From the NCBI GenBank assembly GCA_963727805.1, contig CAVSHF010000003.1:960001-1024000 (forward strand): 64,000 nucleotides of DNA. The letters are read 5' to 3'. Position numbers and translations under genes: made by a program. Positions 1 to 64,000 of the stretch are shown here, piece after piece. Origin of the DNA: an uncultured Nitrospiraceae bacterium (GTDB lineage: Bacteria > Nitrospirota > Thermodesulfovibrionia > Thermodesulfovibrionales > Dissulfurispiraceae). The notes below the pieces were generated by a model. It saw nothing but the letters and a program-made list of their open reading frames with translations. It searched no databases and was not told the origin of the DNA. How positions within the stretch are numbered: the first letter of the stretch is position 1; each line of letters begins with the position of its first letter.

Positions 1-41
1 ATGAAGCGAAAACGCCGAAAAATAGGCCTCCATTCTCAAAT

Positions 42-162
42 TGGAGAGAGGCAGTGGGAATCGGACCCACTCTCGGTTCATTAATATATGGCAAGCGCTC
101 AATTGCCTTGAACCGTGATGCTGGTTTTGCACACCAGATGAGGCACCAGCCCCATGCCCCCC
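42..162 (-). tRNA. non-canonical tRNA-Cys(GCA)-like RNA with tRNA-Sec-like fold and very long variable arm (copy 1)
   Basis: Minus strand: acceptor GGGGGGCA/TGCCTCTC, D-arm GGGGC-TGGT-GCCTC, anticodon arm CTGGT-GT-GCA-AA-ACCAG, ~50 nt extra arm (CGGTTCA/TGAACCG, GGCAA/TTGCC), T-arm GTGGG-TCCGATT-CCCAC, then T-CCA. Confidence 0.8.
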
Positions 163-340
163 GGAAACAGCTCAGAGTAGAGACGGTCATCTCCTATTAC
201 TTCATCCATACGATGGAAACAGTAGCTTATTTGACCAGATATGGTTTCCGAACCGGAATGGCGAAACTGAAGAGTATTCATATTTTCATTCAATTCGCCT
301 TTATTGATACGTCGTGGGTAGTTGTCTCAGAGAGTGTACT
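163..340 (-). ncRNA. conserved structured leader fused 5' of the tRNA-like domain (copy 1)
   Basis: Colinear and highly similar to 34318-34494; stems GAGAC/GTCTC, GGCGAA/TTCGCC, TTCCG/CGGAA, TCCAT/ATGGA. Confidence 0.6.
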
Positions 341-349
341 ATATTTAAG

Positions 350-373
350 GCCTATGCCTATGCCTATGCCTAT
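350..373. repeat. (GCCTAT)x4 tandem hexamer
   Basis: Four exact units read directly; copy 2 has three degenerate units. Confidence 0.9.
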
Positions 374-397
374 GATAGCCCGGTGGATCATTAGCAG
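372..397 (-). promoter_or_regulatory. putative promoter of the tRNA-like RNA (-10 TATCAT)
   Basis: ctgc-w-aatgatccacc-rr-gctatcatag is conserved with 34521-34546; no good -35. Confidence 0.4.
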
Positions 398-775
398 TTA
401 AATTAATATAGATGATGTCAATATGTAAAATAGATTAATTGAATAGTTTAAACTGGAGTTATAGATTTGTCCCCACAATCTAAAGATGGATGGATGATGA
501 CTGGCTGAGATCCAAGCGTTACATTAAAGTTGCAGATTCGAAATCTACGGGACAGACAGCTTCAAAGAGCCCGCATAGGCCGCATTCAAAATGAATTAAC
601 CGGTGCCCTCTGTCAGCAGGTCGAAAGGCCTTGGCTATTTTATTAGGAAGACCATATTTCTGTAGGAAACCGCACTCGGACTAGCACTCTCCGCATTCAA
701 CGCATTTTTGGCTATCTCAGCCGTCACCGAAAGTGAAGAGATATTCATGTTTGTTCCCCGAGATGTATTCACCTT

Positions 776-1528
776 TTATTTTGCAATCGGCATCCCGGCC
801 TCTTTCCATGAGGCATAAAGGGTCTGGAAGATATTCGGATAAGCAAGTTTCATCAATTTCCGGTACGCTATATAACTCCGACTTCCAGTGTTGCAATAGA
901 CAATAATCTTTTTTCCCTTCGGTAATACATCGGATTTTGACGCAAAAACATCAACTGGAATATTAATTGCCGACGGGATATGTCCTTCATTGAATTCTCC
1001 AGGTTCTCTTACATCGACGAGCACGTAATCTCCTTTATCCTCTTTCAGAAGGCTTTGCACTTGAGCGGGACTCAGCATAATTGTCTCTATTTTTTTGCTG
1101 TAATTGGGGCCTGCAACAAAACACAGATCCTTCTCTTCCCAAACAGGAAATCCTTCACTGTAGACCATGATATTTTTATACCCAGCAATTTCCACCTTTT
1201 GCGCGAGTTTCTTGCTCTTGCCACATTTGATGCCATTACAGTAGATCACTAGAAGGGTATTTTTGTCAGTGGGAAGTTTTGATGAGGCATTTTCAAACTT
1301 ATTCTCTGGAATATTGATTGCATCGACGATGTGTGCATCATCATATTCTTCTTTTGTTCTGGCATCTATGAGGATAAATTCCATTTTTGAATCCATCATT
1401 TCCTTCAGTGCTTCGGTGGTGACGACCTTAGATTCCGCAGCGGCACAGAGCCCAAAAACAAATAAAACACTCATTAACGTCAGGCAGACCAGTACTGCTC
1501 GAAATTTCCGAAATCTTATGGAATCCAT
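776..1528 (-). CDS. exported tandem rhodanese-domain sulfurtransferase
   Basis: Signal peptide; two rhodanese domains (LIDAR..EY..HI; VDVRE..EF..GHIP) with loops CNGIKCGKS and CNTGSRS; RBS GGAGG before MDSIRF. Confidence 0.88.
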   Translation of the reverse strand: MDSIRFRKFRAVLVCLTLMSVLFVFGLCAAAESKVVTTEALKEMMDSKMEFILIDARTKEEYDDAHIVDAINIPENKFENASSKLPTDKNTLLVIYCNGIKCGKSKKLAQKVEIAGYKNIMVYSEGFPVWEEKDLCFVAGPNYSKKIETIMLSPAQVQSLLKEDKGDYVLVDVREPGEFNEGHIPSAINIPVDVFASKSDVLPKGKKIIVYCNTGSRSYIAYRKLMKLAYPNIFQTLYASWKEAGMPIAK

Positions 1529-1876
1529 CGTTCCTCCCTCAGGATTATCTTCAATGGAGAGTACCCGTCCTTTCTCCATCGTTTCATGTTGCTACTCATA
1601 TTTTAGAAGTGATAATGAAAGTAAACGTATAATAGATGCCAAAGCCTTTTGGGCGAACATGCAACCTATTCGGACATGCTGATTACATCCTGCTAACATT
1701 GCCTTGTATTTTGCGCAGTTCGCCTCCAAAATAGGTATAGGGATAAACTGATGATACGCTATTTCAATTCACAGAATACCGAGATAAAGGAATTCAATTA
1801 GCATTCCGGCAAGGTCTTACGGATACTCTGTAAACGTCATCATAAAACACATTTTTCAAAATGCTAAGGAAACAAC

Positions 1877-1907
1877 GGGGAGAGACGAATCGATCAGTCC
1901 CTCCCCC
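1877..1907 (-). terminator. hairpin terminator after the rhodanese gene
   Basis: GGGGAG..CTCCCC inverted repeat followed by a short T-rich tail on the minus strand. Confidence 0.5.
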
Positions 1908-1924
1908 TGCATTGAAAAAGATTT

Positions 1925-2428
1925 TTATTTTACGCTTTCCATAGGATAATCCGCCTCTTTCCAAGCCTTAATCCCACCGGGATGTCGATAGACATTCTTA
2001 TAGCCGAGTTTGATCGCCCACATCGCTGCGTTATGGCTACGGGTGCATTCCGTAAACCCACAATAAAAGACAAGCGTCCGGTTTTTGTCTGGTCCAAGGA
2101 GTTTCTCGAACTCGGTCTTCTTATTCTCATCCAACACGGTCACTTCCGGGATCGGGAACTCGAACTGGACGGCTCCCAATATATGATTTTTTTTATAGCT
2201 TGCCTCATATGGCATGGTATCGACAATGAACATGTCCTTCTTTTGGTCAATCCAGGTCTTTAATTCCTCAGTGGTAACTATTTTATATCCGCCTCGTTCC
2301 AGTTCGTGGGCGAAGTTCACAGCGACCTTTTCGGTTTCAAGGTCTTTGTTGCCCAATGAATAGGCACTCGGTGAAAAAGAGAGAACCAGCAAAAAAACAA
2401 ATAGACAAAATAGTGTCTTCTTCGGCAT
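1925..2428 (-). CDS. exported single-domain rhodanese-like protein
   Basis: Signal peptide; VDTMP..SY..HI; loop CGFTECTRS; C-terminal PGGIKAW; RBS AAGGAG before MPKK. Confidence 0.88.
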   Translation of the reverse strand: MPKKTLFCLFVFLLVLSFSPSAYSLGNKDLETEKVAVNFAHELERGGYKIVTTEELKTWIDQKKDMFIVDTMPYEASYKKNHILGAVQFEFPIPEVTVLDENKKTEFEKLLGPDKNRTLVFYCGFTECTRSHNAAMWAIKLGYKNVYRHPGGIKAWKEADYPMESVK

Positions 2429-2596
2429 CGTTACATACTCCTTTAGTTTAGTTAATAGATTGGATTGAGCCAAGTCCATTGCCGCTGCTGCGGTGTGTAT
2501 ATTATGATACGATTTAAGGCAGACCAGGTCTAATAGATAATGGGCTTGCTTGCTCTGTTATTGATTGGAATTACCTATCGAAGCCAATCCACTAGA

Positions 2597-2762
2597 TGGA
2601 GAGAGTGAAGGGGACATACGGGAGTGGCTCTCAGCCTCGTCATCTGAAGTGTTGAAACCAACTAAGAGATTGGAATCCTGAGAAGGACTGAGTGCTTACA
2701 GTGCGCCCAACAGATCTGACGGACCAATTTTAGCCGCTCAGCCACACGTGAGAGAGAGTCCA
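2597..2762 (+). ncRNA. candidate structured RNA
   Basis: Nested stems GAGTGGCT/AGCCGCTC and CGTCA-TCTG/CAGA-TC-TGACG enclose small hairpins; a G-U pair favours the + strand. Confidence 0.4.
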
Positions 2763-2797
2763 GTTAATGTTTTTTACCGGAAGAATTTCATTCTTTG

Positions 2798-3394
2798 TTA
2801 CCAGCCAGACATCTGTCGAGGGAAGTAATTTCCATAGCGAAGCTCTCTCAGCAGATCGTTCATGCCATGAATATCTTTATCGAACACAGTCACGATTTTC
2901 CCTACCTCTTCCAGAGTATGGGCATCACTGCCTCCGACCTGCTTTATTCCGTTACCCTGTCTATTCAGCCATTCATTGCACAAACCGTTCTCGGCAGGGT
3001 GATTTCTCCCGTTTAGCCCCTCAACAATTTGAGAGTTTTGAAGAACGCTTGTCAGAACTGGCCTGTTGTGACGGAAAGGATGGGCCGGAATCGCAACTCC
3101 GTCTTCTCTTTGAACCCACGGAAGAAGCTCATCGGCATCCATGTGGTGTGGAATACGATCAAAAGGTCCAAATACCAGAAAGTCCCCCTTTGGTGTTGTA
3201 TATTCCATGCCGACAATAACACATATCCCATATCTATCAGCGATACTTTCGAATACTGATTTTGAAGCTACAGAATCATGATCTGTTATGCAAATTCCGT
3301 GTAGGCCGACATCGCTTGCTCTTCTTAGGAGTTGAGGGATATCGATTATACTGCAAGGCGAAAAGTGAGTATGGATATGCATATCTATAACCAT
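2798..3394 (-). CDS. PHP-domain metal-dependent phosphoesterase
   Basis: DMHIHT, ITDHD, AHPFR and GGSDAH motifs. Confidence 0.9.
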   Translation of the reverse strand: MVIDMHIHTHFSPCSIIDIPQLLRRASDVGLHGICITDHDSVASKSVFESIADRYGICVIVGMEYTTPKGDFLVFGPFDRIPHHMDADELLPWVQREDGVAIPAHPFRHNRPVLTSVLQNSQIVEGLNGRNHPAENGLCNEWLNRQGNGIKQVGGSDAHTLEEVGKIVTVFDKDIHGMNDLLRELRYGNYFPRQMSGW

Positions 3395-3513
3395 ACTTTA
3401 ATACTAGCCCCCCGGTCTTATTCAGTCAAATAGGTACTATCAATGGAAGAAGTAAATTCTATCGCTCAAATCTATTCGCCGGAGGTGAAAGGTAATGGTA
3501 TGATAGAAATCAA

Positions 3514-4812
3514 ATGCGCTGCATATTAGTAATTCTTGACGGCATTGGCGATAGGGGACAGGTCTGCTTTGATGGCAAGACTCCCCTTGATGCTGCATAC
3601 ACGCCTAACATGGATCATCTCGCCTCTATAGGGATGAATGGCCTGTATCATAGTCTGGCGCAGGGCATTCCAATGTCAAGCGAAACCGCTCATTTTTTAA
3701 TCTTTGGCAATGATATCGAGGACTTTCCCGGAAGGGGTGTTATTGAGGCCATAGGTGAGGGGATTCCTGTCGAAAATACGGATGTTGCAATACTGTGCCA
3801 TTTGTGCTCTGTTGACAAAAAAGATAATTGTCTCATCCTAACCCATGGGCGCCCCGAAAGCCATGACGAAGTACTTATGGCATTGAAAGAAGAGATAAGG
3901 ACATTTGAAGCTGAGGGGATAGAGATCCAACTCGTACATTCCAGAAAGATCGATGGCTTTCTTATGTTAAAAGGAGATGTATCGGCGGATATAACCGATT
4001 CCGACCCTATATACGAAGGGAAGCGGGTTATTGAGGTTATGCCGACGCTTCGACAAACGATCACGAGAGCATCAGAAAAAACTGCGGCAGTATTAAATCG
4101 ATATCTGATCTGGTCTCATCAAAAGCTCTCTGCTCATCCCACCAATATGGATAGAATTGCAGGTGGCCTCCTACCCATGAACGCTCTTGTTACTCAAAGA
4201 GCAGGTAAAAAAAGAGAATTGGCATCTTTCACGAAGAAATGGGGGCTTCGGGGCCTCTCAATCTCTTCTGGTCCCATCTATTGGGGGTTATGCAGTGAAT
4301 TGGGGATAGAAACCGTAAAAGTCCGAGACACAGGAAATATTGAAGAAGACTTGAAATACCGTCTCCGCGTCGCCAAGGATGCCAAGAATTATGATTTCAT
4401 CCATGTCCACACGAAGATGCCTGACGAGGCTGGTCATACAAAAAACCCTCAGTACAAGAAAGAAGTCATTGAAGCTATCGATCGAGCGATGTCTGTTGCT
4501 ATCAGTGAAATCATACCAGATAATGAAGTCTTGCTTGTTGTTACCGCAGATCATTCTACGGCAAGCTCGGGTATTATGATACACACAGGTGAGACGGTAC
4601 CACTGACCATGGTCGGCAAATATGTGAGAAGGGATAAGGTCGGAGAATTTAATGAAGTCAGTTGCGCAAGCGGAGCGTTGGGAATTGTAAAAGGGAAGGA
4701 ATTGATGTACCTCATTCTTAATTTTCTTGACAGGATAAAAATGTATGGACTTATGGATACACCCGTCGATCAGCCATACTATCCTGGGAATTATAAGCCG
4801 TTGACACTGTAA
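3514..4812 (+). CDS. apgM: archaeal-type cofactor-independent phosphoglycerate mutase-like metalloenzyme
   Basis: LDGIGDR, TPNMD, SETAH, PGRG..EA.G, KMPDEAGH and TADHST motifs. Confidence 0.8.
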   Translation: MRCILVILDGIGDRGQVCFDGKTPLDAAYTPNMDHLASIGMNGLYHSLAQGIPMSSETAHFLIFGNDIEDFPGRGVIEAIGEGIPVENTDVAILCHLCSVDKKDNCLILTHGRPESHDEVLMALKEEIRTFEAEGIEIQLVHSRKIDGFLMLKGDVSADITDSDPIYEGKRVIEVMPTLRQTITRASEKTAAVLNRYLIWSHQKLSAHPTNMDRIAGGLLPMNALVTQRAGKKRELASFTKKWGLRGLSISSGPIYWGLCSELGIETVKVRDTGNIEEDLKYRLRVAKDAKNYDFIHVHTKMPDEAGHTKNPQYKKEVIEAIDRAMSVAISEIIPDNEVLLVVTADHSTASSGIMIHTGETVPLTMVGKYVRRDKVGEFNEVSCASGALGIVKGKELMYLILNFLDRIKMYGLMDTPVDQPYYPGNYKPLTL

Positions 4813-4816
4813 TCAT

Positions 4817-5641
4817 ATGGAGAAAAGGCTTCTCGATATTTTGGCCACCAAGCCAACACTTGTCTTTAATTTCCCCGAGTGGATGCTCCCTGCGGCAATG
4901 ATTGATGAGATCCTAGAGACAGCGGATACTATCATAGTTGAAATGGCGGGAAGGGATAGCATTGCAGCGGCAATAAAGGCAACCAGTATGATCTCGGTCA
5001 AAGCGGTCATCCCCACTATAGCCTACTCCGGCACAGAATTCGGAAGCTGGGAGATACTGCTAAAAAAAACCGCCTTTCTCAAAGAGAGGCTAAAAAGTTT
5101 CGACATTAAGGTTTTTGACCCCGTCTTTTTGGGTGATGCCAGACTCTGGCGAGTGCTCTGCGGAAGATATACGACTCATCTTTTCAAGCGTTTCGGCTTT
5201 TATACGCCCTGTGTGGGTTGCCATTTATATCTTCATGTCTTAAGAATACCCCTGGCGAAAATGTTGGGCTGCAAGAAGGTCATCGGCGGAGAACGCGAAA
5301 CTCATGACGGCAAAATCAAACTCAATCAAATCAGCATTGCCCTTGATGCATATATCGACCTGCTCCAGAATTTCGGCATAGAACTCATTTTGCCGCTCAG
5401 GCACGTCAAATCAGGTAACGATGTAGAGTCAATTATAGGACAACATTGGGAGGAAGGAGGGGAACAAATGCAGTGTATCATGAGTAATAATTATCGAGAG
5501 GTTGATGGTTCCGCAGTCTATGTAGAAAACTCCATGAAAAGATACTTCGATGAGTTTGCATTAAATATTGCTGAAAGAGCGATACGTAGTTATCTTGAGA
5601 AAAAGACACCTGAATATGAAAAGCTGATTCAGTCTCCTTAA
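4817..5641 (+). CDS. uncharacterised PP-loop-like (adenine nucleotide alpha-hydrolase fold) protein with CxxC
   Basis: IVEMAGRDS resembles SGGxDS; PCVGCH and a C-terminal Cys; starts 4 nt after the upstream gene. Confidence 0.6.
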   Translation: MEKRLLDILATKPTLVFNFPEWMLPAAMIDEILETADTIIVEMAGRDSIAAAIKATSMISVKAVIPTIAYSGTEFGSWEILLKKTAFLKERLKSFDIKVFDPVFLGDARLWRVLCGRYTTHLFKRFGFYTPCVGCHLYLHVLRIPLAKMLGCKKVIGGERETHDGKIKLNQISIALDAYIDLLQNFGIELILPLRHVKSGNDVESIIGQHWEEGGEQMQCIMSNNYREVDGSAVYVENSMKRYFDEFALNIAERAIRSYLEKKTPEYEKLIQSP

Positions 5642-5820
5642 TTTGCATGTTACATGCGCGCACTACCTTGATCACATGCCAAATGTGCTTATTGACAGTG
5701 TCTTTCTTTCCCATGCCTCTCACACTCCTTCAGTCCGAAGGCCGTATAAGTGTGGGGGGATGGCTGCACATCTGCCACCCCCTCCTTGTTATGCCCTTCT
5801 ATCCGGGCATGCACGAAGAA

Positions 5821-6381
5821 TTACTTAGTAGCCGATTCCGTCTTAGACTGCAGTTTTGAGATAACTTTTTGCATGCGAAGCTTGGACTTTGCAAGTCTTC
5901 CCTGAACCACGGCCTGCTGGTCTGGTGTAAGTATCGGCATCACCTGGCTGAAGACTTTTGCGCGTGAAATGGCCATCTTCTCCTGTGCTGCTGAAACATC
6001 TCCGAATGCTTTCTGCACGGCGGATTGATCAAATGTTGAGCTAGTCGTGGCCATCATCAGGTTCTGTCTCGCTTGGAGAACTGCAATTCTGCCCTCGATA
6101 AACTCCTTGTGATGACCTTTCATAATGCCTTTGACCTGCTCTTTTTGGGCCGATGTAAGATTGAGCCCCTTGAACATCTTCCACTCGTGATGTCCGCAAC
6201 GCCCACCATGTTTATGGTGTTTGCCATACTTTCCATCCATGCCATGTTTACCCTGTTCTACATGCCTCTGCCCACCATCGCGGTCACCCTCCGCATACAC
6301 ATTGGAAACCATGCTGCCTCCCAGCAGCATGGTTAGCGACACTGCTGCAGCCAATGCAGAAAAACGACTTAACCCCTTCAT
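5821..6381 (-). CDS. Spy/CpxP-family periplasmic chaperone with His-rich N-terminus
   Basis: Signal peptide; LNLTSAQ and ILTPDQ (LTxxQ) motifs; RBS AGGAGG. Confidence 0.85.
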   Translation of the reverse strand: MKGLSRFSALAAAVSLTMLLGGSMVSNVYAEGDRDGGQRHVEQGKHGMDGKYGKHHKHGGRCGHHEWKMFKGLNLTSAQKEQVKGIMKGHHKEFIEGRIAVLQARQNLMMATTSSTFDQSAVQKAFGDVSAAQEKMAISRAKVFSQVMPILTPDQQAVVQGRLAKSKLRMQKVISKLQSKTESATK

Positions 6382-6888
6382 TACATTTCCTCCTTTGAAA
6401 GTTTATCTTCTATAACTTATAGACGAGCAAGATTATCAAAAGGTTACAAGTATGAAGATATTGACCAACAGGAATAGAGTATTTTACGAAACTGTTGAAA
6501 TGTTGGGGTTAATGTTTGGGGTGCTGAAAGTTCCAGCACTGAATAATGCGGAACTCTAACCGTGCGTTAGCAAACATGAGCCCTATACGGTTTGTATTCT
6601 GTGTGGCGGAAGACTATTGGATAGTTTCCGCCTTCACAGAAAAGCTACCACAACCTTAAGCACATTCACACTTAAGCCGCTGGCGCTGCCTTTGAGCCTT
6701 AGTCTTCAATCTCGTCAAATTATGATCATTCCTTCAGTAGATCAATCGGTCTGTTGCCAATTTACTAGTCTTTGTAACCTTTTATATCTCAGCATCGTCT
6801 ATCTACAGGGAGATAAGATCTGAAGTAATCGAAAAAGAACTGCTTCAAAATGAATATTCTGACATAAGTCATTGAGCTGAGAAAGACT

Positions 6889-7728
6889 TTGAAACGATTT
6901 GTAATTATTTCAATCATTTTTCACACTTTAATTATCGTTATTGCCCTTTTTCTAATATCAAATAAAAGACAAGAGGAGCAAAAGCCTTTTATTGCGCGGA
7001 TTGTTACACCGGAAGAATTGAGCAATGAAGGGAAGAAAGAGAATACTGCTGTACTGAAAAAAGACAGAAACAGCAAAAGCGATCACAACATCAGGATACA
7101 CAGCATGAAAAGAGAAGCCCCGAAAGTTTTGTCGGCTATCCCCGCAAGTCCTTCGGCAAAAGAGTCTCCTCTTGGACCGCCTGCTTTAGCGAGAGAACTA
7201 CCTTCAAAGGGCGGAGGGATGAAATCACTCCCTGATTTGGGGGGCGCGAAAGAATACAGAGAAGAGAGCGGCGCACAACGCTCTGGAAAAGAGCTGCAGC
7301 CCGGAGCCCAGCAATCCCCAATGAGGGAACGGCTTTTTGACCGGGACATTATCGCGAAATTGTCTAAACAGGATCAGGAGGGTGTACAGAATGGCAGTTC
7401 AATTACTTTCGATACTGAAGAATTTAAATATTACGGATACATGCAACGCCTGAAAGAAAAGATAGAAAGCGTATGGAAATATCCTCCTGATGCTGCTGCA
7501 CGGGGAGAGTATGGCGATCTGTATATACAGTTTACGATCAAGAAAAATGGGAAGATCGGGGCAGTGGAATTAGTCAAAACATCGGGGCATCCCAACCTCG
7601 ACGCCGCGGCGATAATAGCGCTAAAAAATGCGGATCCCTATTGGCCGCTTCCCGATGCCATGGGTAAGGACAGTCTGACAATCACCGGTCATTTTATCTA
7701 TGTCAATGGAGGATACTACATCAGATAA
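6889..7728 (+). CDS. TonB-family energy transducer
   Basis: N-terminal TM with S..H; linker; TonB_C domain (WKYPPDAA..G, TSGHPNLD). Confidence 0.85.
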   Translation: MKRFVIISIIFHTLIIVIALFLISNKRQEEQKPFIARIVTPEELSNEGKKENTAVLKKDRNSKSDHNIRIHSMKREAPKVLSAIPASPSAKESPLGPPALARELPSKGGGMKSLPDLGGAKEYREESGAQRSGKELQPGAQQSPMRERLFDRDIIAKLSKQDQEGVQNGSSITFDTEEFKYYGYMQRLKEKIESVWKYPPDAAARGEYGDLYIQFTIKKNGKIGAVELVKTSGHPNLDAAAIIALKNADPYWPLPDAMGKDSLTITGHFIYVNGGYYIR

Positions 7729-7863
7729 CAATTCAAGCACCCTCAGCAGTGAAATACCTTGTGCCAACGGAGTGACTGTTTATTATCGTAAGAGGAACTG
7801 CCACAACACACTGTCAGATTAAACTTATCAGTTTTTGCATTGCTCTATTTTTAAGGAGGTCAG

Positions 7864-8493
7864 ATGGAACAGTCAGCTTTACAAATGATTTTACAGGCGG
7901 GATACGTCGTCAAGTGCGTACTGATCATTCTGTTGATGTTTTCAATTACATCATGGACGATCATATTCTATAAATGGCGGCTCTTCGCAAAAGCGGACGA
8001 TGAGAATGCCACTTTTATGAAGATCTATAATGTGTCAAAGAGTCCGAAGGATCTCTACACATCATCAAAGAAGCTCGAACTGAGCCCCCTTGCACGACTC
8101 TTCAAGTCGGTCTACTCTGAAAAGGCCTATACTGACAAGCAGGAGCTGCGGAGGATGCTCAAGAGATACGGGGCGCTCGAGTCGGCGCGGCTTGAGCGGT
8201 ACCTTAACTTCCTCGCTACAACAGGTACGACTACTCCCTTTATCGGTCTCTTCGGAACAGTGTGGGGGATAATGAATGCCTTCACTGGCATAGGAACTGC
8301 AGGATCAGCATCACTCGCTGTAGTCGCCCCGGGAATCGCCGAAGCCCTTGTCACTACGGCGATGGGTCTTGCTGCGGCCATCCCCGCCGTAATTGCCTAC
8401 AATTACAACCTGAGTCGGGTGAATCGTATGATCATCAACATGGATGACTATTCCGAGGAGCTCGTTGACTACATTCTCGGTACCGGCTTATGA
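7864..8493 (+). CDS. tolQ: TolQ/ExbB proton channel
   Basis: FLATTG..TPFIGLFGTVWGIM; VAPGIAEALVTTAMGLAAAIPAV. Confidence 0.9.
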   Translation: MEQSALQMILQAGYVVKCVLIILLMFSITSWTIIFYKWRLFAKADDENATFMKIYNVSKSPKDLYTSSKKLELSPLARLFKSVYSEKAYTDKQELRRMLKRYGALESARLERYLNFLATTGTTTPFIGLFGTVWGIMNAFTGIGTAGSASLAVVAPGIAEALVTTAMGLAAAIPAVIAYNYNLSRVNRMIINMDDYSEELVDYILGTGL

Positions 8494-8891
8494 AAACCGG
8501 CCACAACAGAACCGCTTTGTCTGAAATCAACGTGACCCCCTTGGTCGACGTCATGCTGGTCTTGCTGATTATTTTCATGGTGACGGCACCTCTGATGCAG
8601 CAAGGAATAGATGTTAATCTGCCCAAGGCCAAAGGTAAAGAGCTGCCTCCCGAAGAGAGAATTACGATTATCGTCAAGAATGGTGGAGTGATCTTTCTGA
8701 ATGATAATCCAATATCGAAACAGGATATGACAAATAAGCTCTCTGCTATCAGCAAGCTCAGCCCGAATGTATTCCTAAAGGCGGACCAGGACGTTCCGTA
8801 TGGGACTGTCGTCGAGATTATGGGTGACATAAAAGATGCGGGGATAGAAAGACTTGGGATGATCACTGAGCCAAAGATTTCATTGAAATGA
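8490..8891 (+). CDS. tolR: TolR/ExbD
   Basis: EINVTPLVDVMLVLLIIFMVTAP; ATGA overlap with tolQ. Confidence 0.9.
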   Translation: MKTGHNRTALSEINVTPLVDVMLVLLIIFMVTAPLMQQGIDVNLPKAKGKELPPEERITIIVKNGGVIFLNDNPISKQDMTNKLSAISKLSPNVFLKADQDVPYGTVVEIMGDIKDAGIERLGMITEPKISLK

Positions 8892-9242
8892 GAACGGGGA
8901 TGTTTGAATCAGCAGGCTTCGAAATGGCGGATGTGTGAAGAACTCGATGTATTGACGCGCCTCCGGTTGATAGACTAGATTTTGAGGCTTGGCAAAGATC
9001 TCTTATACAACCCCCATTAAAAACACTAAGCACATAGTAACCTGTCGCCGGACCCGACCGTCTTTTGATTTAAAAAGGATGAAAACGTGAGCAGCTGATG
9101 TTGAAATTTAAACGCCGATTAGGACATGTTGCGCCGGCAGCCTTTGACATAGCAATCACTGTCAACAGGATAATCCTGTTCGCTTATTTTAATCTCACAT
9201 ATCGCTTTCATCGTCTTGGTACTTGATAAAGGAGGAGATTAC

Positions 9243-9359
9243 ATGAAGAGATTGAGCGGCGCAGTAATTGCCTTTTTGGTGTTGGCGATAGTAGCAATCG
9301 GGGGGTTGGCATATGAACTTATATGTTTCTATAGGCAGGTCATGGGCCTCAATATGTGA
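9243..9359 (+). CDS. 38-aa single-TM small protein
   Basis: RBS AAGGAGG, then MKRLSGAVIAFLVLAIVAIGGLAYELICFYRQVMGLNM; below the ORF-track cutoff. Confidence 0.55.
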   Translation: MKRLSGAVIAFLVLAIVAIGGLAYELICFYRQVMGLNM

Positions 9360-9394
9360 AGATGATTTGCCAGAGATTTTAACGTATTTCTCGT

Positions 9395-10312
9395 CTATTT
9401 CTTTGTGTAATATTTGTAAAGTTGGCGGTCTAATTCTTGGAAACGACGAGATATGGTATGAATGACCAATCCAGTAAAGCAGATAATCAATCCGGTTAAG
9501 ACAAGACCTACGGCAAGTATAGCAGAGGGCATTCGGCTAATGAAGCCTGTTTTAATAAACTCATTGATGACAAGAATACCAGGTATTAACCCTAAAATTA
9601 TGAAGAACAGTCCTAAGATGCCGAAGGCAGTCAATGGCTTATAATCCCTAAAGAATGCAAGTATAGTATTAAATATCAGAAAGCCGTCGCCCCAAATCCT
9701 GATCTTGGACATGCTACCGTCAGGGCGCGCTGATAAATCTATCGGTATTTCTATAATCCTGTAGTTCCGTTCGAGGCTTGCAATCGTAATTTCGGTGTCC
9801 ACTTCAAAACCACGGCTTGTAATTGGCAAATGTTTAACGACATCCCTGCTAAAAGCCCTGTATCCAGACAACAAATCGGTTATTTCAACTCTAAAAATTG
9901 AATTCGTGAGAAATAAAAATACACGGTTTCCTATCCTGTTTATTAGGTGAAAATGACTTTTAGCCGACGGATGGAGGCGCGATCCGATAACCATATCTGC
10001 ATCGCCGCTTAGAATGGGTGAGATAAGATCTTCTACCTTATTCGCAGGGTATGTCCCATCACCGTCGACAAGTATATAAATGTCAGCCTCAATTTCTCTG
10101 AACATTGTGCTAATAACATTACCTTTACCCTGTCTTCTTTCGAAGCGGACGATCGCACCTGCGTCCTTTGCCTGATCTGCCGTTCTGTCAGTAGAATTAT
10201 TGTCGTAGACATATACTTCAGCATCAGGAAGCTGCAATTTGAAGTCAGTCACGACCTGCCTAATTGTCATTTCTTCGTTAAAACAAGGTATTAAGACTGC
10301 AATTTTCCCCAT
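9395..10312 (-). CDS. GT2 glycosyltransferase (polyprenol-phosphate sugar synthase-like)
   Basis: IPCFNEE, YDNNSTD, GKG, VDGDG and D..SGYR motifs; two C-terminal TMs. Confidence 0.9.
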   Translation of the reverse strand: MGKIAVLIPCFNEEMTIRQVVTDFKLQLPDAEVYVYDNNSTDRTADQAKDAGAIVRFERRQGKGNVISTMFREIEADIYILVDGDGTYPANKVEDLISPILSGDADMVIGSRLHPSAKSHFHLINRIGNRVFLFLTNSIFRVEITDLLSGYRAFSRDVVKHLPITSRGFEVDTEITIASLERNYRIIEIPIDLSARPDGSMSKIRIWGDGFLIFNTILAFFRDYKPLTAFGILGLFFIILGLIPGILVINEFIKTGFISRMPSAILAVGLVLTGLIICFTGLVIHTISRRFQELDRQLYKYYTKK

Positions 10313-10365
10313 TGATTAGTATATATCATTCTCGCATGGTTTTAAATGTATGTTAAAATATTTCG

Positions 10366-12552
10366 ATGAGGAAATCGACCAATAAGAACAACGCGTTTAA
10401 CACCCCTATTACTACTCAAATTAGCCATGAAGAACCAGCAGACAAGACCGTTTATCGCAAGATGGCTGTCCATATCGCCTGCATCATAATCATTGGCATT
10501 TTAGCCTATTCAAATACCTTAAACTCGCCATTTGTATTTGATGATTATGAATATATTGTAAATAATTCCGTGATAAAAGAACTGACGGTATCCCCTGATC
10601 CTGCTAAAATAATTTCTCTCCCGTACGATCTAAAAAAACAGTTCTGGAACCGAATATTAGGACATTTGTCATTTGCGCTTAATTACAAGATACATGGGCT
10701 GGATGTAAAAGGCTATCACCTGTTTAATCTAACAATACATTTAGTTAACGCGCTTCTGATTTACGTGCTCATACAGTTAACTTTTAAAACTCCTTTTATC
10801 TTGTCCAGAACAAAGTTTGACCCATCTTTCGACCCAGGGATGAGCAAGTCAATCTCATTTATATGTGCGCTACTGTTTACTATTCACCCAATACAGACTG
10901 AGGCCGTATCCTACATTAGCCAGAGGCTTACCTCTTTGGCGACGCTTTTTTACTTTGTTGCATTAATTTTTTATGTCAAATCAAGATATTCGAAGACAGC
11001 CTATGTTTCTGTGAATTATTTTATTGCGCTTGTCGCAACTATTTTTGCCATGAAGACAAAAGAAATTTCATTTACATTGCCAATTTGCATATCCGTTTAC
11101 GAATTCATGTTTTTCACTGGTGCTTGGAAGAAAAGACTCGCATATCTATTGCCTTTCATACTAACAATGTTTATTATCCCGCTAACTCTCTTGCCAACGG
11201 ACACATTAGGCTCACTGTTTAACGGTATTGGCCAGGCATCAAAAGAAACAGTGTCAATTTCTCGGCTGGATTATCTGTATACACAGTTCAGCGTGATCGC
11301 TACATATTTAAGACTCCTCGTTCTGCCAGTCAACCAAAACTTGGATTATGACTATCCCGTATATCACTCCCTCGCTGTCCCCACTGTGTATCTATCATTT
11401 CTTCTGCTTCTGCTGATTATTGCCATCGCATTTTTTCTTCTTCATCTCTCGCGAAAAAATCGGAGCTTATCGTGGTGCTATCGTTTAATCTCTTTCGGTA
11501 TTTTCTATTCCTTCATAACGATTTCTGTCGAATCGAGCATAATACCAATAAAAGACGTCATATTTGAACATAGAATGTATCTGCCATTTTTTGGTTTTTC
11601 TTTGAGTGTAGCGACAGGGCTCATAGCTTTTAGAAGAAACTTAAATGGACCTATATTTTCCGGGATCGCAATTCTGGCAACTCTTGTCGTGGTGGTTATC
11701 TTGACAGGTACAACTTACTTACGAAATATGATATGGAGCAGTCCCATTGCATTATGGCAGGACACTGTCGAAAAAAGCCCGTCGAAATCCCAAGCTCACA
11801 ATAATCTTGGCCTTAGTTATGCTAAGGTGGGTAGAATTGATGATGCTATCAAAGAATATCGCATTGCAATAACTCTAAAGCCTGATCATCCCGAAGCACA
11901 TAATAATCTTGGCGTAAATTATTCTAAGATAGGTAGGATAGATGACGCCATTAAAGAATTTCTCTTAGTTATTGCTCTGAATCCTGATAATCCCGAAGCG
12001 CATAATAATCTTGGCGTAAATTATTCTAAGATAGGTAGGATAGATGACGCCATTAAAGAATTTCTCTTGGCGATAAGATTAAGGCCGTATTATACAGAAG
12101 TGCATAATAATCTCGCCATTTCTTACGAGAATAAAGGAGAATTTAGTAACGCTATAACAGAATATTCGATAATATCGAAATTGGATCCCGAAACTGCCGA
12201 AATACATAATAAACTTGGAGCTCTTTACCGTAGGATGGCCCGTTATGATGATGCCCGTGTGGAATATCTGAAAGCTATCAAACTTAAACCTGATTTTGTC
12301 GCTGCACACAATAATCTCGGATTTATTTATGAGCAACAGGGTCATCTTGATGACGCAATAAAGGAATACCTCATCGCCGTTAAAATCAAGCCAGATCTTG
12401 ATGAAGCTCACTTTGGTCTTGGATTATGTTACTTAAGAAAGAATCAGCGTGATAACGCTCTGGCGGAATTTACAACAGCCCTTAAGATTAGTCCACAGTT
12501 TGTAGAAGCCCGTAAGTATGTTGAATATTTATCAAAGAGCGAACGACGCTGA
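10366..12552 (+). CDS. TMTC-like GT-C membrane protein with C-terminal TPRs
   Basis: FVFDD, YHLFN..IH..N, HPIQTEAV.YI..R, KE and EHRMYLP motifs; AHNNLG TPR array. Confidence 0.85.
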   Translation: MRKSTNKNNAFNTPITTQISHEEPADKTVYRKMAVHIACIIIIGILAYSNTLNSPFVFDDYEYIVNNSVIKELTVSPDPAKIISLPYDLKKQFWNRILGHLSFALNYKIHGLDVKGYHLFNLTIHLVNALLIYVLIQLTFKTPFILSRTKFDPSFDPGMSKSISFICALLFTIHPIQTEAVSYISQRLTSLATLFYFVALIFYVKSRYSKTAYVSVNYFIALVATIFAMKTKEISFTLPICISVYEFMFFTGAWKKRLAYLLPFILTMFIIPLTLLPTDTLGSLFNGIGQASKETVSISRLDYLYTQFSVIATYLRLLVLPVNQNLDYDYPVYHSLAVPTVYLSFLLLLLIIAIAFFLLHLSRKNRSLSWCYRLISFGIFYSFITISVESSIIPIKDVIFEHRMYLPFFGFSLSVATGLIAFRRNLNGPIFSGIAILATLVVVVILTGTTYLRNMIWSSPIALWQDTVEKSPSKSQAHNNLGLSYAKVGRIDDAIKEYRIAITLKPDHPEAHNNLGVNYSKIGRIDDAIKEFLLVIALNPDNPEAHNNLGVNYSKIGRIDDAIKEFLLAIRLRPYYTEVHNNLAISYENKGEFSNAITEYSIISKLDPETAEIHNKLGALYRRMARYDDARVEYLKAIKLKPDFVAAHNNLGFIYEQQGHLDDAIKEYLIAVKIKPDLDEAHFGLGLCYLRKNQRDNALAEFTTALKISPQFVEARKYVEYLSKSERR
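11899..12068 (+). repeat. 68-bp exact direct repeat with 102-bp (one TPR) period
   Basis: 11899-11966 is identical to 12001-12068. Confidence 0.9.
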
Positions 12553-12599
12553 TTAGTAAGCTCATCTCTCATAGAGAGCAAGTGAAATTAATGTTGTAT

Positions 12600-13259
12600 T
12601 TATGCGAGGTCCTCACGAAAGCTTTTTCCCACCACAACCCCAATTACCGTTCCGACAATGGCCCCAGCTACAAAATCTGAAAACCAGTGAATGCTTATAG
12701 ATACTCCGAATCCGATGTAGAGCGCATAAGAAAGCGAGAGATATCTTACAATTTTATTTTTTGGATACAGCATCAACAGCGTTACAGACATAGCAAAAGC
12801 AATAGTGGTGTGAGAGGATGGCCAACCCCAAAACACTCCGCCGCGCAGAAAGCCAAAGTCAAATTCACGGCTGATGTCGACAATAGCTGGTGTGCACAAT
12901 CTTGGCGGATGAACTCTCCCGGTGAATGCCTTGTAAAAGGCAGCTATGAGCAAGCCAATGAGTACTGATTGACCTAAAGCGAAGGCTGTATTCATAGCTC
13001 TCAAATTCTTACTCACCTTGCCCACAACAAAAAGAGTGAGTGGTACGATAATTGGCAGACGACTACCAAGAATGACAGCCGGAAAAAGAAGTGATAATAA
13101 AAGGACGCTTCTGGATGATTTGAAGTAGAGCCAGTCAAAACCAGAGGTTACGAAGATGCATGTAAAAATAATCGCCAACAGATGCCAGAGAAAATTATAC
13201 CCTCCAAAGCATTTGATGATATTCTTGGGTAGACTGTAGAAAAATGCTCGCATGGCCAT
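12600..13259 (-). CDS. PAP2-family membrane phosphatase
   Basis: KAFTGRVHP, WPSSHT and HWFSD motifs. Confidence 0.88.
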   Translation of the reverse strand: MAMRAFFYSLPKNIIKCFGGYNFLWHLLAIIFTCIFVTSGFDWLYFKSSRSVLLLSLLFPAVILGSRLPIIVPLTLFVVGKVSKNLRAMNTAFALGQSVLIGLLIAAFYKAFTGRVHPPRLCTPAIVDISREFDFGFLRGGVFWGWPSSHTTIAFAMSVTLLMLYPKNKIVRYLSLSYALYIGFGVSISIHWFSDFVAGAIVGTVIGVVVGKSFREDLA

Positions 13260-13636
13260 TTATTGATTACCTTTCCCAAAGGGGCATACCCTGACGCATA
13301 TCCCACAAGTTCTAACTGTGATGCGGACCATATCCCTCACTACAAGGGATCCTCTGCACTCCATTGTAACAGTATCTTATGCGACGGTGGAGAATTTATT
13401 GATCAGGGGTAATGACTCACTAATTTTCAGTGCAGGCTTTATTGTGTCTCCACGCTTTGCATCGGCATAGCCAGCTGTCTTCCTTGGAACACGTTGCATC
13501 ACGTACAATATCGATATGACGTGATACTCGGCTTTTTTTAATAATTTTCACCAATTGAGTATACTAATAATAAATAACCGTTTGTTAATAACTTTTCGGC
13601 GTGATGCAATCTAGCAGCCGGATGAGGAGGTCTCAT

Positions 13637-14827
13637 ATGAAACGACGCGATTTCCTTAAGGTGGCGGCATTGACCGCAGCCGCTGTGACAACTAGCCCGC
13701 TTTATGCGGAAACAATGACCGAAGTGTCCTCTGTCAAAAGTTATCGTGAAATCGGAAAGACCGGGTTGAAGATGAGCGATATTTCCTTCGGTGCCGGAAA
13801 GCTTTCGGCCGCTTCGATGGTCCTCAGGGCTGTGGATAGTGGCATTAACTATTTTGACACCGCTCCGGATTACGGCCAATCTGAAAATACGATCGGCGAA
13901 GCCATGGGCAAGATCAGAAGAGACAAGATCATCATTACCTCGAAATTCTGCCACCCCCAGCCCTATCCAGGTCATCTCCCTCTGGGTTCGAAGAAGGAAG
14001 ATTACATAGCTTCAGTCGAAGGAAGCCTATCTAGGATGAAGACCGATTACCTCGATTTCTGCTTTGTACACGCTATAGGTGAGATGAGCAAGGACCTGGA
14101 AGCCGAGAAAAAAAGGCTCCTTAACGATGAGATGTTCGAAGCCGTGGCTAAACTGAAAAAGGCAGGGAAGATCCGTTTTTTGGGCACCTCTTCTCACGGA
14201 CCTAACAATATGGAGGAACTTCTGATGACTGCGGTCAACGCAGGCCAATTCGATGTGATCCAGCCGTCCTTCAACTTCATGAAGTTTCCGAAGCTGCCCG
14301 AGGTCATGAAGGAAGCCCACAGAAAGGGGGTTGGCGTAATCGCCATGAAAACTCTTGCTGGCGCCAAGGATATGAATGTGGAGGCAAAAGGAGCGGAGTT
14401 TTCCCATGCAGCATTCAAGTGGGTGCTGAAGCATCCGGAGGTGAGCGGCCTTATCGTCACAATGAAGACAGCTTCTGATATCGAGCTCTATCTCAAGGCT
14501 TCGGGGGCAAAATTCACCGCCGCCGATCAGGATGTCCTCGATCGTTATGCCCGTTTGTATGGAAGCGAATACTGCAGAACAGGCTGTGGAGAGTGCGAGA
14601 AATCGTGCGCCCTGGGAGTGGAGATCGCCTCAGTCATGAGATACCGGATGTATTTCATGGACTACGGCATGGAAAAGAGGGCGATGCAGTCCTATGCCTT
14701 GTTGAAAAAGAACGCATCAACCTGCTTCGGATGTGTTGATCCCGGTTGCGTCGGCAGCTGTCCCCATGGTCTCCCTGTGAAGGACATGCTCTGCGATGCG
14801 CATGAGTCGATGTCGTTCTCAGTCTGA
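13637..14827 (+). CDS. aldo/keto reductase with twin-arginine leader and C-terminal Fe-S domain
   Basis: MKRRDFLK; GINYFDTAPDYG.SE; AMKTL; CRTGCGEC..SC and C..C....C...CP; RBS GAGGAGG. Confidence 0.88.
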   Translation: MKRRDFLKVAALTAAAVTTSPLYAETMTEVSSVKSYREIGKTGLKMSDISFGAGKLSAASMVLRAVDSGINYFDTAPDYGQSENTIGEAMGKIRRDKIIITSKFCHPQPYPGHLPLGSKKEDYIASVEGSLSRMKTDYLDFCFVHAIGEMSKDLEAEKKRLLNDEMFEAVAKLKKAGKIRFLGTSSHGPNNMEELLMTAVNAGQFDVIQPSFNFMKFPKLPEVMKEAHRKGVGVIAMKTLAGAKDMNVEAKGAEFSHAAFKWVLKHPEVSGLIVTMKTASDIELYLKASGAKFTAADQDVLDRYARLYGSEYCRTGCGECEKSCALGVEIASVMRYRMYFMDYGMEKRAMQSYALLKKNASTCFGCVDPGCVGSCPHGLPVKDMLCDAHESMSFSV

Positions 14828-15795
14828 TGAACTCGGTTCCGTTTAAATACCGCCTTCTTCTGATTGGGTTGCTGCCGCTTATCGCCGCAGTCCTATATTT
14901 CAGAGGCCAGAACTATGATCCAGCCCTGATAGACTTCAATAAAACGGTGCAGCAGGAAGTCCTTGGTTCTGTGGCGTCACCTAAAGTTGCACAAGAGTTG
15001 CAGCCTCTCGCCGTCGCTCAGGATATAGCGGGGTTCCGGAAGTTCGGTGATGAGCATCGTTACACAAAGGAAAATCTTTATGAACATGTTGACGGCCATG
15101 CGGAATATTTTATCAGTGCCGGGTTTCAAGGGCTTACGGTTACGGAGTACATTGCCGCAGGGTCAAAGGCTACACAGGCGGAAATCCAAGTCGAGGTCTT
15201 TGACATGGGTAAAAGCATTCAAGCCTTCGGGGTCCTGGCGGATGAGTCTGGAGAAAAACCCACTCCGGTCTCTGTTGGAACGATGGGTTACAAGACCTCA
15301 ATGGGTATTAACTACATCAAAGGAAGGTATTACGTCAAGATATCGGCCTTCAGCCCTAAGACATCAATAATCAAATTTTCGAAGGGATTCGCTGACACTC
15401 TTCCAGCGGGACGGGATCCTTTCGAGGTCTTTTCGAAGTTCCCCGATCTCGGAAAGGTCGAAAACACGAGGTTTGCAAAAGAGGGTTATCGCGGTCTCGA
15501 TTTCCTCCATAATGTGGTCGAACGTGAATACTCCACAAGTAGTGGCAAGATCAAGGTGGCACTTATGGCAGGCAGTGAACATGAAATGCAATCACTGCTG
15601 TCCTCATTTCTTGACTACTTTGGAAAATCTGGGATGCGATACGAAAGAATCGAAAGGGGCGGATCAGAAGCGTACAAGGTTATGGACAAATATGAGGGCA
15701 ACTGGTTTCTTATCCGGTCTCGCGATGCGGTTTTCGGTGTGTTCGGGACGAATGACGAGGGAATCTTGAAATTCTTTATGAAGGACAAGGGTTAA
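14827..15795 (+). CDS. membrane-anchored periplasmic protein (DUF6599-like)
   Basis: N-terminal TM; NLYEHVDGHAEYF and AFG..KGRYYV; sits in the AKR/DUF362 operon. Confidence 0.65.
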   Translation: MNSVPFKYRLLLIGLLPLIAAVLYFRGQNYDPALIDFNKTVQQEVLGSVASPKVAQELQPLAVAQDIAGFRKFGDEHRYTKENLYEHVDGHAEYFISAGFQGLTVTEYIAAGSKATQAEIQVEVFDMGKSIQAFGVLADESGEKPTPVSVGTMGYKTSMGINYIKGRYYVKISAFSPKTSIIKFSKGFADTLPAGRDPFEVFSKFPDLGKVENTRFAKEGYRGLDFLHNVVEREYSTSSGKIKVALMAGSEHEMQSLLSSFLDYFGKSGMRYERIERGGSEAYKVMDKYEGNWFLIRSRDAVFGVFGTNDEGILKFFMKDKG

Positions 15796-15815
15796 AAACC
15801 CGCTGATGTAGTCCT

Positions 15816-16808
15816 ATGTCATCGAAGAACAACAAAAGAGAACCGGACATTAGCAGGAGACAATTTCTCCTGAGAACTGCTGCCACCTGCGGCCTTGCAG
15901 CAACTGCAGCAGTATGGGGATATGTATTTTATAGTGAAGAACCGGTCCGCCGGAGCGTCGGGAGGATACTCACCTTCAAGGACTTCCGCGTCGAAGAAAA
16001 AACAGTCTATCCTAAGCTTGCCGTGGTCCACGGCAAAAATGCGGAGACGATGGTCCGGGCCGCAATCGAAAAGATCGGCGGCATAGGCCGGTTTGTGAAC
16101 CCCGGTGAGAAGATCTTACTAAAGCCAAATGTAGCATGGGACAGACAACCAGAACAGGCGGCCAACACCAATCCAGCGGTGGTTGCCGCAGTCGTTAAGC
16201 TTTGTCTGGAGGCACGAGCATCAGAGGTTTGGGTAACAGATGTTTCGGTGAACAATCCCTACAGATGTTTCGCCCGTTCTGGGATCGAAGATGCGGTGAA
16301 GAGAGCGGGCGGAAAGATCAGATTGACTACCGAAAACGACTTTGTCCTTACTGACCTGAAGGGTGAATCTCTCAAGGTTTGGCCTGTAAGCGCCTTTTAC
16401 CACCAAGCTGACAAGCTTATCAATTTGCCGGTCGTGAAACACCATTCCCTTAGTAAGTGCACAATGGCCATGAAAAACCTTTATGGCTCCCTCGGCGGAC
16501 AGAGGAACCGCCTGCATCAGGACATTAATCCCGCGATCGCAGACCTCGCCTGCGCGATCAGACCGACACTCACTGTCATGGATGCCACGAGGGTACTCAA
16601 GAGAAACGGTCCGACTGGTGGTAACCTCTCGGACGTATCCATAGAGAACACGGTTATCGCTGGAGTGGACATGGTGGCAATTGAGTCTTATGGACTCAGG
16701 TTTCTTGATCTGAAGGTTGAGGATATTCCTTTTATTTTAATGGCGGAAAAGAGAGGCATCGGGATTTCCGACTGGAAATCGCTCAACGTTGCCGAAATGA
16801 ACGTATGA
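15816..16808 (+). CDS. DUF362 domain protein with Tat-like N-terminus
   Basis: SRRQFL; LLKPN, TNP.VV, INLPVVKHH, MKNLYG and GP.GG motifs. Confidence 0.88.
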   Translation: MSSKNNKREPDISRRQFLLRTAATCGLAATAAVWGYVFYSEEPVRRSVGRILTFKDFRVEEKTVYPKLAVVHGKNAETMVRAAIEKIGGIGRFVNPGEKILLKPNVAWDRQPEQAANTNPAVVAAVVKLCLEARASEVWVTDVSVNNPYRCFARSGIEDAVKRAGGKIRLTTENDFVLTDLKGESLKVWPVSAFYHQADKLINLPVVKHHSLSKCTMAMKNLYGSLGGQRNRLHQDINPAIADLACAIRPTLTVMDATRVLKRNGPTGGNLSDVSIENTVIAGVDMVAIESYGLRFLDLKVEDIPFILMAEKRGIGISDWKSLNVAEMNV

Positions 16809-18322
16809 ACCGAAAGATCCTGAGCCTGCGAAATATCAGGAGAATTTACGCCGTCTTTTTCATAGTGCTTTTCGTACTTCTTCTTTGGCTGACGAGTTTC
16901 GGGCGCATGAAGGGGTACGAGACACCGCTGTTTCTGGAACTCGACCCCCTCGCTGCTATCGCCTCTTTTCTCACCAGTTGGACAGTCTATAAGGGGCTCG
17001 CCCTTTCGCTTTTTGTCATTAGCGGAACGCTCTTATTCGGCCGCTTCTTCTGTTCGTGGGTGTGTCCGATGGGCATCATCAACCAGATCGCAGCAAGCGT
17101 CTTCACTAAGCTTAGGGCGGTAGATACCTTTGCACAGAATTCCTATCGACCTCTCTACCGTCTTAAATACTATCTCCTTACTATATTCCTAGCCCTTGCT
17201 GCGTTTGGTTCGCTTCAGATTGGATTACTCGATCCAATTCCATTTTTCACGCGGTCCTTCGCTATCTCAGTATTTCCGATGATTAATAGCAGCCAGGGCT
17301 GGCTCTATCTTAAACAGCCCCTTTTTAATGGTGGAACTTTGCTGGGTATGATCTTTCTTGCGGTGATCTTTGCAAACAGGTTTCTTCCGAAATTATGGTG
17401 TCGTGCGGTCTGTCCCTTGGGTGCTCTTCTCGGACTGCTATCTTACCGGCCTATTCTTAGGATATGGCGCGACGTTGACCTTTGCACCGACTGCAAAAAA
17501 TGCCTCGGCCACTGTCACGGCGCATGCGATCCGCATACGGCTCTTCGGGTTTCAGAATGTCACCTTTGTATGAACTGCATCGAAGACTGCCCTGAGGGCG
17601 CAATCCATTACGGCCTGTCAAAACCTTCAAGTTCTGCACAGATGCCTCTCGATGTAAGCCGTCGCAGGCTGATCGAAAGCGCCCTCGCAGGGGCGATTCT
17701 CCTTCCAATGATGCACAGCACTATCACCTCCAAAACTTCGCCGCAACATCGTGTGATCAGGCCGCCTGGTTCCATTTCCGAAGAAGATTTCCTCCGACGG
17801 TGCCTCAAGTGTGGAGAATGCATGAAGGTCTGTCCGACCAACGCGATTCAGCCTGCGTTGCTGGAGGCGGGATTCGAGGGGATCTGGACACCAATACTGA
17901 TCAACAGGATCGGCTACTGCGAGTACAACTGTGTGCTATGCAGTCACGTATGCCCAACCGGCGCCATAAGCCCTATTACGGTCGATAAAAAAATTGGAAA
18001 GAGTGCCGGACAGAGGCCGCTCAAGATCGGCACTGCCTTTTACGACCGCGGAAGGTGCCTACCTTGGTCGATGAATATCGAATGTATAGTCTGCGAAGAG
18101 GTCTGCCCCACATCGCCGAAGGCGATTTGGTTTCAGACCTTTGAGGTGGAACTTAGAGATGGAACGACAAAAATGCTGAAGCGCCCTTACGTGGACCCGA
18201 ATCTCTGCACCGGTTGCGGGATTTGTGAAAACAAGTGCCCTATCCGTGATCAGGCCGCGGTCCGCATTACCTCTATAGGAGAGACGCGGTCATCAACGAA
18301 CCAAATGATACTCAAGCCCTGA
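16805..18322 (+). CDS. membrane polyferredoxin (NapH/MauN plus NapG/MauM-like 4Fe-4S protein)
   Basis: GRFFCSWVCPMG; WCRAVCPLG; RPPG; many CxxCxxCxxxCP motifs. Confidence 0.88.
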   Translation: MNRKILSLRNIRRIYAVFFIVLFVLLLWLTSFGRMKGYETPLFLELDPLAAIASFLTSWTVYKGLALSLFVISGTLLFGRFFCSWVCPMGIINQIAASVFTKLRAVDTFAQNSYRPLYRLKYYLLTIFLALAAFGSLQIGLLDPIPFFTRSFAISVFPMINSSQGWLYLKQPLFNGGTLLGMIFLAVIFANRFLPKLWCRAVCPLGALLGLLSYRPILRIWRDVDLCTDCKKCLGHCHGACDPHTALRVSECHLCMNCIEDCPEGAIHYGLSKPSSSAQMPLDVSRRRLIESALAGAILLPMMHSTITSKTSPQHRVIRPPGSISEEDFLRRCLKCGECMKVCPTNAIQPALLEAGFEGIWTPILINRIGYCEYNCVLCSHVCPTGAISPITVDKKIGKSAGQRPLKIGTAFYDRGRCLPWSMNIECIVCEEVCPTSPKAIWFQTFEVELRDGTTKMLKRPYVDPNLCTGCGICENKCPIRDQAAVRITSIGETRSSTNQMILKP

Positions 18323-18640
18323 AAAAGATCCAATTCCCCAACTTGTTGGGTCTCGCCACTTCTTTTATCCTGCAAATGTGTGTAACAGACCATTCTTTTC
18401 ACCACCCATCGTTCAAAAGTATTAAGTAGAAGTGATAAAGAAACAGATTCGGGATATCACAATTAGCTTCAGATACAGAAGCATTGGATAACGAGGTTTC
18501 GATGGTTTTTCCCGACTATTATCACCTTTCGGGTACAGCTGCACACATGACTTTCAGAAGAACTCAATCCTGCTACCACTGAACAAATCTTTCGTGGTAT
18601 ACTCTTTGTCATCAATCATCTACCTTTATAGGAGAACAAC

Positions 18641-18910
18641 ATGAACAAAGCAGAACTTGTAGAGAAGTTATCAAAGGACGCCGGGATTTCTAAGGCTCAG
18701 GCAGAGGCAGCCATTAAGTCTTTTAGCGAGGCAGTCGCCAAAACAGCTAAGAAAGATGGCAAGCTTATTCTTGTCGGTTTCGGCACATTCTCGCTGGCAA
18801 AGCGGAAGGCCAGAAAAGGAAGGAACCCCAAAACTGGAGAAGCAATTAAAATCAAGGCCAGCAAGACCGTCAAGTTCGCTGCTGGCAAAAATCTGAAAGC
18901 GATCCTATAG
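18641..18910 (+). CDS. hup: DNA-binding protein HU
   Basis: MNKAELV..GFGTF..RKARKGRNPKTGE.I.I. Confidence 0.95.
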   Translation: MNKAELVEKLSKDAGISKAQAEAAIKSFSEAVAKTAKKDGKLILVGFGTFSLAKRKARKGRNPKTGEAIKIKASKTVKFAAGKNLKAIL

Positions 18911-18917
18911 TGCAACA

Positions 18918-18956
18918 ATATCCCCCTGTTTCACTTATATTGAAACAGGGGGATAT
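18918..18956. terminator. bidirectional terminator hairpin
   Basis: ATATCCCCCTGTTTCA/TGAAACAGGGGGATAT perfect inverted repeat between convergent genes. Confidence 0.85.
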
Positions 18957-18987
18957 TCTTAAATTCAGTTTAAAACAACGCCGAGAT

Positions 18988-19209
18988 TTACTTTGCTGGT
19001 TTCATCTGCTCGCCACAACAGATTATATCGCAGAAATCAACACAGCCGCAAACTTCATCTACGGTCACGGCAAGGCCGCATACACCACATTCATAATGGT
19101 TACCACTCTTGAGCTCCTTCTGTTGCTTTGGTGCTGTCTTTTTTGCAGTTGTCTTCGTCTTCGCTGCCTTTACCGCCTTTGAAGTTGATACTTTTTTCTT
19201 TGTCGCCAT
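18988..19209 (-). CDS. small protein with Lys/Ala-rich N-terminus and desulforedoxin-like Cys cluster
   Basis: Y.CGVCG..V.V...CGC...C.IICCGEQM; RBS AGGAGG. Confidence 0.75.
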   Translation of the reverse strand: MATKKKVSTSKAVKAAKTKTTAKKTAPKQQKELKSGNHYECGVCGLAVTVDEVCGCVDFCDIICCGEQMKPAK

Positions 19210-19261
19210 CTTTCCTCCTTTTAAAAAAGTTTATTAATATAAATATAGCAACTACTTTATC

Positions 19262-19630
19262 CTATTTCATAAGTTGCCCCGTATCATACAATGCCTCAAT
19301 GTTAAAAGCAGGTACTGTAACGGAGATATAGATAAGTTTCTCCGATCCTGCATTCTCAACCGCGTGCTCCACATTTGAAGGGATGTATAGAAGATCTCCC
19401 GTCTGAACATCGGCAATCTCAGAACCAACCTTTATACGACCCTTCCCATTGATAATGATATAGGCTTGTTCCGGCACATGATGATGAGGTTGCTGATTTG
19501 AGCCTGGCTCAACTTCCACCCTGGCAATTGCAAGATTATCAGTTGGTGTATCTCCGGACTGTAACAATATGTGCGACACTAAGCCTGGGCGAATTCGCTT
19601 TGGTGACTCTGTAAGACTTCTTTTAAACAT
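19262..19630 (-). CDS. cupin-domain protein
   Basis: PHHH.PEQ.Y....G.G and GD.LYIP..VEH motifs. Confidence 0.9.
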   Translation of the reverse strand: MFKRSLTESPKRIRPGLVSHILLQSGDTPTDNLAIARVEVEPGSNQQPHHHVPEQAYIIINGKGRIKVGSEIADVQTGDLLYIPSNVEHAVENAGSEKLIYISVTVPAFNIEALYDTGQLMK

Positions 19631-20050
19631 CCTCTCTCCTACGGCACCGATTAATAATATTAATTTGAAGAATCATTCATAAGTATAGCAAAAAGCTGTC
19701 CGCACAAGTACCTTTGAAAACCTGATAAGGCTAACATGTCAATGCGTTTCTAGAAATGCAACAGTGAAGATTTTTGAAAAGAATATCTCATGTCTGAGCG
19801 ATACAGATCAAGGCGTGTTATAAGAAGTCAATCGACGAAGTCGCAATGAAAGTTTTTTTGCAATCACCAAATTCCTAGTACTGGTACAATCAATAACTTT
19901 GCAGGTGACACCAACATTCTCAGGCTACGAGCTAATCCTGACTTCCTTAGAAGAGGAAGAAGTTGATCCGGAACAAGTCTTGGAAGCACCGCCCTGACAA
20001 TTGTCCAAACTATTTCACATCGCTGTCCGAACTAAATCGGAAGTTGACTG

Positions 20051-20476
20051 CTACTCTCCACTCCCATCTTTCAAGATTTGTTGAAGGTGCTTGGTCCTTT
20101 CACGGGTTAATTCAGCTTTCCGAAATAAGAAAGACATTGGATACATGCTACCCCAGCAGATTCTTACGTTGTCTTCAGGGCATGCAAATCTTGCTTCAAG
20201 ATCAGCATCACGAAATGCCAGCCAAGCTTTCTGGGCAAGCTGTAGTTTGCTAATAAATAACGGGTCATCAGCCTCTTTCTTGATGAGAGACTGATACGTT
20301 TGATTGAGCGCTTTGTCTGCCTTGGCCAAGTCATCACTAGCGCAGGCGTTTAGTTCTAATTGGCCCCCGCTATCGTTACATTTGATCTCATCGCCAGCCC
20401 ATAATGCGATTGGCACAAGCGCGATCAAGGCAAAGAGAACTGCTCGAATAATAATTCGAATCCCCCATTCTAACAA
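20051..20476 (-). CDS. LprI/DUF1311-family secreted protein
   Basis: LNACA...ADKALN..Y..L; AQKAWL.FRD. Confidence 0.85.
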   Translation of the reverse strand: MLEWGIRIIIRAVLFALIALVPIALWAGDEIKCNDSGGQLELNACASDDLAKADKALNQTYQSLIKKEADDPLFISKLQLAQKAWLAFRDADLEARFACPEDNVRICWGSMYPMSFLFRKAELTRERTKHLQQILKDGSGE

Positions 20477-20766
20477 TTACGATACCAACTTGGTCTTTTC
20501 TGCCAAAAGTATATCACACTTCAACACATAATAGAATATTGCTGTAACATATATTTCTTTAATATCATCCCATTAAAATTTGACAACTTGTGATAACACG
20601 AGATGCATTATTTTTGTTCCCTTGATGATCCGACTTTAATTATTCTATTATTGGAATGTTTTGTCGCTCAAAGAAAATATGCCGGGCAGATTATACTCAC
20701 CGAAGTCATTTCAAGGAAGTCTACAGCAGTGGATTGACGGCCTGAGAATCGCCACCTAATAGACGC

Positions 20767-21012
20767 CTATGCCTTTTTCTGTCGGTCCTCACCATGCGCC
20801 TTAGATCTGTCCGTTCGTATCAATCTGCGTACAAAAAAGACTACGCCCAGCGCAATAGCAATCCAGGATATTACCATGACTATTGTAATCCATGTCGGTA
20901 GGCTCGCACCCTGCTCGTCGATGTGGCCCGGACGATCTCCATGGGCATAGGCCGATGATGCAGCGCACAGAACCGCCACCGCTACGACGTTTACCAATTC
21001 ATACAATCTCAT
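20767..21012 (-). CDS. small membrane protein
   Basis: Signal peptide ending AYA-HGD, one TM, basic tail. Confidence 0.6.
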   Translation of the reverse strand: MRLYELVNVVAVAVLCAASSAYAHGDRPGHIDEQGASLPTWITIVMVISWIAIALGVVFFVRRLIRTDRSKAHGEDRQKKA

Positions 21013-21149
21013 GCGGTTGTTCCATTTTTATTTTCGATCAACGTTTTTATCTGCTTACACATGCCGTACATACAATGGAAAAAGCCGCGCATACCATTGC
21101 GGCATCCCCAAAAAGGATTTCAGAGCTTACAACATAGCCAACACTCTTA

Positions 21150-21551
21150 TTACTTACAATAGCTGCAACTGTCCTCGCAATATTTGCACCTGTATCCCGA
21201 TTTGACACAAACATTGAAACATTTGACGTCCTTATAGCGTTGACCCTGCCCCGGCTGCACCTTTTGACTGCCGCTATCACTTGTGCCACAGTTACAACTT
21301 GACTGACAGCATTTTTGAGTGTCATCTTGAACTCTGCAGCCCTTACAGCACTCCCTTTCAGAGGATGCTGACATAGCACCGGGAGGAAGAGTCACTAAAG
21401 CAATTAAAAAAATTATCAGTAGAACTAAGGGCCCAATTGGCAGGGTATCTTGCATGGTCGTGATTTTACGGTGGATCTTCTGTCCTTCTTTACAGTTTTC
21501 AGAAAAGTCAGATTCATCAGCTGACGAGGTGGTGAAGAGATAATTGTCCAT
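21150..21551 (-). CDS. Cys-rich exported protein
   Basis: RBS GGAGG; hydrophobic segment; 13 Cys in the C-terminal ~66 aa. Confidence 0.6.
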   Translation of the reverse strand: MDNYLFTTSSADESDFSENCKEGQKIHRKITTMQDTLPIGPLVLLIIFLIALVTLPPGAMSASSERECCKGCRVQDDTQKCCQSSCNCGTSDSGSQKVQPGQGQRYKDVKCFNVCVKSGYRCKYCEDSCSYCK

Positions 21552-21632
21552 GATGTCCTCCAGTAGTCGGATAAGACAATACCCGATATGAAGTATTAAC
21601 AGAACCTTCTATAATACTACTGCATAAGCGCA

Positions 21633-22907
21633 TTAATTCGCTATTGCAGGCCCGCTTAAGGTGCGAAGAAAGGCCTCAAGCTGGTCTAATTCCTTATCGC
21701 TCAATTCGCCGTGGCCAAGCTCATGACTATCCGATCCGCGGTAAAACTTGAGTACCTCTTTTAGTGTTGAGAATTGACCGGCGTGCATATAGGGAGCTCT
21801 TTGAGCAACATTTCTCAATGTAGGCGTCTTAAAGGCGCCTGAATATTTTGTTGTATTCGTATCCAGGTATCTCAGTTCCGCACAATCACCGGGGCCGGCA
21901 TCGCTGTATTTGCCCAGACAGTTAAACTCATCCGCGAGTACCTTCCTGATGCCGTCAGCCCTTCCATTGTCGCGAGGCATTTTGGTAGGCGTCGGTACGC
22001 CAGTATTATGAAAGTCGCTATTGGTAAAGAGAGGGCCAGTATGGCAATTTGTGCATTTGGCCTTGCCTATAAAGAGCCTGAGGCCGCCCGCTTCGTCAGG
22101 TGTAAACATCTTTGAAAGAGCCGTCGTATCGCTGTCGATAAGAGCCTTGGCATACCCATCAAATCGTGACGGTCCTGGAACAATAGTCCGGACATAAGCG
22201 GCAATTGCCTTGCCCATGTTGGCATAAATGCGATCAACCTCATCACGCTGGACCGGCGTCATCGATGCCCATGTCTTGAGTGAAACGATATCTTCCGTGG
22301 CAGGGCTCGCGACAGCATTTTTTATGTCGGGTATCTTACCGAAAATCGCCTCATATTCTGTCCGGTAATGCCTGGCGATCAGATAGGCGCATGCTGTCCT
22401 TGTAAATCCGTGCTCGACGTTGCTCTCAAGCGGACCCAGTGCCTGCGACCAGAGGCTGTCTTTTCTCCCGTCCCAGAAAAACCATGTATTATAGGCAACT
22501 CCCAACAGAGGCATCGATCTTCTTGTTGTGGATCCTATCCCATGCGCCAACGGAAGGTCATCGGTAAAGCTCATGTCGGGCCTATGGCAGGTGGCGCATG
22601 ATACTTTCAGGTTTCCGCTAAAACGCGAATCAAAGAAGAATCTTTTGCCGAGCGCTATGGCTGCAGGATTATCGGCAAAGGAATTAGAAGGATCTTTCGG
22701 TAGGGCTGGCAGAGATCCTATCCATAAAGAACGTATGACAGAGATCTCCTTTTGATCCCATGAATGAATGCCGTTTTCTGAGGCGCATGCCATCGGTGCG
22801 AGATGTAACGGTATCGCTAATACTACTATGAATAAAAGCGCTGACAGGTGATAATGTCTTTGTGCATTCTTAATGATTTTCATAGGGACATTCTCGTTAT
22901 GGCACAA
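21633..22907 (-). CDS. diheme cytochrome c peroxidase/MauG/MbnH-family protein
   Basis: LGKRFFFD.RFS; SCATCH; FWDGR; CTNCH; FKTPTLRNV...PYMHAG (start may be 22883). Confidence 0.9.
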   Translation of the reverse strand: MCHNENVPMKIIKNAQRHYHLSALLFIVVLAIPLHLAPMACASENGIHSWDQKEISVIRSLWIGSLPALPKDPSNSFADNPAAIALGKRFFFDSRFSGNLKVSCATCHRPDMSFTDDLPLAHGIGSTTRRSMPLLGVAYNTWFFWDGRKDSLWSQALGPLESNVEHGFTRTACAYLIARHYRTEYEAIFGKIPDIKNAVASPATEDIVSLKTWASMTPVQRDEVDRIYANMGKAIAAYVRTIVPGPSRFDGYAKALIDSDTTALSKMFTPDEAGGLRLFIGKAKCTNCHTGPLFTNSDFHNTGVPTPTKMPRDNGRADGIRKVLADEFNCLGKYSDAGPGDCAELRYLDTNTTKYSGAFKTPTLRNVAQRAPYMHAGQFSTLKEVLKFYRGSDSHELGHGELSDKELDQLEAFLRTLSGPAIAN

Positions 22908-23733
22908 TAAGGTTAAAGGTAATAATGTCTTCCATGCCCTCTGCCTTTATCTTAAATGTCATCACCCACCATCCAGGCATACTGAATTTCAGCCCTTGTA
23001 CGACATAATCTCCGGCAACTGCACCCTCAGCTACCTCTGGCATAGTTGGAAGGCCGTGCCCATGTTCAGGCATTTCACCACTAAGGACGACTTCCGCGTT
23101 CTTTACGGCGCGACCATCTGCCATCACGACTCTCAATTTCCAGCTGATTATCCTGCCGACCGGGATCGGCATGACATTGCTTGCATATGACGCTCTGAAC
23201 AGTTTTTTTACTGACTCGCGGGCTGCAGATGTGTCGACATCTGCAGGGGCTGAAGAATGCATCATTTTATGCTCATCCTGCGACATTGATGCCGATCTGC
23301 TAACGTCCGGGAAATCGAAGGTGACATTGTCCTCTGTATTGTTCTTCTGAATCTTCAGTCGAAGCTCCCAGCGCCCTTCCATTATTAGGATTATATTTTC
23401 GACGCTATATGTACCCCCGCCCCTCTCTTTGACCACTGGCTTCTCAAAAACACCATGACCCATCTCCGGCATCCAGGGGACGACCTTTATTTCCGCACCG
23501 GCCACATCCTTGTCGCTTTTGTCGTGGACGATTATGTCAAGAGTATTAACTCCCACTTTAAGGTCTTTATCTTTGATCACCATCTCGACAGAGTATACGC
23601 CATTGTCCGTCATCTTGAAGAGGCTCTGCTCATAGTGTTTCGTGTGTTGATCGGCTTCTGAATGACCTGTATGAGCGGCAAACACAATTAACGGGAAAAG
23701 CACAACAGCTATGGCTAATAAAACAGTTCTCAT
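22897..23733 (-). CDS. FixH/YtkA-like double-domain periplasmic protein
   Basis: Signal peptide; WMPEMGHG..MEGRW and MPEHGHG..MPGWW. Confidence 0.85.
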   Translation of the reverse strand: MRTVLLAIAVVLFPLIVFAAHTGHSEADQHTKHYEQSLFKMTDNGVYSVEMVIKDKDLKVGVNTLDIIVHDKSDKDVAGAEIKVVPWMPEMGHGVFEKPVVKERGGGTYSVENIILIMEGRWELRLKIQKNNTEDNVTFDFPDVSRSASMSQDEHKMMHSSAPADVDTSAARESVKKLFRASYASNVMPIPVGRIISWKLRVVMADGRAVKNAEVVLSGEMPEHGHGLPTMPEVAEGAVAGDYVVQGLKFSMPGWWVMTFKIKAEGMEDIITFNLIVP

Positions 23734-23812
23734 GGCAGGGACCTCATTCCAATAGATATAGGATGTTCTAAAAAAATATTCCTTGTCAGCAGCTGTACTA
23801 TGCTAATAAACA

Positions 23813-23844
23813 GTCAGGGCAGGAACATTAAGTCCTGCCCTGAC
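23813..23844. terminator. intergenic hairpin
   Basis: GTCAGGGCAGGA/TCCTGCCCTGAC inverted repeat. Confidence 0.7.
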
Positions 23845-23852
23845 GAATCAGA

Positions 23853-24602
23853 CTATTTAGAGCCGGCTGAAGGCATCTTGGAAAGTAAATCGATGACTTT
23901 CATGGCAGCTTCGCCATGCTGATGAGACATCGCCATCATTGGGTTGTCCATCGTCATGCCCTTTTCATGCATGTCCATCATCTCTTTGCCGCCCATCATG
24001 TCGGATACCATGGGTTTGGCATCCTTCATCATCTCTTTTCCGTGCTCGACTGTCATCTTGTCTACAGCACCTGCCATGCCCATCTCCCCAAGCATTACCA
24101 TATTAGCTCCTTCGGCAGCCATTTGCAAGGCATGATTGACCATCATATGCATATGGTGCATTGACATCATGCCAGGAGCGGACATGTCCTCCATAGACAT
24201 CTTTTCGAGTATGTCAGCGACTTTGAGCATAGATTCGCCAAGTTGATGTGTGTAGTCCATCATCGGGTCCTTGCCATGTTTCTTCATCATAGCTGTCATC
24301 TCCGGGCCATTTAGGGCACGAACGATCAATTCCTTGCCTTCTTTCATCATGTGGTGTCCGTGATGGAGCATCTTTTCATCGACTCCCGGTGCCATTTTCA
24401 TCTGCGCAAGCATCGCCATATTCGAACCCTCGGCTATCATCGATATGCCGTGATTCATCAGCATATGGAAGTGATGCATGTGCATAGAGGCATCATGGCC
24501 CTTGTGCTTCATCTCTTCAGCATTTGCAGAACCAAACATAGCAAAAGACAAGATAACTGCTAATACAATTATCCTGTTAAGTCTTTTCATCATACCTTTC
24601 AT
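23853..24602 (-). CDS. extremely Met/His-rich periplasmic protein with two internal repeats
   Basis: Signal peptide; MHH.HM..NH...M.AEG.NM.ML..M.MA..VD occurs twice; RBS AGGAGG. Confidence 0.8.
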   Translation of the reverse strand: MKGMMKRLNRIIVLAVILSFAMFGSANAEEMKHKGHDASMHMHHFHMLMNHGISMIAEGSNMAMLAQMKMAPGVDEKMLHHGHHMMKEGKELIVRALNGPEMTAMMKKHGKDPMMDYTHQLGESMLKVADILEKMSMEDMSAPGMMSMHHMHMMVNHALQMAAEGANMVMLGEMGMAGAVDKMTVEHGKEMMKDAKPMVSDMMGGKEMMDMHEKGMTMDNPMMAMSHQHGEAAMKVIDLLSKMPSAGSK

Positions 24603-24794
24603 AAATAATCCTCCTTTGTTGTCGGTCTAAACCGACTTTCGGTTATCTTAAAGATAACGTGTAGCCATATAAAATATAGCTATGATCGATCCGTCAAACA
24701 ACTTCACCGTAAGTTTGTGCAAATCGCCTGTCACCATTACGTCCGCAGTGGTGGAAGAAATCACTGGATTATGTTCATCCAGTGACATGTCTGC

Positions 24795-26129
24795 CTATCC
24801 ACTACTGACCGGGAAGGCAAAGGTGACATTGTCCTCTGCATTGTCCTTTTTAATCTTCAGCCTCATCTCCCAGCGTCCTTCCATTATAAGCACAACATTT
24901 TCTACACTATATGTACCGCCTCCCTTCTCTTTGACTACGGGTTTATCAAAGACCCCATGCCCCATCTCCGGCATCCAGGGGACAACATTCATTTCCGCGC
25001 CAGTTACCTCTTTCCCATTTTTGTCCTGGAGCACGACGTCAAAAGTATTAACTCCCACCTGAAGAGCTTGATCTTTGATCACAATCTTCACAGAATACAG
25101 ACCATTGGCCGTCATCTTTAACAGACTCTGCTCATTGACCTGTTCCTTACGTTGACTCATGCCACGATCGGTACTCGTTTCAGGATTTGAAAGCGTTCTT
25201 TGTTCGCGTTCCAGCAGCAGCATATGGACAGCATGACGTGCGGGGACTTCTTGTGTGAAAAGAGAGACACAGAAAAGTATCGCCAGTATCAGGAAAGCTT
25301 CGACTCTGCTCCGCTTGAGAAACTTTGTAACGTATGCAGCTTCGTCCTTTCCCTTCTGAGGAGGGGCGATGTATCTTGAAGTGAGATATGCAAAGATAAG
25401 CAACTTGATCGAAAGTAACCGTCCGTAGGTATTCGTCAGAAGTGCCCCGAAGGATCCGACATCTACCCAGGCGTTGTAAAGCCCCGTAAAGACGAGCACA
25501 GCAAAAACAGGACCGAAAAGGACGTAGAACCTGTCAGCTATGCCAGATACGATATGCTGCTGTTCGACGTTGTCCGCTATTTTAGATGCAGAAAACATAA
25601 TCGATATCGTCAGTAGTGTTCCTCCCCAGGAGATAGATGCCAGAAGATGGAACCAGTCTGATAATTCCTGCAGGCTAAAGTCTCCGTTGTCTGCACCGTG
25701 GCTTGTCGCACTGCGTGAAAAGGCAATGGCAGCGCAGGCTAAAAGCAATACAATAGCTATAATACGTGAATTCAGATGCCGATTCCCCAGCCACCAAACA
25801 CACCAGGCTAAGACGATACCAACCGCCCTCACGAGCCACATGCTTCCATAATGCGAACTGAACAGAACAGTTGGCAATACAGGGACTATTTCCGTGATGC
25901 CCAGACCTGCCATCACCATAGCTCGCTGCACAAGGAGGCCTAAGCTGCTGATGCTCAGTCCGACAAGGCAAAATAAGAGCAGCCTGCGGCAACCGTCAGA
26001 ACATTGGTTGGTTGGTGAGTCGACGGATACCGGGCGCATAGTCCAGAAAAGGCAAAGGATAGTGCCAACGAACAAGGATAGCGCCGAAAGATCGATGAAC
26101 GGCATCAAGCTATGCAGAAATATATCCAT
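24795..26129 (-). CDS. copD: CopD copper-uptake protein fused to a C-terminal YtkA domain
   Basis: SHYG..W..R; TSHGA; HLLA.ISWGG; TG.YN; YGRLL.IK; tail WMPEMGHG; RBS GAGG before MDIF. Confidence 0.85.
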   Translation of the reverse strand: MDIFLHSLMPFIDLSALSLFVGTILCLFWTMRPVSVDSPTNQCSDGCRRLLLFCLVGLSISSLGLLVQRAMVMAGLGITEIVPVLPTVLFSSHYGSMWLVRAVGIVLAWCVWWLGNRHLNSRIIAIVLLLACAAIAFSRSATSHGADNGDFSLQELSDWFHLLASISWGGTLLTISIMFSASKIADNVEQQHIVSGIADRFYVLFGPVFAVLVFTGLYNAWVDVGSFGALLTNTYGRLLSIKLLIFAYLTSRYIAPPQKGKDEAAYVTKFLKRSRVEAFLILAILFCVSLFTQEVPARHAVHMLLLEREQRTLSNPETSTDRGMSQRKEQVNEQSLLKMTANGLYSVKIVIKDQALQVGVNTFDVVLQDKNGKEVTGAEMNVVPWMPEMGHGVFDKPVVKEKGGGTYSVENVVLIMEGRWEMRLKIKKDNAEDNVTFAFPVSSG

Positions 26130-26139
26130 GTCATTGACC

Positions 26140-26514
26140 TCATTTGATCGTAAATCTATAATCCCCGGTAGTGCGGTGTCCGTCTCTTGCCACGACGTTC
26201 CAAATGACACGATAGGTTCCAGCCGGCAGCGGAGGCAAGCCGACTTCGAGCAGGACCGAATTGGAGGGGTTCACCCGGCTGTTGCCCTGGTCCACTTGTT
26301 TGCCACTCATGTCCTGGACTGTCATCTTGCTGAAGGCCGGCTCAATATCCCCATCGAACCATATATATGCGCCGACAGGCGGAGTCGAAATAGTCTCCCC
26401 GACCCTCGGAATTGAATGATCGGGGAAGGCATGCCCATGGGACATACTAGGTAATACAAGCAGTAACGCAAGATAAGAAAGCGCTACTGCCGTCCTGACA
26501 TTCATGATATGCAT
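26140..26514 (-). CDS. copC: CopC copper-binding protein
   Basis: Mature N-terminus HAFPDHS.P; G.Y.V.W.VV..DGH...G.Y.F. Confidence 0.92.
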   Translation of the reverse strand: MHIMNVRTAVALSYLALLLVLPSMSHGHAFPDHSIPRVGETISTPPVGAYIWFDGDIEPAFSKMTVQDMSGKQVDQGNSRVNPSNSVLLEVGLPPLPAGTYRVIWNVVARDGHRTTGDYRFTIK

Positions 26515-26520
26515 AAGAGT

Positions 26521-27528
26521 TTAGTGAAAAATCGGCCCGCCTATGCTCTTCGGGAACAGGTCATCAACAAATAAATGTATCAGACCAAGAACGCCGACAG
26601 TCTTCCCCGACCTTGAGTTGACAGGCAGTTCTGCAGCAATTCCGAACTCCATGAACTTCCCCGCCCACACCACACCCGGGTTGATAGTTCCAGTCGTCAG
26701 TCCCTTACTGTCCTGGCTCACGTTGGTCTGCATGGGAAATTCCACGACAAGGATCATGCGTTTGAAGGGATCCGGCAGGCCGATGTCTTTTACATGCTGT
26801 TGCAGGTACATGAGACTGTACTGAATTGTGAACCCCCAGTTAAAAGTCTTAGCATTGTAACTTATAGTCGTGTCTCCAGTATCCGGATCCGTACTGACAT
26901 TCTTGCTTCGTGTGGGGAACCCCATACCAATAGCTCCTGTAACTGCAAACGGTCTGATAAAACTAACGGAGTCTGGCAGATCGCCAAGACCCTTTCCGAA
27001 AAAGAGCCCAGGTGTTACGGTCGAAAATGAGTCCGAAATCTGATGTGCCCCTGTGCCTCCAAGGTCGACGTCAGTACCGATTGACATAATCAGTTCATGG
27101 GGAGCATTTGTCAAAAACTGCCATTTCGCACCCACACCGAGGTTATCCCAGCCATGCGCCGAGGTGCCATCATCGAACTTCTGGTGTATGTATGCTTCAT
27201 GAAATTCAAACCCGAAGTTCGGGATCAGGCGTTTGGAAACGTCGATGTTTATGTCAGTTTCCTTCGATGCCGGGTCTCCAGATTGTCTATTGTGGTGTAT
27301 AAGGATCGAAAACTCATCTGAAATAAAGGGGTCGTCCACTGCGAATGTCGTGGGGAAAAACCTGTTGCCCGCGATACCGTGTGCCAAAGCCATGTCCGGC
27401 ACAAGAAGTACTAATGACAAGGCAACCCCAAGAGTGCTCAACAGAGATGCTGTCAGTATCGAACCTCCCGACAACGACCAACTTATCGTCCACTTTTTTT
27501 TCGCGTTTCTTTTAATAGATTTTATCAC
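26521..27528 (-). CDS. putative outer-membrane beta-barrel associated with copCD
   Basis: Signal peptide ALA-HGIAGNRFFPTT..DDP; amphipathic strands; GTG start after GGAGG. Confidence 0.65.
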   Translation of the reverse strand: MIKSIKRNAKKKWTISWSLSGGSILTASLLSTLGVALSLVLLVPDMALAHGIAGNRFFPTTFAVDDPFISDEFSILIHHNRQSGDPASKETDINIDVSKRLIPNFGFEFHEAYIHQKFDDGTSAHGWDNLGVGAKWQFLTNAPHELIMSIGTDVDLGGTGAHQISDSFSTVTPGLFFGKGLGDLPDSVSFIRPFAVTGAIGMGFPTRSKNVSTDPDTGDTTISYNAKTFNWGFTIQYSLMYLQQHVKDIGLPDPFKRMILVVEFPMQTNVSQDSKGLTTGTINPGVVWAGKFMEFGIAAELPVNSRSGKTVGVLGLIHLFVDDLFPKSIGGPIFH

Positions 27529-27686
27529 TTCTAAAACCTCCATATTTTTATGTTCAACATCCCTAAAGTAAGGCCGTATGGTGCCTGCTTCCTTCCACTG
27601 TTTGTCAAAAGCAAGAGAAATATCCAAGTGGTGACCTCTGCCTTGCACATACCAAATCTGGATATTTCAGACAGACAGTTTCGAAT

Positions 27687-28019
27687 CTAGCTTGCATACT
27701 CTGGGGGAGGATAATCTTGAAAGACTATCAATAAAGCGCTAGGTGTGAAACTCGATGCAGTATAACCCCCGACATAATGCATTGAAGCAGATAGGTATGC
27801 ACTTTCGTGGACAACGGGCGTGTCAATGCTCTTCTGAATCCCCTCTGTCGAAGCGTGGCAGACCTCTAGTGTAGCAATGCATGGCACGCTGGAGTTTGTA
27901 GACATGCATATATTTACTTTTGGCATTATTGATAAGACCAGACAGATTACACTTATTACCGGAATAAGTTTCGCGAAGTTTGCTATATCCAAAAAACCTT
28001 GCGATGATTTTATTTGCAT
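27687..28019 (-). CDS. DUF2946-like leader protein (TM, LEVCH, C-terminal YPPP)
   Basis: Paralog of 29958-30260; first ORF upstream of the cop operon. Confidence 0.6.
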   Translation of the reverse strand: MQIKSSQGFLDIANFAKLIPVISVICLVLSIMPKVNICMSTNSSVPCIATLEVCHASTEGIQKSIDTPVVHESAYLSASMHYVGGYTASSFTPSALLIVFQDYPPPEYAS

Positions 28020-28290
28020 GTTACCAGAATATCATGTCCTCAAAAAAAATCAAGGATGTCGGTGCATTTGTCACCGGGTTTGATGCTAAAACATGATAGA
28101 TTCTTTCCTTATTCCTCTCAGCATGCACTTTGCCGCAAGGTGTTATAGGCCATTTTTTTGTGGGGGGTCTTTCGACCCCTCCAAATCGGCTTCTATCAAT
28201 GCGTGGTGGAATTCTAAAAAAGCTCGATGAAAGAACAGATTGCCTTCTTGCGCCTGTCTCAGCACCGCCGAAGCCGTTGACAGCCCTGAG

Positions 28291-29790
28291 CTAAAACATT
28301 ACTTGAAAGCTGGCATTGAGAAGCCATTTAGTTTTCAACTGAATGCCGTTCAGGTCTTGATAGAGTGGAATACCTCCTTCAACTCCGATGCTGAAGGGAC
28401 CCTTTTGATAACTCACACCGATCAGTCCATCGAGTCGCTGGCCGCCATAGTTGTTGGGATCGGCATCTGGCATTGGCGCCCCTGTCATGGGATTCAGTAT
28501 CTCCTGGATCTGGGAATCCTGGCCCTTGATTCGCCCGGTATCGTTATAGGCAAGACGGAACGAGGGGGTAACGGGGTCTAAGGCACGCTGAATCCAACCG
28601 GTCACCTTGAAGTTGTCCCCGTAGCTCCAGCCCTCACCATTTTTTGCAGTATGCCAGGTGTACTGTGCTTGAGCGCCCCAGTTCCATTTAGCGTCGTCGC
28701 TGAGACCGTTGTAGGTAAGCGTGGGCTTGAGATCGTATGTGCCTGAACCAAGTTGCATATCATAAGGGGCGCGCAATTCCATGCCCATTACGTCTACTGT
28801 CTGCTTGATGCTGCCGGTCGGGAGGCTGAGACCGAGGCTGCCGACAAGATAGTTGTTGATCTTATACATACCTCTCAGCTCGGTGTCACCAAAACCGCTA
28901 GTGGACATAGGAGCGCTGGAGAAGGTGCCCATCATCGGGCCCATGTCCATTATCATTTTCATCTTGTTCGTCACATAACTCGTCATTGCCATCACGGTCA
29001 CACGGTCGGTGATCCCGTACATCGCCATCACCATTTGCATATCCATCGTCATGCTGGTTGGGATCATCATATAGTTATAAGGCCGGTTCCTCATAAAACC
29101 GACACTGCTATTCCCAGCGTTATTTGTCCCAGCGCGCAACCCCATCATGTCCATATGCATGAATGAGTAGTTAACCATCCACATGCCCGCTGGGTGGGTA
29201 TGGTATATGTGATCGCTGAAGGCTGGATTGAACAGCATTTGGGCGCCCGGGCCCATATCCATATGGCGCATATCATGAGCCATGTGCCCATGATGGTCGT
29301 GGTTCATCATCCCCGCCTTCGCAACATCGTCTTCAGCGGCCTTCAGCGCCTCATCAAAGGTGCTCACTTTGCCGCCGTATTCCTTCACGAAGGCCTGCGC
29401 TTCTTTCTCCTCTGCAAAAGCCCATTCCGCTAAATAAGTCATGACCCCCGGTTTACTGCCGCCAATGACCCAGGTTGCGGTCTTTACATCTATCAGCTTC
29501 GTTGTTGCATAATCGGCAACCATAATCGACTTGACCTGCTTGTTTTTGTTTTCGTTCATCTCCTCGGCTGCACAGTGGAGGCTGCAGAACCCCACCGTGG
29601 TCCCGTCGGCATAGACAATAAGCATCCGGCTCCTGACATAAACGTTCCGGTCCATCCCGCATACGTTGCAGGTCTTGGGATTCTCTATGGTGGCCGCCTC
29701 GTTGCCGGCAATTGATGTGCGCACGCAGAATAACTGAACAAGAATAAACATGACCGCAAAAGATGTTTTAAACTTTTTTAGTGGTTTCAT
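28291..29790 (-). CDS. NosL-domain / His-Met linker / beta-barrel transporter fusion
   Basis: CNVCGM..FCSLHC..V.DY...A.WV.G...GVM (NosL); HDHHGHMAHDMRHM; HTHPAG.WM; GFGD; MQLGSGTYD; terminal Phe. Confidence 0.75.
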   Translation of the reverse strand: MKPLKKFKTSFAVMFILVQLFCVRTSIAGNEAATIENPKTCNVCGMDRNVYVRSRMLIVYADGTTVGFCSLHCAAEEMNENKNKQVKSIMVADYATTKLIDVKTATWVIGGSKPGVMTYLAEWAFAEEKEAQAFVKEYGGKVSTFDEALKAAEDDVAKAGMMNHDHHGHMAHDMRHMDMGPGAQMLFNPAFSDHIYHTHPAGMWMVNYSFMHMDMMGLRAGTNNAGNSSVGFMRNRPYNYMMIPTSMTMDMQMVMAMYGITDRVTVMAMTSYVTNKMKMIMDMGPMMGTFSSAPMSTSGFGDTELRGMYKINNYLVGSLGLSLPTGSIKQTVDVMGMELRAPYDMQLGSGTYDLKPTLTYNGLSDDAKWNWGAQAQYTWHTAKNGEGWSYGDNFKVTGWIQRALDPVTPSFRLAYNDTGRIKGQDSQIQEILNPMTGAPMPDADPNNYGGQRLDGLIGVSYQKGPFSIGVEGGIPLYQDLNGIQLKTKWLLNASFQVMF

Positions 29791-29957
29791 GCTTCCCCCT
29801 TTTGTATCAGGCTAAAAGCCTTTATGATTCGTTGCTCTTCTTATTAAATTCGTTAGATTTCAACAAACTATCACTTGCAGTAGAACTACCGATTGACACA
29901 TCTCAACCCTGCGCCGCGCATATGTCACCTGGGCATTTCAGTCGAACTGTTTCGAAG

Positions 29958-30260
29958 TTAACTTGTTGATTCTGGGGGAGGGTATTCTTGAAAGACTATC
30001 AGTACAAGGCTAGGCGTTGAACTCAATGTAGTATGAGTTCCAGTAGAGTTCCATGGACCAAACAGCTCAGAATCGCCAATAACTGAGGAGGTGTCAATAA
30101 TTCTCTGAATCCCTGATGTCGGATGGCAGACTTCAAGCTTACCGATGTATCGTTCCGCTGGACTTATATGAATGTTGACGAGTCCAGTCGGCATTAGGGA
30201 AACTATGAGCACGATCAGGATTATTCCCGAAAGCAGTTTCACAGCATTTGCAATGTTCAA
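29958..30260 (-). CDS. DUF2946-like leader protein (paralog; TTG start or 5' frameshift)
   Basis: TM, LEVCH, IVFQEYPPPESTS. Confidence 0.55.
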   Translation of the reverse strand: MNIANAVKLLSGIILIVLIVSLMPTGLVNIHISPAERYIGKLEVCHPTSGIQRIIDTSSVIGDSELFGPWNSTGTHTTLSSTPSLVLIVFQEYPPPESTS

Positions 30261-30478
30261 AGGAACTCAGATATTTTCATTTGGATGACGCTAGCATATC
30301 ACATCCACGGAGAATATCAAAAATATGCCGCAACCGGGATTGACATGAAGGCAAGGGTTAGTCTAACGAATAAGTATTTTTTAAAGGAGAAATGTTAGTA
30401 CATGAATATTCTGTTCATCTTCGGATTTCCCGCATATATAAATCTTTTTTATGGGCCGTGATTAAATTCGTTAGTACC

Positions 30479-30973
30479 TCAGTCCGACTTTTGGAATTCC
30501 AAGATGGGAATATGATATTTGCCATCTTGGAATTTCCCGGGAATTCTGATCGGGTAGCAGCCCCCAATTCCACTCTTTACTTCTGACACGCTATATGTCG
30601 TACCGCATTCCTTACAAGTAAAATGACCGCTACTAAAGGTGAAGCCAACCTTGGATTTACAGCTCACACATTTATCAAGAAAAGAAAGGACTTCGTTGTC
30701 GATTTTTATGACAAAGAAATTTATGTTCTCGTTCCCGGAATCATAAGTAAAGAATTGGGGAACATCGGGCTTCAGGCTTAGAACATCGATGTTCACCTCT
30801 TCGCCTGATACCGGCGCTTTCGAATAAATAGCATGCTTAGAGCAGGCAGCAAGAAGCATAAGGCATAGCAGTAAAAAATAGAGTCCCTTCTTAGCAAATG
30901 TCCTATTGGTTAATACTTGCTTTTTAAACGTGTGCATCTTAGAGAATCTTTTGAGCCTCATGTTAGTTTGCAT
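30479..30973 (-). CDS. DUF2318-like Fe-S-containing lipoprotein
   Basis: LAAC lipobox; D.C..C; C..CG; GGCYPI. Confidence 0.75.
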   Translation of the reverse strand: MQTNMRLKRFSKMHTFKKQVLTNRTFAKKGLYFLLLCLMLLAACSKHAIYSKAPVSGEEVNIDVLSLKPDVPQFFTYDSGNENINFFVIKIDNEVLSFLDKCVSCKSKVGFTFSSGHFTCKECGTTYSVSEVKSGIGGCYPIRIPGKFQDGKYHIPILEFQKSD

Positions 30974-31023
30974 AACCTCAAATGCAGCAGTTTCGGCATA
31001 TGTCTTTATATCTGCCCCATTGC

Positions 31024-31168
31024 CTAGTTCTTTTCATTATATCTTTGCTTCGTCTTAAGTAGAAGTTCCGCGGGTAGCCGGACCTCCTGATAGCAATGTA
31101 GGCAAGGGAGATCATTTCTCGGTAATATACCACTGTATAAAAAAATCATGAGTGTTATCGACTGACAT
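31024..31168 (-). pseudogene. truncated, frameshifted radical SAM enzyme N-terminus
   Basis: RBS GAGG; MSVDNTHDFFIQWYITEK, then TG-AT (TGCAAT minus 2 nt), then shifted frame LPCLHCYQE, giving QW.ITEKCNLPCLHCY. Confidence 0.75.
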
Positions 31169-31215
31169 GGTAATTCCTCATTTGAGAACATGGTGAGCTC
31201 TATTCGTTAATAAAG

Positions 31216-31258
31216 AAAGCAGATACGTGTGACTGAATCATTAGTACGTATCTGCTTT
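31216..31258 (-). terminator. intrinsic terminator between the peptide and the radical SAM remnant
   Basis: AAAGCAGATACGT/ACGTATCTGCTTT followed by CTTTATT. Confidence 0.75.
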
Positions 31259-31270
31259 CATACTGCTTTG

Positions 31271-31287
31271 GCTGCCAACCTGGCAGC
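31271..31287 (-). promoter_or_regulatory. SECIS-like hairpin
   Basis: GCTGCCA-GGT-TGGCAGC; the loop lies 27 and 18 nt after two in-frame UGA codons. Confidence 0.6.
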
Positions 31288-31289
31288 GT

Positions 31290-31409
31290 TTAACTCTTTC
31301 AACTGCTTCACTTGCGGCATATCTTGCCCGGACTAGCAGTCGTTTTCTTGAGCCTGTCCCAGAGGGCTGCCTCTTGCGTGAGAACCTTAGTGCTCAATTC
31401 TTTCTTCAT
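31290..31409 (-). CDS. 39-aa putative selenopeptide / RiPP precursor MKKELSTKVLTQEAALWDRLKKTTASPGKICRKUSSUKS
   Basis: SD GGAGGTGA 7 nt before ATG; in-frame TGA at 31308-31310 and 31299-31301; TAA at 31290-31292. Confidence 0.65.
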
Positions 31410-31426
31410 CCCGTCTTCACCTCCTC

Positions 31427-31752
31427 TCCGAATAATCGGATTTAGCATGCCAAATAACAGCCCAGTCAATCCTTGGGCAGTGAAATTATTAGAGCCGTAC
31501 AACTCGCTTCGGGCTGATAATCACTGCTTTAGGCACTTTCATCACCATTGCCGGATTAAAGTTATCCCTGTGCTTGTCATACAGCTCTTTATTTCTGCAA
31601 TGCATTCTGGGGGACCATAGCTCTTTTTACATTTGGGTTCTTCCACGGATGCTTCAGGCTTCCCTCTCGCTGCTAAGGGCTTGCTCACCACATCCGACAC
31701 TCAGTCCCTTTCTCGTCATTGTTCCTATGGCTAACCCAAGAATGACATTGCA
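31427..31752 (-). ncRNA. long structured 5' leader or ncRNA with four hairpin domains
   Basis: TGCAATG/CATTGCA, CATTCT/AGAATG, GCCATAG/CTATGGT, CGGATGT/GCATCCG; GAGCTGTATGAC/GTTGTACGGCTC; GCCCA/TGGGC; TCCGA/TCGGA; G-U pairs work only on the minus strand. Confidence 0.6.
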
Positions 31753-32098
31753 AGTCCTTCTTGATTGAAGCATAGCCCTAACACAAGAGAAATTAAATCA
31801 GACAAAAGCTAATTTTGTAGTCAGTCTTGTCCTACAAAGGAAATCGGGCAACAAATACAAAACTGTCTGCCTTCTTCAATGCAATCATCTTTTTTGACCT
31901 TGGAAGTCCTCTTTGGTCTGTCTCACTTCAGCATGATGATGAATATTGAAGCTTTTGATCGGAAATGCACGTCTAACATCTTCAAGTCCTTCGAAAGGAG
32001 CATATATTGCATATTTCATTCATTGTCATTGGTCTCCCTCATTTTGTTGCATCATTCGGGGAGAAGACGGCGCCCTGTCCCCGCATGATGAACGACAA

Positions 32099-32920
32099 TT
32101 AAGATATCTTCGCTGCCTTGGCGATCGGTGGGGTCGGGATATTCGAGCCGTGACGTTCGATGCAGTTGCTCTGAGCAGTGATACCGTAGTTTGCAGAAGA
32201 TACAGTACCATTCGTTTCGTACTTGCCGTCCTTCCAGGCATTCAAAAGTTTGACAACATGATAGACCGTGCTTGCGGTGACGCGGGCACAACGGTCCTTT
32301 CGTTCGGGGCTCTTAAGATCTTTGTCTGCTGCCTTCATCCATTTGCAGACCGATATGTGGCAAAAAGGAGAATCGCTGACTGTTTTAGGAAGGACAGTTT
32401 TGATCCTGGGATTGCTGGGCGTGAAGATCGGCATCTGCGCATTGGCATACCAATCAAGCATTTCGCCTCCCATCAGCGCGCCATCTTCAGACCCGGCTAT
32501 CCGAGGCTTATTATCATATTGGCCACTATATTGGCTCCCATAGGCGCGCCGCAGATGGTCCCCCATCCCATGATTCCACCTTCGAGAAGGAGCAAGAGTC
32601 TATATGAAAAGACTTGTATGGCTCTCCAACTTTCTCTCTCAGCTGAGTGAAGACGCTGCTGATCACGGCCGCGCCGCAAAGAGTCGACACCATTCATTAT
32701 GGGCAAGTGCAGCGGTTTGCGCAGGGTCAAGCTTCACATACGGCCATGGCCATTTTTCTGTCGGCCCTTCCCTGGCTTCCGCGTTAGAAAGTAAGTTCCC
32801 GAGCTGATCGGCAGTCGAGCCGATAGCTAATAATCCTGCACCTGCAATGAACTTTCTTCTTGAAACCGTGTCGTTTCCGGATACCTTTTTTTTAATCCTC
32901 CTTTGTATGAAATTATTCAA
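32099..32920 (-). pseudogene. split-Soret cytochrome c / C_GCAxxG_C_C-family pseudogene with three frameshifts
   Basis: Tat SRRKFI and WPWPYVKLDP / CGAAVISSVF..GEPY / GG..GWGTICGA / SPFCHISV.KW..ERKDRCAR are separated by frameshifts; terminal CxxCH reads CIERH. Confidence 0.8.
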
Positions 32921-32983
32921 ATAATGCGAATCTCCTGATCCGGCGTGGATGACTATAGACGTTCATCCTTGTCTTTATCCGAC

Positions 32984-34072
32984 CTAGTCCTTCATTGGCT
33001 TGATGAACATGAAGTAGACCATCGTCCAGTTGCCGAGGATTATAAATATGGTCGCCACGATGCTTGATAGGGCGAGGGATGAAACGCCGGTCAACGCATG
33101 ACCTACGGTGCATCCCCCTGCAGTCGCTGCTCCAAAGCCCATAACGAGGCTGCCAAGGAAAACCCGTATGATTTCATTCGCCGGAGGGGCCTGTAATTTG
33201 AATTCGCCGAGTCCTTTGGCGCTAATGTAAGCGCCTAGTGGAATACCCAAAATATATAAAGCACTCCAGGTGCCCTTGAAAATCCCCCAAAAATTAAACA
33301 TAGGATCGAATTTGGACATACTGTCTCCCATCGTCACGGCTAGGAATGCCTCTGCCGTCGGTCCCGCCGCCGAAAGGCCTCGTGTCTGCCCTCCCCAGTA
33401 ATTTGATGCCCAGAGCGCAAAGATAAGGATCACGCCGATCATGGCGCCGGTGAGGGACCATGAATAGCCTTTCCTCGGTCCCTTGGCAAAGGGCTTCCCT
33501 TTCAGGACAATCGGAATGATGATGAGAGCGATAACGCCGATGACTGCCCATTTCATCGATAACCCGCCAAAGATATCCCACAACGCAGGGTTGAAGACGG
33601 CCTCATCGCCGCTGCCAATCGAAACTTTGTAGCTCTTCAGGAATTCCATGACTGGTTTGAGGGGACCATGATAGGTAGCGATAAGAGAAGAGGCAAAACC
33701 GAGAGTGGCCACGAGAGCGGATGTATAGCCTTCTCCCACACGGTATATTATGCCGCTACCGCAACCGCCGGCCATCACAATGCCAAGTCCGAAGACATAG
33801 CCGCCGACCATATTGGCGATAACATTGAAGGATTGCCTCCTGAGACCGAAATCACCCATAAATCCGAAGTCTTCAAGCAGATTCGCGCCAATGATTGCGA
33901 TCAAAAGTGCCAGCAGATATGACCGGAATAAGGTAAAGTCTTCGAGAAATATGATGTCTCTAAAAGCCGAATTCATGCAGTAACGACCTCTCTGAAGAAC
34001 AAAACCGAAAAGAATACCGACAAAGAGCCCACTTGCCAATACCATAAAACTTGCCTGCTGGACTTCCTCCAT
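32984..34072 (-). CDS. yeeE: YeeE/YedE (TsuA-like) sulfur-compound transporter
   Basis: FGFVLQRGRYC; G.VMAGGCGSG; GFGA..AGGCTVG; multi-TM. Confidence 0.9.
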   Translation of the reverse strand: MEEVQQASFMVLASGLFVGILFGFVLQRGRYCMNSAFRDIIFLEDFTLFRSYLLALLIAIIGANLLEDFGFMGDFGLRRQSFNVIANMVGGYVFGLGIVMAGGCGSGIIYRVGEGYTSALVATLGFASSLIATYHGPLKPVMEFLKSYKVSIGSGDEAVFNPALWDIFGGLSMKWAVIGVIALIIIPIVLKGKPFAKGPRKGYSWSLTGAMIGVILIFALWASNYWGGQTRGLSAAGPTAEAFLAVTMGDSMSKFDPMFNFWGIFKGTWSALYILGIPLGAYISAKGLGEFKLQAPPANEIIRVFLGSLVMGFGAATAGGCTVGHALTGVSSLALSSIVATIFIILGNWTMVYFMFIKPMKD

Positions 34073-34187
34073 AGAGCTTCTCCTTTTTCTTCAATTAATC
34101 ATTTGTGTGGCAATGCCACGACTACCGAATTATCTCCTTTCGTCCATATGACGAACGACCAAGCCGACTTTTTCAAAAAAGGAACAA

Positions 34188-34317
34188 TGGAGGGGAGCAG
34201 TGGGAATCGAACCCACCACGGCACCTTATGAGTGCGACACACTGCTTTGACGCCCGTATGTCTTTAGCCGTGACACTGGTTTTGCAGACCAGGTGAGGCG
34301 CCAACCCCGTGCCCCCC
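34188..34317 (-). tRNA. non-canonical tRNA-Cys(GCA)-like RNA with tRNA-Sec-like fold and branched ~59 nt variable arm (copy 2)
   Basis: Acceptor GGGGGGCA/TGCTCCCC; D-arm GGGGT-TGGC-GCCTC; anticodon arm CTGGT-CT-GCA-AA-ACCAG; T-arm GTGGG-TTCGATT-CCCAC; T-CCA. Confidence 0.85.
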
Positions 34318-34494
34318 GGGAACAGCTCACAAAAGAGACGGCTCCCGCCTTTTACGCTATCCGTACAACGGAAACAGCAGGTTATTTGACTTGATATGGG
34401 TTCCGAACTGGAACGGCGAAACTGAAGGGTATTCATATCTTCATTCGGTTCGCCTTTTTTGATACGTCGTGGGAAGTTGTCTCGGAGAGTGTCC
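34318..34494 (-). ncRNA. conserved structured leader fused 5' of the tRNA-like domain (copy 2)
   Basis: GGACA/TGTTC, GAGAC/GTCTC, TTCCC/GGGAG, GGCGAA/TTCGCC, TGAAG/CTTCA, TCCGT/ACGGA; possible GATATG/CATATC pseudoknot. Confidence 0.65.
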
Positions 34495-35279
34495 TATATT
34501 GAAGGCCTATGCCCATGTCTATGATAGCTTGGTGGATCATTTGCAGATAATTTAGTATTGCTTCAATATATATGTCAAATTGTTTTTGTGGATGGCTTAA
34601 ACGGGAGTAATAGATTTGTCGCTACAATCCAAAAACTGGCGGACGCCGAATGGCGGAGAATGCGGGCGTAACATTAAAGTTACCGGTAACCAACGGTGTC
34701 CCTGAAATATCCGATGCGTTGACTTTTTGGTAACATCAAATAAATGTTCCAGCGATGTTCCTATAATCGACAATGCACTCGACACGGTGAAGACGCTTTG
34801 TTTCAATAAGTAATCGAGAGCGGTACTGTTCGTCAATCTTTACCGAGTTCGTCTCCCTGTCATGTTTGTGAGCGTATAGATAAAAGATTCTCTCAGAGGA
34901 AAAGAACGATAGTTGAGATAATATTTTGAAAGTAATTTGCTATAATTAAACGAATAATAAGAGGTTTATGCTCCACTTTAATCTGCTAGCGTGATATCTT
35001 TCATAGCGCCAGAAGAAGACAGGGGTAGCTGTAAATATGTAACGCCTCGAAGCAGGCTAAGTTCAGTCATCTGATAAAAGGGTGCAATTGATCTCTTTTG
35101 GAAAAAACATCTTTGGCCGGAAGTCGTCTCCAACCAAGACATCTACGCTAACTTCGGGCAACTCCCTCCAAAAGTATTTATCTCGCATCACAAAAGATCG
35201 ATCTGTTGCTAACGGTGATATAATCAAGTTTCAGACCTCAAGCAAGACAACAGCGATCGTAAACAGGTGGAGATAGACC

Positions 35280-37592
35280 ATGGCAGAAAGGAATAAGCGC
35301 AAGATGCCAGATGATCATTCATACTTACGCCGGAGAGCCGAGGAGGTGCTGAAAGGGCACGGGGAATTGGACAAAATTCCCGCCGCTCATTTAACGCGCA
35401 TATTTCACGAGTTACAGGTGCATCAGATGGAGCTGGAGATGCAGAATGATGAACTTCGCCGTACGCAGCAGGAACTCGAAACAGCCCGCGAAAAATATTT
35501 TGACCTATATGACCTAGCCCCATCGGGATATGTCTCCCTAAACGAAAAGGGAATAATACTGGAGGCCAATCTAGCGTTCGCAACATTGTTGGGAGTAGAG
35601 AGAAGCAATTTAGTCGGGCAGCCGCTGTTCCGGTTCATATACAGGGAAGATCAGGACTTATATTACCATTGTCATAAACAGCTTGTTGGAACAAATGCGA
35701 ATCAGGCGTGCGTACTGAGAATGGTGAGAAAGAACGGTGCCTCACTTTGGGTGCAAATCGATATCAGCACAGCTCAAGGCATCGACGATACGACGGGGTC
35801 CCGCGCAGTCATAATCGATATCACTGAGCGGAAACAGATAGAGGAGACGCTGAAGAAAAGCGAAAAGCGCTATCACTCGCTCTTTGAAAACATGTCTGAG
35901 GGGTCTGCTTACTGCAAAATGCTTTACGACAATAACGGCAGCCCGACAGATTTTGTCTACCTCGCGGTCAACTCGGCATTCGAATGGCTGACCGGATTGC
36001 ACAATGTAGTGGGTAAGAATGTCACAGAGGTAATCCCAGGGATTAAAGAGTCACATCCGGAGTTATTCGAGATATATAGCCGGGTGGCATTGACTGGTCG
36101 GCCGGAGAAATTTGAGATCGAATTCAAACCTTTGGTGTTATGGTTCTCTATTTCAGTTTATAGCACTGAAAAGAATTACTTCGTAGCTGTTTTTGATGAC
36201 ATTACCGAGCGTAAGCAGGCGGACCGTCGCCAGACACTTTCGGCTCAAATCCGTGGCATTCTGAACGATCCGCCTGCCATTGCTGATGCAATCAGCCGTA
36301 TCATCACCGAAATTAAGAGGGACATGGTCTTTGACGCTGTGGGAATTCGCCTGCATCGCGGTGATGACTTTCCGTATGTTGCTCAGGACGGTTTTTCTAA
36401 AGAATTTCTCATTAAGGAAAATACGCTAGCTGTTCGCAGTCAGAATGGCGGGGTTTGCATGGATAAAGATGGCAACATCAGCTTGGAGTGTACCTGCGGT
36501 CTGGTTATTTCCGGACGGACTGATCCGACAAATCCCGTTTTTACTCCGAGGGGAAGCTTCTGGACCAACGAGTCATTTACATTATTGGATCTCCCGATTG
36601 ACAAGGATCCGAGGCTTCATCCTCGGAACCGCTGCATACTCGAGGGCTTTCATTCCGTGGCTCTCATTCCGCTGAGGGCCGGCAGCCAGATCGTAGGCAT
36701 ACTGCAACTCAACGATCGTAGACCCAACCGATTCACACCTGAGCTAATCTCTTTCTTTGAAGAACTGGCCGCCATTATTGGCATTGCTTTTGCGCGTAAG
36801 CAGGCGGAGGAGGAGATGAAAGAAGCAAGGGAACTGAGCGATGCCTTGAACTTAAAGCTCGAAGAGGCCAATAAAGACCTAGAAGCTTTTAGCTATTTGG
36901 TTTCTCACGATTTGAATGCACCCCTACGTCACATGACAGGCTTTGCGAAACTGCTGCAAAAGCGGATGGAAGAGCAACAGGATGAAAAAAGCCGCCAGTA
37001 TGCACTCTTGATATCCGATGCGTCGACAAAGATGGCGAGGCTTATCGATGACTTGCTTTCCTATTCACGTCTTGGCCGCGAAGAGATGCCAAAGAGGGAA
37101 GTGAACTTAGATCACCTCTTAAAGGAGTCCATCGATGAGATTTCAGAGGAAACGAAGGAGCGGGACATTATGTGGAAGCTTGGTGATCTGCCCACAGTCT
37201 ACGGTGAACAGTCGATGCTGAAGCTTGTGCTCGTCAATTTCATCTCCAACGCGGTCAAATTCACAAGTACTCGACCCAGAGCCGAAATCGAAATTGACTG
37301 CAACAAGGGCGAAAAAGAGGTTATATGTTTTGTTAAAGACAACGGTGCTGGGTTTGATATGAAACACGTGGACAGACTCTTCGGAGTATTCCAACGCCTC
37401 CACACACAGGACGAATTTGAAGGCACTGGCATCGGCCTAGCAAATGTTCGTCGTATCATTTCGTTGCATGGAGGCAGGACATGGGCCGAAAGCTCTGTGG
37501 GTAAAGGAGCTACGTTTTACTTTACACTTCCAATACCGAAAGAGCAAGAATATAATGTGCTCTCCCCAGGGGATCAGGCACCTGAAAGATGA
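35280..37592 (+). CDS. PAS-PAS-GAF sensor histidine kinase
   Basis: ELEMQN.EL; two PAS domains ending DITERK; GAF; FSYLVSHDL.APL; NAVKF; FQRLH; GTGIGL. Confidence 0.92.
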   Translation: MAERNKRKMPDDHSYLRRRAEEVLKGHGELDKIPAAHLTRIFHELQVHQMELEMQNDELRRTQQELETAREKYFDLYDLAPSGYVSLNEKGIILEANLAFATLLGVERSNLVGQPLFRFIYREDQDLYYHCHKQLVGTNANQACVLRMVRKNGASLWVQIDISTAQGIDDTTGSRAVIIDITERKQIEETLKKSEKRYHSLFENMSEGSAYCKMLYDNNGSPTDFVYLAVNSAFEWLTGLHNVVGKNVTEVIPGIKESHPELFEIYSRVALTGRPEKFEIEFKPLVLWFSISVYSTEKNYFVAVFDDITERKQADRRQTLSAQIRGILNDPPAIADAISRIITEIKRDMVFDAVGIRLHRGDDFPYVAQDGFSKEFLIKENTLAVRSQNGGVCMDKDGNISLECTCGLVISGRTDPTNPVFTPRGSFWTNESFTLLDLPIDKDPRLHPRNRCILEGFHSVALIPLRAGSQIVGILQLNDRRPNRFTPELISFFEELAAIIGIAFARKQAEEEMKEARELSDALNLKLEEANKDLEAFSYLVSHDLNAPLRHMTGFAKLLQKRMEEQQDEKSRQYALLISDASTKMARLIDDLLSYSRLGREEMPKREVNLDHLLKESIDEISEETKERDIMWKLGDLPTVYGEQSMLKLVLVNFISNAVKFTSTRPRAEIEIDCNKGEKEVICFVKDNGAGFDMKHVDRLFGVFQRLHTQDEFEGTGIGLANVRRIISLHGGRTWAESSVGKGATFYFTLPIPKEQEYNVLSPGDQAPER

Positions 37593-37735
37593 TCCCATTG
37601 ATGGTTAATTCATCTCATTTTTTTTTGAGATTTTGTGGGTGCCCTACTCTGCAATATTGAATTCGAATTCCGGTGCTTAAAACTCTCGATTCGTAGTGAT
37701 AGCAAACAGCCGGAGAGAGTCGCCCACGGTGTTGA

Positions 37736-38758
37736 TTACGTGGTGGCGTCAATATTTTCAGGAGAAGAGACTTTCGGCAAATATACTCCCACTTTTGTGC
37801 CGCGGCCCGGTTTGCTGTCTATAAGGATCTTCCCCTTATGCCCCTCAATGATTTTTTTTGCTATAGGCATCCCCAGTCCCGATCCGGAGCTCTTCCTTGT
37901 ATAATACGGAATGAAAATATTTTCCAGTGTCTCCCTGTCCATTCCCGGTCCATTGTCCTCGATTCTAATGAGAAGATGCGACTTCTCGGGCGACATGCTG
38001 ATGCGAACATGCTGCCCTTTGCCCGATGCCTCGATTGCGTTATTGATGAGGTTAGAGAGCGCCCGTTCAACCCGAAAGCCATCAACTTCAGCCATTACAG
38101 ATTGCGAAGGAAGATCAAGTGTAAGTAAGGTGCCGTTTTCGTCAGCCTTCAACTTACAGGCTTCGCAGGATTTGTTAACAATATCCCGGATATCCTGCGC
38201 TTTGATCTCCAGCATTATCGGTTTCGCGAAGTCAAGAACATCAAATACTATCTTTTGCATGACCTCTGCCGATTCCATAATAACCTCGGCGGCGGTATCG
38301 TTATTCTCCTTTTTTTCCATAATGCGTTTGGCAAATCCCATGATAGTAATCAGCGGATTTTTTAGGTCATGCACTATCATCGTCGCTGCCTGCCCCAGAC
38401 CCATAAGATAGCGGTCTCTTTCGGATTGTTTGCGATATCGCCTTTCCCGGTCTATGAATGCGCCGGTAAGGACAGCAAACATGCCTATAAAAAAAAGGGC
38501 CAGAAGTCGTTCGGACAGAAAGGTCCCTGTAAGGTTCAGAAAAACATAGGGGAGATAAAGCACCAAAACAAAAATAAAGGCGCCGATTGCACCCCGTAAC
38601 CCGAAAAATAACGCCCCCAGCAGAACAGGTATATAGTACAGCTCGGCATATATGCCGAGCAAAGCGTGTATTGAAACAACCGTAGAATAGTGCAGATAGC
38701 TTATCAGTATCGTCAATGCGGAAATAACTGCCACAGAATATTTATTTCTATTGCTCAT
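37736..38758 (-). CDS. membrane sensor histidine kinase
   Basis: TM region; HDLKNPL; NAIEA; DNGPG; GSGLG. Confidence 0.92.
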   Translation of the reverse strand: MSNRNKYSVAVISALTILISYLHYSTVVSIHALLGIYAELYYIPVLLGALFFGLRGAIGAFIFVLVLYLPYVFLNLTGTFLSERLLALFFIGMFAVLTGAFIDRERRYRKQSERDRYLMGLGQAATMIVHDLKNPLITIMGFAKRIMEKKENNDTAAEVIMESAEVMQKIVFDVLDFAKPIMLEIKAQDIRDIVNKSCEACKLKADENGTLLTLDLPSQSVMAEVDGFRVERALSNLINNAIEASGKGQHVRISMSPEKSHLLIRIEDNGPGMDRETLENIFIPYYTRKSSGSGLGMPIAKKIIEGHKGKILIDSKPGRGTKVGVYLPKVSSPENIDATT

Positions 38759-38906
38759 AACCTTTCCGATTCAAAACCATCTGATTTTATTGCTGCTTCA
38801 AATATAGCCAGATATGATACGTCTGACAAACTGTGACTCGGATGGCCTCCCTGAGATTTTTTGTAATCAGCATTTCAAAGTACATTGCAGGTTAGAAGCT
38901 AGTACA

Positions 38907-40310
38907 TCAATGTCTTATGTTAGAAAGAGGTACAATTACTCTTACTGTAGTGCCTCTACCCTTGTCACTGGCAATCTCCACTTTCCCTCTCCAAGGATAA
39001 ACACGTTCACGCATTCCTATCAGACCGAAGGATTGAGGCTTTGATAGTTGTCCGTCTGTTATACCTTCGCCATTATCCATGACTTCCAGTGTCACTTGAT
39101 GGTCATCATCCTTTATTAGTCTTGCTGTCACCTTTGTCGCCTTTGCATGTTTGAGGACGTTTGTCAATGCTTCCTGGAATATTCTAAAAAACGCAATACC
39201 CCGTTCTTTGTCTAAATAGATATCAGAAGGTTCTTCGATAACAGTGCATTCAATTCCTGTTCGTTCCTGAAATTCATACGCCTGCCATTCCATCGCAGCC
39301 ACAAGGCCGAAATCATCCAATAGCGATGGTCTCAACTCAGTACAGATACGCTTGACCGACAGGATCGTCGCATTAAGTCCGTCCAGCATTGCACCGACCT
39401 TGTCGAAAAGCGGTTTGTGGTCTGCGTATTTGTTATGTAACCAGCTTAAATCCATCTTCATAGCCGTTAGCGTCTGACCAAGTTCATCGTGTATATCACG
39501 TGCAATGGTTCTTCTGTCATCTTCCCTGATGGTTTGCAAATGGGCGGCAAGATTACGTAATCGATCATGTGCCGTTTCTAGTTCTGCGGTTCGTTCCATA
39601 ACTTGCAACTCTAATTCCTCATGCGATCTCTTGAGAGCTTCTTCCATCTTCTTACGCTCGGTGATATCTGTGCCAATGCTCAACACTTCGACCAGGACTC
39701 CCCCAGAGTCAAACACCGCCCTATTGGTCCAGGAGATCCAGACCCGGCGGCCGTCATGGAGCATGTTCTCAATAACGTTCCCCTCGAATGCTGCAGGGTT
39801 CCTGCAAATGATTTCCATGAGCGGGCGGAAATCCTGGCCACTGCTTTCGGTTTCTGGCGTAACGGTACCGATCACGTTACGCCCGAGGATTTCGTCCTCC
39901 CGATACCCAAAGAACTTGCACCCGAACTCGTTTAGGAAGGTAATTTCACCGTCTGATTTCCAGCGCAGGATTATGCTGTTGGCGTTTTCGACTAGCTCGC
40001 GGTATTTAAATTCGCTTTCCCGCAGCGCAGCCTCGACTCGCTTGCGCTCGGCGATCTCTTTTTGCAATATCTGTTTTTCGAGTCCTATCTTTGCCGAGTA
40101 TCTAATGATAGGCAAGAGAATAAAAGTAACAATCAGAGACACAAAGATAGCGTCAATGGCACCGATCTCGGCAAGTTCACCTGAAATCATGCCCCCCCGC
40201 AAGATACTCTGAATTAAAGTAAGAACGAAGGTGAAGATTTCCGCAATAAGTACCGCAAATAGAAAAAAATGCCACGTTTTTATGCGTTCTAATGTTCGGA
40301 ATATATCCAT
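38907..40310 (-). CDS. PAS sensor histidine kinase (HisKA_3/NarX type)
   Basis: IARDIHDELGQ.L; LRPS.LDD.GL; QEALTNV.KHA; DNG.G; GLIGMRER. Confidence 0.92.
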   Translation of the reverse strand: MDIFRTLERIKTWHFFLFAVLIAEIFTFVLTLIQSILRGGMISGELAEIGAIDAIFVSLIVTFILLPIIRYSAKIGLEKQILQKEIAERKRVEAALRESEFKYRELVENANSIILRWKSDGEITFLNEFGCKFFGYREDEILGRNVIGTVTPETESSGQDFRPLMEIICRNPAAFEGNVIENMLHDGRRVWISWTNRAVFDSGGVLVEVLSIGTDITERKKMEEALKRSHEELELQVMERTAELETAHDRLRNLAAHLQTIREDDRRTIARDIHDELGQTLTAMKMDLSWLHNKYADHKPLFDKVGAMLDGLNATILSVKRICTELRPSLLDDFGLVAAMEWQAYEFQERTGIECTVIEEPSDIYLDKERGIAFFRIFQEALTNVLKHAKATKVTARLIKDDDHQVTLEVMDNGEGITDGQLSKPQSFGLIGMRERVYPWRGKVEIASDKGRGTTVRVIVPLSNIRH

Positions 40311-40554
40311 AGGCTGTATTATAGCGCAACTTTTGGCGCTAAGTCAGGATTCTGAGGATACACTTCCAGAGTCGTATGGTGCCTGCTACGAGAGGCGTTG
40401 TTTCAACCGGACAATAACTATATTCTTTCTGATATCATCAAGTTTCCAGTGATTGATTTGGATTTGATGGTTATCAAACATGCTCAGCAGGTATTTTAAG
40501 GATGGAGCAGCAATCGAGGAAACTACTTAAATAGTTTCTAATTTATGATCATTT

Positions 40555-40630
40555 TTAGTGGTCAGCAGTTATTGAGGACTTCTTGGTATGCAAATCGATT
40601 CCACAGTAAAATGTCATCGTGACCTCCTTT
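40555..40630 (-). mobile_element. IS110-family transposase N-terminal remnant
   Basis: RBS AGGAGG, then MTFYCGIDLHTKKS and a stop after 20 codons. Confidence 0.5.
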
Positions 40631-41155
40631 TAGCTTTTGAATGCGATACAATTATCGTATCAAACGGATGTCGCTCTCAATAATTATCAAGCACTGCGCA
40701 CATTTAGCCAGGGGTGTTGATTTCCGAAAAAATGTGTCACAAGTGGCTTGCCGTGTACGCCCCTTACTCTTCACGGACCATTTAACTTAAGTCACATTAA
40801 GGTCAGCCACAATGCCGCATTTCTGAATGAAGAGTTCTGGTATCTCCCGCTCACTAAAAACAACGGCACTGCTTTATCAGTAAAGAGATAGATTAGTTTT
40901 AGAAATAGGCAAGACTTACTGGTCTAAATAAATACAAGCTTGTCAGTCAACTTTCCAGCTAGTATACTCATAGTACTACAGCTGATTCTTATATATATAC
41001 AAACAAAATGGCATCAAATTGGTTCAACCAGCTAGCTCTTTGATGCCGAGTCGCTTTAGTTGCCGCTCGGTCGCGTAGCACAAGTGTGGATTGTGGCGCG
41101 AGGGGGCTGCACTGCTGGGTGAAAACAGCATTATATTGCAAAAGGAGTGCTAATG

Positions 41156-43606
41156 ATGGACCGCTTTATTTGTATTCATGGGCATTTTTATCAACCCCCC
41201 AAAGAAAGTCCTTGGCTAGAGGCAATTGAGATCCAAGATTCTGCGTTTCCTTACCACGATTGGAATGAGAGGATTTCAGCTGAATGCTACGGTGCAAATG
41301 CCGTGTCGAGAATATGGGATACGGAAGGAAGAATAGCCCAATTGGTGAACAATTATGCCAGCATAAGCTTCGACTTCGGACCGACTGTCCTGCTCTGGAT
41401 GCAAAAGTATGCCACCGACGCCTATGAGGCAATTCTAGCGGCTGACCGGCAGAGCCTGGAGAAATTCTCTGGTCATGGAAATGCTTTGGCCCAAGCCTAC
41501 AATCATATGATCCTGCCGCTGGCCAACAGCCGCGACAAGAAGACCCAGATTATCTGGGGAATAAAAGATTTTGAATATCGCTTTGGACGTAAGCCGGAAG
41601 GGTTGTGGCGCCCGGAGGCAGCAGTAGACCTGGAAACCCTTGACCTTATGGCACAACACGGCATCGGCTTTGCCATACTTGCCCCCAGGCAGGCAAGCCG
41701 GGTTCGGCGCATTGGGGGTGATGAATGGCAGGACGTGAGTGGTGGAAAAATCTATCCTGCCATCGCCTACCGGGTGTCGCTACCGTCTGGCCTTATCATG
41801 AACCTATTCTTTTACGACGGTCCCATTGCACAGGAGCTTGCATTTGAAGGATTGTTAAACAACGGCGAGACGTTCGCCAACCGGCTGCTGTCCGCTTTCG
41901 CCGACGACTCTCCTCGCCTCGTCCATATCGCAACGGATGGCGAAAGCTATGGGCATCATCATCGCAACGGCGACATGGCTCTGGCGCACGCGCTCCATCA
42001 TATTGAGACCAACAAACTGGCACAGGTGACGAATTATGGTCGGTACCTGGAAGATCATCCACCGGCATACGAAGTGGAAATCTTTGAAAACAGCTCGTAG
42101 AGTTGCGAGCATGGCATAGAACGTTGGCGGTCGGATTGCGGGTGCAACAGCGGCGGTCACCCGGGTTGGAATCAGGGTTGGCGGGCTCCTCTGCGTGCAG
42201 CCCTAGATTGGCTCCGCGATGCCGTAACCCCGGCTTATGAACAAATGGCCGGACGGTTTCTGACTGATCCCTGGGCGGCTCGAGACGACTACATCGACAT
42301 CATCGTGGATCGATCACCCGAGCGTATCAGTGCGTTTATGATTCGACACGCGACCCGTCCCTTAAATTCCGAAGACGAGATCACGGTCCTGAATCTCATG
42401 GAGCTCCAACGCCACTTAATGCTCATGTACACAAGTTGCGGTTGATTTTTTGACAAGCTTTCCGGCATTGAGACGGTTCAGGTCATAAAATATGCCGGCA
42501 GAGTTCTGCAGTTGGCCGACCAGCTTTTTAGCGAAACCTTCGAACCCGCCTTTCTCGAACATCTTGAACTGGCCAAGAGCAACATACTTGAACACCGTAA
42601 TGGTCGCGCCATATACGAGATATTGGTCAGGCCTGCCATGCTCGATATGAAAGACATTGGCGCCCACTATGCCTTAAGCTCTCTGTTCCAGGATATCGGC
42701 GAGCGCAGCTCGATCTACGCGTATTCCGCCACCCGGGAGGACTACCGCAGTTTTCAGGTCGGAGGCTCAAAGCTGGTAATCGGGCGGGCCACGGTCACTT
42801 CAGAGGTTACGCGCATATCCTCCAGCTTGTGCTTTGGCGTTCTACATCTCGGTGATCACAGTATCGCCTGCGGCACCGGTGAATATCAGGGCGCGCAAAA
42901 ATATGAAGCGTTGGCCAAAGAGATTTCCGCGGCTTTCGCCGGAGCTGACTTCCCGAAGACCATACTTCTGCTGGGCAAATACTTCGGGACGTCCACGTAC
43001 TCTCTGACCTCGTTGTTTGCCGATGAGCGGCGAAAAGTCCTTAACATTATCATGGGGCCAACTCTGATAGAGGCTGAAGCTGCATATAGCTCAATTTATG
43101 AGCACCATGCTCCCTTGATTAGCTTTCTGACCGGGTCCGGCACGCCACGGCCCAAAGTCCTGTCGGTCGCCGCTGACTTGTGCTTGAATGCCAAGCTTCG
43201 CAGGGTGCTTCAAGGGGAGGGGCTTGACCCCGAAGTCGTAAAACCTCTTCTTGAAGAAGCTCGTTTGGCCGGCGCAACTCTGGATGCAACTGCTCTAGGC
43301 TTGTTACTGGCCGCTAACATCGAGAGTCTGGCCAAACAACTTTTCATACAACCTGATGACCTTTCTCGCATAGAGAGATTGAATAAGGCTGCACAACTGG
43401 TCCGGACCTTGCCGTTCGAGGTTAATCTCTGGAAAACCCAAAACATCTGCTATAAGATCCTGCAAGCCCATTGTCACAAATTCAAGGAGAAAGCAGCCTT
43501 GGGCGACCAAAACGCGCAAGCATGGTTACGCCATTACACCGTTTTGGCTGAGAATTTTTTGCTGCAGGTTTACATATGCCCCGTAAACAGCAACCCTGCG
43601 ATTTGA
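41156..43606 (+). pseudogene. GH57/DUF3536 glycoside hydrolase interrupted by two in-frame stops
   Basis: HGHFYQPP, ATDGESYGHH; TAG in NSS*SCEHG and TGA in YTSCG*FFD, both at expected Trp positions; all three ORF pieces share one frame. Confidence 0.88.
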
Positions 43607-43969
43607 TGAACGTCATCATAGAGGGTACAGATATAGCGTAAAAAAAAGCCTAATAACCATCGCCTCCACCTTACGCCTTGAATGTACACTATCGAACGTA
43701 ACTGTCGAAATCAGATTCTCAACTTCTACTTGTATCCCGTGCAATAGCTGCATCGAGGCGATTGCTTCGGTTTCTACTCATACTCAACTGAGCTGCCACT
43801 TTGAAGAATGGTCAGCATGCGGAGTTCCACACAGTATGACAAAGAGCTGAAGCAGAACAAATGTACAATCTAGTCAAGATGCCATCGATGAAATTCTGTG
43901 TCTCTAAAAAACAACTTGATCAGATATCTGGTATTTTTGCAAAATAATATGTGATGATGAGGGCGCGAA

Positions 43970-44776
43970 ATGAGTCAACTTAAGAATCCGTTAGAAGTTT
44001 ACAAAATCCTCCCGAAATCCAATTGCGGTCAATGCTCGGTTCCGACATGTATGGCTTTTGCTGCTGCCGTACTAATGGGTAAAAATCAACTGGCCGATTG
44101 CCCTTATATCCCAAGCAGCATCTCCGAATCATTTTCCAAGAAAATAACTATACACAAATCCATCGCCAAGAACAGAGAGGAGGTAGTTGAAAAATTAAGA
44201 AGCAAAGTGTCTGCTATAGATTTAATGTCGTCAGCGCATAGATTGGGGGCAACTATTATTGGTGAAAAGTTAGCTATCAAATGCCTGGGCAAGGAGTTCT
44301 TTATAGATCAAATGGGAAATATTACATCTGAATACCACACTCACGCCTGGATGGCGTTTATATTACTTGACTATATTCTTAACAGTAAAGGCGGAAATAT
44401 ATCTGGGGAATGGGTCCCATTCAGAGAACTGAAAAAGGGAGCAGGGATGAGCCCTCTTTTCGAGCAACTGTGCGAAAAACCCATGAAGCATATGGCTGAC
44501 ACCGGCACGGATCTTTTTAAAGATCTGATTTATATTTTTAGCGGGGATAGAGCAACCAATATGTTTTCATCCGATATATCGCTCATCTTGTATCCGCTCC
44601 CTAAAATACCCTTCTTAATCTGCTACTGGAAAAGGGATGGTGATATAGAGTCATCACTTCATGTTTTCTTTGATTTAACAGTTGAGGATCATATAAGCAT
44701 TGATGCAATTCATGCACTCGGAACGGGGTTAGCTGTTATGTTTGAGAAGGTCGTTCTAAAACACAAAAATGCTTAA
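43970..44776 (+). CDS. DUF3786 protein with N-terminal FeS domain
   Basis: LPKSNCGQC..PTCMAFA...CPY; WVPFREL..G; PLPKIP..ICYW. Confidence 0.8.
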   Translation: MSQLKNPLEVYKILPKSNCGQCSVPTCMAFAAAVLMGKNQLADCPYIPSSISESFSKKITIHKSIAKNREEVVEKLRSKVSAIDLMSSAHRLGATIIGEKLAIKCLGKEFFIDQMGNITSEYHTHAWMAFILLDYILNSKGGNISGEWVPFRELKKGAGMSPLFEQLCEKPMKHMADTGTDLFKDLIYIFSGDRATNMFSSDISLILYPLPKIPFLICYWKRDGDIESSLHVFFDLTVEDHISIDAIHALGTGLAVMFEKVVLKHKNA

Positions 44777-45496
44777 AGCCTTCGATGATCCTGTTGGACC
44801 GTGGTTTCCGAACCAACGGACAACGCCATAATCGGGTTAGGCAGTCCTCAACATGCGTTGACTACAGGAAGGACATCTCGCCTAACACGTAGCCTTGAAA
44901 GTAACAGTTTCTTTCAGAAAATAACATTTTTGGCGAAATGGCTGAGGTGTTGATTGTCAGATGAAGTATTTCGGCGGGTTCTCACATGAGTCATCGAAGG
45001 CGCGTATTCTGAATACACTGGTTGGTAGAAACTGGAAGCATCGCTGGCAAGGGTACGGTTGCCATGGGTAATATCCGCAATTATTTTCCGTATTTTATTG
45101 AGCTCCTCCAAATGAACTGTCAATAACAGGGGCCATCCTCAAACCCAATCTTCCATGAGCCGACAGTCTTCATCTATGAAGGACGCTGCATTACCTCGTT
45201 CATGTATTTGAAGACGTGGATTCATAGTGATTCACGTCGCGCGCCACTCTCTCCGACTGTTAGTTTCCACACTGTCCAACAGGCATCAATTTATCACAAC
45301 TGTCGTTGATTGCCGAAGGAAACATGACGCCCAGAGAATGACCAGACGATGTCATTGGATGGTAGGGTTATTAATAAAAACTGGCCGTACCGGCCAAAAT
45401 AACAGTTATGCAAGATAAAATCGCCGCGAACCATTTTTACCAGGTAATGGTTCGCGGTTGATTTTATTTTTCTCAAGAAAGTTCTAATCGATATAC

Positions 45497-45919
45497 TTAT
45501 TCTTTTTCCGATTCCATTGCTTTAAGTCTTTCGACGCATGGGAGTGATAACTCTTTGTCATGCTTTTTCAGGCATCCCATGATCCCTCCATTTGCTGGAT
45601 CGGCATTCGTACAGAACTGAGCCATATCAGTGTCGCAGGCCTGACGGAACATCTTCTGTTGCTGAACCCTTTCCTTAATCTCTCCTCTTCTACCATGAAT
45701 CTTTTCCTCATAAGTTCTGCATGCATCTGTCAGTTCGCTTTCATGCGATTCAAGGCACTGGATAGTGGCTACTCCGGGGCTAATGTTTTGGCAGAACTTC
45801 GAAATATCCTCAACGCATGGATCCACTTCCGCAGCATAAGCATTTGTGCCTAAAATCAGCCCGATACAAAGAAGTCCGGCCGAGAACACTGCTGAAAAAC
45901 ACATCTTAATTTGTTTCAT
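45497..45919 (-). CDS. secreted cysteine-rich repeat protein (GLG1-like)
   Basis: Two C..D...FC......CL..H..ELx..C units after a signal peptide. Confidence 0.8.
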   Translation of the reverse strand: MKQIKMCFSAVFSAGLLCIGLILGTNAYAAEVDPCVEDISKFCQNISPGVATIQCLESHESELTDACRTYEEKIHGRRGEIKERVQQQKMFRQACDTDMAQFCTNADPANGGIMGCLKKHDKELSLPCVERLKAMESEKE

Positions 45920-46152
45920 TTATCCTCCCATCATTTTATTGGTTTAGGTCATACAGGTTAGAGCAGGTATGCTTTGATTATATCAATATAATCTCAGCGG
46001 TCAAGTTATCGTCTAAACGATAACAATCATATTTTTGTTCTCAATGCAAAGCCGAATATAGACAAGGGTTCGCTATGTGCAGTGGTTGCAATAACCCACT
46101 TCTTCCCATACTGTCACCGCAACTCCCTAAAACAGAAGATGGAAAACCGGCG

Positions 46153-46619
46153 ATGGTGGAGCTCTATTCTCTCAGCAATGAAGCTGAACTAGCTTTAATG
46201 AAAAGTATTCTCGAAGTGGATGACATATACGATTTTGTCCGAATAAATTTTTGGGTTGTATGGAAATTGGCACTCAGATTGCATTACTTAATAAGAAGAC
46301 AATAATGGTTAAAAATGATGACTATGGAAGGACGTCGGAACTTGTCACCGATTTCTTAGCTCAGACAGCAGAGGAAAAAGATGCCCCACGAGCAGAATAT
46401 AGGCTAGTTGATAAGATCAGGATGGCGATCGAGGTTCTGATATACGGGTGGTTAACGCCGGGTGGAAAAAGGAATCATAAAAATAAGGAAAAGTCCGGCG
46501 GGTCAAACCTGCAAGATTTGCGGCAACAGTTCATCGGACAAAATTCCACTAAACTATGCTTAGCAATGTGCATGTTCATCGGCATCGAATTCTGCCCCAC
46601 TCTCGGCACTCAATTTTGA
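46153..46619 (+). pseudogene. frameshifted DUF2007-like protein
   Basis: MVELYSLSNEAELALMKSILE..I..FV continues in another frame as IGTQIALLNKKTIMV..KIRMAIEVLIYGW. Confidence 0.6.
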
Positions 46620-46868
46620 ACCAAACCAGCTTATTATTTTATCTTAGATTTCAGGCGATATACTTAAAATATGACTCTCCGCTTGCAGAAAGAGATCCAT
46701 TCCTATTAGTGCTGGTCTAGTCTAAGGAAAACCAAATAGTTTTGTTCCTTCGCATCTTTTGTCGGTACCTTATCCGCACAAGACATTTCATACTTTGACT
46801 TGAACAAGATGATTACTATAATGAAGATGATGGCAAAACAACAATTAACAAAAAAGGAGAATGAGAAA

Positions 46869-47498
46869 ATGAAACCGTGTTTGTCGATAAGTGCAATTTT
46901 ATTGTTGGTACTTACATTCTGTATTAGCGGTGCAAGTGCACAACCTATGGACCAGGGTTCAGGGATGCAAGCTGATCCGCCAGGACAGATGAATATGAAG
47001 TGCGGCGGTATGATGCACGAAGGTATGATGCACGAAGGTATGATGCATGAAGGGATGATGCATGGAGACATGATGGAACGGCAACATCATATGAAAATGA
47101 TGCTGATGCGACTCGGTCTCGATGAAAAACAGAAGGCAGAAGTGAATAGAATAATGACTGCACACATGAAAGATGTCATTAAAAAGAAGGCTGATTTGGA
47201 CATCGCAAAATTTGATCTACAAAGCATTCTCAGCAAAGATCCCATGGACATGAAAGCTGCCGAATCAAAGCTAAAGGAGATTGAGGCAATTAAGACAGCC
47301 CTATTCCTTGCTCATCTAACTGCTCATCAGGAGATTAAATCAGTACTGACGCCCGAACAACAAAGAAAAATGAAAGAGATGATGGAAATGCATATGATGG
47401 GCGGCGGAATGATGGGCAAAGGTGGCTGTGGCTGTGACATGAAGACAGGTGTGACGAAAGGAAAAGAGCATTACGAGCACGATAAAATGATGAAATAG
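46869..47498 (+). CDS. Spy/CpxP/ZraP-like Met/His-rich periplasmic protein
   Basis: Signal peptide; LGLDEKQ and VLTPEQ; GMMHE repeats; RBS AAGGAG. Confidence 0.85.
   Translation: MKPCLSISAILLLVLTFCISGASAQPMDQGSGMQADPPGQMNMKCGGMMHEGMMHEGMMHEGMMHGDMMERQHHMKMMLMRLGLDEKQKAEVNRIMTAHMKDVIKKKADLDIAKFDLQSILSKDPMDMKAAESKLKEIEAIKTALFLAHLTAHQEIKSVLTPEQQRKMKEMMEMHMMGGGMMGKGGCGCDMKTGVTKGKEHYEHDKMMK
47007..47066 (+). repeat. 15-bp tandem repeat x4 encoding GMMH(E/G)
   Basis: GGTATGATGCACGAA x2, GGTATGATGCATGAA, GGGATGATGCATGGA. Confidence 0.9.
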
Positions 47499-47510
47499 CT
47501 CTTGCTGCGG

Positions 47511-47546
47511 CATAACAGGGCGCCAACAGTTTGGCGCTCTGTTATG
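47511..47546 (+). terminator. terminator hairpin
   Basis: CATAACAGGGCGCCAA/TTGGCGCTCTGTTATG just after the stop. Confidence 0.75.
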
Positions 47547-47876
47547 TGTGTGATTTATAGACATCGTTTCAATTTAGTATCTTCCTGGTAAGGAGTTTTG
47601 ATAGGGCATATTGCCACGAATCATTGTACCACAGTCAAAGCAGAGCTGAGCCAGTCCATTATAACACTTTAAATACTGACCTGTTTAAAGGAGGCAGGTC
47701 AGTATCTGTTTTTCTTCATTCCCAGTAGAAATGTTGTTTAATGAGCCTTGCCCCTTAAATACGCATTAGTGGCGTTCCCAAACCGACTGAACCGGATCTG
47801 CGATATAAAGGCACATACCTCTTCTTAAGGGAATAACCCAGATATCAGAATATTTCAATGAGAGTCACAGGGATGC

Positions 47877-49277
47877 TTAGAGCAAGAATTCGGCAAGGTT
47901 AAGGTTGTATTTGTTATAGTCCAGCGTCGTTTTGATGGACCTGCGATAGCTACCGGTAAGATCTTTCTCCGCAAGATCGATGGGAGTATTTTCTATCCTT
48001 CTGCCCTGCGAATCAACTACTAGCACTATTTTCGGTCTTTCGGGTTCATCGGCATTACCTTTATACACAATACCAAGTTCGCCATGATCGAGTACTACTA
48101 GGGTGCCTATGGGGAACACGCCGACCAGCTTGATAAACATCTTGAGCAGAAGTGGATCGACATCCTTGCCGGCGCCTTCAACGAGAATCTGAAGTGCCTT
48201 CTCAGGCGATTTCGGAACCCGCGAATATACCCTTGAAGAGGTCATGGCGTCAAACCGGTCAGCGATAGTGACAATCTTGGAATATAAATCCAGTTTGCGC
48301 TGCTGGGGTACAGAAGGATATCCTGATCCGTCATAATTATTATGATGTTCGTATGACACAATAGCGCCTTGGATCATCATGGGATCCATCTTCATGGTGT
48401 GCATAATAATCTTGACTCCCTCGCTGGGATGGCTCTTCATAACCTTCCACTCCTCATCGGTAAAAGAGGTTTCCTTATTGAGGATTTCCTTTGGAATGTT
48501 CACCTTGCCGATATCGTGAAGAAAAGCTGCGATGCCGAGTTCGGACAGTCTCTTTTTATTTAGGCCGAGTTTCAGCCCGAGTCCGATGGAAAGGATACTC
48601 ACATTGACCGCATGGTAATACGTATAGTCGTCATAATCCTTCACAGCAGTCATCCTGATCATCGTCTGCTCATCCTGCAGTACCTGGCTGATTAGAGAAT
48701 TCACGACCAGTCTCGCCTTCTTTATTTCAATCCTCTCGCCCTCTTCTATCTGTTTTATAGCGAACTTGAGGTGTGCAGCTCCATTAAAATAGTGCTTTTT
48801 GAGCATACGTCGGCTATCGACAATACTTTCTTCACAAGCCTGTTTCGGGATCCCGATATTGATGGAATCGATTGTGTCAATCCCCTGCTTCAAAGCAGTA
48901 AAAGGCGAATCAGAGGAGAGGCACGATAGAAAAGCTCTCATAAAGTTCTGCAGATTAACTCGCGAGATCGTCCCACTGATAGTGATGCTGCCCAATCCTC
49001 GTTTACGGAATTCGCTGATAAGAAAATCGAAGTTCAAATAGTATTGGATCGAATAGCGCACAGGCGCCCGATTAATATAGAAATATTCACCGAGAAGTTC
49101 GATGTCGAGCTTCGTTTCAGATACCAGTGCCGCATTCACGAGCTCGACAAATGCATTAACCGCGTTGATAAAGGCTTCATTGTCAACACTGTATGTCTGT
49201 CCAATCCTGAGAATGATCGCCAGCCTGTTGATGATATCTTTCGCATTCTTTATAGCCTGAGCATGTTGCCTATGCAT
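47877..49277 (-). CDS. HD-GYP phosphodiesterase
   Basis: YTYYHAVNV; LHDIGK; EHH..YDGSGYP; IAD.FDAMT. Confidence 0.92.
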   Translation of the reverse strand: MHRQHAQAIKNAKDIINRLAIILRIGQTYSVDNEAFINAVNAFVELVNAALVSETKLDIELLGEYFYINRAPVRYSIQYYLNFDFLISEFRKRGLGSITISGTISRVNLQNFMRAFLSCLSSDSPFTALKQGIDTIDSINIGIPKQACEESIVDSRRMLKKHYFNGAAHLKFAIKQIEEGERIEIKKARLVVNSLISQVLQDEQTMIRMTAVKDYDDYTYYHAVNVSILSIGLGLKLGLNKKRLSELGIAAFLHDIGKVNIPKEILNKETSFTDEEWKVMKSHPSEGVKIIMHTMKMDPMMIQGAIVSYEHHNNYDGSGYPSVPQQRKLDLYSKIVTIADRFDAMTSSRVYSRVPKSPEKALQILVEGAGKDVDPLLLKMFIKLVGVFPIGTLVVLDHGELGIVYKGNADEPERPKIVLVVDSQGRRIENTPIDLAEKDLTGSYRRSIKTTLDYNKYNLNLAEFLL

Positions 49278-51063
49278 GTTGCATTCTCCGCAGGGCCGTA
49301 ACCACTTGTTCCCTCACTAACGGCTCAGAAGACTTCTGTAGTTTCTCAAACAGCGGAAGCGCCTCGTTGCTCCGGATCAATCCAAGGTAATATGCCGCAC
49401 ACGCCCTCGTTTCAGTCTTCTTTTTGATTCCTAAGAAGCTCCTCGTCTTCAGCATCTCGATCATGGAGTCTTCGAGTTCCCTACTATTAGAAGACGCTAG
49501 GGCTTCGTAATATGACAGTTTCTCGCTAAAATCCCTCTTTTCAAATCCCTTTCCATTGATAGTTTCAATAATGGCGTCTTGACAGAAAAGTCGAGCGTCC
49601 TGATTATCTCTAGCTATGACTCCCATACCTTTTATGGCTAATAGCCTCACTGTCGAATCGCTATCGTAGAAGAATTCCTTAAGCACAGGGAGGGCCTTGA
49701 CATTCTTGAAATCATTTAAGGCCTTGACTACTTCAAGCCTTACTCGCGGATGATCGTGTTTTGCAGTTTTCAGTATATCGTCTAACACGGCCTCATTACC
49801 TATATGTCGAAGCACGAAAACTATGTTCCGTACAACATACCAAGTCGGGTCTCCCAATCGCGCGACTAGGGCCCCTATAGCATCCTTCCCGATTTGGATA
49901 AGGATATCGTTGACTTTACGACGAGCAGATATGCTCTGGAGAATTCCGAGGAGAGACACGAGGGAATCGACACCGTCCTTGCCGAGACCCCGGGCATAGT
50001 CGAGCAGCCCTTCCTCGTCGATTGCCTTAGAGGAATCAAGCATGCGCCCTATGTGCGCTATGATTTCGGAAGATTTGCAAAAAGATAAAAGTTTTTGAGC
50101 ATTGTCGCGGATCGTCGGCCCCCCAAGCCTATCCTTAGGCATTCCTTCGATCCCTCTGAAGATTATTTGGGCAGGTTCGAAATCATCATCCTTGATGGCA
50201 TAGGCAATAATATCTTCCAACGATTTCACGATAATCCCTGCCTCGGCACTGTCCTGAGCCTGCATGAACATCTCAACAAGAATCTGCGCAAGATGAGCGG
50301 TCTTTTTCGAGTATTCTGAACTTTCTTCGACAACCATGATGCCCTTCTCTTGGATTAATAGTCGGCTGGCGTCAAACTTCGTGACCTCTTTTTCGCTGAG
50401 AGCATCTTTATACGCCAGTAACAGTCCGCTCTCCAGACTTGAAGATTGTGCCTGGTCCTCTCCTGTTATACAGGAGGCAAGACTCCACGGCTGCTGGTCT
50501 TCAGAAAGAGATATGTTTCCCAGCCCCGGAGCCTTACCCTCCAAAGAGAAACCCCCACCATCTTCTTCCCCCATTCCATCTCCCATTTCATCTCCCTGAA
50601 AGCCCACCCCGGACCCATCCCCTGCCTGGAAAAAGAGATCATTGATCACCAATTTGATGTTTGCGAACCCCTTCTCCCATGTAGAAGATGCGAAGTCTTC
50701 ACTGATGGTGTCGTCCCTATCAAAATGCATCCCAATCAACTTAAGAAATTCTTCGAGTTCCGACGAAGAGAGTCCCTCTTTGAACACTATTTCCTTAATT
50801 CCATCCTTGAAGAAAAAAAGAGCAAGGTTATCCATTTTCTCGGAACTTTGGTAGACTGGCTCTGAACCGACCAGTATTTCATTAGGTTTTATACGGAGGA
50901 TAAAATCTCCACTCGAGTCTAAATATTTTCTCACAAGGGCATAAGTCTCATCGATGGCGCTACGATAAACTGTGTTGTTAGCTGGATAGATATGCAGCAG
51001 CTTCTTAGCCTTTAAAGCCGCATTGATAAAGTTTCTTGCGAGACTTACTCTGTCATTTTCCAT
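49270..51063 (-). CDS. HEAT-repeat protein coupled to the HD-GYP gene
   Basis: YP.NN N-terminus; DPTWYVVRNIV; H.RVRLE..AL repeats; overlaps the HD-GYP start. Confidence 0.8.
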   Translation of the reverse strand: MENDRVSLARNFINAALKAKKLLHIYPANNTVYRSAIDETYALVRKYLDSSGDFILRIKPNEILVGSEPVYQSSEKMDNLALFFFKDGIKEIVFKEGLSSSELEEFLKLIGMHFDRDDTISEDFASSTWEKGFANIKLVINDLFFQAGDGSGVGFQGDEMGDGMGEEDGGGFSLEGKAPGLGNISLSEDQQPWSLASCITGEDQAQSSSLESGLLLAYKDALSEKEVTKFDASRLLIQEKGIMVVEESSEYSKKTAHLAQILVEMFMQAQDSAEAGIIVKSLEDIIAYAIKDDDFEPAQIIFRGIEGMPKDRLGGPTIRDNAQKLLSFCKSSEIIAHIGRMLDSSKAIDEEGLLDYARGLGKDGVDSLVSLLGILQSISARRKVNDILIQIGKDAIGALVARLGDPTWYVVRNIVFVLRHIGNEAVLDDILKTAKHDHPRVRLEVVKALNDFKNVKALPVLKEFFYDSDSTVRLLAIKGMGVIARDNQDARLFCQDAIIETINGKGFEKRDFSEKLSYYEALASSNSRELEDSMIEMLKTRSFLGIKKKTETRACAAYYLGLIRSNEALPLFEKLQKSSEPLVREQVVTALRRMQHA

Positions 51064-51406
51064 GTCTTTTCTAACAAGGATTTGCAACCATGCTCAGCAT
51101 AATAAATATCGATACGCCACTGAGTAATGTTCTTAATCCGATCAGATATGCTGCCTCTCCTTACGTAGCGTTACTTTAGTTATCGAAAAATCAAGTAACC
51201 TCTTTAATTTGAGCTGCCAATACTGGAGATGCGCATGATATTGGGGACAGCTTGCATTAGTGATCCCGTTTCCAAGATTCCACTATATGGCTTGTATGTC
51301 ATATTTTGACCGTCGCTTTTCAACTGATTTTAGAACTATTTTAGAACGGCCTGTTTGGCTTTTTGGAGGCTGGACATGACAGTCTGTTTTATAAGAGAAA
51401 AAGAGA

Positions 51407-51479
51407 AGCCACCTGCCGGAATCGAACCGGCGACCTACTGATTACGAATCAATTGCTCTACCAGCTGAGCTAAGGTGGC
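51407..51479 (-). tRNA. tRNA-Thr(CGT)
   Basis: GCCACCT acceptor; ATTGA-TT-CGT-AA-TCAGT; GCCGG-TTCGATT-CCGGC; CCA not encoded. Confidence 0.95.
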
Positions 51480-51530
51480 AGTCTACTATTTTAGTTGATA
51501 TTCTCCAAGACTGCAAAATATGGCACTAAA

Positions 51531-51572
51531 GCTGATTTCGAATCAGCTGCACTACCACTGTGCTATCCCGGC
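51531..51572 (-). pseudogene. tRNA 5' half without T-arm
   Basis: GCCGGGA-TA-GCAC-AGTGGTA-GTGC-A-GCTGA-TTCGAAA-TCAGC; no T-arm or 3' acceptor strand follows. Confidence 0.7.
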
Positions 51573-51573
51573 G

Positions 51574-52128
51574 TCAATGGATCTTTATTTTATCAAATTC
51601 ACAACGAAAATGCTCAAGTGTTTCTTCATCAACGATGCAAATTTCGACAAGCTGCAATGAAGAGCCTTGATTCATTTGAAGATATTTTAAAGCCTGATAA
51701 ACAAGGATTCCGGCGCACCGGTCCTTGGGAAATCCGAAGATACCTGAACTGATTGCGGGGAGAGAGATACTTTTAAGGCCTTCTTCTGATGCGAGCACAA
51801 GACTGCTCAGAACAGCATTCTCGAGCTTGCTATCTTCGTCTCCTTCACCCATCCTTGGTCCGACAGCGTGAATGACATATCGAGCAGGGAGTCTGCCGGC
51901 TGTCGTAATCGCGGCCTGCCCCACTGGAACGTAGCCTATTTTGTTGCTCTCATCCTGGATTATCTGTCCGCCATTTCTCACGATAGCGCCTGCGACTCCT
52001 CCACCATGCTGCAGGTGAGAATTGGCAGCATTCACAATAGCATCAACCTCGCGAGAGGTGATATCTCCAAGGACAAGCCTCAAGATTTTATCGCTGAGCT
52101 TTATTTCAGAAACGATCTTCACAACCAT
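51574..52128 (-). CDS. macrodomain protein (YmdB-like)
   Basis: GDIT...VDAIVNAAN..L.HGGGVAGAI; VIHAVGP; PAISSGIFGFP. Confidence 0.95.
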   Translation of the reverse strand: MVVKIVSEIKLSDKILRLVLGDITSREVDAIVNAANSHLQHGGGVAGAIVRNGGQIIQDESNKIGYVPVGQAAITTAGRLPARYVIHAVGPRMGEGDEDSKLENAVLSSLVLASEEGLKSISLPAISSGIFGFPKDRCAGILVYQALKYLQMNQGSSLQLVEICIVDEETLEHFRCEFDKIKIH

Positions 52129-52221
52129 TAAAAATATACAGGAAGCTGCCCAAAAGTCAATGAAGGCCTTCCAAATAAGATAAAACTTTCACTTCCCGTA
52201 AGATACATGTAAAATAGATGG

Positions 52222-53439
52222 ATGAAAACAGCTTATTTTGAATGTCCAGCAGGTATCAGCGGCGATATGTGTCTCGGGGCCCTCGTCGATGCCGGAGCGA
52301 GTCTCTCCGCAATAAAACGTTCATTGAAAAAAATCCCGATAGCCGGTTATACACTTTCTTCCAGAAAGGTTATACGCGCTGGTATTTCAGCCACGAAGGT
52401 CGATATCAAAATAAAAAAGCCAGTGGTAAATGCGTATCTGGATACGCCAATTCATAACGAACAAGCACGCAGATGGAAGGATATTCAAAACATTATCAGA
52501 AAGTCTATCCTGCCCGAAAAAATAAAAAATAAAGGACTCATTATCTTTAAAGAACTCTTCGAAGCCGAGGGCAAGGTGCATGGGAAACCCTTCGATTCGA
52601 TACACCTTCATGAACTCGGGGCCACGGACTGTATAGTAGACATTTTCGGAACCTTGATCAGTTTGGACTTTCTTGGTATTGAAAAGGTAATCGCCTCGCC
52701 AGTCAATCTCGGTCAGGGTACCATAAATACGGCACACGGCTTACTTCCTGTGCCTGCACCCGCAACCATTGAATTACTCAGGGGATACCCTGTTTACTCT
52801 TCTGAAATACCTTTTGAGCTCACTACTCCTACCGGAGCCGTCATTTTAAAGACTCTTGCATCGTCATGTGTGTCGTTTCCCCGAATCACCGTCGAAACGA
52901 TTGGGTATGGCGCAGGCAACAGGGATATCACGGCCATGCCGAATGTTCTCAGACTGATGATCGGTGAAGAATACACGGTAAACAACAAGCCAATATCGCC
53001 AGCATCTGAGAATTCGGTCATAATTCTAGAAACTAATATAGACGATATGAATCCTCAATATTTTGAGTGTGTGATGAACAGGCTTTTTGTCGCTGGCGCC
53101 CTCGATGTGTTTCTCGAAAACATAATCATGAAAAAAAGCCGTCCTGGCATCAAACTAACAGCAATCGTCAGGGAACATGATGTCGATAAAATGGCAGATA
53201 TTTTATTTAACGAGACCACAACAATCGGAATACGCATTTATAGGGCTGACAGAAAGATTCTTGAAAGGGAAGTGAAACGGATAAAGACACGATACGGCTT
53301 CGTAAGGGTTAAAGTCTCCCGTTTAAAGGGGAAAATTGTAACAACCACCCCTGAATACGAAGACATCAAGGCTATTTCAGAGAAAACAAATACTCCGATA
53401 AAGAATATCGCTGAGGAAGTCACGAGCTGCAAATCCTGA
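52222..53439 (+). CDS. larC: nickel-pincer cofactor biosynthesis protein LarC
   Basis: GISGDM.LGAL; HLHELGA.D.IVD; AHG.LPVPAPAT; ELTTPTGA; ETNIDD; PEYED. Confidence 0.93.
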   Translation: MKTAYFECPAGISGDMCLGALVDAGASLSAIKRSLKKIPIAGYTLSSRKVIRAGISATKVDIKIKKPVVNAYLDTPIHNEQARRWKDIQNIIRKSILPEKIKNKGLIIFKELFEAEGKVHGKPFDSIHLHELGATDCIVDIFGTLISLDFLGIEKVIASPVNLGQGTINTAHGLLPVPAPATIELLRGYPVYSSEIPFELTTPTGAVILKTLASSCVSFPRITVETIGYGAGNRDITAMPNVLRLMIGEEYTVNNKPISPASENSVIILETNIDDMNPQYFECVMNRLFVAGALDVFLENIIMKKSRPGIKLTAIVREHDVDKMADILFNETTTIGIRIYRADRKILEREVKRIKTRYGFVRVKVSRLKGKIVTTTPEYEDIKAISEKTNTPIKNIAEEVTSCKS

Positions 53440-53558
53440 TAATACTCTAATCTTATCATTAGCATTTTCATTCAGCCTCCTTATTTGAGAAAAGATCTTC
53501 TTTTCTGGTAATCTTTTCATTAATATCTTTTCTCATTCACTACGGATACGGAGCTACC

Positions 53559-55136
53559 ATGTTAAAAACTGATACGTTAAAAAAAGTACTGCTTTCAGGC
53601 AACGAAGCGATAGGACGGGGTGCAATCGAGGCTGGCATCTCGTTTGCGATCAGTTATCCCGGCACGCCGGCCACTGAAATTCTCGAGTATCTCGCTAAGA
53701 AATTTACTGGTGGGGCCGAATGGGCGATCAACGAAAAAATTGCACTTGAAACAGCTATAGGCGCATCATATGCTGGCAAAAGGGCACTCTGCTCGATGAA
53801 ACATGTCGGGCTGAATGTTGCGGCTGATCCCCTGATGACTGCCGCCTATCTCGGCATACGGGGCGGCCTGGTGCTTGTTGTTGCGGACGATCCCGGCGCC
53901 TACTCTTCCCAAAACGAGCAGGATTCACGCATTTACGCTCAATTCGCCAAGATACCATGCCTCGAGCCCGCCGATGCACAGGAAGCGAAGGATATGGTGA
54001 TAGCGGCGTTTGAACTATCTGAAAAGATTGAACTCCCAGTCATGGTGCGAACCCTCACACGGGTATCACATGCATCTTCTCCTGTCACAATTAACAAACC
54101 TCGTCAGCAGAACGCCCTGTCCATCGAGAAAAATCCCGAGCGTCTTCTTGCCGTGCCGAGCAATGTCGTGAGATTGCATAAGGTGCTTAATGAAAAGCAG
54201 GATATGCTGGTCGCATGGGCCGGAAGTTCCGGATTAAACAAGATCGTTAAGAATGGCCAGAAAAAGGGAATCATCGCCTGCGGTGTGACCTCCATGTATG
54301 CACAGGAATATGGCAATGACTTTGCTCTTATGAAGATAGCCACTTACCCATTCCCCGAAAATATGATCGAGGCATTTGTCAAGGGATTGGAAGAGGTATG
54401 GGTACTGGAGGAAGGTGAGCCCATCGTCGAGGAACTTGCCCTGAAATACTTCCCCCGGGTAAAAGGCAAAATCTCCGGTGATTTGAGCCGTGAAGGCGAG
54501 CTTGGTCCCGACGCTCTCGCTCCCTATGTCTGGAAAGTTCCTCCCATGGGACTCGACATGCCCGATCTGCTTAAAAGACCACCGGTTATGTGTCCTGGGT
54601 GCCCACACAGGGAATTTTATAAATCCCTGGTTGCTGCCGGCCCATCGTTTACCGCGGGAGATATCGGCTGTTATACGCTCGGGGCTAGCCCTCCCCTGAA
54701 GGCATTAGACACCTGCTTGTGCATGGGAGCGAGCATCAGTAAAGCAGCGGGGATCGCCAAGCAGGGAGTGAAACGTGTGGCGGCGGTCATCGGCGATTCC
54801 ACATTTCTCCATTCAGGGATACCAGCCCTGATCAGCGCTGTATACAACAGGGCCAATATATTAGTCATTGTCATGGACAATGCGTCGACGGCAATGACTG
54901 GCCATCAACCGACTCCGCTGACCGGAATAACCGCAAAGGGCGAAGAGGGAGGAAAGGTCTCTCTTGATGAACTCTGCCGGGCCTGTGGCGTAACTTCCCT
55001 TGAAGTCGTCGATCCGTTTAACCATGAATCGACTGAGAAGTTGATCAGAGAAAAACTCGATGCCGACGGTGTAAACATTATAATTTCCCGCAGGCCTTGC
55101 GTGCTTATTGCGGGGAAGACCAAGAAGAAAAGCTAA
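53559..55136 (+). CDS. iorA: indolepyruvate:ferredoxin oxidoreductase alpha subunit
   Basis: GNEAI.RG; YPGTP.TE; MKHVGLNVAAD; SSQNEQD; RPP.MCPGCPHR; GDIGCY; GDSTF.H. Confidence 0.9.
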   Translation: MLKTDTLKKVLLSGNEAIGRGAIEAGISFAISYPGTPATEILEYLAKKFTGGAEWAINEKIALETAIGASYAGKRALCSMKHVGLNVAADPLMTAAYLGIRGGLVLVVADDPGAYSSQNEQDSRIYAQFAKIPCLEPADAQEAKDMVIAAFELSEKIELPVMVRTLTRVSHASSPVTINKPRQQNALSIEKNPERLLAVPSNVVRLHKVLNEKQDMLVAWAGSSGLNKIVKNGQKKGIIACGVTSMYAQEYGNDFALMKIATYPFPENMIEAFVKGLEEVWVLEEGEPIVEELALKYFPRVKGKISGDLSREGELGPDALAPYVWKVPPMGLDMPDLLKRPPVMCPGCPHREFYKSLVAAGPSFTAGDIGCYTLGASPPLKALDTCLCMGASISKAAGIAKQGVKRVAAVIGDSTFLHSGIPALISAVYNRANILVIVMDNASTAMTGHQPTPLTGITAKGEEGGKVSLDELCRACGVTSLEVVDPFNHESTEKLIREKLDADGVNIIISRRPCVLIAGKTKKKS

Positions 55137-55216
55137 TCTGATGAATCCAGGGTATGCTGCAGTACATTTATAGTGTCAGCATTGAAAGAAGTGCTTTAGT
55201 CCCTTAAAATACTTCC

Positions 55217-56221
55217 ATGATAAAGAAAATTAAAACAAAAGACTTGCGCGTTGGCATGCATGTCATAATACCCGCGTCATGGTTAAACCATCCCTTTGCG
55301 AAAGGCCAGTTCGATATTAAATCGAAGGATCAAATAAAAAACATTATCGATAGCGGGTTTGACGAGGTCAAGATAGATACCTCTAAGACAGTAGCTGTAG
55401 TCGATACTGAGAACAAAGACCATGGTGACAAGGATATGATTCCCCCACAAAATTGGGCATCTGGGAAACTGGTCCCTCCGGAGCTGCTGGAAGCAATCCA
55501 TGATAAAAATATGCTCCCCGGGAAAAAAGCAGATGTAGTCTATAAGTCTTCAATTGAACTCATGGGTAGACTCTTAGATGACCCGAAAGCTGAAAACATA
55601 AGGGAGGCCAAGAAGGGGATAGCCGACATCGTCGATATGGTCTTTTCCCAGGATGATACTTCCTACTATTTGCTCAAGATAACGTCCCATGACTTTTATA
55701 CGTACACTCACTCAGTCAACGTAGGCATTTTCGGAATAATGCTGGCCAAGAATCTCTTCAAAAACTCCAATGCTCATAACATGCATGAACTTGGGGCCGG
55801 TTTCTTTTTGCATGACCTTGGCAAGGTACGCGTCGATCCGGCGATTATCAACAAGCCAGGGAGACTTACCGAGGAAGAAATGAGACAGATGAAGACCCAT
55901 CCATACCAGAGTTATAAAATATTGCAAGAGACGAATCAACTATCTGAGGAGTGCGGCATCATCGCTATGCAGCACCACGAACGGGAAGACGGCTCCGGAT
56001 ATCCAAGAGGGCTCAAGGGCAATCAAATCCACACCTATGGACGCGTATGTTGTATTGCCGATGTGTATGATGCTCTGACTGCAGAACGTTCATACAAAAC
56101 CAAATTATCTTCTTTTGAAGCTCTGAAATTAATGAAAGAGAAAATGCTTAACCATTTTCACCAAGAGATTTTCGAGAAGTTTGTCTTGTTGTTTAGTGAG
56201 GCACAGATTAAACATTCGTAG
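55217..56221 (+). CDS. HD-GYP phosphodiesterase with DUF3391-like N-terminus
   Basis: L.VGM.V....W..HPF; YTYTHSVNV; LHDLGK; HHER.DGSGYP. Confidence 0.92.
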   Translation: MIKKIKTKDLRVGMHVIIPASWLNHPFAKGQFDIKSKDQIKNIIDSGFDEVKIDTSKTVAVVDTENKDHGDKDMIPPQNWASGKLVPPELLEAIHDKNMLPGKKADVVYKSSIELMGRLLDDPKAENIREAKKGIADIVDMVFSQDDTSYYLLKITSHDFYTYTHSVNVGIFGIMLAKNLFKNSNAHNMHELGAGFFLHDLGKVRVDPAIINKPGRLTEEEMRQMKTHPYQSYKILQETNQLSEECGIIAMQHHEREDGSGYPRGLKGNQIHTYGRVCCIADVYDALTAERSYKTKLSSFEALKLMKEKMLNHFHQEIFEKFVLLFSEAQIKHS

Positions 56222-56286
56222 GAGTCTGTCGTCAGTACAGTCTTTGCTGCTCCATCCATTATGACACGGCTAAGATCCGATAGGTG

Positions 56287-57345
56287 CTAGCTTTCCAATA
56301 TGTCCCGATATCGGTAATACGCCGCGCAACTGCCCTCCGAACTGACCATGCAGGCACCTACCGGCTTATCGGGATTGCAGACTTTCGCAAAAAGAGGACA
56401 CTCAGAAGGCATCTTTATTCCCCTCAGCACAAGACCGCACATGCAGCCCTTCGGCTCAGCGATGTCCGGAACTTCCAGATCAAAAACCACTTCTGCATTC
56501 CTGTGCTGCCACCTATCCCTCAGCCTTAGTCCACTACCAGGTATCATCCCGATACCACGCCAGTAACTATCAGAGATCTCAAAAAAATCATCGATGAATC
56601 GTATTGCCTTCGGGTTGCCTTCTTCTTTTACGACACTTTTATATTCGACCTCGACAGAAACCTTTCCTTCTATCATTTGTTTTAATAACATGGCTATGCC
56701 GCTCAAGATATCGTTGGCTTCAAACCCAGTAACCGCACAAGGAATCAAGTATTTTTCAGGAATGAATTTATAAGGACTAGTTCCGATGATAGTACTCACG
56801 TGCCCGGGCAGGATGAAGCCGTCTATCCTGACGTCTTCCGATAGGAGCAGCGCCTCCAGCGCGGGAGGAACTACTTTGTGCACCGAGTAAAGGTAAAAAT
56901 TCGGTATCCCCATCCTCTCGGCCTCGGAGACGGTTGCTGCCGTTGATGGTGAGGTCGTCTCGAATCCTGCTGAGAAGAATACGACCTTCTTGTCTTTGTT
57001 CTCCCTGGCGATCTTCAGCGAATCGAGCGGTGAGTAAACGATTCTTATATCAGCGCCCTCCGCCCTCACTTCCATGAGCGACTGCTTCCCTCCGGGCACC
57101 CTCATCATATCGCCGAATGTAGTCAATATGGCACCGTCCTTTTTTGCAATGGCGATCGCAGTATCGATATCTTTTATCGATGTCACGCAGACCGGACAGC
57201 CAGGCCCGCTCAGCAATCTCAGGCCCTCCGGCAGGAGGCTCCTGATGCCATGCCGGAAGATGGCCACGGTATGGGTACCGCAGACTTCCATAAAGTTAAC
57301 AGGCCTACCGATATGGCTGAACAAGTTCTTAATTATATCGATCAA
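56287..57345 (-). CDS. hypD: hydrogenase maturation protein HypD
   Basis: MEVCGTHT; GPGCPVC; GFETT; PGHVS; GACMVSSEGSCAA. Confidence 0.95.
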   Translation of the reverse strand: MIDIIKNLFSHIGRPVNFMEVCGTHTVAIFRHGIRSLLPEGLRLLSGPGCPVCVTSIKDIDTAIAIAKKDGAILTTFGDMMRVPGGKQSLMEVRAEGADIRIVYSPLDSLKIARENKDKKVVFFSAGFETTSPSTAATVSEAERMGIPNFYLYSVHKVVPPALEALLLSEDVRIDGFILPGHVSTIIGTSPYKFIPEKYLIPCAVTGFEANDILSGIAMLLKQMIEGKVSVEVEYKSVVKEEGNPKAIRFIDDFFEISDSYWRGIGMIPGSGLRLRDRWQHRNAEVVFDLEVPDIAEPKGCMCGLVLRGIKMPSECPLFAKVCNPDKPVGACMVSSEGSCAAYYRYRDILES

Positions 57346-57360
57346 GTCTCAATTCCCCTC

Positions 57361-58605
57361 CTAAAAAAGATTTACTGTCACACTCTCACCATGGTCAAGA
57401 CCCAGTTTATTGCTAGGGATAGCAACAACACCATCAGCCTTCACCAGAGTGGTAATTAATCCCGATTTTCCCAGAATTGGGAAGGCGATATATTTACCAT
57501 CCCGCACTTCAACGTAAACGCGAATATGGTCTTCCCTCCCCGCTGCAGAAGCAATGCCTTTCGCCATCGTTGCTGTGAGGGTTTTGCGAAAATCTTTTTC
57601 TTCGTTGATTCCGGATAGCCTTCTTATAATCGGCTTGATGAAAAGATCGAAGCAAACGACGGCCGCTGCAGGATGCCCGGGAAGCCCCAGCACCGTTTTT
57701 GTATCGATGATCCCACCGATCAACGGTTTCCCTGGTTTGAGCGCAACGCCGTGAAAGAGAACACCAGGCTTTCCAATATCATCGATAATCTGGGCTGTCG
57801 TATCCTTCGTCCCCACCGAAGTCCCCCCGATAATCAGAACCATATCGGAAGATTCCAGCGAAGAAAGTACCGCGTTCCGTATAATGTCGTACTTATCCCT
57901 GAAAATACCTTTCTTCAGCGGTATTCCGCCCTCCTCTGCAATAAGACCTGCAAGTGTGAAAGAATTGATGTCCCTCACCTGTCCGGGATTCACCTGAGAG
58001 GCAGGAGGGACGATCTCATCACCGGTTGATATCAGAGATACCGAAGGCTTCCTGAATATCTCAGCCTCTGCTATACCTATACCTGCCAGGGCCCCAATAT
58101 CCTGTGCCCTTAGCCGATGACCTTTGCGAATGACTACCGATCCCTTTCTGATATCTTCGTCACGCTGTATCACATTTTCACCTGGGGATACTGGCCTCAA
58201 GACCTCTACCATCGAATCAGAGACAACCTGAGCATGCTCCAGCATAACTACCGCATCGGCACCAATCGGGATCATTCCACCTGTAGGCATTTTGGCGGCT
58301 TCGCCAGCCACAATTTCAAAGATCGGTCTTTCCCCCATGAATACTTCATTGTTAACGTTAATGTATGCTGGAAAAGTCTCTTTCGCACCGTAGGTATCGG
58401 CAGACCTAACTGCATAGCCATCCACTGTAGACCGTGCAAAGCCCGGAAGGTCTTCTCGCGAAATAATATCCGACGCCGCAATCCTGCCATAACATTCTTC
58501 GATCTTCAATCGTTCGGGAGCCCCGGTAATGGTATGATTCGGCGGCAACAATTCAAGGATCATCATTAGCGCATCAGACGGAGAGAGATAATTCTTATCG
58601 AACAT
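57361..58605 (-). CDS. moeA: molybdopterin molybdotransferase
   Basis: RSTVDGYAV; TGG.IP.GADAVVM.E; STGDE; GGTSVG; KPGKP; LPG.P. Confidence 0.93.
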   Translation of the reverse strand: MFDKNYLSPSDALMMILELLPPNHTITGAPERLKIEECYGRIAASDIISREDLPGFARSTVDGYAVRSADTYGAKETFPAYINVNNEVFMGERPIFEIVAGEAAKMPTGGMIPIGADAVVMLEHAQVVSDSMVEVLRPVSPGENVIQRDEDIRKGSVVIRKGHRLRAQDIGALAGIGIAEAEIFRKPSVSLISTGDEIVPPASQVNPGQVRDINSFTLAGLIAEEGGIPLKKGIFRDKYDIIRNAVLSSLESSDMVLIIGGTSVGTKDTTAQIIDDIGKPGVLFHGVALKPGKPLIGGIIDTKTVLGLPGHPAAAVVCFDLFIKPIIRRLSGINEEKDFRKTLTATMAKGIASAAGREDHIRVYVEVRDGKYIAFPILGKSGLITTLVKADGVVAIPSNKLGLDHGESVTVNLF

Positions 58606-58694
58606 GGTATCGATACGTCCAGCTCAGGTGGTCAAAAAAAAGGATTTGTAGGGGTTCTCTATTAAGAAGTTAATTGACAATGACTGTGGCACGC

Positions 58695-59378
58695 TCACAG
58701 CGGGCTCTTTTTGACAGCAGCCGCTTCACTACCGTTCCTGAGGATATCAAGCATCCGGAGGATGGAATCTTTATGGAGACTCTCGATCTGTTTCTTATTT
58801 ATCCCTCTCTTTCTTTTCTTGTTCAGAAAAGAAAGGAAGACAATCGATTTATATATTCTTTTGTTGGTCTTAAAAGAGAAGAGAAAGCTCTCAACTGAGC
58901 CCTCGAGAAACAGCTCATGTCTCTTTTTCATTGTTTTGCTCATCGTGACGTATTGCAGCCAGTAAACCTTATCGATAACACTGTCTGCTTTCAGCTCCAC
59001 CCATGTATGTCCCATGTCTTTCATGTCCTCAGTCAGAGTTTCATGGGCAACGGTATCGGCGGCCAAATGACTCAGGTATCCGTAGACAAACGCTTTTTCC
59101 GGGCCTCTCTTTGCTTGTTCAAGCATATTGAAAGCCAGTTCCCAACTGTGTGAACTCTTGTCATCTGGAAGATATTTCTTCCCCAATATAGTATCAGCCA
59201 TAAGATTACCATAAAGAAAATCCTGTCGGTATTTACGCAGGAGCGCCATGACACCTGCGGGGATGAGAGGGGCAAAAGAAAAGATTTCGTTTCCAAGATA
59301 CATATGCGTCATTGGTCCCCACGCAAAGGCAAAAGAAGGCACGATGAGAACAGCAATAAAGGTCATGATAAATAGCAC
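58695..59378 (-). CDS. zinc-dependent phospholipase C-family protein
   Basis: AFA-WGP.TH; GYLSHLAAD.VAH; H...E..AD. Confidence 0.8.
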   Translation of the reverse strand: MLFIMTFIAVLIVPSFAFAWGPMTHMYLGNEIFSFAPLIPAGVMALLRKYRQDFLYGNLMADTILGKKYLPDDKSSHSWELAFNMLEQAKRGPEKAFVYGYLSHLAADTVAHETLTEDMKDMGHTWVELKADSVIDKVYWLQYVTMSKTMKKRHELFLEGSVESFLFSFKTNKRIYKSIVFLSFLNKKRKRGINKKQIESLHKDSILRMLDILRNGSEAAAVKKSPL

Positions 59379-59380
59379 GG

Positions 59381-60859
59381 TTATGACTCCTTTAAAAAAT
59401 TCAGCAGCAGTCTGACTCCGACACCTGAAGCACCTTTGGGTGAGTAAGGCCTTTCGTTGTCATTCCAGGCTGCGCCAGCGATATCGAGATGAACCCATGG
59501 GGTTTCACCAACAAATTCTCTGAGAAAGCACGCCGAGGATGAAAGCGCCCCTTTTCTGCCCCCCACATTCTTGACATCCGCGATATCACTCTTCAAGTAA
59601 TCCTTATACTCTTCAAAGAGAGGCATGGGCCACACCCTTTCATAGACCTCTTCTGAAGCTGCCCTCAGCCGGTTCATGAGTACTTTATCAGTACCCATCA
59701 TTGCGATGGCTTCATTGCCGAATGCCATGCTGCATGCTCCCGTAAGTGTGGCAATATCTATGATCGCACCCGGCTTCTTATATTTTATTGCATAACCGAT
59801 GGCATCTGCAAGTGTCAGTCTGCCTTCGGCATCGGTGCTGATGATTTCGACGGTCTTTCCCGTTATCGTCCCGACAACATCCCCCGGCCTCGATGCGCTG
59901 CCCCCAACGAGGTTCTCGACCGCCGGCAGGATTCCGATAACATTTACCGGCAGCTTCATTGTGGATATCGCCTTGAGCACTGAGAGGACGGCAGCACCGC
60001 CTGCCATGTCGTACTTCATCTTTTCCATCCCGTCGCCTGGCTTGATATCAAGCCCTCCACTGTCGAAGGTGACCGACTTGCCGATAAGCACGAGCGGCCT
60101 GCCTTTCCCGCCCTTATATTCGATAATAATGAATTTCGGCGGCTCGTTGGAACCTTTTGTTACCGAAAGATAGGCACCCATTTTTTCCTTCTCGATTTCC
60201 CGCCTTTCGAGGATTTGCACAGTTACTCTTTTCCCTATAAGAGACTTTGAAATACTTGCCATGGCAGTCGGTGTCATATCGTTGGAGGGTGTATTGACCA
60301 AATCCCTGGCAAGAAACGTGGCTGAAACGAGGGTCTGAAGCCATACAACAGGAAGCGTCTTGTCGTCATCGAGGACAGTGATTGATGACATAGCTTTCTC
60401 TAGCTTGCCATTGTCATGCGTCGTCTTATATTTCTCGAAACAGTAAATGCCGAGGAGCCCTCCCTCAAGGAAATAGAATATCGGTTGCTGCGCAAAGTGG
60501 ACCTCACCAGGGAGATAAGCGAATATCCTTGTGGACACCGCCACCTTAACCATACCCAGCTCTTTCAATTCTGAGAAGGCTTTTGCTCCCGCCTGCCTGA
60601 TCTTCTCTTGAGAGAGTCCTTGCCTCTTGCCTAAGCCCGTCAGAAGTATTCTTGAGGAATTGATGTTGTTCACAGGAAGCAGCATGTTCTGCCCATGCCT
60701 GCCAATAAAATCTCTGCTGTTAATGCTCCTGGATATGACGCCGTTGACCATAAGGTCGAGGCCCGAATAGCTGTCAGTAGCATAATCCTCGAAGAACGGA
60801 AGGATGAGAATGTCGGCCTCAACCTGCTCTTCCAAGACGTCTCTTATAAAAATATTCAT
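59381..60859 (-). CDS. pepA: leucyl aminopeptidase (M17)
   Basis: GK.VTFDSGG; MKYDM.G; TDAEGRL.LAD; D.ATLTGA; HLDIAG. Confidence 0.95.
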   Translation of the reverse strand: MNIFIRDVLEEQVEADILILPFFEDYATDSYSGLDLMVNGVISRSINSRDFIGRHGQNMLLPVNNINSSRILLTGLGKRQGLSQEKIRQAGAKAFSELKELGMVKVAVSTRIFAYLPGEVHFAQQPIFYFLEGGLLGIYCFEKYKTTHDNGKLEKAMSSITVLDDDKTLPVVWLQTLVSATFLARDLVNTPSNDMTPTAMASISKSLIGKRVTVQILERREIEKEKMGAYLSVTKGSNEPPKFIIIEYKGGKGRPLVLIGKSVTFDSGGLDIKPGDGMEKMKYDMAGGAAVLSVLKAISTMKLPVNVIGILPAVENLVGGSASRPGDVVGTITGKTVEIISTDAEGRLTLADAIGYAIKYKKPGAIIDIATLTGACSMAFGNEAIAMMGTDKVLMNRLRAASEEVYERVWPMPLFEEYKDYLKSDIADVKNVGGRKGALSSSACFLREFVGETPWVHLDIAGAAWNDNERPYSPKGASGVGVRLLLNFLKES

Positions 60860-61479
60860 TCTGTTCGGAGGGGGGGCGTCTTGGCAGTCCTGTTGCAGGT
60901 ATTCATCGCCTTTTCAATGCCGCCGGTTATAATTGACTCAACAGCATCCATAGCTTTTATTATACCATCTTCGATGACCTTTTTTTCTGAGGCCTTGAAG
61001 CGGCGCAGCACATATTCATCGACAGGCATCTCTCTATCTCTTCCGATGCCAATCTTGATTCTGACAAATTTCTTTGTGCCGATTTCCCTAATAATAGACT
61101 CGATGCCTTTGTGTCCGCCCGACGACCCAGCGAGTCTTATCTTCACGACGCCAGGCTCAAGATCGAGGTCATCATGGATAACAATAAAATTACCGACCTC
61201 CCCTTCCCGGATGAGATTAAACTTCTTCAGTACTTTCCTGACGGCAACACCACTTAAATTCATATAGGTGAGTGGTTTAAGCAGTACTACCGGAGTAGCA
61301 TCGATACTGCCTTTTCCGAGGGAATAGCCGTCCCTTACGGCAAGCGGGACACGAAATGCGTCGGAGAGCCTTTCAAGAACCATAAAACCGACATTATGGC
61401 GCGTTGCTGAGTACTTCTCGCCCGGATTGCCAAGGCCGGTAATAATCCACAAATTTGTAGAATCGGTTTGCATAAGCAA
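60856..61479 (-). CDS. pth: peptidyl-tRNA hydrolase
   Basis: GLGNPG..Y..TRHNVGF; KP.TYMNLSG; HDDLD; GGH.G. Confidence 0.95.
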   Translation of the reverse strand: MLMQTDSTNLWIITGLGNPGEKYSATRHNVGFMVLERLSDAFRVPLAVRDGYSLGKGSIDATPVVLLKPLTYMNLSGVAVRKVLKKFNLIREGEVGNFIVIHDDLDLEPGVVKIRLAGSSGGHKGIESIIREIGTKKFVRIKIGIGRDREMPVDEYVLRRFKASEKKVIEDGIIKAMDAVESIITGGIEKAMNTCNRTAKTPPLRTE

Positions 61480-61504
61480 CAGTCGTCTGGGCGCCTTAAA
61501 AACG

Positions 61505-61540
61505 GAAGCTCTGAAGAAGATGCGTTATCTTCAGAGCTTC
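61505..61540. terminator. hairpin between rplY and pth
   Basis: GAAGCTCTGAAGA/TCTTCAGAGCTTC inverted repeat. Confidence 0.6.
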
Positions 61541-61558
61541 AACATTTCCGGTAAGGTT

Positions 61559-62206
61559 CTATCCGGCAGCTTCCTCGGTCTTCTTGCCCTTTTTTATGAC
61601 TTCCGGCTCGACAACCTCAACAGCAACCGCTTCAGGTTCCACAACAACTTCCTCCTTGATCGCCGTGACGGTAACGATCATTTTTCCGGGATCCGTGATG
61701 ACCCTGATACCCTCTTCGAGCTTCAGGTCGCTGACATGAATTGTCTGGCCTATTAAGAGATTACTAACATCCACGGTGACATGGCCGGGGATCTTGTCGG
61801 GAAGACACTCAATCTCGATTTCCCTGATGCCGTACTGCAATATACCCTTATCTCTCTTGACTCCTATTGCTTCGCCAGTTGTGACGATATGAACCGCAAT
61901 CTCAATCTCTTCGGTAGCGGATATTTCTTGAAAATCCACATGAAGCAGTTCCCCCAGAAGCGGGTCAACCTGATAATCCTTGACAATAGCCTGCTTCTGC
62001 CCCTCCGGCAAATCGAGGTTCACAAGCACCTGCTCACCGGCAGTCTTGTTGATGAACTGGGACAACTCTTTTGCCGCAATCTGCACCGGCAAAGATGCGC
62101 CCCCCCGGTACACAATTGCAGGTGTATATCCGCTTCGCCTTAGGCTCCGCGCTCCACCTTTGCCTCTCGCCTCTCTTTTTGCTACGTTAAGACTAAATCT
62201 TTCCAT
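61559..62206 (-). CDS. rplY: 50S ribosomal protein bL25/Ctc
   Basis: R..GKG.AR.LR..G..PAIVY; Q.DP....LHVDF; acidic tail. Confidence 0.95.
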   Translation of the reverse strand: MERFSLNVAKREARGKGGARSLRRSGYTPAIVYRGGASLPVQIAAKELSQFINKTAGEQVLVNLDLPEGQKQAIVKDYQVDPLLGELLHVDFQEISATEEIEIAVHIVTTGEAIGVKRDKGILQYGIREIEIECLPDKIPGHVTVDVSNLLIGQTIHVSDLKLEEGIRVITDPGKMIVTVTAIKEEVVVEPEAVAVEVVEPEVIKKGKKTEEAAG

Positions 62207-62260
62207 AATTCCTCCTCAAATATAGCATCACATGCTTGGTTTTTCTATTTGGTTTTTCTA

Positions 62261-63202
62261 TCATGAAAAAAGGGAACTCACTGAGCTTTCGTCGTGGATC
62301 CTCTTTATGGCTTCCCCTAGAAGTTTCGATATCGATAAGACCTCCAGCTTGCTGCAAATCGCCATCTTTTCCCTAAGTGGAATAGTATCGGTGGCTATTA
62401 CCTTTTCGAGTGGCGAGGCATTGATTCTCTCGATAGCTGGCCCCGAAAGCACTGCATGCGTGCATGCTGCCATAACCCTCCGTGCACCGCCGTCGATCAA
62501 GGCCTGCGCTGCCTGAGTCGTCGTCCCCGCAGTATCGATCATATCATCAAGAATAATGGCATCCTTGCCTCTGACATCTCCAATAACATGCATGACTTTG
62601 GAAACATTGGCGACTTCCCGACGTTTATCGATTATGGCAAGAGAGGCGTTGAGCCTTCGGGCAAAGGATCTCGCCCTTTCAACCCCGCCCGCATCGGGAG
62701 AGACGATCACCAGTTCGTTGAATTCACATTTCTTTAAAAAATCGTACAAAACCGGCGCCGCGTAAAGATGATCAACCGGTATGTTGAAAAAACCCTGAAT
62801 CTGTCCTGCATGCAGGTCTATCGTCAATACCCGGTTCGTCCCGGCAGCCGTCAGTAAATCGGCAACTAGTTTGGACGATATAGGAACACGAGGTTGGACC
62901 TTCCGGTCCTGTCTCCCATAACCGTAATATGGAATGACCGCCGTTATTCTACTTGCCGACGCCCTTTTGAGCGCGTCGATTACGAGAAGCAACTCCATGA
63001 TATTATTACTTACCGGCGTGCACGTAGGCTGAATTACGAAAATGTCAGAGCCCCTCACATTTTCATTGATCTGAACCATAAGTTCGCCGTCACTGAAAGT
63101 TGTCACTGTAGTATCGGTCAAAGGGATGCCGATATACTCGCTGACTCTTCTTGCAAGCTCCCTGTTTGCGTTGCCAGTAAGAATTTGAATACCGTTAGGC
63201 AT
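62261..63202 (-). CDS. prs: ribose-phosphate pyrophosphokinase
   Basis: [51 protein letters not shown] before MPNG. Confidence 0.97.
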
Positions 63203-63257
63203 TTTACTTCCCTCCAAAATTTTTTAAGTCTCAAAAGCTTGCTAAAACCGATTATAA

Positions 63258-63329
63258 CTGGGGCGCCAGGATTCGAACCTGGGAGTGGCAGATCCAAAAT
63301 CTGCTGGCTTACCGCTTGCCGACGCCCCA
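63258..63329 (-). tRNA. tRNA-Gln(TTG)
   Basis: TGGGGCG acceptor; GCAGA-TT-TTG-GA-TCTGC; CCAGG-TTCGAAT-CCTGG; usual ispE-tRNA-Gln-prs position. Confidence 0.95.
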
Positions 63330-63425
63330 TTTAGGACACAGAGGATAGGAATCAGGGATCATGCTATCTCTAGATTCACTATTTTTCACTCTTTCATCCT
63401 GTATTCTAACCTTTTAAAACAACGA

Positions 63426-64000
63426 TTACCGTGTATTCACCACCCTGCGCCAGTATGGGGAAAAAAGTTGAGACGCCTTATGGGCGCTCTCCCTATCCTC
63501 AAATAGGCCGAATACTGCTGAACCACTTCCGCTCAGGAGTGCGACTGAAGCCCCTGCCGCCAAAAGCCTCTCCTTAATTTCACCAATAACAGGATGCTTC
63601 TCCATCGCAACCTTTTCAAAGTCATTGTGCAGAAGAGACCGAAGGAGCGAAAGAGGCCCATTATTCAACACTTCAACAATTAGCTTGATATTATTAAGCT
63701 TTTCCTCAGTATTTGTCAAATCTGAGATGGTGCTTTTAGTGCCTCTCGAGTCCGCCATTGCCTTATACGCCCAAGCTGTCGGAATTGAGGCTTCGGGTTT
63801 GATGAGCAGCAGCGTTCGAGAACTGGAAATATGTTCGGGACACAGCATTTCGCCTCGACCCTGAGCCAGCGCAGCTGGACTATCGAAAAAAAACGCCACG
63901 TCGGATCCAAGCGTGACTCCAATCCGCTTGAGCACATTAGTTTCCAATTTCAATCCCCATAATCTGTTCAAACCGATTAGCGCATAGGCGGCATCACTGC
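63426..64000 (-). CDS. ispE: 4-diphosphocytidyl-2C-methyl-D-erythritol kinase (5' part outside the window)
   Basis: SDAA.AL..LNRLW; LGSDV.FF; GRGE; NDFE; LSGSGSAVFG. Confidence 0.93.
   Translation of the reverse strand, partial: SDAAYALIGLNRLWGLKLETNVLKRIGVTLGSDVAFFFDSPAALAQGRGEMLCPEHISSSRTLLLIKPEASIPTAWAYKAMADSRGTKSTISDLTNTEEKLNNIKLIVEVLNNGPLSLLRSLLHNDFEKVAMEKHPVIGEIKERLLAAGASVALLSGSGSAVFGLFEDRESAHKASQLFSPYWRRVVNTR

Follow-up and report, generated by a model that had tools for sequence, protein, structure and literature searches.

Cysteine tRNAs of selenocysteine tRNA shape

The selC* tRNACys genes were described by Mukai et al. (2017, NAR; PMC5389517). The available portions of that paper portray their products as tRNASec-like RNAs with U73 and a GCA or UCA anticodon, place the hosts among anaerobes of the Firmicutes, Thermodesulfobacteria, Nitrospirae, and Deltaproteobacteria, state that the genes always co-occur with selA, selB, selC, and selD, and include opal-suppression work on selC*. 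According to the accessible parts of two citing papers (PMC13582414 and PMC11415595), the class was renamed tRNAReC by Vargas-Rodriguez et al. (2018, RNA Biol), whose work covered its cysteinylation, its delivery by SelB, and the insertion of Cys at UGA with a SECIS. The accessible part of the first of these presents tRNAReC as a rare natural case of UGA switching between selenocysteine and cysteine, in which the sharing of work by the two tRNAs is open. The supplement of PMC5389517 lists 52 selC-like tRNACys sequences, each ~100 nt or shorter overall, and these include Thermodesulfovibrio and two metagenomic "Nitrospirae-type" rows.

In the window, which is the whole 64,000-nt stretch of DNA that was analysed, a gene of the selC*/tRNAReC type (copy A) occupies positions 42–162 on the minus strand and is read from 162 to 42 as an RNA of 121 nt. 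The RNA comprises the 5′ acceptor strand (162–155), the D arm (154–139), the anticodon arm (137–121, with GCA at 130–128 and G32 at 132), a 50-nt variable arm (120–71), the T arm (70–54, with C55 at 64), the 3′ acceptor strand (53–46), U73 at 45, and an encoded CCA at 44–42. The acceptor stem has 8 bp (GGGGGGCA/UGCCUCUC), two of which are G·U pairs, and the D stem has 5–6 bp capped by a UGGU tetraloop. The anticodon stem and the T stem are 5 bp each, with the loops GUGCAAA and UCCGAUU, respectively. The acceptor and T stems thus form a branch of 8 + 5 = 13 bp in which every pair is made; for copy A alone, the minimum free energy (MFE) fold also allows an alternative 7/6 branch by way of an extra A. 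The MFE fold is the cloverleaf (z = −2.79), and equally good folding was reached in 0 of 200 shuffles. In the variable arm (71–120), an outer stem (CGGUUCA/UGAACCG) encloses an inner hairpin (GGCAA/UUGCC). The original prediction had described a cloverleaf with GCA, U73, and CCA at this place, a T loop of TCCGATT, a G at position 32, and an extra arm that folds, and it was right in every sequence detail, on the minus strand. It overlooked the tRNASec-type architecture and hence the known class, as well as the ~480-nt unit common to two loci that is described below.

A second gene of the same type (copy B) lies at 34188–34317 on the minus strand. It is 130 nt long, forms 29 of 29 pairs, and has C32, U55, and a 59-nt variable arm. 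Neither copy was called by ARAGORN, and Rfam at its gathering thresholds returned two ordinary tRNAs only for the whole window, so that both copies were missed. Under relaxed thresholds, tRNA-Sec (RF01852; gathering score, 47) was the best Rfam family for both, with 44.7 bits for copy A (E = 4.8e-07 on 3 kb) and 46.1 bits for copy B (34317→34192). A covariance model built from 25 family sequences matched copy A with 102 bits (E = 5.8e-24 genome-wide) and copy B with 113 bits, and these were the only two places above 60 bits in the genome.

Elsewhere in the window, a weak Rfam tRNA match (51503–51572, minus strand; 26.7 bits versus a gathering score of 29) adjoins a tRNA-Thr gene at 51407–51479; it was not called by ARAGORN and may be a degenerate tRNA. 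A partial 6S RNA match (31636–31708, minus strand; 29.8 bits, E = 0.035) covers model positions 60–130 of 187 and is below the gathering score. At least five copies of a 121-nt unit, repeated directly at intervals of 102 nt or multiples thereof, were found at 11789–12419 within a 728-aa frame (10366–12552).

As judged from sequence and predicted fold, both copies belong to the selC* tRNACys/tRNAReC class and represent no new RNA class. We place them there because of their 8-bp acceptor stem, 5-bp T stem, and tRNASec-like D arm, their Cys marks, their near-threshold tRNA-Sec matches, and the blocks that they have in common with published Nitrospirae-type sequences. The latter are the anticodon arm, the T arm, and the CUCUCCA end, compared by eye (without a computed alignment) with the published Thermodesulfovibrio and "Nitrospirae-type" rows. 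Like the known members, whose acceptor/T branch has 13 bp or is 8/4 with a bulge, the copies combine a tRNASec-like body with U73, GCA, and an encoded CCA in a host with the full selA/B/C/D set. In contrast to them, the long-armed forms reported here have a branched variable arm of 50–61 nt and total lengths of 121–132 nt versus ~100 nt or less; this genome has two diverged copies, each preceded by a leader of ~230 nt; neither selB* nor cysS* adjoins them; and G32 and C55 occur in copy A. Unlike the long-armed forms, the RNAs used experimentally for the class had ~95 nt and came from other phyla.

Bacterial tRNASec (selC, RF01852) likewise has the 13-bp 8/5 branch, a D arm with a long stem and a loop of four bases, and an extra arm that is also long, but it carries UCA and G73 instead of GCA and U73, and the copies score below its Rfam gathering threshold. 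The identity of the copies is therefore Cys rather than Ser/Sec. The GCA anticodon, U73, and CCA are shared with canonical tRNACys(GCA), and the copies are probably charged by the same CysRS. The canonical tRNACys of this genome, encoded elsewhere, is nevertheless an ordinary 75-nt RNA whose branch is 7/5 and whose variable loop is short, in line with the canonical type (~75 nt, loop of 4–5 nt), whereas copy A has 121 nt, an 8/5 branch, and a 50-nt arm. Allo-tRNAs, which surfaced among the false positives of tRNASec searches according to the available portions of PMC5389517 (Mukai et al. 2017), resemble the copies in their tRNASec-like look and long extra arm, but their branch has 12 bp (8/4 or 9/3) and their identity is mostly serine, in contrast to 13 bp and Cys here.

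The genome encodes the Sec machinery: selA (608 bits), one selB (354 bits), tRNASec (selC; 69 bits), and two selD genes with one in-frame TGA in each were all found above the curated cut-offs. One of these Sec-containing selD genes is located back to back with a selenium-metabolism LysR gene outside the window (C5:156495–158420). CCA is encoded in 36 of the 47 tRNA genes of the genome. There is one canonical CysRS (574 bits). A second CysRS-like gene outside the window (C3:1748738–1749955; locus L048, 1495–2715) encodes 406 aa and scores 320 bits versus a cut-off of 340; it has the HIGH and KMSKS motifs, is without the anticodon-binding end, and adjoins a NifU-like gene (nifU). Conservation of this paralogue extends to several genera of the family and is independent of the selC*-type RNA. 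It was considered as a dedicated partner of the RNA and rejected: genera g7, g10, and g11 have it, also in genomes that lack the RNA, and it was not detected in the long-armed genera g9, g24, and g16. Because its distribution does not track the RNA, we dropped the link.

Two paralogous copies and their shared leader

Copy A was predicted to be the diverged second copy of a pair, and the comparison bears this out: of the two paralogous copies in this genome, it has diverged further, judging by the alignment. The G-C/G-U swaps reported for the acceptor stem correspond to G2·U71 and G4·U69 in copy A and to G5·U68 in copy B, and the D-stem pair noted earlier is indeed C-G in copy A and U-G in copy B. 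The similarity of the two loci extends from the CCA to approximately position 520 of the window, so that a unit of ~480 nt, consisting of promoter, leader, and tRNA, is common to both. The identity between the copies is 87% in the tRNA body, 46% in the variable arm, 86–90% in the leader at window positions 223–370, and 70–73% in the promoter area, against a background of 42–46% outside both ends of the unit.

The leader of copy A (163–399, minus strand) is ~230 nt long and has 81% identity to that of copy B over 247 nt. It is preceded by a promoter-like site, TTTACA-18-TAATTT (400–429, minus strand), which was recognized from a by-eye alignment to the site of copy B and falls under the scan threshold when taken alone. 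The leader and promoter-like site of copy B occupy 34318–34578 on the minus strand, with TTGACA-18-TAAATT at 34578–34549, ~230 nt upstream of the tRNA. A genome-wide search with the leader found two places only, those of copies A and B, and no third copy, and no known RNA family matched it in Rfam at E values up to 10. Same-genus relatives also carry the leader. Inspection by eye of the family's other genera showed a similar-looking promoter directly before the tRNA, and we therefore regard the leader as an addition of this genus.

The leader holds several smaller elements. The hexamer CATAGG is repeated in tandem at window positions 338–366, four times in copy A and as three imperfect units in copy B. 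Throughout the genus, the leaders retain the beginning of a small reading frame (MNTLQFR..., MNTLQFRRSSSE..., MKTLRLRSSSSE..., and MSSHRFRRSSSE...), at window positions 223–300 on the minus strand for copy A and at 34370–34440 for copy B. The frame contains some synonymous changes, becomes variable later, and runs into the tRNA. A hairpin, GUUCC-N5-GGAAC, overlaps it and is kept at most loci, though not at all. This region might encode a leader peptide, bind a protein, or act as an RNA structure. Another candidate leader hairpin, GGCGAAAC/GUUUCGCC, was rejected; by eye, it is absent from the relatives G012 and G059.

Conservation, gene neighbourhoods, and the long variable arm

Matches of at least 65 bits to the covariance model were found in 33 of 68 genomes of the family, and 17 of the 68 have forms of at least 120 nt. 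The present genome is the only one of these 68 with two long copies. In a sample of the order, 75 of 151 genomes, representing 12 of 13 families, gave matches, and forms of at least 115 nt occurred in 14 genomes from four families. U73 is present in 25 of 25 aligned family sequences, and all 30 homologues have the encoded CCA, an exact 3′ end, and canonical anticodon and T loops. A structural alignment of homologues had been proposed along with the original prediction, and it supports the fold well. Across 32 aligned homologues, 98.4% of the cells are paired, versus 48–57% when the partners are slid, and the 8 + 5 acceptor/T branch is paired in 99.4–99.6% of cells. Compensatory changes occur at 14 of the 29 pairs, and the observed values were reached in 0 of 500 shuffles. 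Covariation backs all five helices and the inner hairpin of the extra arm. At two same-genus loci, L065 (G049) and L067 (G012), the contig ends 8 nt past the tRNA, and the two tRNAs have the same sequence but differ in their upstream genes; such a pattern would fit two near-identical copies per genome that were collapsed in assembly.

Both copies were expected to lie beside sulfur genes, and both do. Upstream of copy A, on the same strand, are a two-domain rhodanese of 267 aa (776–1579) and a second rhodanese-domain protein of 184 aa (1925–2479). Copy B is followed after 115 nt by a gene for a YeeE/YedE-family (Sulf_transp) membrane protein (32984–34072, minus strand). The first rhodanese is 58% identical to one in G012, a relative of the same genus, where it precedes the only selC*-type gene, which is unaltered; the rhodanese context is thus older than the species. 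A [NiFe] hydrogenase operon begins ~100 nt after the CCA of copy A, in the order small subunit, large subunit, cytochrome b, and maturation protease, and a scan found no terminator-like site between copy A and the small-subunit gene. The hydrogenase was considered as a selenoprotein beside copy A and rejected, the large subunit ending in DPCMACAIH, which is the Cys type. The transporter after copy B likewise did not qualify as a named selenium transporter: it scores below the cut-offs of the TsuA and YedE models and is therefore labelled as YeeE/YedE-family only.

Of 15 long-armed loci in relatives, 10 continue on the same strand with a YeeE/YedE-family gene, and three of the other five are at a contig edge. 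A general link between the long arm and YeeE was rejected; it holds in this family and fails in six long-armed loci of other families, where a C_GCAxxG_C_C protein or a transglutaminase-like protein is downstream. In the short-armed loci, a double-cubane reductase is downstream in 6 of 13. Genera g9 and g16, along with six short-armed loci, have a LysR gene immediately upstream on the same strand, and all 11 of the upstream LysR genes tested in relatives pass the NCBIfam cut-off for "selenium metabolism-associated LysR". Since the downstream genes vary and the LysR gene is steady, the steady partner of the RNA is a selenium regulator, a neighbourhood that fits a role in Sec/Cys recoding.

The variable arm distinguishes two forms of the RNA. 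Long-armed forms (121–132 nt) have a branched arm of 50–61 nt; short family members have a simple hairpin of 23–30 nt. The long arms are closed by a 6-bp stem (CACGGU/GCCGUG), at one pair of which C-G, U-A, and A-U were all seen, and their inner hairpin covaries, one pair being G-C in six sequences and A-U in five. In genera g9 and g16 and in other families, a second small hairpin follows the inner one, and in genera g1 and g24, the inner hairpin is followed by a conserved stretch, GCAC(N)UCAUARGG, that is predicted to be unpaired. Compared with its relatives, the arm of copy A is missing 10 nt of the hairpin tip, is without the 3′ motif GCAC(N)UCAUARGG, and has a longer closing stem. Neither the long branched arm, nor the blind spot of ARAGORN and Rfam, nor the placement beside LysR is described in the available text and supplement of PMC5389517 or in the literature returned by a full-text search with the class names, although the 2018 survey may list long-armed forms or the LysR neighbourhood.

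Constraint on copy A and its possible roles

Copy A keeps 28 of the 29 pairs as well as G1-C72, U73, GCA, and CCA, and five of the six stem pairs that differ between the copies still pair in copy A. The claim that pairing and the Cys marks are retained is thereby upheld. Against this stand four private changes at columns that are invariant in the 30 other family homologues (C32→G, U55→C, C69→U, and one additional A preceding the T stem), versus none or one in most homologues; C69→U still pairs, as G·U. There is also an A·A mismatch in the extra-arm stem. C32 and U55 are nearly universal in elongator tRNAs, and both are present in 30 of 30 of the other family homologues. The identity of copy A to all relatives is 0.80–0.86, and that of copy B to its same-genus orthologues is 0.88–0.93. 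That copy A is equidistant from the relatives and copy B is not points to faster change in copy A.

Elsewhere in the genus, the gene has decayed. The broken copy of G041 (locus L015) has 24 of 29 pairs and 56 bits, versus 28 pairs and 102 bits for copy A, and the homologue alignment gives no indication that copy A is decaying at random. In G041, there are deletions in the D and T stems, and the leader frame is shortened. In G059 (locus L024), a decayed gene that has lost its GCA anticodon and T arm stands behind a recognizable leader, and in G031, also of this genus, no match to the covariance model was found. We read the changes in copy A as relaxed or altered constraint and not as random decay. 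With G32, C55, and a remodelled extra arm, copy A probably decodes with lower or otherwise changed efficiency compared with copy B. The original prediction took such features as selection on structure rather than on decoding, which does not hold as a general reading: G32 and C55 are private to copy A, and members of the class decode in E. coli according to the available parts of PMC5389517 and, for the 2018 work, of the citing papers PMC13582414 and PMC11415595. The relaxed or altered constraint therefore concerns copy A alone.

Copy A is probably a selC*/tRNAReC-type gene whose product is a cysteine tRNA of selenocysteine shape and works as the published class does. From the observed sequence features, fold, covariation, Sec machinery, and synteny, we infer a course from transcription and processing through charging to SelB delivery and UGA recoding. 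The gene would be transcribed from its own promoter with the ~230-nt leader, and the transcript would be trimmed to the 121-nt tRNA. The ordinary CysRS would load cysteine by recognizing U73 and GCA. SelB rather than EF-Tu would be the carrier because the 13-bp acceptor/T branch resembles that of tRNASec, and Cys would be placed at UGA/SECIS sites, presumably under a shortage of Sec-tRNASec. Three metatranscriptome runs belonging to the same study yielded no match at window positions 1–2600, a result that weighs neither for nor against expression.

A different history is possible, though doubtful: copy A might be a passenger losing tRNA function, with the promoter-plus-leader cassette being what matters and perhaps driving or regulating the [NiFe] hydrogenase operon ~100 nt downstream. 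The leader at 223–370 (86–90%) is conserved between the copies together with the tRNA body (87%), and the extra arm (46%) is at the level of the flanking background (42–46%), as would be expected of a passenger. The four private changes, G32 and C55 included, the start of the hydrogenase small subunit shortly past the CCA without an intervening terminator-like site, and the gene decay known in the genus from G041, G059, and G031 point the same way. The state of the gene itself argues against such a loss, however. Its pairs and identity elements are nearly complete, its score is far above the 56 bits of G041, and most of the stem pairs that differ from copy B have been kept as pairs. Moreover, G012 has an intact gene with C32 and U55 in the same rhodanese-linked context.

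We consider it unlikely, but worth stating, that the branched arm of 50–61 nt is a working module and not drift, on which a protein or RNA would dock and so couple a SelB-type cysteine tRNA to selenium or sulfur status, with copy A, its arm remodelled and its decoding loop changed, being a specialized derivative that no longer mainly decodes. What suggests this is the covarying inner hairpin together with the conserved, unpaired motif GCAC(N)UCAUARGG, which this genus shares with one sister genus.

Even less probable, in our estimation, is that the long-armed RNAs are cis elements or sensors, tRNA-like 5′ parts of downstream mRNAs whose charging or protein binding sets expression. The recurrence of YeeE/YedE-family genes after copy B and in 10 of the 15 loci of relatives, the short gaps to the next gene (115 nt after copy B, ~100 nt after copy A), and the conserved, unpaired stretch of the extra arm would be in keeping with such an element. 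The downstream gene is inconstant, however, being in other loci a double-cubane reductase, a C_GCAxxG_C_C protein, or a transglutaminase-like protein, and the CCA, exact 3′ end, and canonical loops of 30 of 30 homologues fit a released and charged tRNA. Co-transcription of tRNA genes with mRNAs is ordinary.

The idea that came with the original prediction, selection on structure and Cys identity, would here mean a role away from the ribosome, such as carrying activated cysteine for sulfur or selenium chemistry, and it is very improbable: the sulfur-handling neighbours, G32 and C55 in copy A, and a very long extra arm that may not suit the ribosome would agree with it, but no family of aminoacyl-tRNA-using enzymes adjoins the gene in any of the 34 loci of relatives, the decoding loop is invariant across the family, the strongest neighbour is a selenium regulator, which fits Sec/Cys recoding, and the class is documented in translation (PMC5389517 and, through citing papers, the 2018 work, in their available parts).

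For the favoured reading as a recoding cysteine tRNA, the genome and its relatives offer several points of interest. The variable arms found here exceed all those of the published list two- to threefold in length, and the long-armed forms show conservation with covariation in several families of a single order. ARAGORN and the curated Rfam threshold are blind to these forms, and surveys relying on such tools therefore probably undercount the class. The two diverged copies in one genome are a natural pair for testing positions 32 and 55 and the extra arm, and the placement of the gene in relatives just downstream of a selenium-metabolism LysR gene gives a testable route to when the tRNA is made. 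If the arm should prove to be a module, these would be the largest natural tRNA variable arms, with a function of their own.

Follow-up and report, generated by a model that had tools for sequence, protein, structure and literature searches.

A selC*/tRNA-ReC-type cysteine tRNA ahead of yeeE in a Nitrospiraceae genome, in a probable transcription unit with chance neighbours

The locus analysed here raises the question of whether six co-oriented elements, namely a tRNA(Cys)-like gene behind a leader, yeeE, a cytochrome pseudogene, a structured RNA, a candidate selenocysteine (Sec) peptide and a radical SAM (rSAM) gene, operate as a single sulfur/selenium module, as a preliminary description proposed, or are neighbours by chance. 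The window considered is a stretch of 64,000 nucleotides from an uncultured Nitrospiraceae bacterium (GCA_963727805.1 CAVSHF010000003.1:960001-1024000). All six parts are present on its minus strand, at or near the positions first given for them and over a span of approximately 3.6 kb (Table 1), which confirms their inventory and common orientation. The stretch is, however, composed of three independent neighbouring units in chance juxtaposition, and not of one machine. Our preferred reading, to which we assign a probability of roughly 0.6, is that the core is one transcription unit with a selC*/tRNA-ReC tRNA in a selenium-status response, the rest being chance neighbours; promoter, leader of ~210 nt, cysteine tRNA, yeeE and dead cytochrome-like gene would be transcribed together.

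Table 1 Units and features of the locus, with positions counted from the first letter of the window
Feature	Position	Strand	Description
Unit 1	32099-34620	minus	promoter, ~210-nt leader, tRNA-Cys, yeeE and frameshifted split-Soret-cytochrome-like gene
Promoter/operator block of leader B	34531-34620	minus	-35/-10-like TTGACA-18-TAAATT at 34578-34549
Leader B	34318-34530	minus	~210 nt between promoter and tRNA, genus-specific
tRNA copy B, selC*/tRNA-ReC-type tRNA-Cys(GCA)	34188-34317	minus	130 nt; 8-bp acceptor, 5-bp T stem, U73-CCA, 53-nt branched variable arm
yeeE (YeeE/YedE sulfur-transport family)	32984-34072	minus	PF04143, 222.8 bits; GGCGSG and GGCTVG motifs
Split-Soret-cytochrome-c-like / C_GCAxxG_C_C pseudogene	32099-32920	minus	Tat signal; at least 3 frame changes
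Unit 2	31573-31771	minus	single member of a ~200-nt family of conserved structured RNAs
Structured RNA	31573-31771	minus	~200 nt, 6S-like core, own promoter upstream
Unit 3	31051-31409	minus	small UGA-containing ORF, SECIS-like hairpin and radical SAM/SPASM remnant
Small ORF MKKELSTKVLTQEAALWDRLKKTTASPGKICRK-UGA-SS-stop, candidate CxxU selenopeptide	31299-31409	minus	ORF 31311-31409, UGA 31308-31310, two codons, stop
SECIS-like hairpin	31271-31287	minus	6-bp stem, loop AGGUU, starts 23 nt past UGA
Terminator-like hairpin	31211-31258	minus	between small ORF and rSAM start; conserved in paralogous leaders
Radical SAM/SPASM remnant	31051-31174	minus	first ~40 codons, one frameshift in motif region (tblastn with intact 350-aa paralogue)
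Leader A	163-560	minus	half-operator/-35 motif ATCTATTTTACATATTG at about 434
Sister tRNA copy A	42-162	minus	121 nt; GCA, U73-CCA

Copy B of the tRNA was not called by ARAGORN, and scores 46.1 bits with the Rfam tRNA-Sec model against a gathering score of 47 (copy A, 44.7 bits; the full model is covered by both), while our own model R1 gives it 117.6 bits. Among 39 aligned sequences GCA, G1:C72 and U73-CCA are invariant, double changes occur in 18 of 31 pairs, and 98.3% of cells are paired, as compared with 47-57% when the partners are slid; the variable arm varies between 16 and 55 nt, and the T loop of copy A, TCCGA instead of TTCGA, is unique among the 39. The fold is that of a tRNA-Sec, with an 8-bp acceptor, a long D stem with a small loop and a long variable arm, and covariation maintains both the 8+5 acceptor/T branch and the Sec-type D arm. 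The excerpt of PMC13582414 defines tRNA-ReC operationally by a length of at least 80 nt, an anticodon GCA or UCA and the discriminator U73; both copies and 39/39 relatives have at least 80 nt, GCA and U73. Judged by its sequence, the tRNA is an additional member of this already published class, in an informative selenium-regulon context.

Members of the class are described as placing Cys at UGA+SECIS codons via SelB (Vargas-Rodriguez 2018, as quoted in the excerpt of PMC13582414), are reported to decode in E. coli (Mukai 2017, PMC5389517; PMC13582414; both in excerpt), and are reported from Nitrospirae and Thermodesulfovibrio among others (PMC5389517, excerpt). By analogy, the present tRNA, with GCA and U73 as its cysteine identity marks, would be charged with cysteine, and its 13-bp acceptor/T branch, long D stem and long variable arm would fit SelB, which would carry it to UGA+SECIS, such that Cys replaces Sec. 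The balancing of Cys and Sec supply that was first proposed for the locus is close to the class role published in PMC13582414 (excerpt), Cys at Sec codons. The genome also carries selC, one selB and a canonical 75-nt tRNA-Cys(GCA).

Within the order, 82 tRNA matches of at least 64.9 bits occur in 76 of 151 genomes, the anticodon being verified in the 39 aligned sequences only; these distribution counts, and the linkage counts below, are drawn from related genomes and are not independent samples. Additional cysS and selB paralogues had been suggested as worth seeking: a cysS paralogue does exist, 750 kb from the tRNA, and is weakly linked with it (the tRNA is found in 13/21 genomes with the paralogue vs 63/130 without), whereas a second selB was not found in the genome, nor does a selB* adjoin the tRNA. 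Of the 30 best loci, 12 have a co-oriented LysR gene directly upstream of the tRNA. Twelve LysR proteins were scored, 11 of these and one whose locus is not among the 30, and every one passes NF040786 (LysR_Sec_metab) with 288-326 bits against a cut-off of 250; the remaining upstream protein passed the same cut-off in a separate family scan. Genes 3' of the tRNA in relatives include yeeE, YedF/TusA, transglutaminase-like, C_GCAxxG, split-Soret-like and hydrogenase genes, one relative having the order LysR-tRNA-yeeE-...-split-Soret-like-ArsS-YedF. Moreover, LysR_Sec_metab, the yeeE subclade and YedF recur as neighbours across at least 6 families of the order; a selenium- or sulfur-linked neighbour is absent in 9/30 loci. 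In the window no LysR_Sec_metab gene adjoins the tRNA, the two copies in the genome lying elsewhere. The overall pattern suggests a tRNA often set behind a LysR_Sec_metab gene and before chalcogen genes with Sec and Cys forms (YeeE, YedF, C_GCAxxG/split-Soret-like, NiFe(Se) hydrogenase).

An ATAGA-N-TCTAT promoter/dyad motif is located within 160 nt upstream of the tRNA in 15 of the 30 best loci, and a half motif in 17, at 41-47 nt from the tRNA 5' end in 15 of these; the search pattern found no half motif in the other 13, among which L048 has a variant that the pattern missed. The block of leader B, which is kept in 7 leaders of the genus, is akin to the ATAGA-N-TCTATTTGAC motif that other genera carry 41-47 nt 5' of the tRNA, and the operator of copy B is degenerate. 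Over ~400 nt upstream the two copies are 83% identical; the leader is conserved among same-genus genomes only, with small hairpins visible by eye, and leader B has no Rfam match. A promoter overlapping the dyad would drive the tRNA in the order, and we infer that LysR_Sec_metab controls this promoter via the putative ATAGA-N-TCTAT binding site.

Among the 9 yeeE orthologues (identity of at least 70%) that could be assessed, 7 have the tRNA upstream, vs 0 of 20 in the paralogue clade; the yeeE Shine-Dalgarno begins ~10 nt beyond the CCA in three genera, and the window scan gave no terminator-like site between tRNA and yeeE. The tRNA is probably co-transcribed with yeeE, and we infer from these arrangements that it is produced together with the downstream genes as a selenium-status response. 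In 6/30 loci the interval from the tRNA to the following gene contains another -35-bearing motif, which argues against co-transcription in those six. YeeE itself passes the Pfam gathering score of PF04143 and falls below the equivalog cut-offs (TsuA NF052577, 245 vs 400; YedE, 49 vs 200 and 83.5 vs 350). The cytochrome pseudogene, for which narrower limits of 32114-32884 were also obtained, shares 59% identity, across 258 residues, with an intact split-Soret-cytochrome-like/C_GCAxxG_C_C protein of 261 aa from a same-genus genome, an orthologue that scores 158.8 vs 400 with NF047622 and 33.6 vs 27 with PF09719. Residues ~68-128 are out of frame and CxxCH reads CIERH, not CTECH, so that an intact frame with CxxCH and the C-GCAxxG-C-C cysteines is missing from the window's gene; the frame-change sites are letter-identical in short contigs from two other studies.

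Copy A, which does lie near two rhodanese genes (776-1579 and 1925-2479) as the preliminary description reported, is followed, after 107 nt, by a Cys-type NiFe hydrogenase operon, itself outside the window. One same-genus genome keeps the leader before the Cys-hydrogenase with a decayed tRNA, and another has neither leader nor tRNA, which indicates that the operon can do without the tRNA. The genome also holds a Sec-type hydrogenase paralogue with an in-frame TGA; hydrogenases with one and two UGA codons are common in the order.

A more specific form of our reading, which we advance only tentatively and would not presume to be correct, is that the tRNA acts as a selenium-sparing switch. Selenium shortage would cause LysR_Sec_metab to fire ATAGA-N-TCTAT promoters, yielding YeeE, the Cys-type hydrogenase and a SelB-compatible Cys-tRNA by which UGA+SECIS is re-read as Cys, potential targets including the small CxxU peptide and the one- and two-UGA hydrogenases. 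The natural role of tRNA-ReC was called unclear in a 2026 paper; if true, the selenium-sparing reading would assign it a specific physiological task and a specific regulator.

Two other explanations of the tRNA merit consideration. It may be mainly a cis-acting 5' structure of the mRNA, processed by RNase P and 3' nucleases in such a way as to determine where the yeeE, yedF or hydrogenase messages begin, how stable they are or how well they are translated; this would suit the position of the next gene's ribosome-binding site (~10-20 nt past the CCA in several genera), the constant orientation of the element with the next gene, the highly variable arm (16-55 nt) and the altered T loop of copy A, yet we consider it unlikely, since a processing signal has no need of GCA, a U33-like loop, U73 and encoded CCA that are invariant in 39/39, or of a T loop with one exception. 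Furthermore, decoding in E. coli has been reported for the class (PMC5389517 and PMC13582414, in excerpt), and some loci have unrelated genes, or a separate promoter, downstream of the tRNA. An extra tRNA-Cys isoacceptor, reading UGU/UGC via EF-Tu, with neighbours that used the tRNA gene as a landing site in a decaying accessory region, is quite improbable: a canonical tRNA-Cys(GCA) is already present, covariation keeps the 8+5 branch and Sec-type D arm, and the same selenium-linked neighbours (LysR_Sec_metab, the yeeE subclade, YedF) recur in at least 6 families, even though GCA is the right anticodon for Cys codons, pseudogenes and remnants abound in the region, and relatives' contigs break at the tRNA in a repeat-like manner.

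The two remaining units are each recognisable in their own right. The structured RNA scores 189.7 bits with our model R2, and its family, which is not in Rfam, displays double changes in 25 of 49 modelled pairs, with 75.9% of cells paired vs 38-49% with partners slid; the present genome has 3 strong copies, related genomes usually 1. Identity with 6S RNA (RF00013) was rejected, at 29.8 bits vs a gathering score of 46.4 and over model positions 60-130 only; a true 6S RNA (82.3 bits) occurs elsewhere in the genome. In unit 3, the small ORF ends CRK-UGA-SS, is preceded 5' by a GGAGGTGA ribosome-binding site and is conserved in 15 loci, with UGA in 15/15 and a Cys codon (TGY) at the Sec position in 0/15. 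Its 33 codons bear a coding signature (non-consensus fractions 0.169, 0.144 and 0.358 by codon position), and it has no Pfam or NCBIfam match. The SECIS-like hairpin covaries in 4/6 pairs, with 97.8% of cells paired over the 15 loci and loops such as AGGUC and GGUCA, and its geometry resembles that of the hairpin 3' of the UGA in the Sec-type hydrogenase gene of this genome; as in bacterial selenoprotein genes, the in-frame UGA of the small ORF is conserved, and a conserved hairpin with G/U in its loop lies no more than ~20-30 nt beyond it. The terminator-like hairpin was read by eye and is absent from the terminator scan output. Of the rSAM enzyme residues 1-40 only are present, and the window has no full-length radical SAM/SPASM gene with CxxxCxxC; together with the cytochrome frameshifts and the agreeing contigs from two other studies, this bears out the partial decay proposed for this strain.

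These units do not travel with the tRNA. In the neighbourhood check the tRNA was absent from 22/22 rSAM loci and 12/12 structured-RNA loci, the structured RNA was absent from 24/24 tRNA loci and present in 1/22 rSAM loci only, and rSAM orthologues, found in 20/68 family genomes, occur in 0/13 genomes searched in two genera with tRNA-yeeE. The structured RNA and peptide/rSAM consequently drop out of the proposed module, such independent distributions and neighbourhoods being what the preliminary description had itself named as contradicting it; its core stands, in that tRNA, yeeE and the cytochrome-like gene co-travel elsewhere in selenium-associated neighbourhoods (LysR_Sec_metab, YedF, ArsS). 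That all six parts cooperate to provide a chalcogen-rich peptide with Cys and Sec is very improbable on these counts, all the more so as the rSAM enzyme of relatives' tRNA clusters is ArsS (TIGR04167), of another family, and that of the window a 40-codon stump, despite the co-orientation within 3.6 kb, the resemblance of the small ORF to a CxxU selenopeptide with a SECIS-like hairpin, and the possibility that a Cys-at-UGA tRNA acts on it.

Each component may be compared with a known system. The structured RNA shares with 6S RNA a rod-like ~200-nt fold and an apical GGUG.GCA.G...GAAGCCU.A core, common with the genome's true 6S, but remains below the gathering score in a genome that already has a proper 6S. 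As in seleno-RiPP systems such as SbtA/SbtM, which form a thio(seleno)oxazole, and with other radical SAM/SPASM maturases, a short precursor-like ORF whose Sec is close to the C-terminus immediately precedes a radical SAM/SPASM enzyme; unlike SbtM, however, the paralogue enzyme scores 133.8 bits vs the SbtM cut-off of 350 and lacks the first ~200 residues of SbtM, its best score being to NirJ2/AhbD, though far under the cut-off there too, and for the peptide neither Pfam nor NCBIfam has a matching model. YeeE belongs to the same Pfam family as the thiosulfate importer YeeE/TsuA and the selenium-linked membrane protein YedE and has the two conserved Cys-bearing loops, yet scores under both NCBIfam cut-offs. 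The LysR_Se/HrsM subfamily is tied to selenium use, and its Methanococcus orthologue controls Cys-type hydrogenase isoenzymes by selenium supply (Lin et al. 2015, PMC5322559, excerpt); the same NCBIfam family flanks the tRNA in relatives, and copy A of the present genome lies ahead of a Cys-type hydrogenase that is a paralogue of a Sec-type enzyme, whereas the regulon as described in that excerpt contains no tRNA, and the window has no adjoining LysR gene. With selC*/tRNA-ReC the present tRNA shares the tRNA-Sec-like fold, long acceptor, Sec-type D arm, long variable arm, U73 and GCA, as well as a genome with a full selC/selB system. It differs in having an 8+5 branch, not the 8/4 branch with a bulge of the delta-proteobacterial selC* (Mukai 2017, PMC5389517, excerpt), in its branched variable arm of up to 55 nt, and in lacking the adjoining selB* or cysS* of the delta-proteobacterial subtype. 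The main text of Mukai 2017 (PMC5389517) nowhere uses the words LysR, YedE, YedF or sulfur, nor does its supplement use yedE, yeeE or rhodanese; unlike published selC*, the tRNA of relatives stands behind LysR_Sec_metab and a dyad promoter and ahead of yeeE, yedF or hydrogenase, to which the present genus has added a leader of ~210 nt.

Three of the six parts that the preliminary description had joined into one integrated sulfur/selenium module form a recurrent unit (the tRNA-shaped gene, yeeE and the split-Soret-like gene, and these only), and the six-part arrangement is a local accident within a decaying stretch. Several of the underlying observations hold: the parts are indeed all co-oriented, every feature of the locus being carried by the minus strand, and the sister tRNA (copy A, 42-162, minus strand) does lie beside two rhodanese genes. 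Moreover, the tRNA, yeeE and split-Soret-like genes recur together in other genomes, so that this portion of the module stands, whereas the structured RNA and the peptide/radical SAM pair never accompany the tRNA in the 12 and 22 loci compared, respectively. Specifically, the tRNA model gave no matches in 22 peptide/radical SAM loci and none in 12 structured-RNA loci (INDEPENDENCE of three units), and the structured-RNA model gave none in 24 tRNA loci and one, on the opposite strand, among the 22 radical SAM loci. Orthologues of the radical SAM gene are present in 20 of 68 family genomes, with none in the five and eight genomes of two genera that have tRNA-yeeE. It is from these separate distributions and neighbourhoods that we conclude that the six-part module is accidental.

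Features of the locus, listed in 5' to 3' order
Feature	Position	Strand	Remark
Conserved promoter block	34531-34620	-	first in 5' to 3' order
Leader, ~210 nt	between promoter block and tRNA	-	
tRNA-shaped gene, copy B	34188-34317	-	
yeeE	32984-34072	-	
Broken gene (split-Soret-like)	32099-32920	-	
Structured RNA	31573-31771	-	
Small ORF with in-frame UGA	31299-31409	-	followed by two hairpins
Radical SAM gene, first ~40 codons	31051-31174	-	

The tRNA observed in the window is confirmed. Copy B is not detected by ARAGORN, nor by Rfam at the gathering threshold, yet at a permissive threshold it matches the tRNA-Sec model end to end (46.1 bits, the gathering score being 47), as does copy A with 44.7 bits. 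Both copies possess a Sec-type cloverleaf: the acceptor stem has 8 bp, the D stem 5-6 bp and a small loop, and the T stem 5 bp; the variable arm is very long, U73 and CCA are both encoded, and the anticodon loops read CUGCAAA or GUGCAAA. Also present in the genome are a true selC, with anticodon UCA and 69 bits, and a 75-nt tRNA-Cys(GCA) of ordinary type. In 39 aligned sequences the GCA anticodon, G1:C72 and U73-CCA are invariant, 18 of 31 pairs have changed on both sides, and 98.3% of cells are paired, as against 47-57% with slid partners. Variable arms measure 16-55 nt, the long forms being a stem that bears two hairpins. Copy A may be decaying, since it alone of the 39 has a TCCGA T loop, all others having TTCGA or TTCAA. 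In one relative we also noted a second, 5'-truncated copy with a short variable arm (L032:2093-2185, minus strand, 77.3 bits), which is found 2 kb past the full copy, ahead of transglutaminase-like and YedF-like genes. The window tRNA belongs to an already known class, the selC* tRNA-Cys of Mukai et al. 2017, a paper that lists Thermodesulfovibrio and a 'Nitrospirae type' (PMC5389517).

Searches of 151 genomes of the order with a covariance model built from 13 relatives gave two score classes. The upper comprises 82 matches of at least 64.9 bits in 76 genomes, with anticodons inspected in the 39 aligned sequences only; the lower, of 96-98-nt matches at ~53-59 bits, is presumed to be true selC. 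A co-oriented LysR gene stands immediately upstream of the tRNA in 12 of the best 30 loci. All 12 LysR proteins scanned (11 of these adjacent ones and one from a further locus) pass NF040786, the 'selenium metabolism-associated LysR' model, with 288-326 bits against a cut-off of 250, and the twelfth adjacent protein passes it separately at 318 bits. Directly downstream, yeeE occurs in 7/30 loci and three further genomes, C_GCAxxG/split-Soret-like genes in 4/30 and one further genome, and YedF/TusA-type genes in 4/30, one of which is TIGR03527, the other three giving no family match within the limit of E <= 1e-62. A transglutaminase-like gene adjoins the tRNA in three of the 30, and the remaining loci have unrelated genes; in total, 21 of the best 30 have at least one selenium- or sulfur-linked neighbour. 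In one complete relative the order is LysR, tRNA, yeeE, a 95-aa ORF, a beta-propeller gene, a split-Soret-like gene, an ArsS radical SAM gene (357.7 bits, cut-off 300) and YedF (196.2 bits, cut-off 110).

A YeeE protein scan approached the association from the other side. Its 32 loci are probably in part from the same genomes as the tRNA loci, and relatives are non-independent samples; 12 of them show at least 70% identity, and among the nine of these with upstream DNA seven carry the tRNA, as against 0 of 20 in the 48-68% identity range. Consequently, together with the neighbour counts, the tRNA is associated with a single yeeE subclade and with genes linked to selenium. In a same-genus assembly that is 79% complete (L035:2084-3316), the tRNA-adjacent yeeE diverges after GGCTV and extends to 410 aa, which looks like a frameshift or assembly error.

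A promoter motif, ATAG-N-YCTAWTTKAH, forms a dyad overlapping the -35 box and is found within 160 nt upstream of the tRNA in 15/30 loci (half the motif in 17/30), both with and without an adjacent LysR gene. In 15 of 17 loci it lies 41-47 nt from the tRNA 5' end, a spacing that places the transcription start at or just before the tRNA. The same block is ~220-270 nt upstream in the window's genus, and a leader has therefore been added there; block and leader are conserved in seven sequences of the genus, and the window has a TTGACA-18-TAAATT site at 34578-34549. The half motif is retained before copy A and degenerate before copy B. An operator search across the window's genome returned only copy A and a single half-site; the latter precedes a response-regulator gene and is probably a chance match. 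The putative LysR target is an ATAGA-N-TCTATTTGAC dyad. An ORF enters the tRNA from the leader in both copies, yet its substitutions, judged by eye, are not synonymous-biased, and we treat the leader as non-coding.

The tRNA and yeeE would form one transcript, as we infer from a yeeE Shine-Dalgarno sequence beginning ~10 nt past the CCA in three genera and from the lack of any terminator-like site in the 115 nt between the two genes in the window. What counts against general co-transcription is that in 6/30 loci a further motif with a -35 box, TTGAAGTTGACA, separates the tRNA from the gene that follows. The motif is conserved: as TTATAAYTTGAAGTTGACA, or in the palindromic form CAACTTCAAGTTG, it stands 20-60 nt past the tRNA in loci of several families (L046, L047, L048, L049, L056 and L068), and is possibly a second operator or promoter; in the window's genome its 9-mer has 49 occurrences. 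By eye, no convincing SECIS-like hairpin was seen past the active-site Cys codon of yeeE.

The gene that follows yeeE had been described as a cytochrome pseudogene, and a pseudogene it is, disrupted by three or more single-base frame changes (near 32680, 32590 and 32505, beside short homopolymers) and with a heme motif of CIERH. Its intact same-genus orthologue has 261 residues, a Tat-type signal and a C-terminal CTECH, and scores 33.6 bits with PF09719 and 158.8 bits with the split-Soret cytochrome c model (cut-off 400). The window copy is 59% identical to it across 258 residues, of which residues ~68-128 are out of frame. Assembly or long-read error is an unlikely cause of the frame changes, given that identical, gap-free contigs cover 32304-32704 in other public sequencing runs (X1, 32537-32704; X2, 32304-32454 and 32429-32594; X4, 32410-32560), and we consider the breaks real. 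These contigs are short and come from runs of two other studies, of which X1, the best match, may be the source sample. In a contig from a further run, X5, positions 31778 and 32079 are linked by 97 other letters, so the 300 nt separating the broken gene from the structured RNA differ among strains; they include a 44-aa ORF without a Pfam match. On the far side of the locus, the next intact gene after the radical SAM stump is an FtrD-like gene of a copper-handling cluster, whose two direct-repeat pairs (23237-23536/24739-25038, 76% identical; 27638-27763/29909-30034, 74%) probably reflect paralogous genes.

The structured RNA is an RNA gene family of its own, outside the tRNA unit. Two strong paralogues of the stretch 31584-31837 are present in the same genome, and many relatives have matches to it; 16 aligned copies share a TTGACA-type upstream promoter and a rod-like fold of ~170 nt. 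With a hand-set structure 75.9% of cells pair, as against 38-49% when slid, and 25 of 49 pairs have changed on both sides; a single small helix finds no support. Our model of it finds three strong copies and one weak copy (G000:C3:437757-437956; 47 bits) in this genome, four in one relative and one in most others, and the genes downstream are unrelated. That it is 6S RNA is ruled out: the partial Rfam match of 29.8 bits arises because its apical part shares the 6S core, while the true 6S RNA lies elsewhere in the genome at 82.3 bits. This undescribed 6S-like family of Thermodesulfovibrionales is a by-product that may matter in its own right.

The same may be said of a small ORF paired with a SPASM enzyme. 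Homology with the 5' region of a ~350-aa radical SAM/SPASM gene extends over 31050-31436, and of this gene the window retains residues 1-40 only, with a frameshift. An intact paralogue elsewhere in the genome is best matched by the NirJ2/AhbD models, yet far below every cut-off. In the window and in 14 of 22 orthologue loci the leader of this gene contains a small ORF preceded by a GGAGGTGA ribosome-binding site; the ORF reads MKKxL..KEAAxW..LKK..PGKxC[RHQL]K, UGA, two codons and a stop. Its variability is 0.358 at third codon positions against 0.169 and 0.144 at first and second, and UGA stands at all 15 loci, with a Cys codon there in none. A 6-bp hairpin ~23 nt past the UGA (loops e.g. AGGUC, GGUCA) has 97.8% of cells paired and covariation in four of six pairs, its geometry is similar to that of the hairpin past a hydrogenase UGA, and a terminator-like hairpin comes next. 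On this pattern we read the ORF as a candidate CxxU selenopeptide; alternatively, it would end at an ordinary UGA stop, and the hairpin would be regulatory. As a selenopeptide, the product might be a substrate of the SPASM enzyme. The 34-aa peptide has no match in Pfam or NCBIfam, and the literature searched on Sec-containing precursor peptides with SPASM enzymes gave nothing comparable. The candidate seleno-ORF family with its SPASM partner is, on that search, undescribed.

Of the extra cysS and selB paralogues for which the preliminary description had proposed a search, only the first was found. Besides EF-Tu-like matches the window's genome has one selB, and no second copy (selB*) was found in it. 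A second CysRS-like gene of 406 aa does exist (G000:C3:1748741-1749952, equal to L093:1495-2715, minus strand), scoring 320.5 bits against a cut-off of 340; it lacks the last ~64 model positions and keeps HIGN and KMSKS, with zinc-ligand positions altered by eye. Orthologues sharing 55-63% identity with it are found in 21 of the 151 genomes, and the tRNA in 13 of these 21 as against 63 of the 130 without the paralogue, an association too weak for a cysS* partnership.

Copy A has a different neighbour, a NiFe hydrogenase operon (small and large subunits, cytochrome b, protease) that begins 107 nt downstream, outside the window. Its large subunit is of Cys type (RFCGVC and DPCMAC), and a 76% identical paralogue in the same genome (G000:C3:1352683-1354389) has an in-frame TGA followed by a hairpin. 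In this genome and one relative the TGA takes the place of the second Cys in the N-terminal RxCGxC motif (RICGV-U-TTVH). The 38 large-subunit matches in 41 related genomes comprise 25 with one or two in-frame TGA (this paralogue and 24 in relatives), 12 with none and one with TAA. N-terminal Sec has been reported (in a 2026 paper) for Group 4 hydrogenases only; the TGA enzymes here are periplasmic-type. Same-genus genomes vary: one has a single tRNA, yeeE and a TGA-type hydrogenase in a row, a second a Cys-type operon with the leader and a 24-bit remnant of the tRNA, and a third a Cys-type operon with neither.

To the known class our analyses add order-wide evidence for the dyad-bearing promoter and the selenium LysR company of the tRNA, its linkage to one yeeE subclade (with an inferred fusion) and its position before Cys/Sec-switching hydrogenases. 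Taken together, frequent LysR adjacency, dyad promoter, yeeE fusion and Cys-hydrogenase position make it a directly testable hypothesis that tRNA-ReC, the published class of tRNA-Sec-shaped tRNA-Cys, is part of a selenium-status regulon. This bears on its natural role, a question raised in a 2026 paper (PMC13582414), according to which tRNA-ReC reads UGA as Cys if a SECIS follows (citing Vargas-Rodriguez et al. 2018), in UCA and GCA forms alike, and its split of work with tRNA-Sec 'remains unclear'. The selenium-regulon reading would follow by analogy from Methanococcus, where, according to Lin et al. 2015 (PMC5322559), Cys-type hydrogenase isoenzymes are governed by a LysR_Se orthologue in response to the supply of selenium.

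Follow-up and report, generated by a model that had tools for sequence, protein, structure and literature searches.

The closest described system is SbtA/SbtM of Geobacter and Desulfobacteria, in which a 'selenobacteriocin' peptide (TIGR04081) is paired with a radical SAM maturase (TIGR04082) and the modification is a thio(seleno)oxazole. According to passages of PMC9204691 and Table 1 of a 2026 review, it is the only pair of a selenocysteine (Sec) peptide and a radical SAM enzyme described so far. The family analysed here has in common with SbtA/SbtM, as portrayed in those passages of PMC9204691, a short peptide, two or more Sec residues apparently encoded by UGA, a SECIS-like element and an adjoining radical SAM/SPASM enzyme. 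In contrast to SbtA, whose Sec lies in a G-U-G motif, the family would carry its Sec residues in C-x-K-U-x-x-U-K-S at the extreme C-terminus, and none of 69 family peptides matched TIGR04081 at E ≤ 10. The enzyme scored 133.8 bits on TIGR04082 against a cut-off of 350 and aligned only to positions 199-515 of 516, lacking the N-terminal ~200 residues of SbtM. Its carriers, unlike those of SbtA/SbtM, are mainly Nitrospirota. The family would thus be the second Sec peptide with a radical SAM maturase, unrelated to SbtA/SbtM and far more widespread, since 73 of the 401 genomes sampled across the phylum carry it and it also occurs under Desulfobacterota-type labels.

Other selenoprotein families show more limited likeness. 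The UXX-star (NF041114, NF041211) and KCU-star (NF033934) proteins listed in Table 1 of the 2026 review also place Sec three residues from the C-terminus (U-K-S-stop in our family), but no family peptide (0/69) matched these models, and that table describes no adjoining radical SAM/SPASM enzyme for them. The double selenoproteins of the UxxU metal-binding (NF041115) and FmdB (TIGR02605) types were considered and rejected (0/69 at E ≤ 10). No NCBIfam or Pfam model matched the peptide, a search of the 69 peptides against NCBIfam 20.0 at E ≤ 10 gave no family match, and the family is absent from the 119 families of Table 1 of the review. A C-x-K-U-x-x-U-K-S peptide was not described in the literature searched, although Haft and Tolstoy 2025 (mSystems 10:e0141724), the source paper of the star families, could still mention the family; models from that paper would be part of NCBIfam 20.0, in which nothing matched.

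The window, that is, the whole stretch of DNA analysed, comprises 64,000 nucleotides. On its minus strand, a 39-codon peptide gene ending in UAA occupies positions 31290..31409 and reads MKK…GKICRK-UGA-SS-UGA-KS-UAA from an ATG at 31409, giving a leader, MKKELSTKVLTQEAALWDRLKKTTASPGKI, and a core, C-R-K-U-S-S-U-K-S. Sequence reading places a Shine-Dalgarno (SD) site, GGAGGTGA (31417..31424, minus strand), 7 nt before the ATG, and 33 sense codons (MKKELSTKVLTQEAALWDRLKKTTASPGKICRK) lead up to the first in-frame UGA (31308..31310). The Cys codon TGC (31317..31319) lies three codons before this UGA; AGC AGT separates it from the second in-frame UGA (31299..31301), which is followed by AAG AGT and TAA (31292..31290). 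The preliminary description of this DNA had reported a perfect SD site, this start codon, CxxUxxU spacing and a UAA stop, and re-reading the sequence showed it to be correct in every detail. All of the family-invariant residues (M1, E13, W17, C, K, U, U, K) are kept in the window peptide, and the segment is a member of a widespread family rather than a chance open reading frame.

Full-length matches to this ~40-residue gene, C-x-K-U-x-x-U-K-S-stop, were the basis of the count of 73 genomes, and both TGAs were present in all 73, although the search model held Cys at both positions. A degenerate core pattern gave 87 matches in genome contigs: 69 had the leader, SD site and hairpin, with a GGAGG-type SD site scored in 68 of them, and the remaining 18 had neither leader, SD site, hairpin nor radical SAM gene. 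In metagenomes, at least 86 of the 119 matches listed for the core pattern were family members. The peptide core is nearly invariant across phyla. Annotation misses the family, since gene callers terminate the protein at the first UGA. A search of the protein collection returned 152 matches at E ≤ 1, and most of the 120 listed were 34 residues long; one 39-residue entry (P0196) has W at both Sec positions, most likely through translation with TGA read as W.

That most of these 120 listed proteins end at the first UGA would also be expected if both UGAs were ordinary stops, with a 33-residue product and a conserved 3' sequence acting as an RNA element in control of the enzyme gene; the two hairpins in the conserved stretch would fit such an element. 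The substitution pattern beyond the UGAs is that of coding sequence, as the preliminary description had anticipated when it looked for conservation past the first UGA in homologues. Among 86 distinct sequences, the Cys codon before the first UGA was TGC in 76 and TGT in 10, and the codons behind the UGAs varied synonymously (GGT/GGC for Gly, AGT/AGC for Ser, AAG/AAA for Lys), with Lys and Gly changing at third positions only. Lys followed the second UGA directly in 85 of the 86, and the last Ser, kept in 84, used all six codons (AGC, AGT, TCT, TCC, TCG and TCA) and thus switched between AGY and TCN. The terminal stop, which apart from one case with three codons always comes exactly two codons past the second UGA, alternated between TGA (40), TAA (35) and TAG (10), whereas in the 73 genomes the inner two UGAs were never swapped for another codon. 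The family is moreover confined to lineages with selB. Ordinary termination at the first UGA is therefore highly improbable, and we consider it very probable that this is a real, translated peptide family with two Sec residues.

Cys-for-Sec homologues are a usual, though not obligatory, hallmark of selenoproteins. The alternation of UGA and Cys that the preliminary description had expected at both positions did not appear: no Cys-for-Sec homologue was found in the 401 genomes with a search model itself carrying Cys, and 338 metagenome stretches matching the all-Cys core pattern included no relative of the family. Since the Sec pair has no Cys version, sulfur apparently cannot replace selenium here. 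Features that sit less comfortably with a Sec-containing radical SAM substrate include the missing Cys homologue, a single hairpin for two UGAs and a setting atypical of RiPPs.

A SECIS-like hairpin of 6 bp lies in the 3' untranslated region (31271..31287, minus strand), with the stem GCUGCC/GGCAGC and the loop AGGUU (GCTGCC-AGGTT-GGCAGC in the DNA). Its distance from the second UGA is 11 nt, and from the first 20 nt. Across the 86 distinct sequences, 99.6% of cells were paired, with 57 compensatory cells in three of the six pairs, a level reached by none of 500 shuffles, and RNAalifold recovered the same hairpin. The covariation bears out an element that had been proposed from the window sequence alone. 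No Rfam SECIS model matched in window positions 30900-34500 at E ≤ 1. The hairpin of the Escherichia coli fdhF SECIS has a GGUC-type apical loop and starts 11 nt after the UGA. The loop in the family is mostly GGUC, and its hairpin likewise begins 11 nt past a UGA, the second one; in a member from Syntrophus it reads GGUUGCAGGUCUGCAAC. Unlike the fdhF element, the family hairpin is located entirely downstream of the stop codon, and two UGAs that are 9 nt apart have to share it. The family offers a natural test of how one SECIS behind a stop codon can serve two nearby UGAs.

Further downstream, between the peptide gene and the position of the enzyme gene, a terminator- or attenuator-like element (31209..31259, minus strand) consists of a long hairpin, GAAAGCAGAUACGU…ACGUAUCUGCUUUC, followed by UUUAUU. 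The hairpin (31259..31215) folded with an MFE of -35.8 kcal/mol (z = -3.4), in keeping with the terminator suggested earlier, and its stem core GCAGATAYG recurs in relatives from other genera. A simple terminator scan of window positions 30900-31700 called nothing, the long hairpin being missed because its loop is too long.

The machinery for Sec insertion is present in the source genome. tRNA-Sec (69 bits), selB (354), selA (608) and two selD genes, each with its own in-frame TGA, all scored over curated cut-offs; the genes whose presence the preliminary description had wished to see confirmed were thus all found. Across the sample, selB occurred in 67 of the 73 peptide-bearing genomes and in 125 of the 328 others; the six peptide-bearing genomes without selB are all MAGs, 63-96% complete. 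Taxonomic families without selB in the 401-genome sample gave no strong peptide match.

Reading of the UGAs as cysteine by a tRNA-Sec-like suppressor, a selC* tRNA-Cys, was also weighed, as the window itself contains two tRNA-Sec-like elements. Such tRNAs, with GCA or UCA anticodons, have been described in Thermodesulfovibrio and Nitrospirae (passages of PMC5389517). The anticodon loop of both window elements, xUGCAAA, however gives GCA and not the opal-reading UCA, and the genome has the canonical tRNA-Sec with the full Sec machinery. Under cysteine read-through, TGY would be expected somewhere in place of TGA, and it was never seen in the 401 genomes or with the metagenome pattern. We regard this explanation as barely credible, and decoding of both UGAs as Sec remains the preferred reading.

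A gene for a 348-residue radical SAM/SPASM enzyme lay directly downstream in 56 of the 63 loci having at least 1 kb of sequence there. Peptide and enzyme genes occurred together in 72 of the 73 genomes and were adjacent in 64; in seven, the sole peptide gene was on a different contig from the enzyme, and the enzyme alone was found in only two genomes. The intact adjacent radical SAM gene that the preliminary description had looked for is therefore the rule in the family and is wanting in the window copy, which has only a stump. With both TGAs kept, the enzyme adjacent and no NCBIfam or Pfam model for the peptide, the view it put forward, of a hitherto undescribed selenopeptide family linked with a radical SAM/SPASM maturase, gains support.

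The enzyme matched the Pfam domains Radical_SAM (75.6 bits), SPASM (41.3 bits) and Fer4_12, and the Pfam search found no RRE/PqqD domain. In 45 enzyme sequences, C19, C23 and C26 (CxxxCxxC) and C253, C271, C309, C312, C318, C321 and C344 were invariant, giving seven conserved Cys residues beyond CxxxCxxC, not eight. The nearest solved sequences and folds (structure model pLDDT 84.5) were the peptide maturases SkfB, SuiB, anSME, PqqE, ChlB and CteB. The highest family scores came from the haem enzymes NirJ2 and AhbD and were far below cut-offs, and an AhbD/NirJ2 identity was rejected (TIGR04545 and TIGR04055, 168.1 and 176.3 bits against cut-offs of 500). JGI labels homologues of the enzyme 'AdoMet-dependent heme synthase'.

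Among these relatives, the sactipeptide and ranthipeptide maturases (SkfB/SkfA, CteB/SCIFF, PapB/PapA) matched best in sequence and in fold, SkfB with 61 bits and a Foldseek E of 2.7e-16, and CteB was also listed. As SPASM/twitch enzymes they bind a core rich in Cys, as the family enzyme would. According to PMC10739248, PapB can take Sec where Cys normally stands. The family enzyme nevertheless scored below the cut-offs of StsB (100 against 625) and PapB (67.5 against 340), has no RRE domain and, in contrast to these systems, would have a natural substrate that carries Sec. The peptide-derived cofactor systems PqqA/PqqE and mycofactocin MftA/MftC resemble the pair in their very short, highly conserved precursor and radical SAM/SPASM enzyme and, as would hold for the pair, in a processed extreme C-terminus and an intracellular role without an exporter. 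PqqE was the second-best solved sequence match (59 bits), but scores were again far below the cut-offs (PqqE 79.5 against 381, MftC 126 against 265), and the family neighbourhood lacks the PqqD/MftB chaperone gene and the peptidase gene of those systems.

A complex model of the enzyme and the peptide, cut at the first UGA, reached an ipSAE of 0.82 against 0.02 for the best control; in a calibration that is only rough here, the alignments being self-built, 116 of 157 solved complexes passed the ipSAE mark, and so did 2 of 215 mismatched pairs. The runs showed at least 88% contact agreement and partner pLDDT of at least 80; the pass may partly reflect likeness, since peptide-radical SAM complexes have already been solved. 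In the model, peptide residues E13 and W17 rest on the invariant enzyme residues W55, Y59, R287, E288 and W290, and the peptide C-terminus lies at C253, C271 and C321. The modelling thus supports the view that the enzyme would bind the peptide, and we think it likely that the peptide is its substrate.

A different role was also considered, in which the peptide is a small, unmodified selenoprotein whose CxxU/UxxU tail serves redox or metal chemistry and the radical SAM enzyme is its partner (the peptide carrying electrons, selenium or metal) and does not modify it. The core, near-invariant across phyla, looks more like an active site than like a natural product under diversification, and Table 1 of the 2026 review lists CxxU and UxxU among the redox or metal motifs that occur in selenoproteins. 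The variable neighbours are of redox type, comprising YceI (15 loci), a flavin disulfide reductase with a rubredoxin-reductase C-terminus (11), a DUF255 thioredoxin (9) and DJ-1/PfpI (4). RRE/PqqD, protease, exporter and immunity genes were not among the recurrent neighbours in the 63 loci, and no RRE/PqqD, protease or exporter gene was found around the intact cassette on contig C5 of the source genome. A leader-plus-core layout and a strong hairpin between the genes, as seen here, are typical of precursor-maturase pairs in RiPP operons. This layout, together with the relationship of the enzyme to peptide-modifying maturases and the model, which would thread the peptide C-terminus to the auxiliary-cluster cysteines like a substrate, speaks against an unmodified selenoprotein, which we consider unlikely.

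For the preferred reading of a radical SAM substrate, we propose the following mechanism. SelB would decode both UGAs as Sec through the single hairpin just past the stop codon, yielding a peptide with a conserved helical leader (…KEAAxW..LKK…PGK) and the C-terminal core. The dedicated enzyme, normally encoded directly downstream, would take this peptide as its substrate. Our best guess is that SPASM auxiliary cluster I, with seven conserved Cys in place of eight, holds the Cys/Sec cluster at its open site and that H-atom abstraction then leads to an intramolecular seleno- or thioether, a bond of the kind that the preliminary description had thought possible, or, as in SbtM or anSME, to an oxidised Sec. 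The family points to a radical chemistry on Sec that would be new. We expect the product to be a selenium compound with redox or metal activity that stays inside the cell, and not an exported antibiotic, because there is no conserved exporter, protease or immunity gene. We offer only tentatively the idea that peptide and enzyme together yield a selenium cofactor or redox mediator derived from the peptide, the equivalent in selenium of mycofactocin or PQQ, with one-SECIS decoding and spare precursors served in trans; if true, this cofactor would serve inside anaerobic sulfur-cycle bacteria of several phyla.

The window copy departs from the usual arrangement. The radical SAM remnant noticed earlier was recovered by tblastn as a frameshifted stump (31051..31168, minus strand) with the start codon and ~40 codons, a frameshift within CxxxCxxC and the rest deleted; the C5 enzyme aligned in two frames, over aa 1-18 (78% identity) and aa 10-40 (48%), and nothing matched beyond. 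The source genome contains one intact pair (G000:C5:608385-609659), in which a peptide gene is followed by an intact radical SAM/SPASM gene. Besides this pair and the window orphan, it has a third copy that has decayed, with a TAG and a frameshift interrupting the gene. The C5 peptide is 77% identical to the window peptide overall, its leader having TSPGKA against TTASPGKI in the window form, and the two genes are near-identical from the Cys codon through the hairpin. As the window maturase gene is dead, the window copy can work only in trans, if at all, and would be matured only by the single intact enzyme of the C5 cassette. Such trans arrangements do persist, because seven of the 73 genomes have the two genes split by contig and a sister genome (G003) has an intact peptide gene and an intact enzyme gene at different loci. 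The reading as a whole, a real Sec family whose peptide is a radical SAM substrate and whose window copy is an orphan second precursor, is in our judgement probable.

Whether the window copy is still in use is evenly poised. The family may be real and this copy a dead relic, neither transcribed nor matured, whose 120 bases have not yet decayed; we put this just short of an even chance. Against present use stand the dead enzyme gene, the broken third copy and the TAA in the sister copy of G003, in which the second UGA has become TAA, the SD site is weakened and P28H has occurred. Homology between the window and this sister locus is confined to 31050-31436, stopping on both sides of the cassette. 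A simple scan of window positions 30900-31700 found no promoter-like site, and in one RNA run (X8; window positions 30900-31900) contigs covered only 31645-31778, outside the peptide gene, which was covered in two of the three DNA runs (X1 and X2). A relic is harder to reconcile with the window copy itself, in which the invariant residues, SD site, both UGAs, hairpin and terminator are all intact. Its pN/pS against five genus-level homologues was 0.15-0.26, close to the 0.12-0.19 among intact family copies, values that rest on 37 codons and are noisy. The persistence of trans arrangements likewise argues for continued use.

A link to the copper cluster at 20051-30973 of the window (CopD, YtkA, NosL) was rejected because no copper gene recurred among the neighbours in the 63 loci and because the C5 cassette sits between transposase genes. 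Within the source genome, the C5 pair, the orphan precursor and the decayed third copy form a natural series that raises the question of precursor maturation in trans.

On the reverse strand of the window, a ribosome-binding site (GGAGGTGA, 31424..31417) precedes an ATG at 31409 that opens a peptide gene ending at 31290 and reading MKKELSTKVLTQEAALWDRLKKTTASPGKI-C-R-K-UGA-S-S-UGA-K-S-UAA. On the same strand, a 6-bp hairpin with the loop AGGUU (31287..31271) starts 11 nt past the second UGA and 20 nt past the first, and a second, long hairpin (31259..31215; -35.8 kcal/mol, z = -3.4, with equally good folds in 2 of 200 shuffles) is followed by UUUAUU. Further downstream, an ATG at 31168 opens MSVDNTHDFFIQWYITEK and soon meets a stop, with …DLPCLHCYQE… in the next frame; tblastn matched this stump to residues 1–18 and 10–40 only of the intact paralogue's enzyme, in two frames. 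The elements on which the preliminary description had based a double-selenocysteine RiPP precursor were thus recovered: the perfect Shine–Dalgarno (SD) site and start codon, the CxxUxxU spacing before UAA (U, UGA putatively read as selenocysteine, Sec), the SECIS-like hairpin, the terminator and the radical SAM (rSAM) remnant.

The peptide belongs to a gene family with the core C-x-K-U-x-x-U-K-S-stop. A DNA search of 41 close genomes located the gene in 10 relatives besides the source genome (G000), and a degenerate core pattern matched 87 places in a public genome collection, whose records are partly the same genomes, so that the two sets are not independent. Leader, start codon at the right distance and hairpin were all present at 69 of these places, 68 of them with a GGAGG-type SD site; the other 18 had no leader, no rightly spaced start codon and no hairpin. 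Deposited labels were mostly of Nitrospirota type (Thermodesulfovibrionales, Dissulfurispiraceae, Sulfobium), with 14 naming delta-/Proteobacteria, Syntrophus or Syntrophorhabdus and one Chloroflexota. A profile of the 69 peptides, with Cys written at both UGA positions, gave full-length matches in 73 of 401 genomes of the phylum (E ≤ 3.1e-8), every one with both TGAs; the single row scored with one TGA reflects an alignment that stops at position 37, short of a second TGA that the sequence does contain. Three further weak matches are probably noise. In metagenomes, the same DNA pattern found at least 119 places, including at least 86 family members. A protein collection yielded 152 matches with E ≤ 1; among the 120 listed, most were 34 residues long and therefore ended at the first UGA, and none bore a name beyond "hypothetical protein". 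One entry carried W at both UGA positions, most likely through translation with TGA as W.

Codon usage was analyzed in 86 distinct sequences (alignment A4), selected for both TGAs and the leader and freed of duplicates. The coding signal continued past both UGAs; the preliminary description had sought conservation in homologs past the first. The codon pair between the UGAs encoded K, S or N and then S or G, with within-residue changes at the third position only (AAG/AAA, AGT/AGC, GGT/GGC), and a Lys codon directly followed the second UGA in 85 of 86. The last codon was Ser in 84 of 86, written with six codons of both families (AGC 55, AGT 21, TCT 3, TCC 3, TCG 1, TCA 1). A stop came next in 85 (TGA 40, TAA 35, TAG 10), and the remaining sequence had an extra Ser and then TAG. 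The terminal stop thus alternates freely among the three stop codons, whereas the two inner UGAs are constant except in a visibly decaying copy from G003, a congeneric genome, where TAA replaces the second. Part of the set came from a pattern that fixes some bases, and the 31 rows that BLAST or HMM searches alone supplied give the same result. Alternation between UGA and Cys at both positions, likewise sought, was not found: the 401-genome profile search returned no Cys version, though the model carried Cys, and none of 338 metagenomic stretches with an all-Cys core was related. This lack counts against the Sec reading. The terminal TGA of 40 sequences mostly lies 1–3 nt before the hairpin as a third UGA, presumably too close to it for recoding.

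The hairpin following the gene covaries. Its 6-bp helix was paired in 99.6% of cells across the 86 sequences (slid controls, 14–61%), three of the six pairs changed on both sides (57 cells), which none of 500 shuffles reached, and RNAalifold independently predicted the same helix. The loop is mostly GGUC(N), with UUGGAUA in a "delta" subgroup. In five loci (L055, L063, L084, L099, L137), an additional 7–9 nt, including a small GAGCU…AGCUC hairpin, precede the main hairpin. The Sec machinery that the preliminary description had named for confirmation was identified in G000, namely tRNA-Sec (69 bits), selB (354), selA (608) and two selD genes (C3:482960-483883 and C5:157506-158420). A single in-frame TGA in each selD gene suggests selenophosphate synthetases that themselves contain Sec. 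Among the 401 genomes, selB (E ≤ 1e-65) was present in 192, including 67 of the 73 with the peptide gene; the six peptide-bearing genomes that lacked a selB match are MAGs 63–96% complete, and taxonomic families lacking selB gave no strong peptide match in this sample.

The family is coupled to one rSAM/SPASM enzyme. Its gene lay downstream on the same strand in 56 of the 63 loci for which 1 kb or more of following sequence was available, usually starting 120–300 nt past the Cys codon and with 51–74% identity; at one of these (L056) only the last 72 residues were visible. No downstream enzyme gene was seen at the other seven loci or beside any of the 18 chance pattern matches. The enzyme (E ≤ 1e-70) occurred in 74 of the 401 genomes: 72 had both genes, one had the peptide alone (an 88% complete MAG) and two the enzyme alone. 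Of the genomes with both, 64 had the two genes side by side and one had them 1.4 kb apart; in the other seven they lay on separate contigs. The intact adjacent rSAM gene looked for since the preliminary description therefore holds for the family and not for the window copy, whose stump is dead. Variable neighbours included YceI (15 loci), a flavin disulfide reductase (11), a PEMT/ICMT-like methyltransferase (10), a DUF255 thioredoxin (9), DJ-1/PfpI (4) and further rSAM genes, with no recurrent protease or exporter.

The enzyme contains CxxxCxxC and seven further invariant Cys, and scored below every NCBIfam cut-off (NirJ2, 176 against 500; AhbD, 168 against 500; ACGX, 157 against 400; GeoRSP, 149 against 400; SbtM, 134 against 350). 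Its 2,579 homologues at E ≤ 1e-40 bore no names other than "radical SAM protein" or "AdoMet-dependent heme synthase". The nearest solved sequences were SkfB, PqqE and anSME, and the folds closest to its AlphaFold model (pLDDT 84.5, pTM 0.86) were SkfB, SuiB, anSME, PqqE, ChlB and CteB, all of which act on peptides. A complex predicted from the enzyme alignment and the 31-residue code-11 peptide, which ends at the first UGA, scored an ipSAE of 0.82 (best control, 0.02), with contact agreement between runs of at least 88% and partner pLDDT of at least 80. Of 157 solved complexes, 116 reach the mark used, as do 2 of 215 mismatched pairs; this calibration is only rough because the alignments supplied for the prediction were our own. 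In the model, invariant peptide residues E13 and W17 sit on invariant enzyme residues W55, Y59, R287, E288 and W290, and the C-terminal part of the peptide lies at 229–231, 250–254, 271–273 and 321–323, at the SPASM cysteines. This prediction supports binding of the peptide by the enzyme, although the pass may partly reflect likeness to solved peptide-rSAM complexes.

In the mechanism we propose, SelB would insert two Sec through a single 3'-UTR hairpin, the leader would dock on the enzyme, and radical chemistry would act on the Cys/Sec cluster. That seven rather than eight SPASM cysteines are conserved is consistent with auxiliary cluster I having an open site, presumably like that of CteB, to which a substrate thiolate or selenolate could bind. 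The product could be a selenoether cross-link, an oxidised Sec like that made by SbtM, or a fragment resembling a cofactor; the sequence does not discriminate among them. An intracellular redox or metal role appears more likely than an antibiotic one, given the near-invariant core, the lack of exporter and protease genes, and the redox-type neighbours.

The window occupies C3:960001-1024000 of G000, and BLAST of this genome revealed a second copy at C5:609462-609678, encoding MKKELSKAALAKEAVLWDRLKKTSPGKACRK-U-SS-U-KS-stop. Its leader DNA is about 77% identical to that of the window copy, and over the stretch running from the Cys codon to the end of the hairpin the two differ by a single base. 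It is followed by an intact enzyme gene (348 residues, Pfam Radical_SAM and SPASM), the only member of its enzyme family in G000, where the next best match is 29% identical. This cassette lies between transposase genes within C5:602000-614000, IS4/IS701-like directly upstream and IS4/5-family about 2 kb downstream, a hint that the two genes are mobile together. A third copy, of the CHK-U-KG-U-KS type (C3:1337112-1337189, forward strand, outside the window), has an intact core and hairpin; a TAG codon and a frameshift disrupt its leader, and it has no neighbouring enzyme gene. In G003 the arrangement is reversed: an intact enzyme gene, its product 73% identical to the one from C5, accompanies the peptide gene with TAA and a weakened SD site, and the intact peptide gene stands at another locus without an enzyme.

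The chances that the window copy is still used seem roughly balanced. In favour of use, the copy retains every invariant residue, its SD site, the two UGAs and the two hairpins, and trans arrangements persist elsewhere, as in G003. Its pN/pS against five genus-level homologues was 0.15–0.26, compared with 0.12–0.19 among those homologues, noisy values from 37 codons that also speak for use. Against this, the enzyme gene beside it is dead, the G003 sister locus is homologous only between 31050 and 31436, a scan found no promoter-like site, and RNA contigs cover 31645-31778 and not the peptide gene.

So far, SbtA/SbtM (PMC9204691) is the one Sec peptide that has been described together with an rSAM maturase, and Table 1 of a 2026 review (PMC13188914) lists SbtA as "selenobacteriocin" (TIGR04081, motif SGUG). 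The family described here fails both Sbt models and differs in motif, enzyme length and taxa. The table's 119 families include none with the C-x-K-U-x-x-U-K-S motif, no NCBIfam 20.0 model matched the 69 peptides at E ≤ 0.01, and a literature search covering sources other than Haft and Tolstoy 2025 found no description of such a peptide.

The window also carries two homologous tRNA-Sec-like elements on the reverse strand (34192-34317 and 46-162; 81% identical), scoring 46.1 and 44.7 bits on RF01852, just below the cut-off of 47. ARAGORN called neither of them; both have the anticodon loop xUGCAAA (GCA, Cys) and a variable arm enlarged by an insertion of 32–41 nt. One lies about 120 nt upstream of a YedE/TsuA-like transporter gene (32984-34072, reverse strand). 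The element occurred in 14 of 41 related genomes including G000, in some as split matches spanning about 85–100 nt. These features fit the selC* tRNA-Cys reported from Thermodesulfovibrio and Nitrospirae (PMC5389517).

The 1.5 kb between the peptide and transporter genes (31410-32984) contains no recognisable gene, and its longest ORFs (31946-32650, forward; 32099-32566, reverse) had no Pfam match. Just upstream of the peptide gene, a repeated element (31584-31837) has paralogues at C3:2325302-2325557 (80%) and C3:108874-109010 (73%) and a weak 6S-like match at 31636-31708 on the reverse strand (29.8 bits, cut-off 46.4). Part of it (31645-31778) was found in wetland metatranscriptome contigs, and about 31641-31696 occurred at high depth in a peat metagenome.

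Follow-up and report, generated by a model that had tools for sequence, protein, structure and literature searches.

The closest described relatives of the tRNA gene analysed here form the selC*/tRNAReC class, described in 2017 (Mukai et al., NAR, PMC5389517). In the portions of that source covered here, members carry a GCA or UCA anticodon, U73 and a long V-arm, every genome carrying them has a complete selABCD set, and the 52 selC-like sequences listed in supplement sheet 3 all fall below 100 nt (PMC5389517). According to the covered part of a second source, tRNAReC decodes UGA as cysteine with a SECIS, whichever of the two anticodons it has (PMC13582414, citing Vargas-Rodriguez 2018). This recent and poorly understood tRNA blurs cysteine and selenocysteine decoding. 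Allo-tRNAs have been engineered with aptamer tags, and hairpins placed in their V-arm left tRNA function in E. coli largely intact (PMC7590224). On the regulatory side, LysR_Se is described as clustering with Sec genes; in archaea, the orthologue HrsM represses Cys-type hydrogenases in the presence of selenium (PMC5322559).

We analysed a 64,000-nt stretch of DNA (the window) from an uncultured Nitrospiraceae bacterium (GCA_963727805.1, contig CAVSHF010000003.1, positions 960,001-1,024,000; genome G000), which contains two copies of a gene of this class. Homologues were collected as matches to an exact 18-nt word, and proportions within this sample are not prevalences; the tRNA at locus L027 was counted as normal length. 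Homologues occur in 18 of the 41 related genomes searched, G000 included.

Fold, identity and family placement of copy 1

Copy 1 is a bona fide tRNA gene and belongs to the Nitrospirota subtype of the selC*/tRNAReC family. It occupies window positions 34188..34317 on the (-) strand, with RNA position n at coordinate 34318-n, and its annotation as a 130-nt tRNAReC/selC*-type tRNA-Cys(GCA) with an expanded variable arm draws on an Rfam tRNA-Sec match, on MFE and consensus folds and on the identity of its body. In the MFE fold and in the consensus of 15 homologues the acceptor stem has 8 bp, one G-U included (positions 1-8 with 119-126). The D stem has 5 bp (10-14 with 19-23) and the 4-nt loop UGGC, the anticodon stem comprises 5+2 bp with one bulge, and the T arm reads GUGGG/UUCGAUU/CCCAC with a 5-bp stem. 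From the loop CUGCAAA follows the anticodon GCA (34283..34285, (-) strand; Rfam alignment and MFE fold). The sequence ends in the discriminator U73, at 34191, and an encoded CCA that ends at 34188 (34188..34191, (-) strand), and G1:C72 is a further identity mark. All elements of the tRNA-Sec-shaped RNA with cysteine identity proposed in a preliminary description of this DNA were recovered, from the 8/5 helix and the D stem with its short loop to GCA, U73 and CCA. The MFE of -55.1 kcal/mol corresponds to a z score of -2.27, and 3 of 200 shuffles folded equally well.

Against the Rfam tRNA-Sec model (RF01852), copy 1 scores 46.1 bits (E 5e-8 in a search of 701 bases), 0.9 bit below the gathering score of 47; the alignment spans the whole model (positions 1-91), and 41 nt of the arm are inserted relative to it. 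The check by ARAGORN and Rfam that had been suggested came out divided: neither ARAGORN nor Rfam at its gathering threshold called copy 1, and the tRNA-Sec match below that threshold covers the whole model. Like bacterial tRNA-Sec (selC, RF01852), copy 1 has an 8/5 fold, a 4-nt D loop and a long arm. It differs in this score and in its anticodon, GCA instead of UCA, and it carries U73, whereas the discriminator of tRNA-Sec is G73.

With selC*/tRNAReC, copy 1 has in common the 13-bp acceptor/T domain (8+5 bp; more than 12 bp, as 8/5 or 8/4, in the class), the long D stem with a tetraloop, the extended anticodon stem, the GCA anticodon (GCA or opal UCA in the class), U73, the encoded CCA and, within the published material covered, occurrence in anaerobes with the full Sec machinery. 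The host genome carries selA (608 bits), one selB (354 bits), two selD genes each with one TGA and, as a separate gene, a true selC (69.1 bits); an ordinary tRNA-Cys is also present. The preliminary description had named selC* tRNA-Cys as the nearest precedent, and the body of copy 1 is indeed 86-93% identical to ordinary-length (93-99 nt) selC*/tRNAReC cysteine tRNAs of Nitrospirota (62/72 positions for L067, 66/71 for L040). By eye, the L067 tRNA has the same letters as a metagenomic selC-like sequence in the covered part of the Mukai supplement.

Three differences stand against these likenesses, as far as the covered publications extend. The arm of copy 1 is branched and 56-59 nt long, roughly threefold the usual size, where published arms are single hairpins of ~22-27 nt; copy 1 precedes a Cys-type YeeE gene and not selB*/cysS*; and in this genus a leader of ~220 nt lies between promoter and tRNA. 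The overall length of 130 nt is outside the 92-99 nt that go with the usual class II arm size, and none of the 52 published selC-like sequences in the covered supplement sheet reaches 100 nt, in agreement with the earlier statement that the arm far exceeds a normal class II arm. Neither that sequence list nor the papers searched mention enlarged arms in selC*/tRNAReC. A full-length match to a described selC* family had been named as removing the novelty; the body belongs to the known class, and the arm size is unmatched among the 52 published sequences. What is new is the arm; the class itself is known.

The enlarged variable arm

The variable arm comprises 56 nt (RNA positions 46-101; window 34217..34272, (-) strand; MFE and homologue folds, covariation), or 59 nt when U43-U45 are counted. 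It consists of a closing stem, the linker UAAA, hairpin 1 (GACAUAC...GUGUGUC) and hairpin 2 (GCAC UCAUAAG GUGC). The branching previously proposed for this arm was borne out. Of its parts, the GACAUAC/GUGUGUC pairing is present in the MFE fold and GCAC/GUGC forms an alternative second hairpin that homologues support; the closing stem, drawn before with 4 bp, has 6 bp (CACGGC/GCCGUG). Class II tRNAs (Ser, Leu, bacterial Tyr) and allo-tRNAs likewise place an extra arm between the anticodon and T arms, but natural class II arms are single short hairpins, whereas copy 1 contains a natural three-way junction and arms in its relatives extend to ~90 nt.

The consensus fold of 15 expanded homologues consists of an 8-bp acceptor stem, a 5-bp D stem, a 5+2-bp anticodon stem, a 6-bp arm-closing stem and a 5-bp T stem, with compensatory changes in 7 of 31 pairs. 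Absence of covariation in the arms of homologues had been named in advance among the observations that would count against the proposal. Both the closing stem (consensus columns 53/105: CG 8, UA 5, AU 1) and hairpin 2 (CG 7, UA 3) covary. Hairpin 1 is formed by unrelated sequences, and the arm interiors fold better than shuffles in 15/15 cases (mean z -1.94). Hairpin 2 with its loop (CUCAUAAGG) is invariant in the four sequences of the genus, whereas acceptor-stem pairs vary, a pattern that suggests binding to some putative partner.

Branched or long arms give rise to tRNAs of 119-161 nt in relatives; among the matches listed, 20 of 81 unique sequences measure at least 119 nt. Arms in this family reach 50-90 nt, which makes for intron-less tRNAs of up to 161 nt, and the 154-161-nt forms still match tRNA-Sec over its full length (56.6-56.9 bits). 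Searches of the giant arms at six loci returned no other Rfam family at E values up to 0.01. Most simply, the enlarged arm is a tolerated lineage-specific expansion, directed away from the surfaces that contact CysRS, SelB and the ribosome. Such arms probe how much CysRS, SelB, RNase P and the ribosome can accommodate, and long-armed tRNAs are natural templates for arm-tagged tRNAs in genetic-code engineering.

Copy 2 lies at the edge of the window (42..162, (-) strand; tRNA-Sec match 44.7 bits) and bears out an earlier remark that the gene is present twice. This 121-nt paralogue has GCA, U73 and CCA; its arm keeps the closing stem and hairpin 1 without hairpin 2, its T loop reads UCCGAUU (U55C) and position 32 is G. 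Together with clear tRNA remnants in the related genomes G003 and G004, these features of copy 2 show that the gene is capable of decay in this genus. One might extend this reading to copy 1 and regard its large arm as an inactivating neutral insertion in a crippled gene, conserved through recent common descent only; the rejection by ARAGORN and the Rfam score just below threshold would agree with it. Copy 1, however, has no visible defect at any conserved tRNA position, enlarged arms with an intact body are found across several families of the order, with the compensatory changes described above, and arm designs of 48-61, 74-77 and 86-90 nt each occur in more than one genome among the matches listed. 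We therefore consider decay of copy 1 very improbable.

Two functional readings of the arm were tried and rejected. As to mimicry of a SECIS, the apical hairpins of both G000 selD SECIS regions are unlike the arm hairpins, and the same applies to the apical hairpin in the SECIS region of a selD gene beside a 146-nt form. A Shine-Dalgarno-like reading of the conserved GAAGGAG/UAAGGUG segment was dropped because this segment is largely paired in hairpin 2.

Leader, promoter and Cys-type neighbours

Both G000 copies carry ~390 nt of common promoter and leader. Upstream of copy 1, alignments define a leader of ~220 nt (34318..34548, (-) strand) common to copy 2 and congeners. It contains a conserved Cys codon, two predicted hairpins and a mini-ORF of 3 codons that overlaps a second start (ATGAAGATATGA). 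None of the 13 pairs in the leader fold (0/13) shows a compensatory change, so that the leader structure is unproven, and an Rfam search of the leader gave no match. A terminator-like hairpin, AGGCGG GAG CCGTCT followed by CTTTTGTG, is located 18 nt before the tRNA (34336..34350, (-) strand); by eye, the leader copies of relatives have a hairpin of different sequence at the same place. Motif prediction places a promoter-like site, TTGACA-18-TAAATT, at 34549..34578 ((-) strand), which lines up with TTTAC(A/T)-N17-TATATT, a sequence conserved between copy 2 and congeners. The leader and promoter of copy 2, identified by alignment, span 163..560 ((-) strand), with motif TCTATTTTACATATTG starting at window position 434. 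Across the family, motif TCTATTTGACTTATTG (up to 3 mismatches) is present upstream of 32 of 78 loci among the matches listed, in 19 of them at 41-43 nt, against a background of 10 hits in 487,866 nt; the copy 1 promoter does not match this family motif. A genome-wide scan of G000 for the motif, with up to 2 mismatches allowed, gave just 6 sites and no clear regulon.

Downstream, the spacer between CCA and the yeeE start (34073..34187, (-) strand) contains AAGGAG 8 nt before the ATG, and no terminator was called in it. Both its length of 115 nt, up to the ATG at 34072, and the trailer TTGTTCCTTTTTT directly after CCA are as first described. The gene that follows (32984..34072, (-) strand) encodes a Cys-type YeeE/TsuA-like transporter of 362 aa, which scores 222.8 bits with Pfam PF04143 (Sulf_transp) and 245 bits with NCBIfam TsuA, under the cut-off of 400. 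It is 65% identical to a G000 paralogue with two in-frame TGA codons (G000:C5:569902-570873), in which U aligns with two Cys residues. Beyond the window, copy 2 is followed by a Cys-type [NiFe] hydrogenase operon; its Sec-type paralogue is encoded elsewhere in G000, and the two large subunits share 76% identity, with U opposite Cys in the CGVC motif. Within this genome, the leader and tRNA module stands only before Cys-type genes, those for YeeE and [NiFe] hydrogenase.

The link to yeeE drawn in the preliminary description recurs. Among the matches listed, 8 unique expanded-arm tRNAs precede a same-strand YeeE/YedE-family gene, an association of expanded arm and yeeE that may represent one inherited arrangement and not repeated selection. 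In five relatives the YeeE gene adjoining the tRNA has no in-frame stop (5/5), and the two-TGA paralogue is found elsewhere in three of the five. In G003 a leader precedes a Cys-type hydrogenase, with the Sec-type hydrogenase elsewhere; in G005 tRNA-YeeE is followed after ~1.4 kb by a same-strand Sec-type hydrogenase, so that "only Cys isoforms downstream" is not a rule.

This arrangement could also reflect a cis-acting tRNA-like leader, an RNA kept in the yeeE or hydrogenase transcript that would bind CysRS, SelB or another partner and control read-through, stability or translation. Consistent with such an element, tRNA and yeeE are on the same strand and 8-115 nt apart at 7 unique loci among the matches listed, CCA precedes the Shine-Dalgarno sequence by ~10 nt in L016 and L097, the leader and tRNA module was duplicated as a unit before two different operons, and the terminator-like hairpin and small-ORF leader are just upstream. 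A cis-regulator would be expected always 5' of one regulated gene family, but downstream genes vary and many are unrelated, the next gene being on the opposite strand at 9 of 47 loci (among the matches listed). The tRNA hallmarks are all kept, including the T loop, the D-loop GG, U73 and the encoded CCA, and the G003 hydrogenase retains its leader next to a decayed tRNA, so regulation there needs no tRNA. We regard a cis-acting element as unlikely.

Selenium context and proposed role

In relatives a selenium-type LysR regulator or selD stands before the tRNA, and yedF, selB, yedE or yeeE comes after it. Among the matches listed, the nearest upstream ORF is of the LysR family in 16 of 47 loci, on the same strand in 15, and all 11 LysR neighbours tested pass the cut-off of NF040786 (LysR_Sec_metab); selD is upstream in 3 loci, and downstream are selB in 4, YedE in 1 and a TusA-domain YedF-like ORF in 5, of which the one tested (L040) passes the YedF cut-off. 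The predicted family promoter in relatives is situated just downstream of the selenium-type LysR gene, with an ATAG-N7-CTAT box. G000 has no LysR_Se gene beside either copy, its two such genes being elsewhere. Since selenium genes surround the tRNA and the adjoining YeeE is the Cys-type counterpart of a YeeE with two Sec residues, the coupling looks selenium-related; judged from gene context, it looks directed at selenium and not at Cys supply. The preliminary description had instead inferred either a specialised, possibly non-ribosomal carrier of Cys or a cis-acting tRNA mimic coupling Cys/CysRS status to sulfur uptake. Neither is supported: the neighbours are those just described, the tRNA stands alone in 9 of 47 loci, where the next gene is on the opposite strand, and its body is very similar to that of ordinary members.

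The Cys-carrier idea deserves separate consideration. It would make the RNA a specialised carrier outside ribosomal translation, for example a scaffold for tRNA-dependent conversion or transfer, with the arm as the site at which a dedicated enzyme takes hold. An invariant hairpin 2 would fit, G000 encodes a second CysRS-like protein without an anticodon-binding domain, and it is not evident what a GCA anticodon would do in a SelB-type tRNA. This CysRS paralogue was rejected as a dedicated partner, however, since its distribution does not follow that of the tRNA (of 40 relatives, 8 carry only the paralogue and 11 only the tRNA). No candidate enzyme gene is consistently adjacent, and normal-length relatives are reported active in translation in the covered parts of the literature (PMC5389517; PMC13582414). 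A non-ribosomal carrier thus appears highly unlikely.

The reading we favour, and hold to be probable, is that of a working tRNAReC, probably co-transcribed with Cys isoforms, that serves as a low-selenium back-up. By analogy with published family work, copy 1 would be charged with cysteine by CysRS, carried by SelB and not EF-Tu because of its 13-bp acceptor/T helix, and would place cysteine at SECIS-dependent UGA codons. From its context, transcription would start at the promoter conserved across the family and probably include the downstream Cys-type YeeE gene for copy 1 and the Cys-type hydrogenase for copy 2, so that under selenium shortage the Cys-inserting tRNA would increase along with the selenium-free isoforms. 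The gene sits among selenium-regulator and selenium-transport genes and, in G000, directly before Cys-type twins of two selenoproteins. From this comes a hypothesis open to test, namely that a single response to selenium shortage comprises both the insertion of cysteine at Sec codons and the change to Cys isoenzymes.

More tentatively, and with considerable doubt, the locus may be a hard-wired selenium-shortage unit, in which a LysR_Se-type promoter would drive one transcript with a Cys-inserting, SelB-dependent tRNA and a selenium-free isoform (YeeE, or [NiFe] hydrogenase at copy 2), and the three-way-junction arm would recruit a partner missing from ordinary tRNAReC. Such a partner might keep SerRS/SelA from forming Sec on the tRNA, or might tie processing or use of the tRNA to the downstream message. 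If so, intron-less natural tRNAs of 130-161 nt would be functional and not accidents. As in the Methanococcus LysR_Se/HrsM Sec/Cys switch, within what is covered of its description, a LysR_Se-family regulator adjoins the locus in relatives, and the Cys-type hydrogenase and YeeE have Sec-type twins in G000; here, in contrast, the system is bacterial, and a tRNA gene is part of the putatively selenium-regulated unit.

A SECIS retained after the Cys codon of the Cys-type paralogues, which would provide a use for a SelB-type tRNA with a GCA anticodon, was considered and rejected, a hairpin being present at the matching place in one of three sites (hydrogenase). Downstream of yeeE, a split-Soret cytochrome c-like ORF (32099..32566, (-) strand) matches NCBIfam NF047622 at 73.6 bits, below cut-off, and members of this family are also found near the tRNA in relatives L018 and L024.

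Fold and class of the 130-nt tRNA

The tRNA read 5′ to 3′ from window position 34317 to 34188 on the minus strand (copy 1, 130 nt) has an 8-bp acceptor stem, a 5-bp D stem with the 4-nt loop UGGC, an anticodon stem of 5+2 bp whose loop CUGCAAA gives the anticodon GCA, a variable region of 56 nt (59 nt with the boundaries of the preliminary description), a canonical T arm (GUGGG/UUCGAUU/CCCAC), and U73 followed by an encoded CCA. The minimum free energy (MFE) fold recovers the cloverleaf at −55.1 kcal/mol (z −2.27) and resolves the arm into a 6-bp closing stem and a GACAUAC/GUGUGUC hairpin. The check by ARAGORN and Rfam proposed earlier gave a divided answer: ARAGORN misses the gene, as does Rfam at the gathering threshold, and with permissive filters the full Rfam tRNA-Sec model matches it at 46.1 bits (gathering score 47; E 5e-8 for the stretch searched) with a 41-nt insertion in the arm. 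This match and the MFE fold confirm the described 130-nt tRNA-Sec-shaped RNA with GCA, U73 and CCA. The second copy that the preliminary description had implied lies at window positions 42–162 on the minus strand (copy 2, 44.7 bits), and copy 1 ends 115 nt before yeeE begins, with a trailer that likewise agrees with the description.

Passages of Mukai et al. (PMC5389517) define selC* tRNACys as tRNA-Sec-like tRNAs that combine U73 with either GCA or UCA as anticodon and whose hosts are anaerobes that all carry selA, selB, selC and selD. The class was later renamed tRNAReC and is reported, in work cited in a portion of PMC13582414, to insert Cys at UGA plus SECIS with either anticodon. Copy 1 has the core of the Nitrospirota subtype of this class. 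When the arm is left out, its body (5′ 42 nt plus 3′ 29 nt) is identical at 62/72 positions to the tRNA of locus L067, which is identical in reading to one metagenomic entry of the Mukai sequence sheet, and at 66/71 positions to a normal 96-nt member (locus L040). The genome of the window (G000) further contains selA, one selB, a true tRNA-Sec (69.1 bits) and two selD genes with one in-frame TGA each, as well as an ordinary 75-nt tRNA-Cys(GCA). Given this core and these Sec companions, copy 1 is, judged by sequence, a member of selC*/tRNAReC; the earlier hope of a new class fell because the class is already known.

Enlarged variable arms among homologues

We collected homologues from two sources. 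BLAST of leader plus tRNA against 40 relatives gave matches in 18 of 41 genomes, G000 counted, and an exact 18-nt anticodon-arm word retrieved at least 119 stretches from a species-genome collection, mostly Nitrospirota/Thermodesulfovibrionales MAGs as judged by their titles. Among the matches listed, a script delimited 81 unique tRNA sequences, of which 53 measure 93–99 nt (including L027, delimited wrongly), 28 at least 100 nt and 20 at least 119 nt; the sample was picked by exact word and own query, so these counts are not prevalences. The published selC-like sequences of the Mukai sheet are all (52/52) shorter than 100 nt.

The long arms follow four designs: a closing stem with one hairpin (about 33 nt); a closing stem, 4-nt linker, hairpin 1 and small hairpin 2 (48–61 nt), which is the design of copy 1; arms of 74–77 nt; and arms of 86–90 nt in tRNAs of 158 and 161 nt. 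A consensus fold computed for 15 members has 31 pairs, 7 of them with compensatory changes, and columns 53/105 of the arm-closing stem read CG 8, UA 5 and AU 1. An arm-only alignment of 10 members shows covariation in the closing stem and in hairpin 2 (CG 7, UA 3), so that the covariation whose absence had been named as refuting was found in both elements. Hairpin 1 pairs in every lineage despite quite different sequences, beyond what MAFFT aligns, and hairpin 2 with its loop is invariant in 4/4 sequences of the window's genus. In 15/15 cases the arm interior folds more stably than its mononucleotide shuffles (mean z −1.94, individual values modest). The 154–161-nt forms still score 56.6–56.9 bits over the full tRNA-Sec model, and no other Rfam family matched their arm inserts. 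Sequence comparison and folding models thus indicate that the enlarged arm behaves like a structure.

The leading idea for the arm is a tolerated expansion, by analogy with allo-tRNAs in which, according to part of PMC7590224, a hairpin engineered into the same arm did not much impair function. The conserved hairpin 2 may have come to bind a partner. The arm was also examined as a SECIS mimic, a reading that is not supported. Enlarged arms were not found in the 52-sequence Mukai sheet or in the searched text of the literature, which included portions of PMC5389517, PMC7609411, PMC7590224, PMC8762117, PMC13582414 and PMC13188914.

Larger tRNAs occur in other Nitrospirota MAGs (L079:2976-3121, L058:17-164 and L137; L092:2976-3133; L081:2146-2306). 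The 146–148-nt forms have selD 9–10 nt upstream, and the 158- and 161-nt forms each have one long imperfect arm helix.

Cys-type twins and gene neighbourhood

Copies 1 and 2 share the tRNA and about 390 nt upstream at 78% identity, and their homology ends at the CCA. Copy 1 stands in front of YeeE and copy 2 in front of an operon for a [NiFe] hydrogenase (small subunit, large subunit, cytochrome b, HycI). Exactly two genes for full-length large subunits of this type are present in G000; that downstream of copy 2 is free of in-frame stops, and the other has one TGA. YeeE-like genes also number exactly two, that downstream of copy 1 free of in-frame stops and the other with two TGA. With TGA read as U, the hydrogenase twins share 76% identity and align U with the second Cys of the N-terminal CGVC motif; the YeeE twins share 65% identity and align their two U with conserved Cys residues. 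In G000 no locus other than the two of Cys type has the module of leader and tRNA. What stands directly before these Cys-type twins of selenoproteins is a conserved tRNA-Cys of tRNA-Sec shape, with a structured enlarged arm and selenium-gene surroundings.

The tRNA-adjacent YeeE has no in-frame stop in 5/5 relatives, 3 of which carry a two-TGA paralogue elsewhere; in the related genome G003, leader and decayed tRNA precede a Cys-type hydrogenase and a one-TGA hydrogenase lies elsewhere. G005 is a counter-example, however: there, a hydrogenase gene with one TGA follows tRNA-YeeE on its own strand at a distance of about 1.4 kb. Copy 2, with U55C and G32, may be in decay. The Cys-type genes were examined for a retained SECIS, an idea that is not supported.

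The one-TGA large subunit of G000, of periplasmic type (G000:C3:1352725-1354278; L164:1453-3171, minus strand), has its TGA in the N-terminal RxCGxC motif (RICGVU) and retains Cys in the C-terminal DPCxxC; in classical [NiFeSe] enzymes it is the C-terminal motif that has Sec. G003, G005 and G007 also encode large subunits with one TGA. The two-TGA YeeE/TsuA-like gene (G000:C5:569902-570873; L168:1447-2550, minus strand) has TGA at the conserved Cys positions of RGRYU and AGGUTVGH, retains Cys in the middle GGCGSG, and shows candidate SECIS hairpins after both codons. The relevant section of a 2026 review gives the selenoprotein YeeE/YedE family one Sec, in GUxSG (PMC13188914).

Which gene comes first downstream on the tRNA strand varies with tRNA length. 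Among the matches listed, normal-length tRNAs (35 loci) have selB downstream in 4 and a TusA-domain protein of about 196–220 aa in 5 (the one tested, from L040, is YedF, above cut-off), and a YeeE/YedE-family gene occupies this position in 0/35. A Sulf_transp gene lies downstream of at least eight unique expanded tRNA sequences. Among the matches listed, it is YeeE/TsuA-like in 7/8 (copy 1, L011, L012, L016, L017, L085, L097); the expanded tRNA of L079 has a true YedE downstream and selD 10 nt upstream. The linkage to yeeE may have arisen once and been passed on by descent.

In 47 unique scan loci with at least 2 kb of DNA, among the matches listed, the nearest upstream ORF is LysR-family in 16 (15 on the tRNA strand) and selD in 3. 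All 10 LysR ORFs tested, and one further ORF from a relative, exceed the NCBI cut-off for 'selenium metabolism-associated LysR family transcriptional regulator'. Passages of Lin et al. (PMC5322559) single out YedE, YedF and the LysR_Se subfamily as selenium-linked and describe an archaeal orthologue, HrsM, that represses Cys-type hydrogenases when selenium is available. No LysR_Se gene adjoins the tRNA in G000; at G000:C5:156495-158420 a LysR_Sec_metab gene (283 bits) stands head-to-tail-opposed beside a Sec-containing selD, and a second LysR (C3:409131) and a second selD (C3:482960) lie elsewhere. Recurrent neighbours also include C_GCAxxG_C_C proteins (downstream ORFs of L064, L073, L082, L087), a family with known Sec forms according to part of PMC13188914, and 2-hydroxyacyl-CoA dehydratase/activase-like genes (L041, L044, L056, L062, L092, L099), which adjoin LysR_Se in passages of Lin et al. 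(PMC5322559) as well.

Promoter, leader and proposed working

The 16-nt word TCTATTTGACTTATTG, which contains a −35-like TTGACT, was found on the same strand upstream of the tRNA in 32 of 78 loci among the matches listed (at most 3 mismatches, within 400 nt, loci with enough flank). It starts 41–43 nt before the tRNA in 19 of these 32. The background, taken from the remaining sequence of these loci, is 10 matches in 487,866 nt. An inverted repeat, ATAG-N7-CTAT, precedes it in 9 of 16 upstream regions inspected and agrees with the T-N11-A pattern of LysR boxes. The promoter of copy 1 has diverged from the word and is still called promoter-like (TTGACA-18-TAAATT). In a motif scan of G000 the word defines no regulon; the only other good match is AATCTATTTGACATATCG (C3:819282, minus strand), before a 148-aa ORF.

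In the window's genus a conserved leader of about 220 nt, inserted between promoter and tRNA (window 34318–34548 and 163–434, minus strand; also L011, L012, L015, L020, L029), places the word 252–283 nt upstream. The leader contains a three-codon mini-ORF (ATG-N6-TGA), the stop of which shares bases with a second ATG, two predicted hairpins, and a hairpin with a U/A-rich run just before the tRNA; a peptide start (M-N/S-x-x-x-F-R-R-S) and a Cys codon in it are conserved. Compensatory changes were seen in 0 of 13 predicted pairs. The leader could be an attenuator. The leader persists where the tRNA has decayed or gone, in G003 and the related genome G004. It is intact in the G003 remnant (L020:1640-1760), where anticodon loop and T arm are lost, and in the G004:C60 remnant (L015), where the T arm is lost, and stands without any tRNA at G004:C244 (L029).

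Following published work on the family, CysRS would charge the expanded tRNA, SelB would deliver it, and Cys would be inserted at SECIS-dependent UGA codons. The tRNA would be co-transcribed with its downstream gene, as the gaps measure 8–115 nt and terminator prediction gave no call behind the copy 1 tRNA. From its context, the unit would be controlled by a selenium-sensing LysR regulator, and selenium shortage would raise Cys insertion and Cys isoenzymes together. The giant branched arm, larger still in some homologues, and the position in front of Cys-type selenoprotein twins make the tRNA a notable and new variant within a known class and yield a testable hypothesis on its physiological role.

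A dedicated CysRS for the tRNA is not supported; the candidate paralogue occurs independently of it, in 14 of 40 relatives. This second CysRS-like protein (406 aa; G000:C3:1748741-1749952; L157:1495-2715, minus strand) scores 320.5 against the cysS cut-off of 340, has a weaker likeness to MshC and neither a DALR nor a C-terminal anticodon-binding domain, and adjoins a NifU-like gene.
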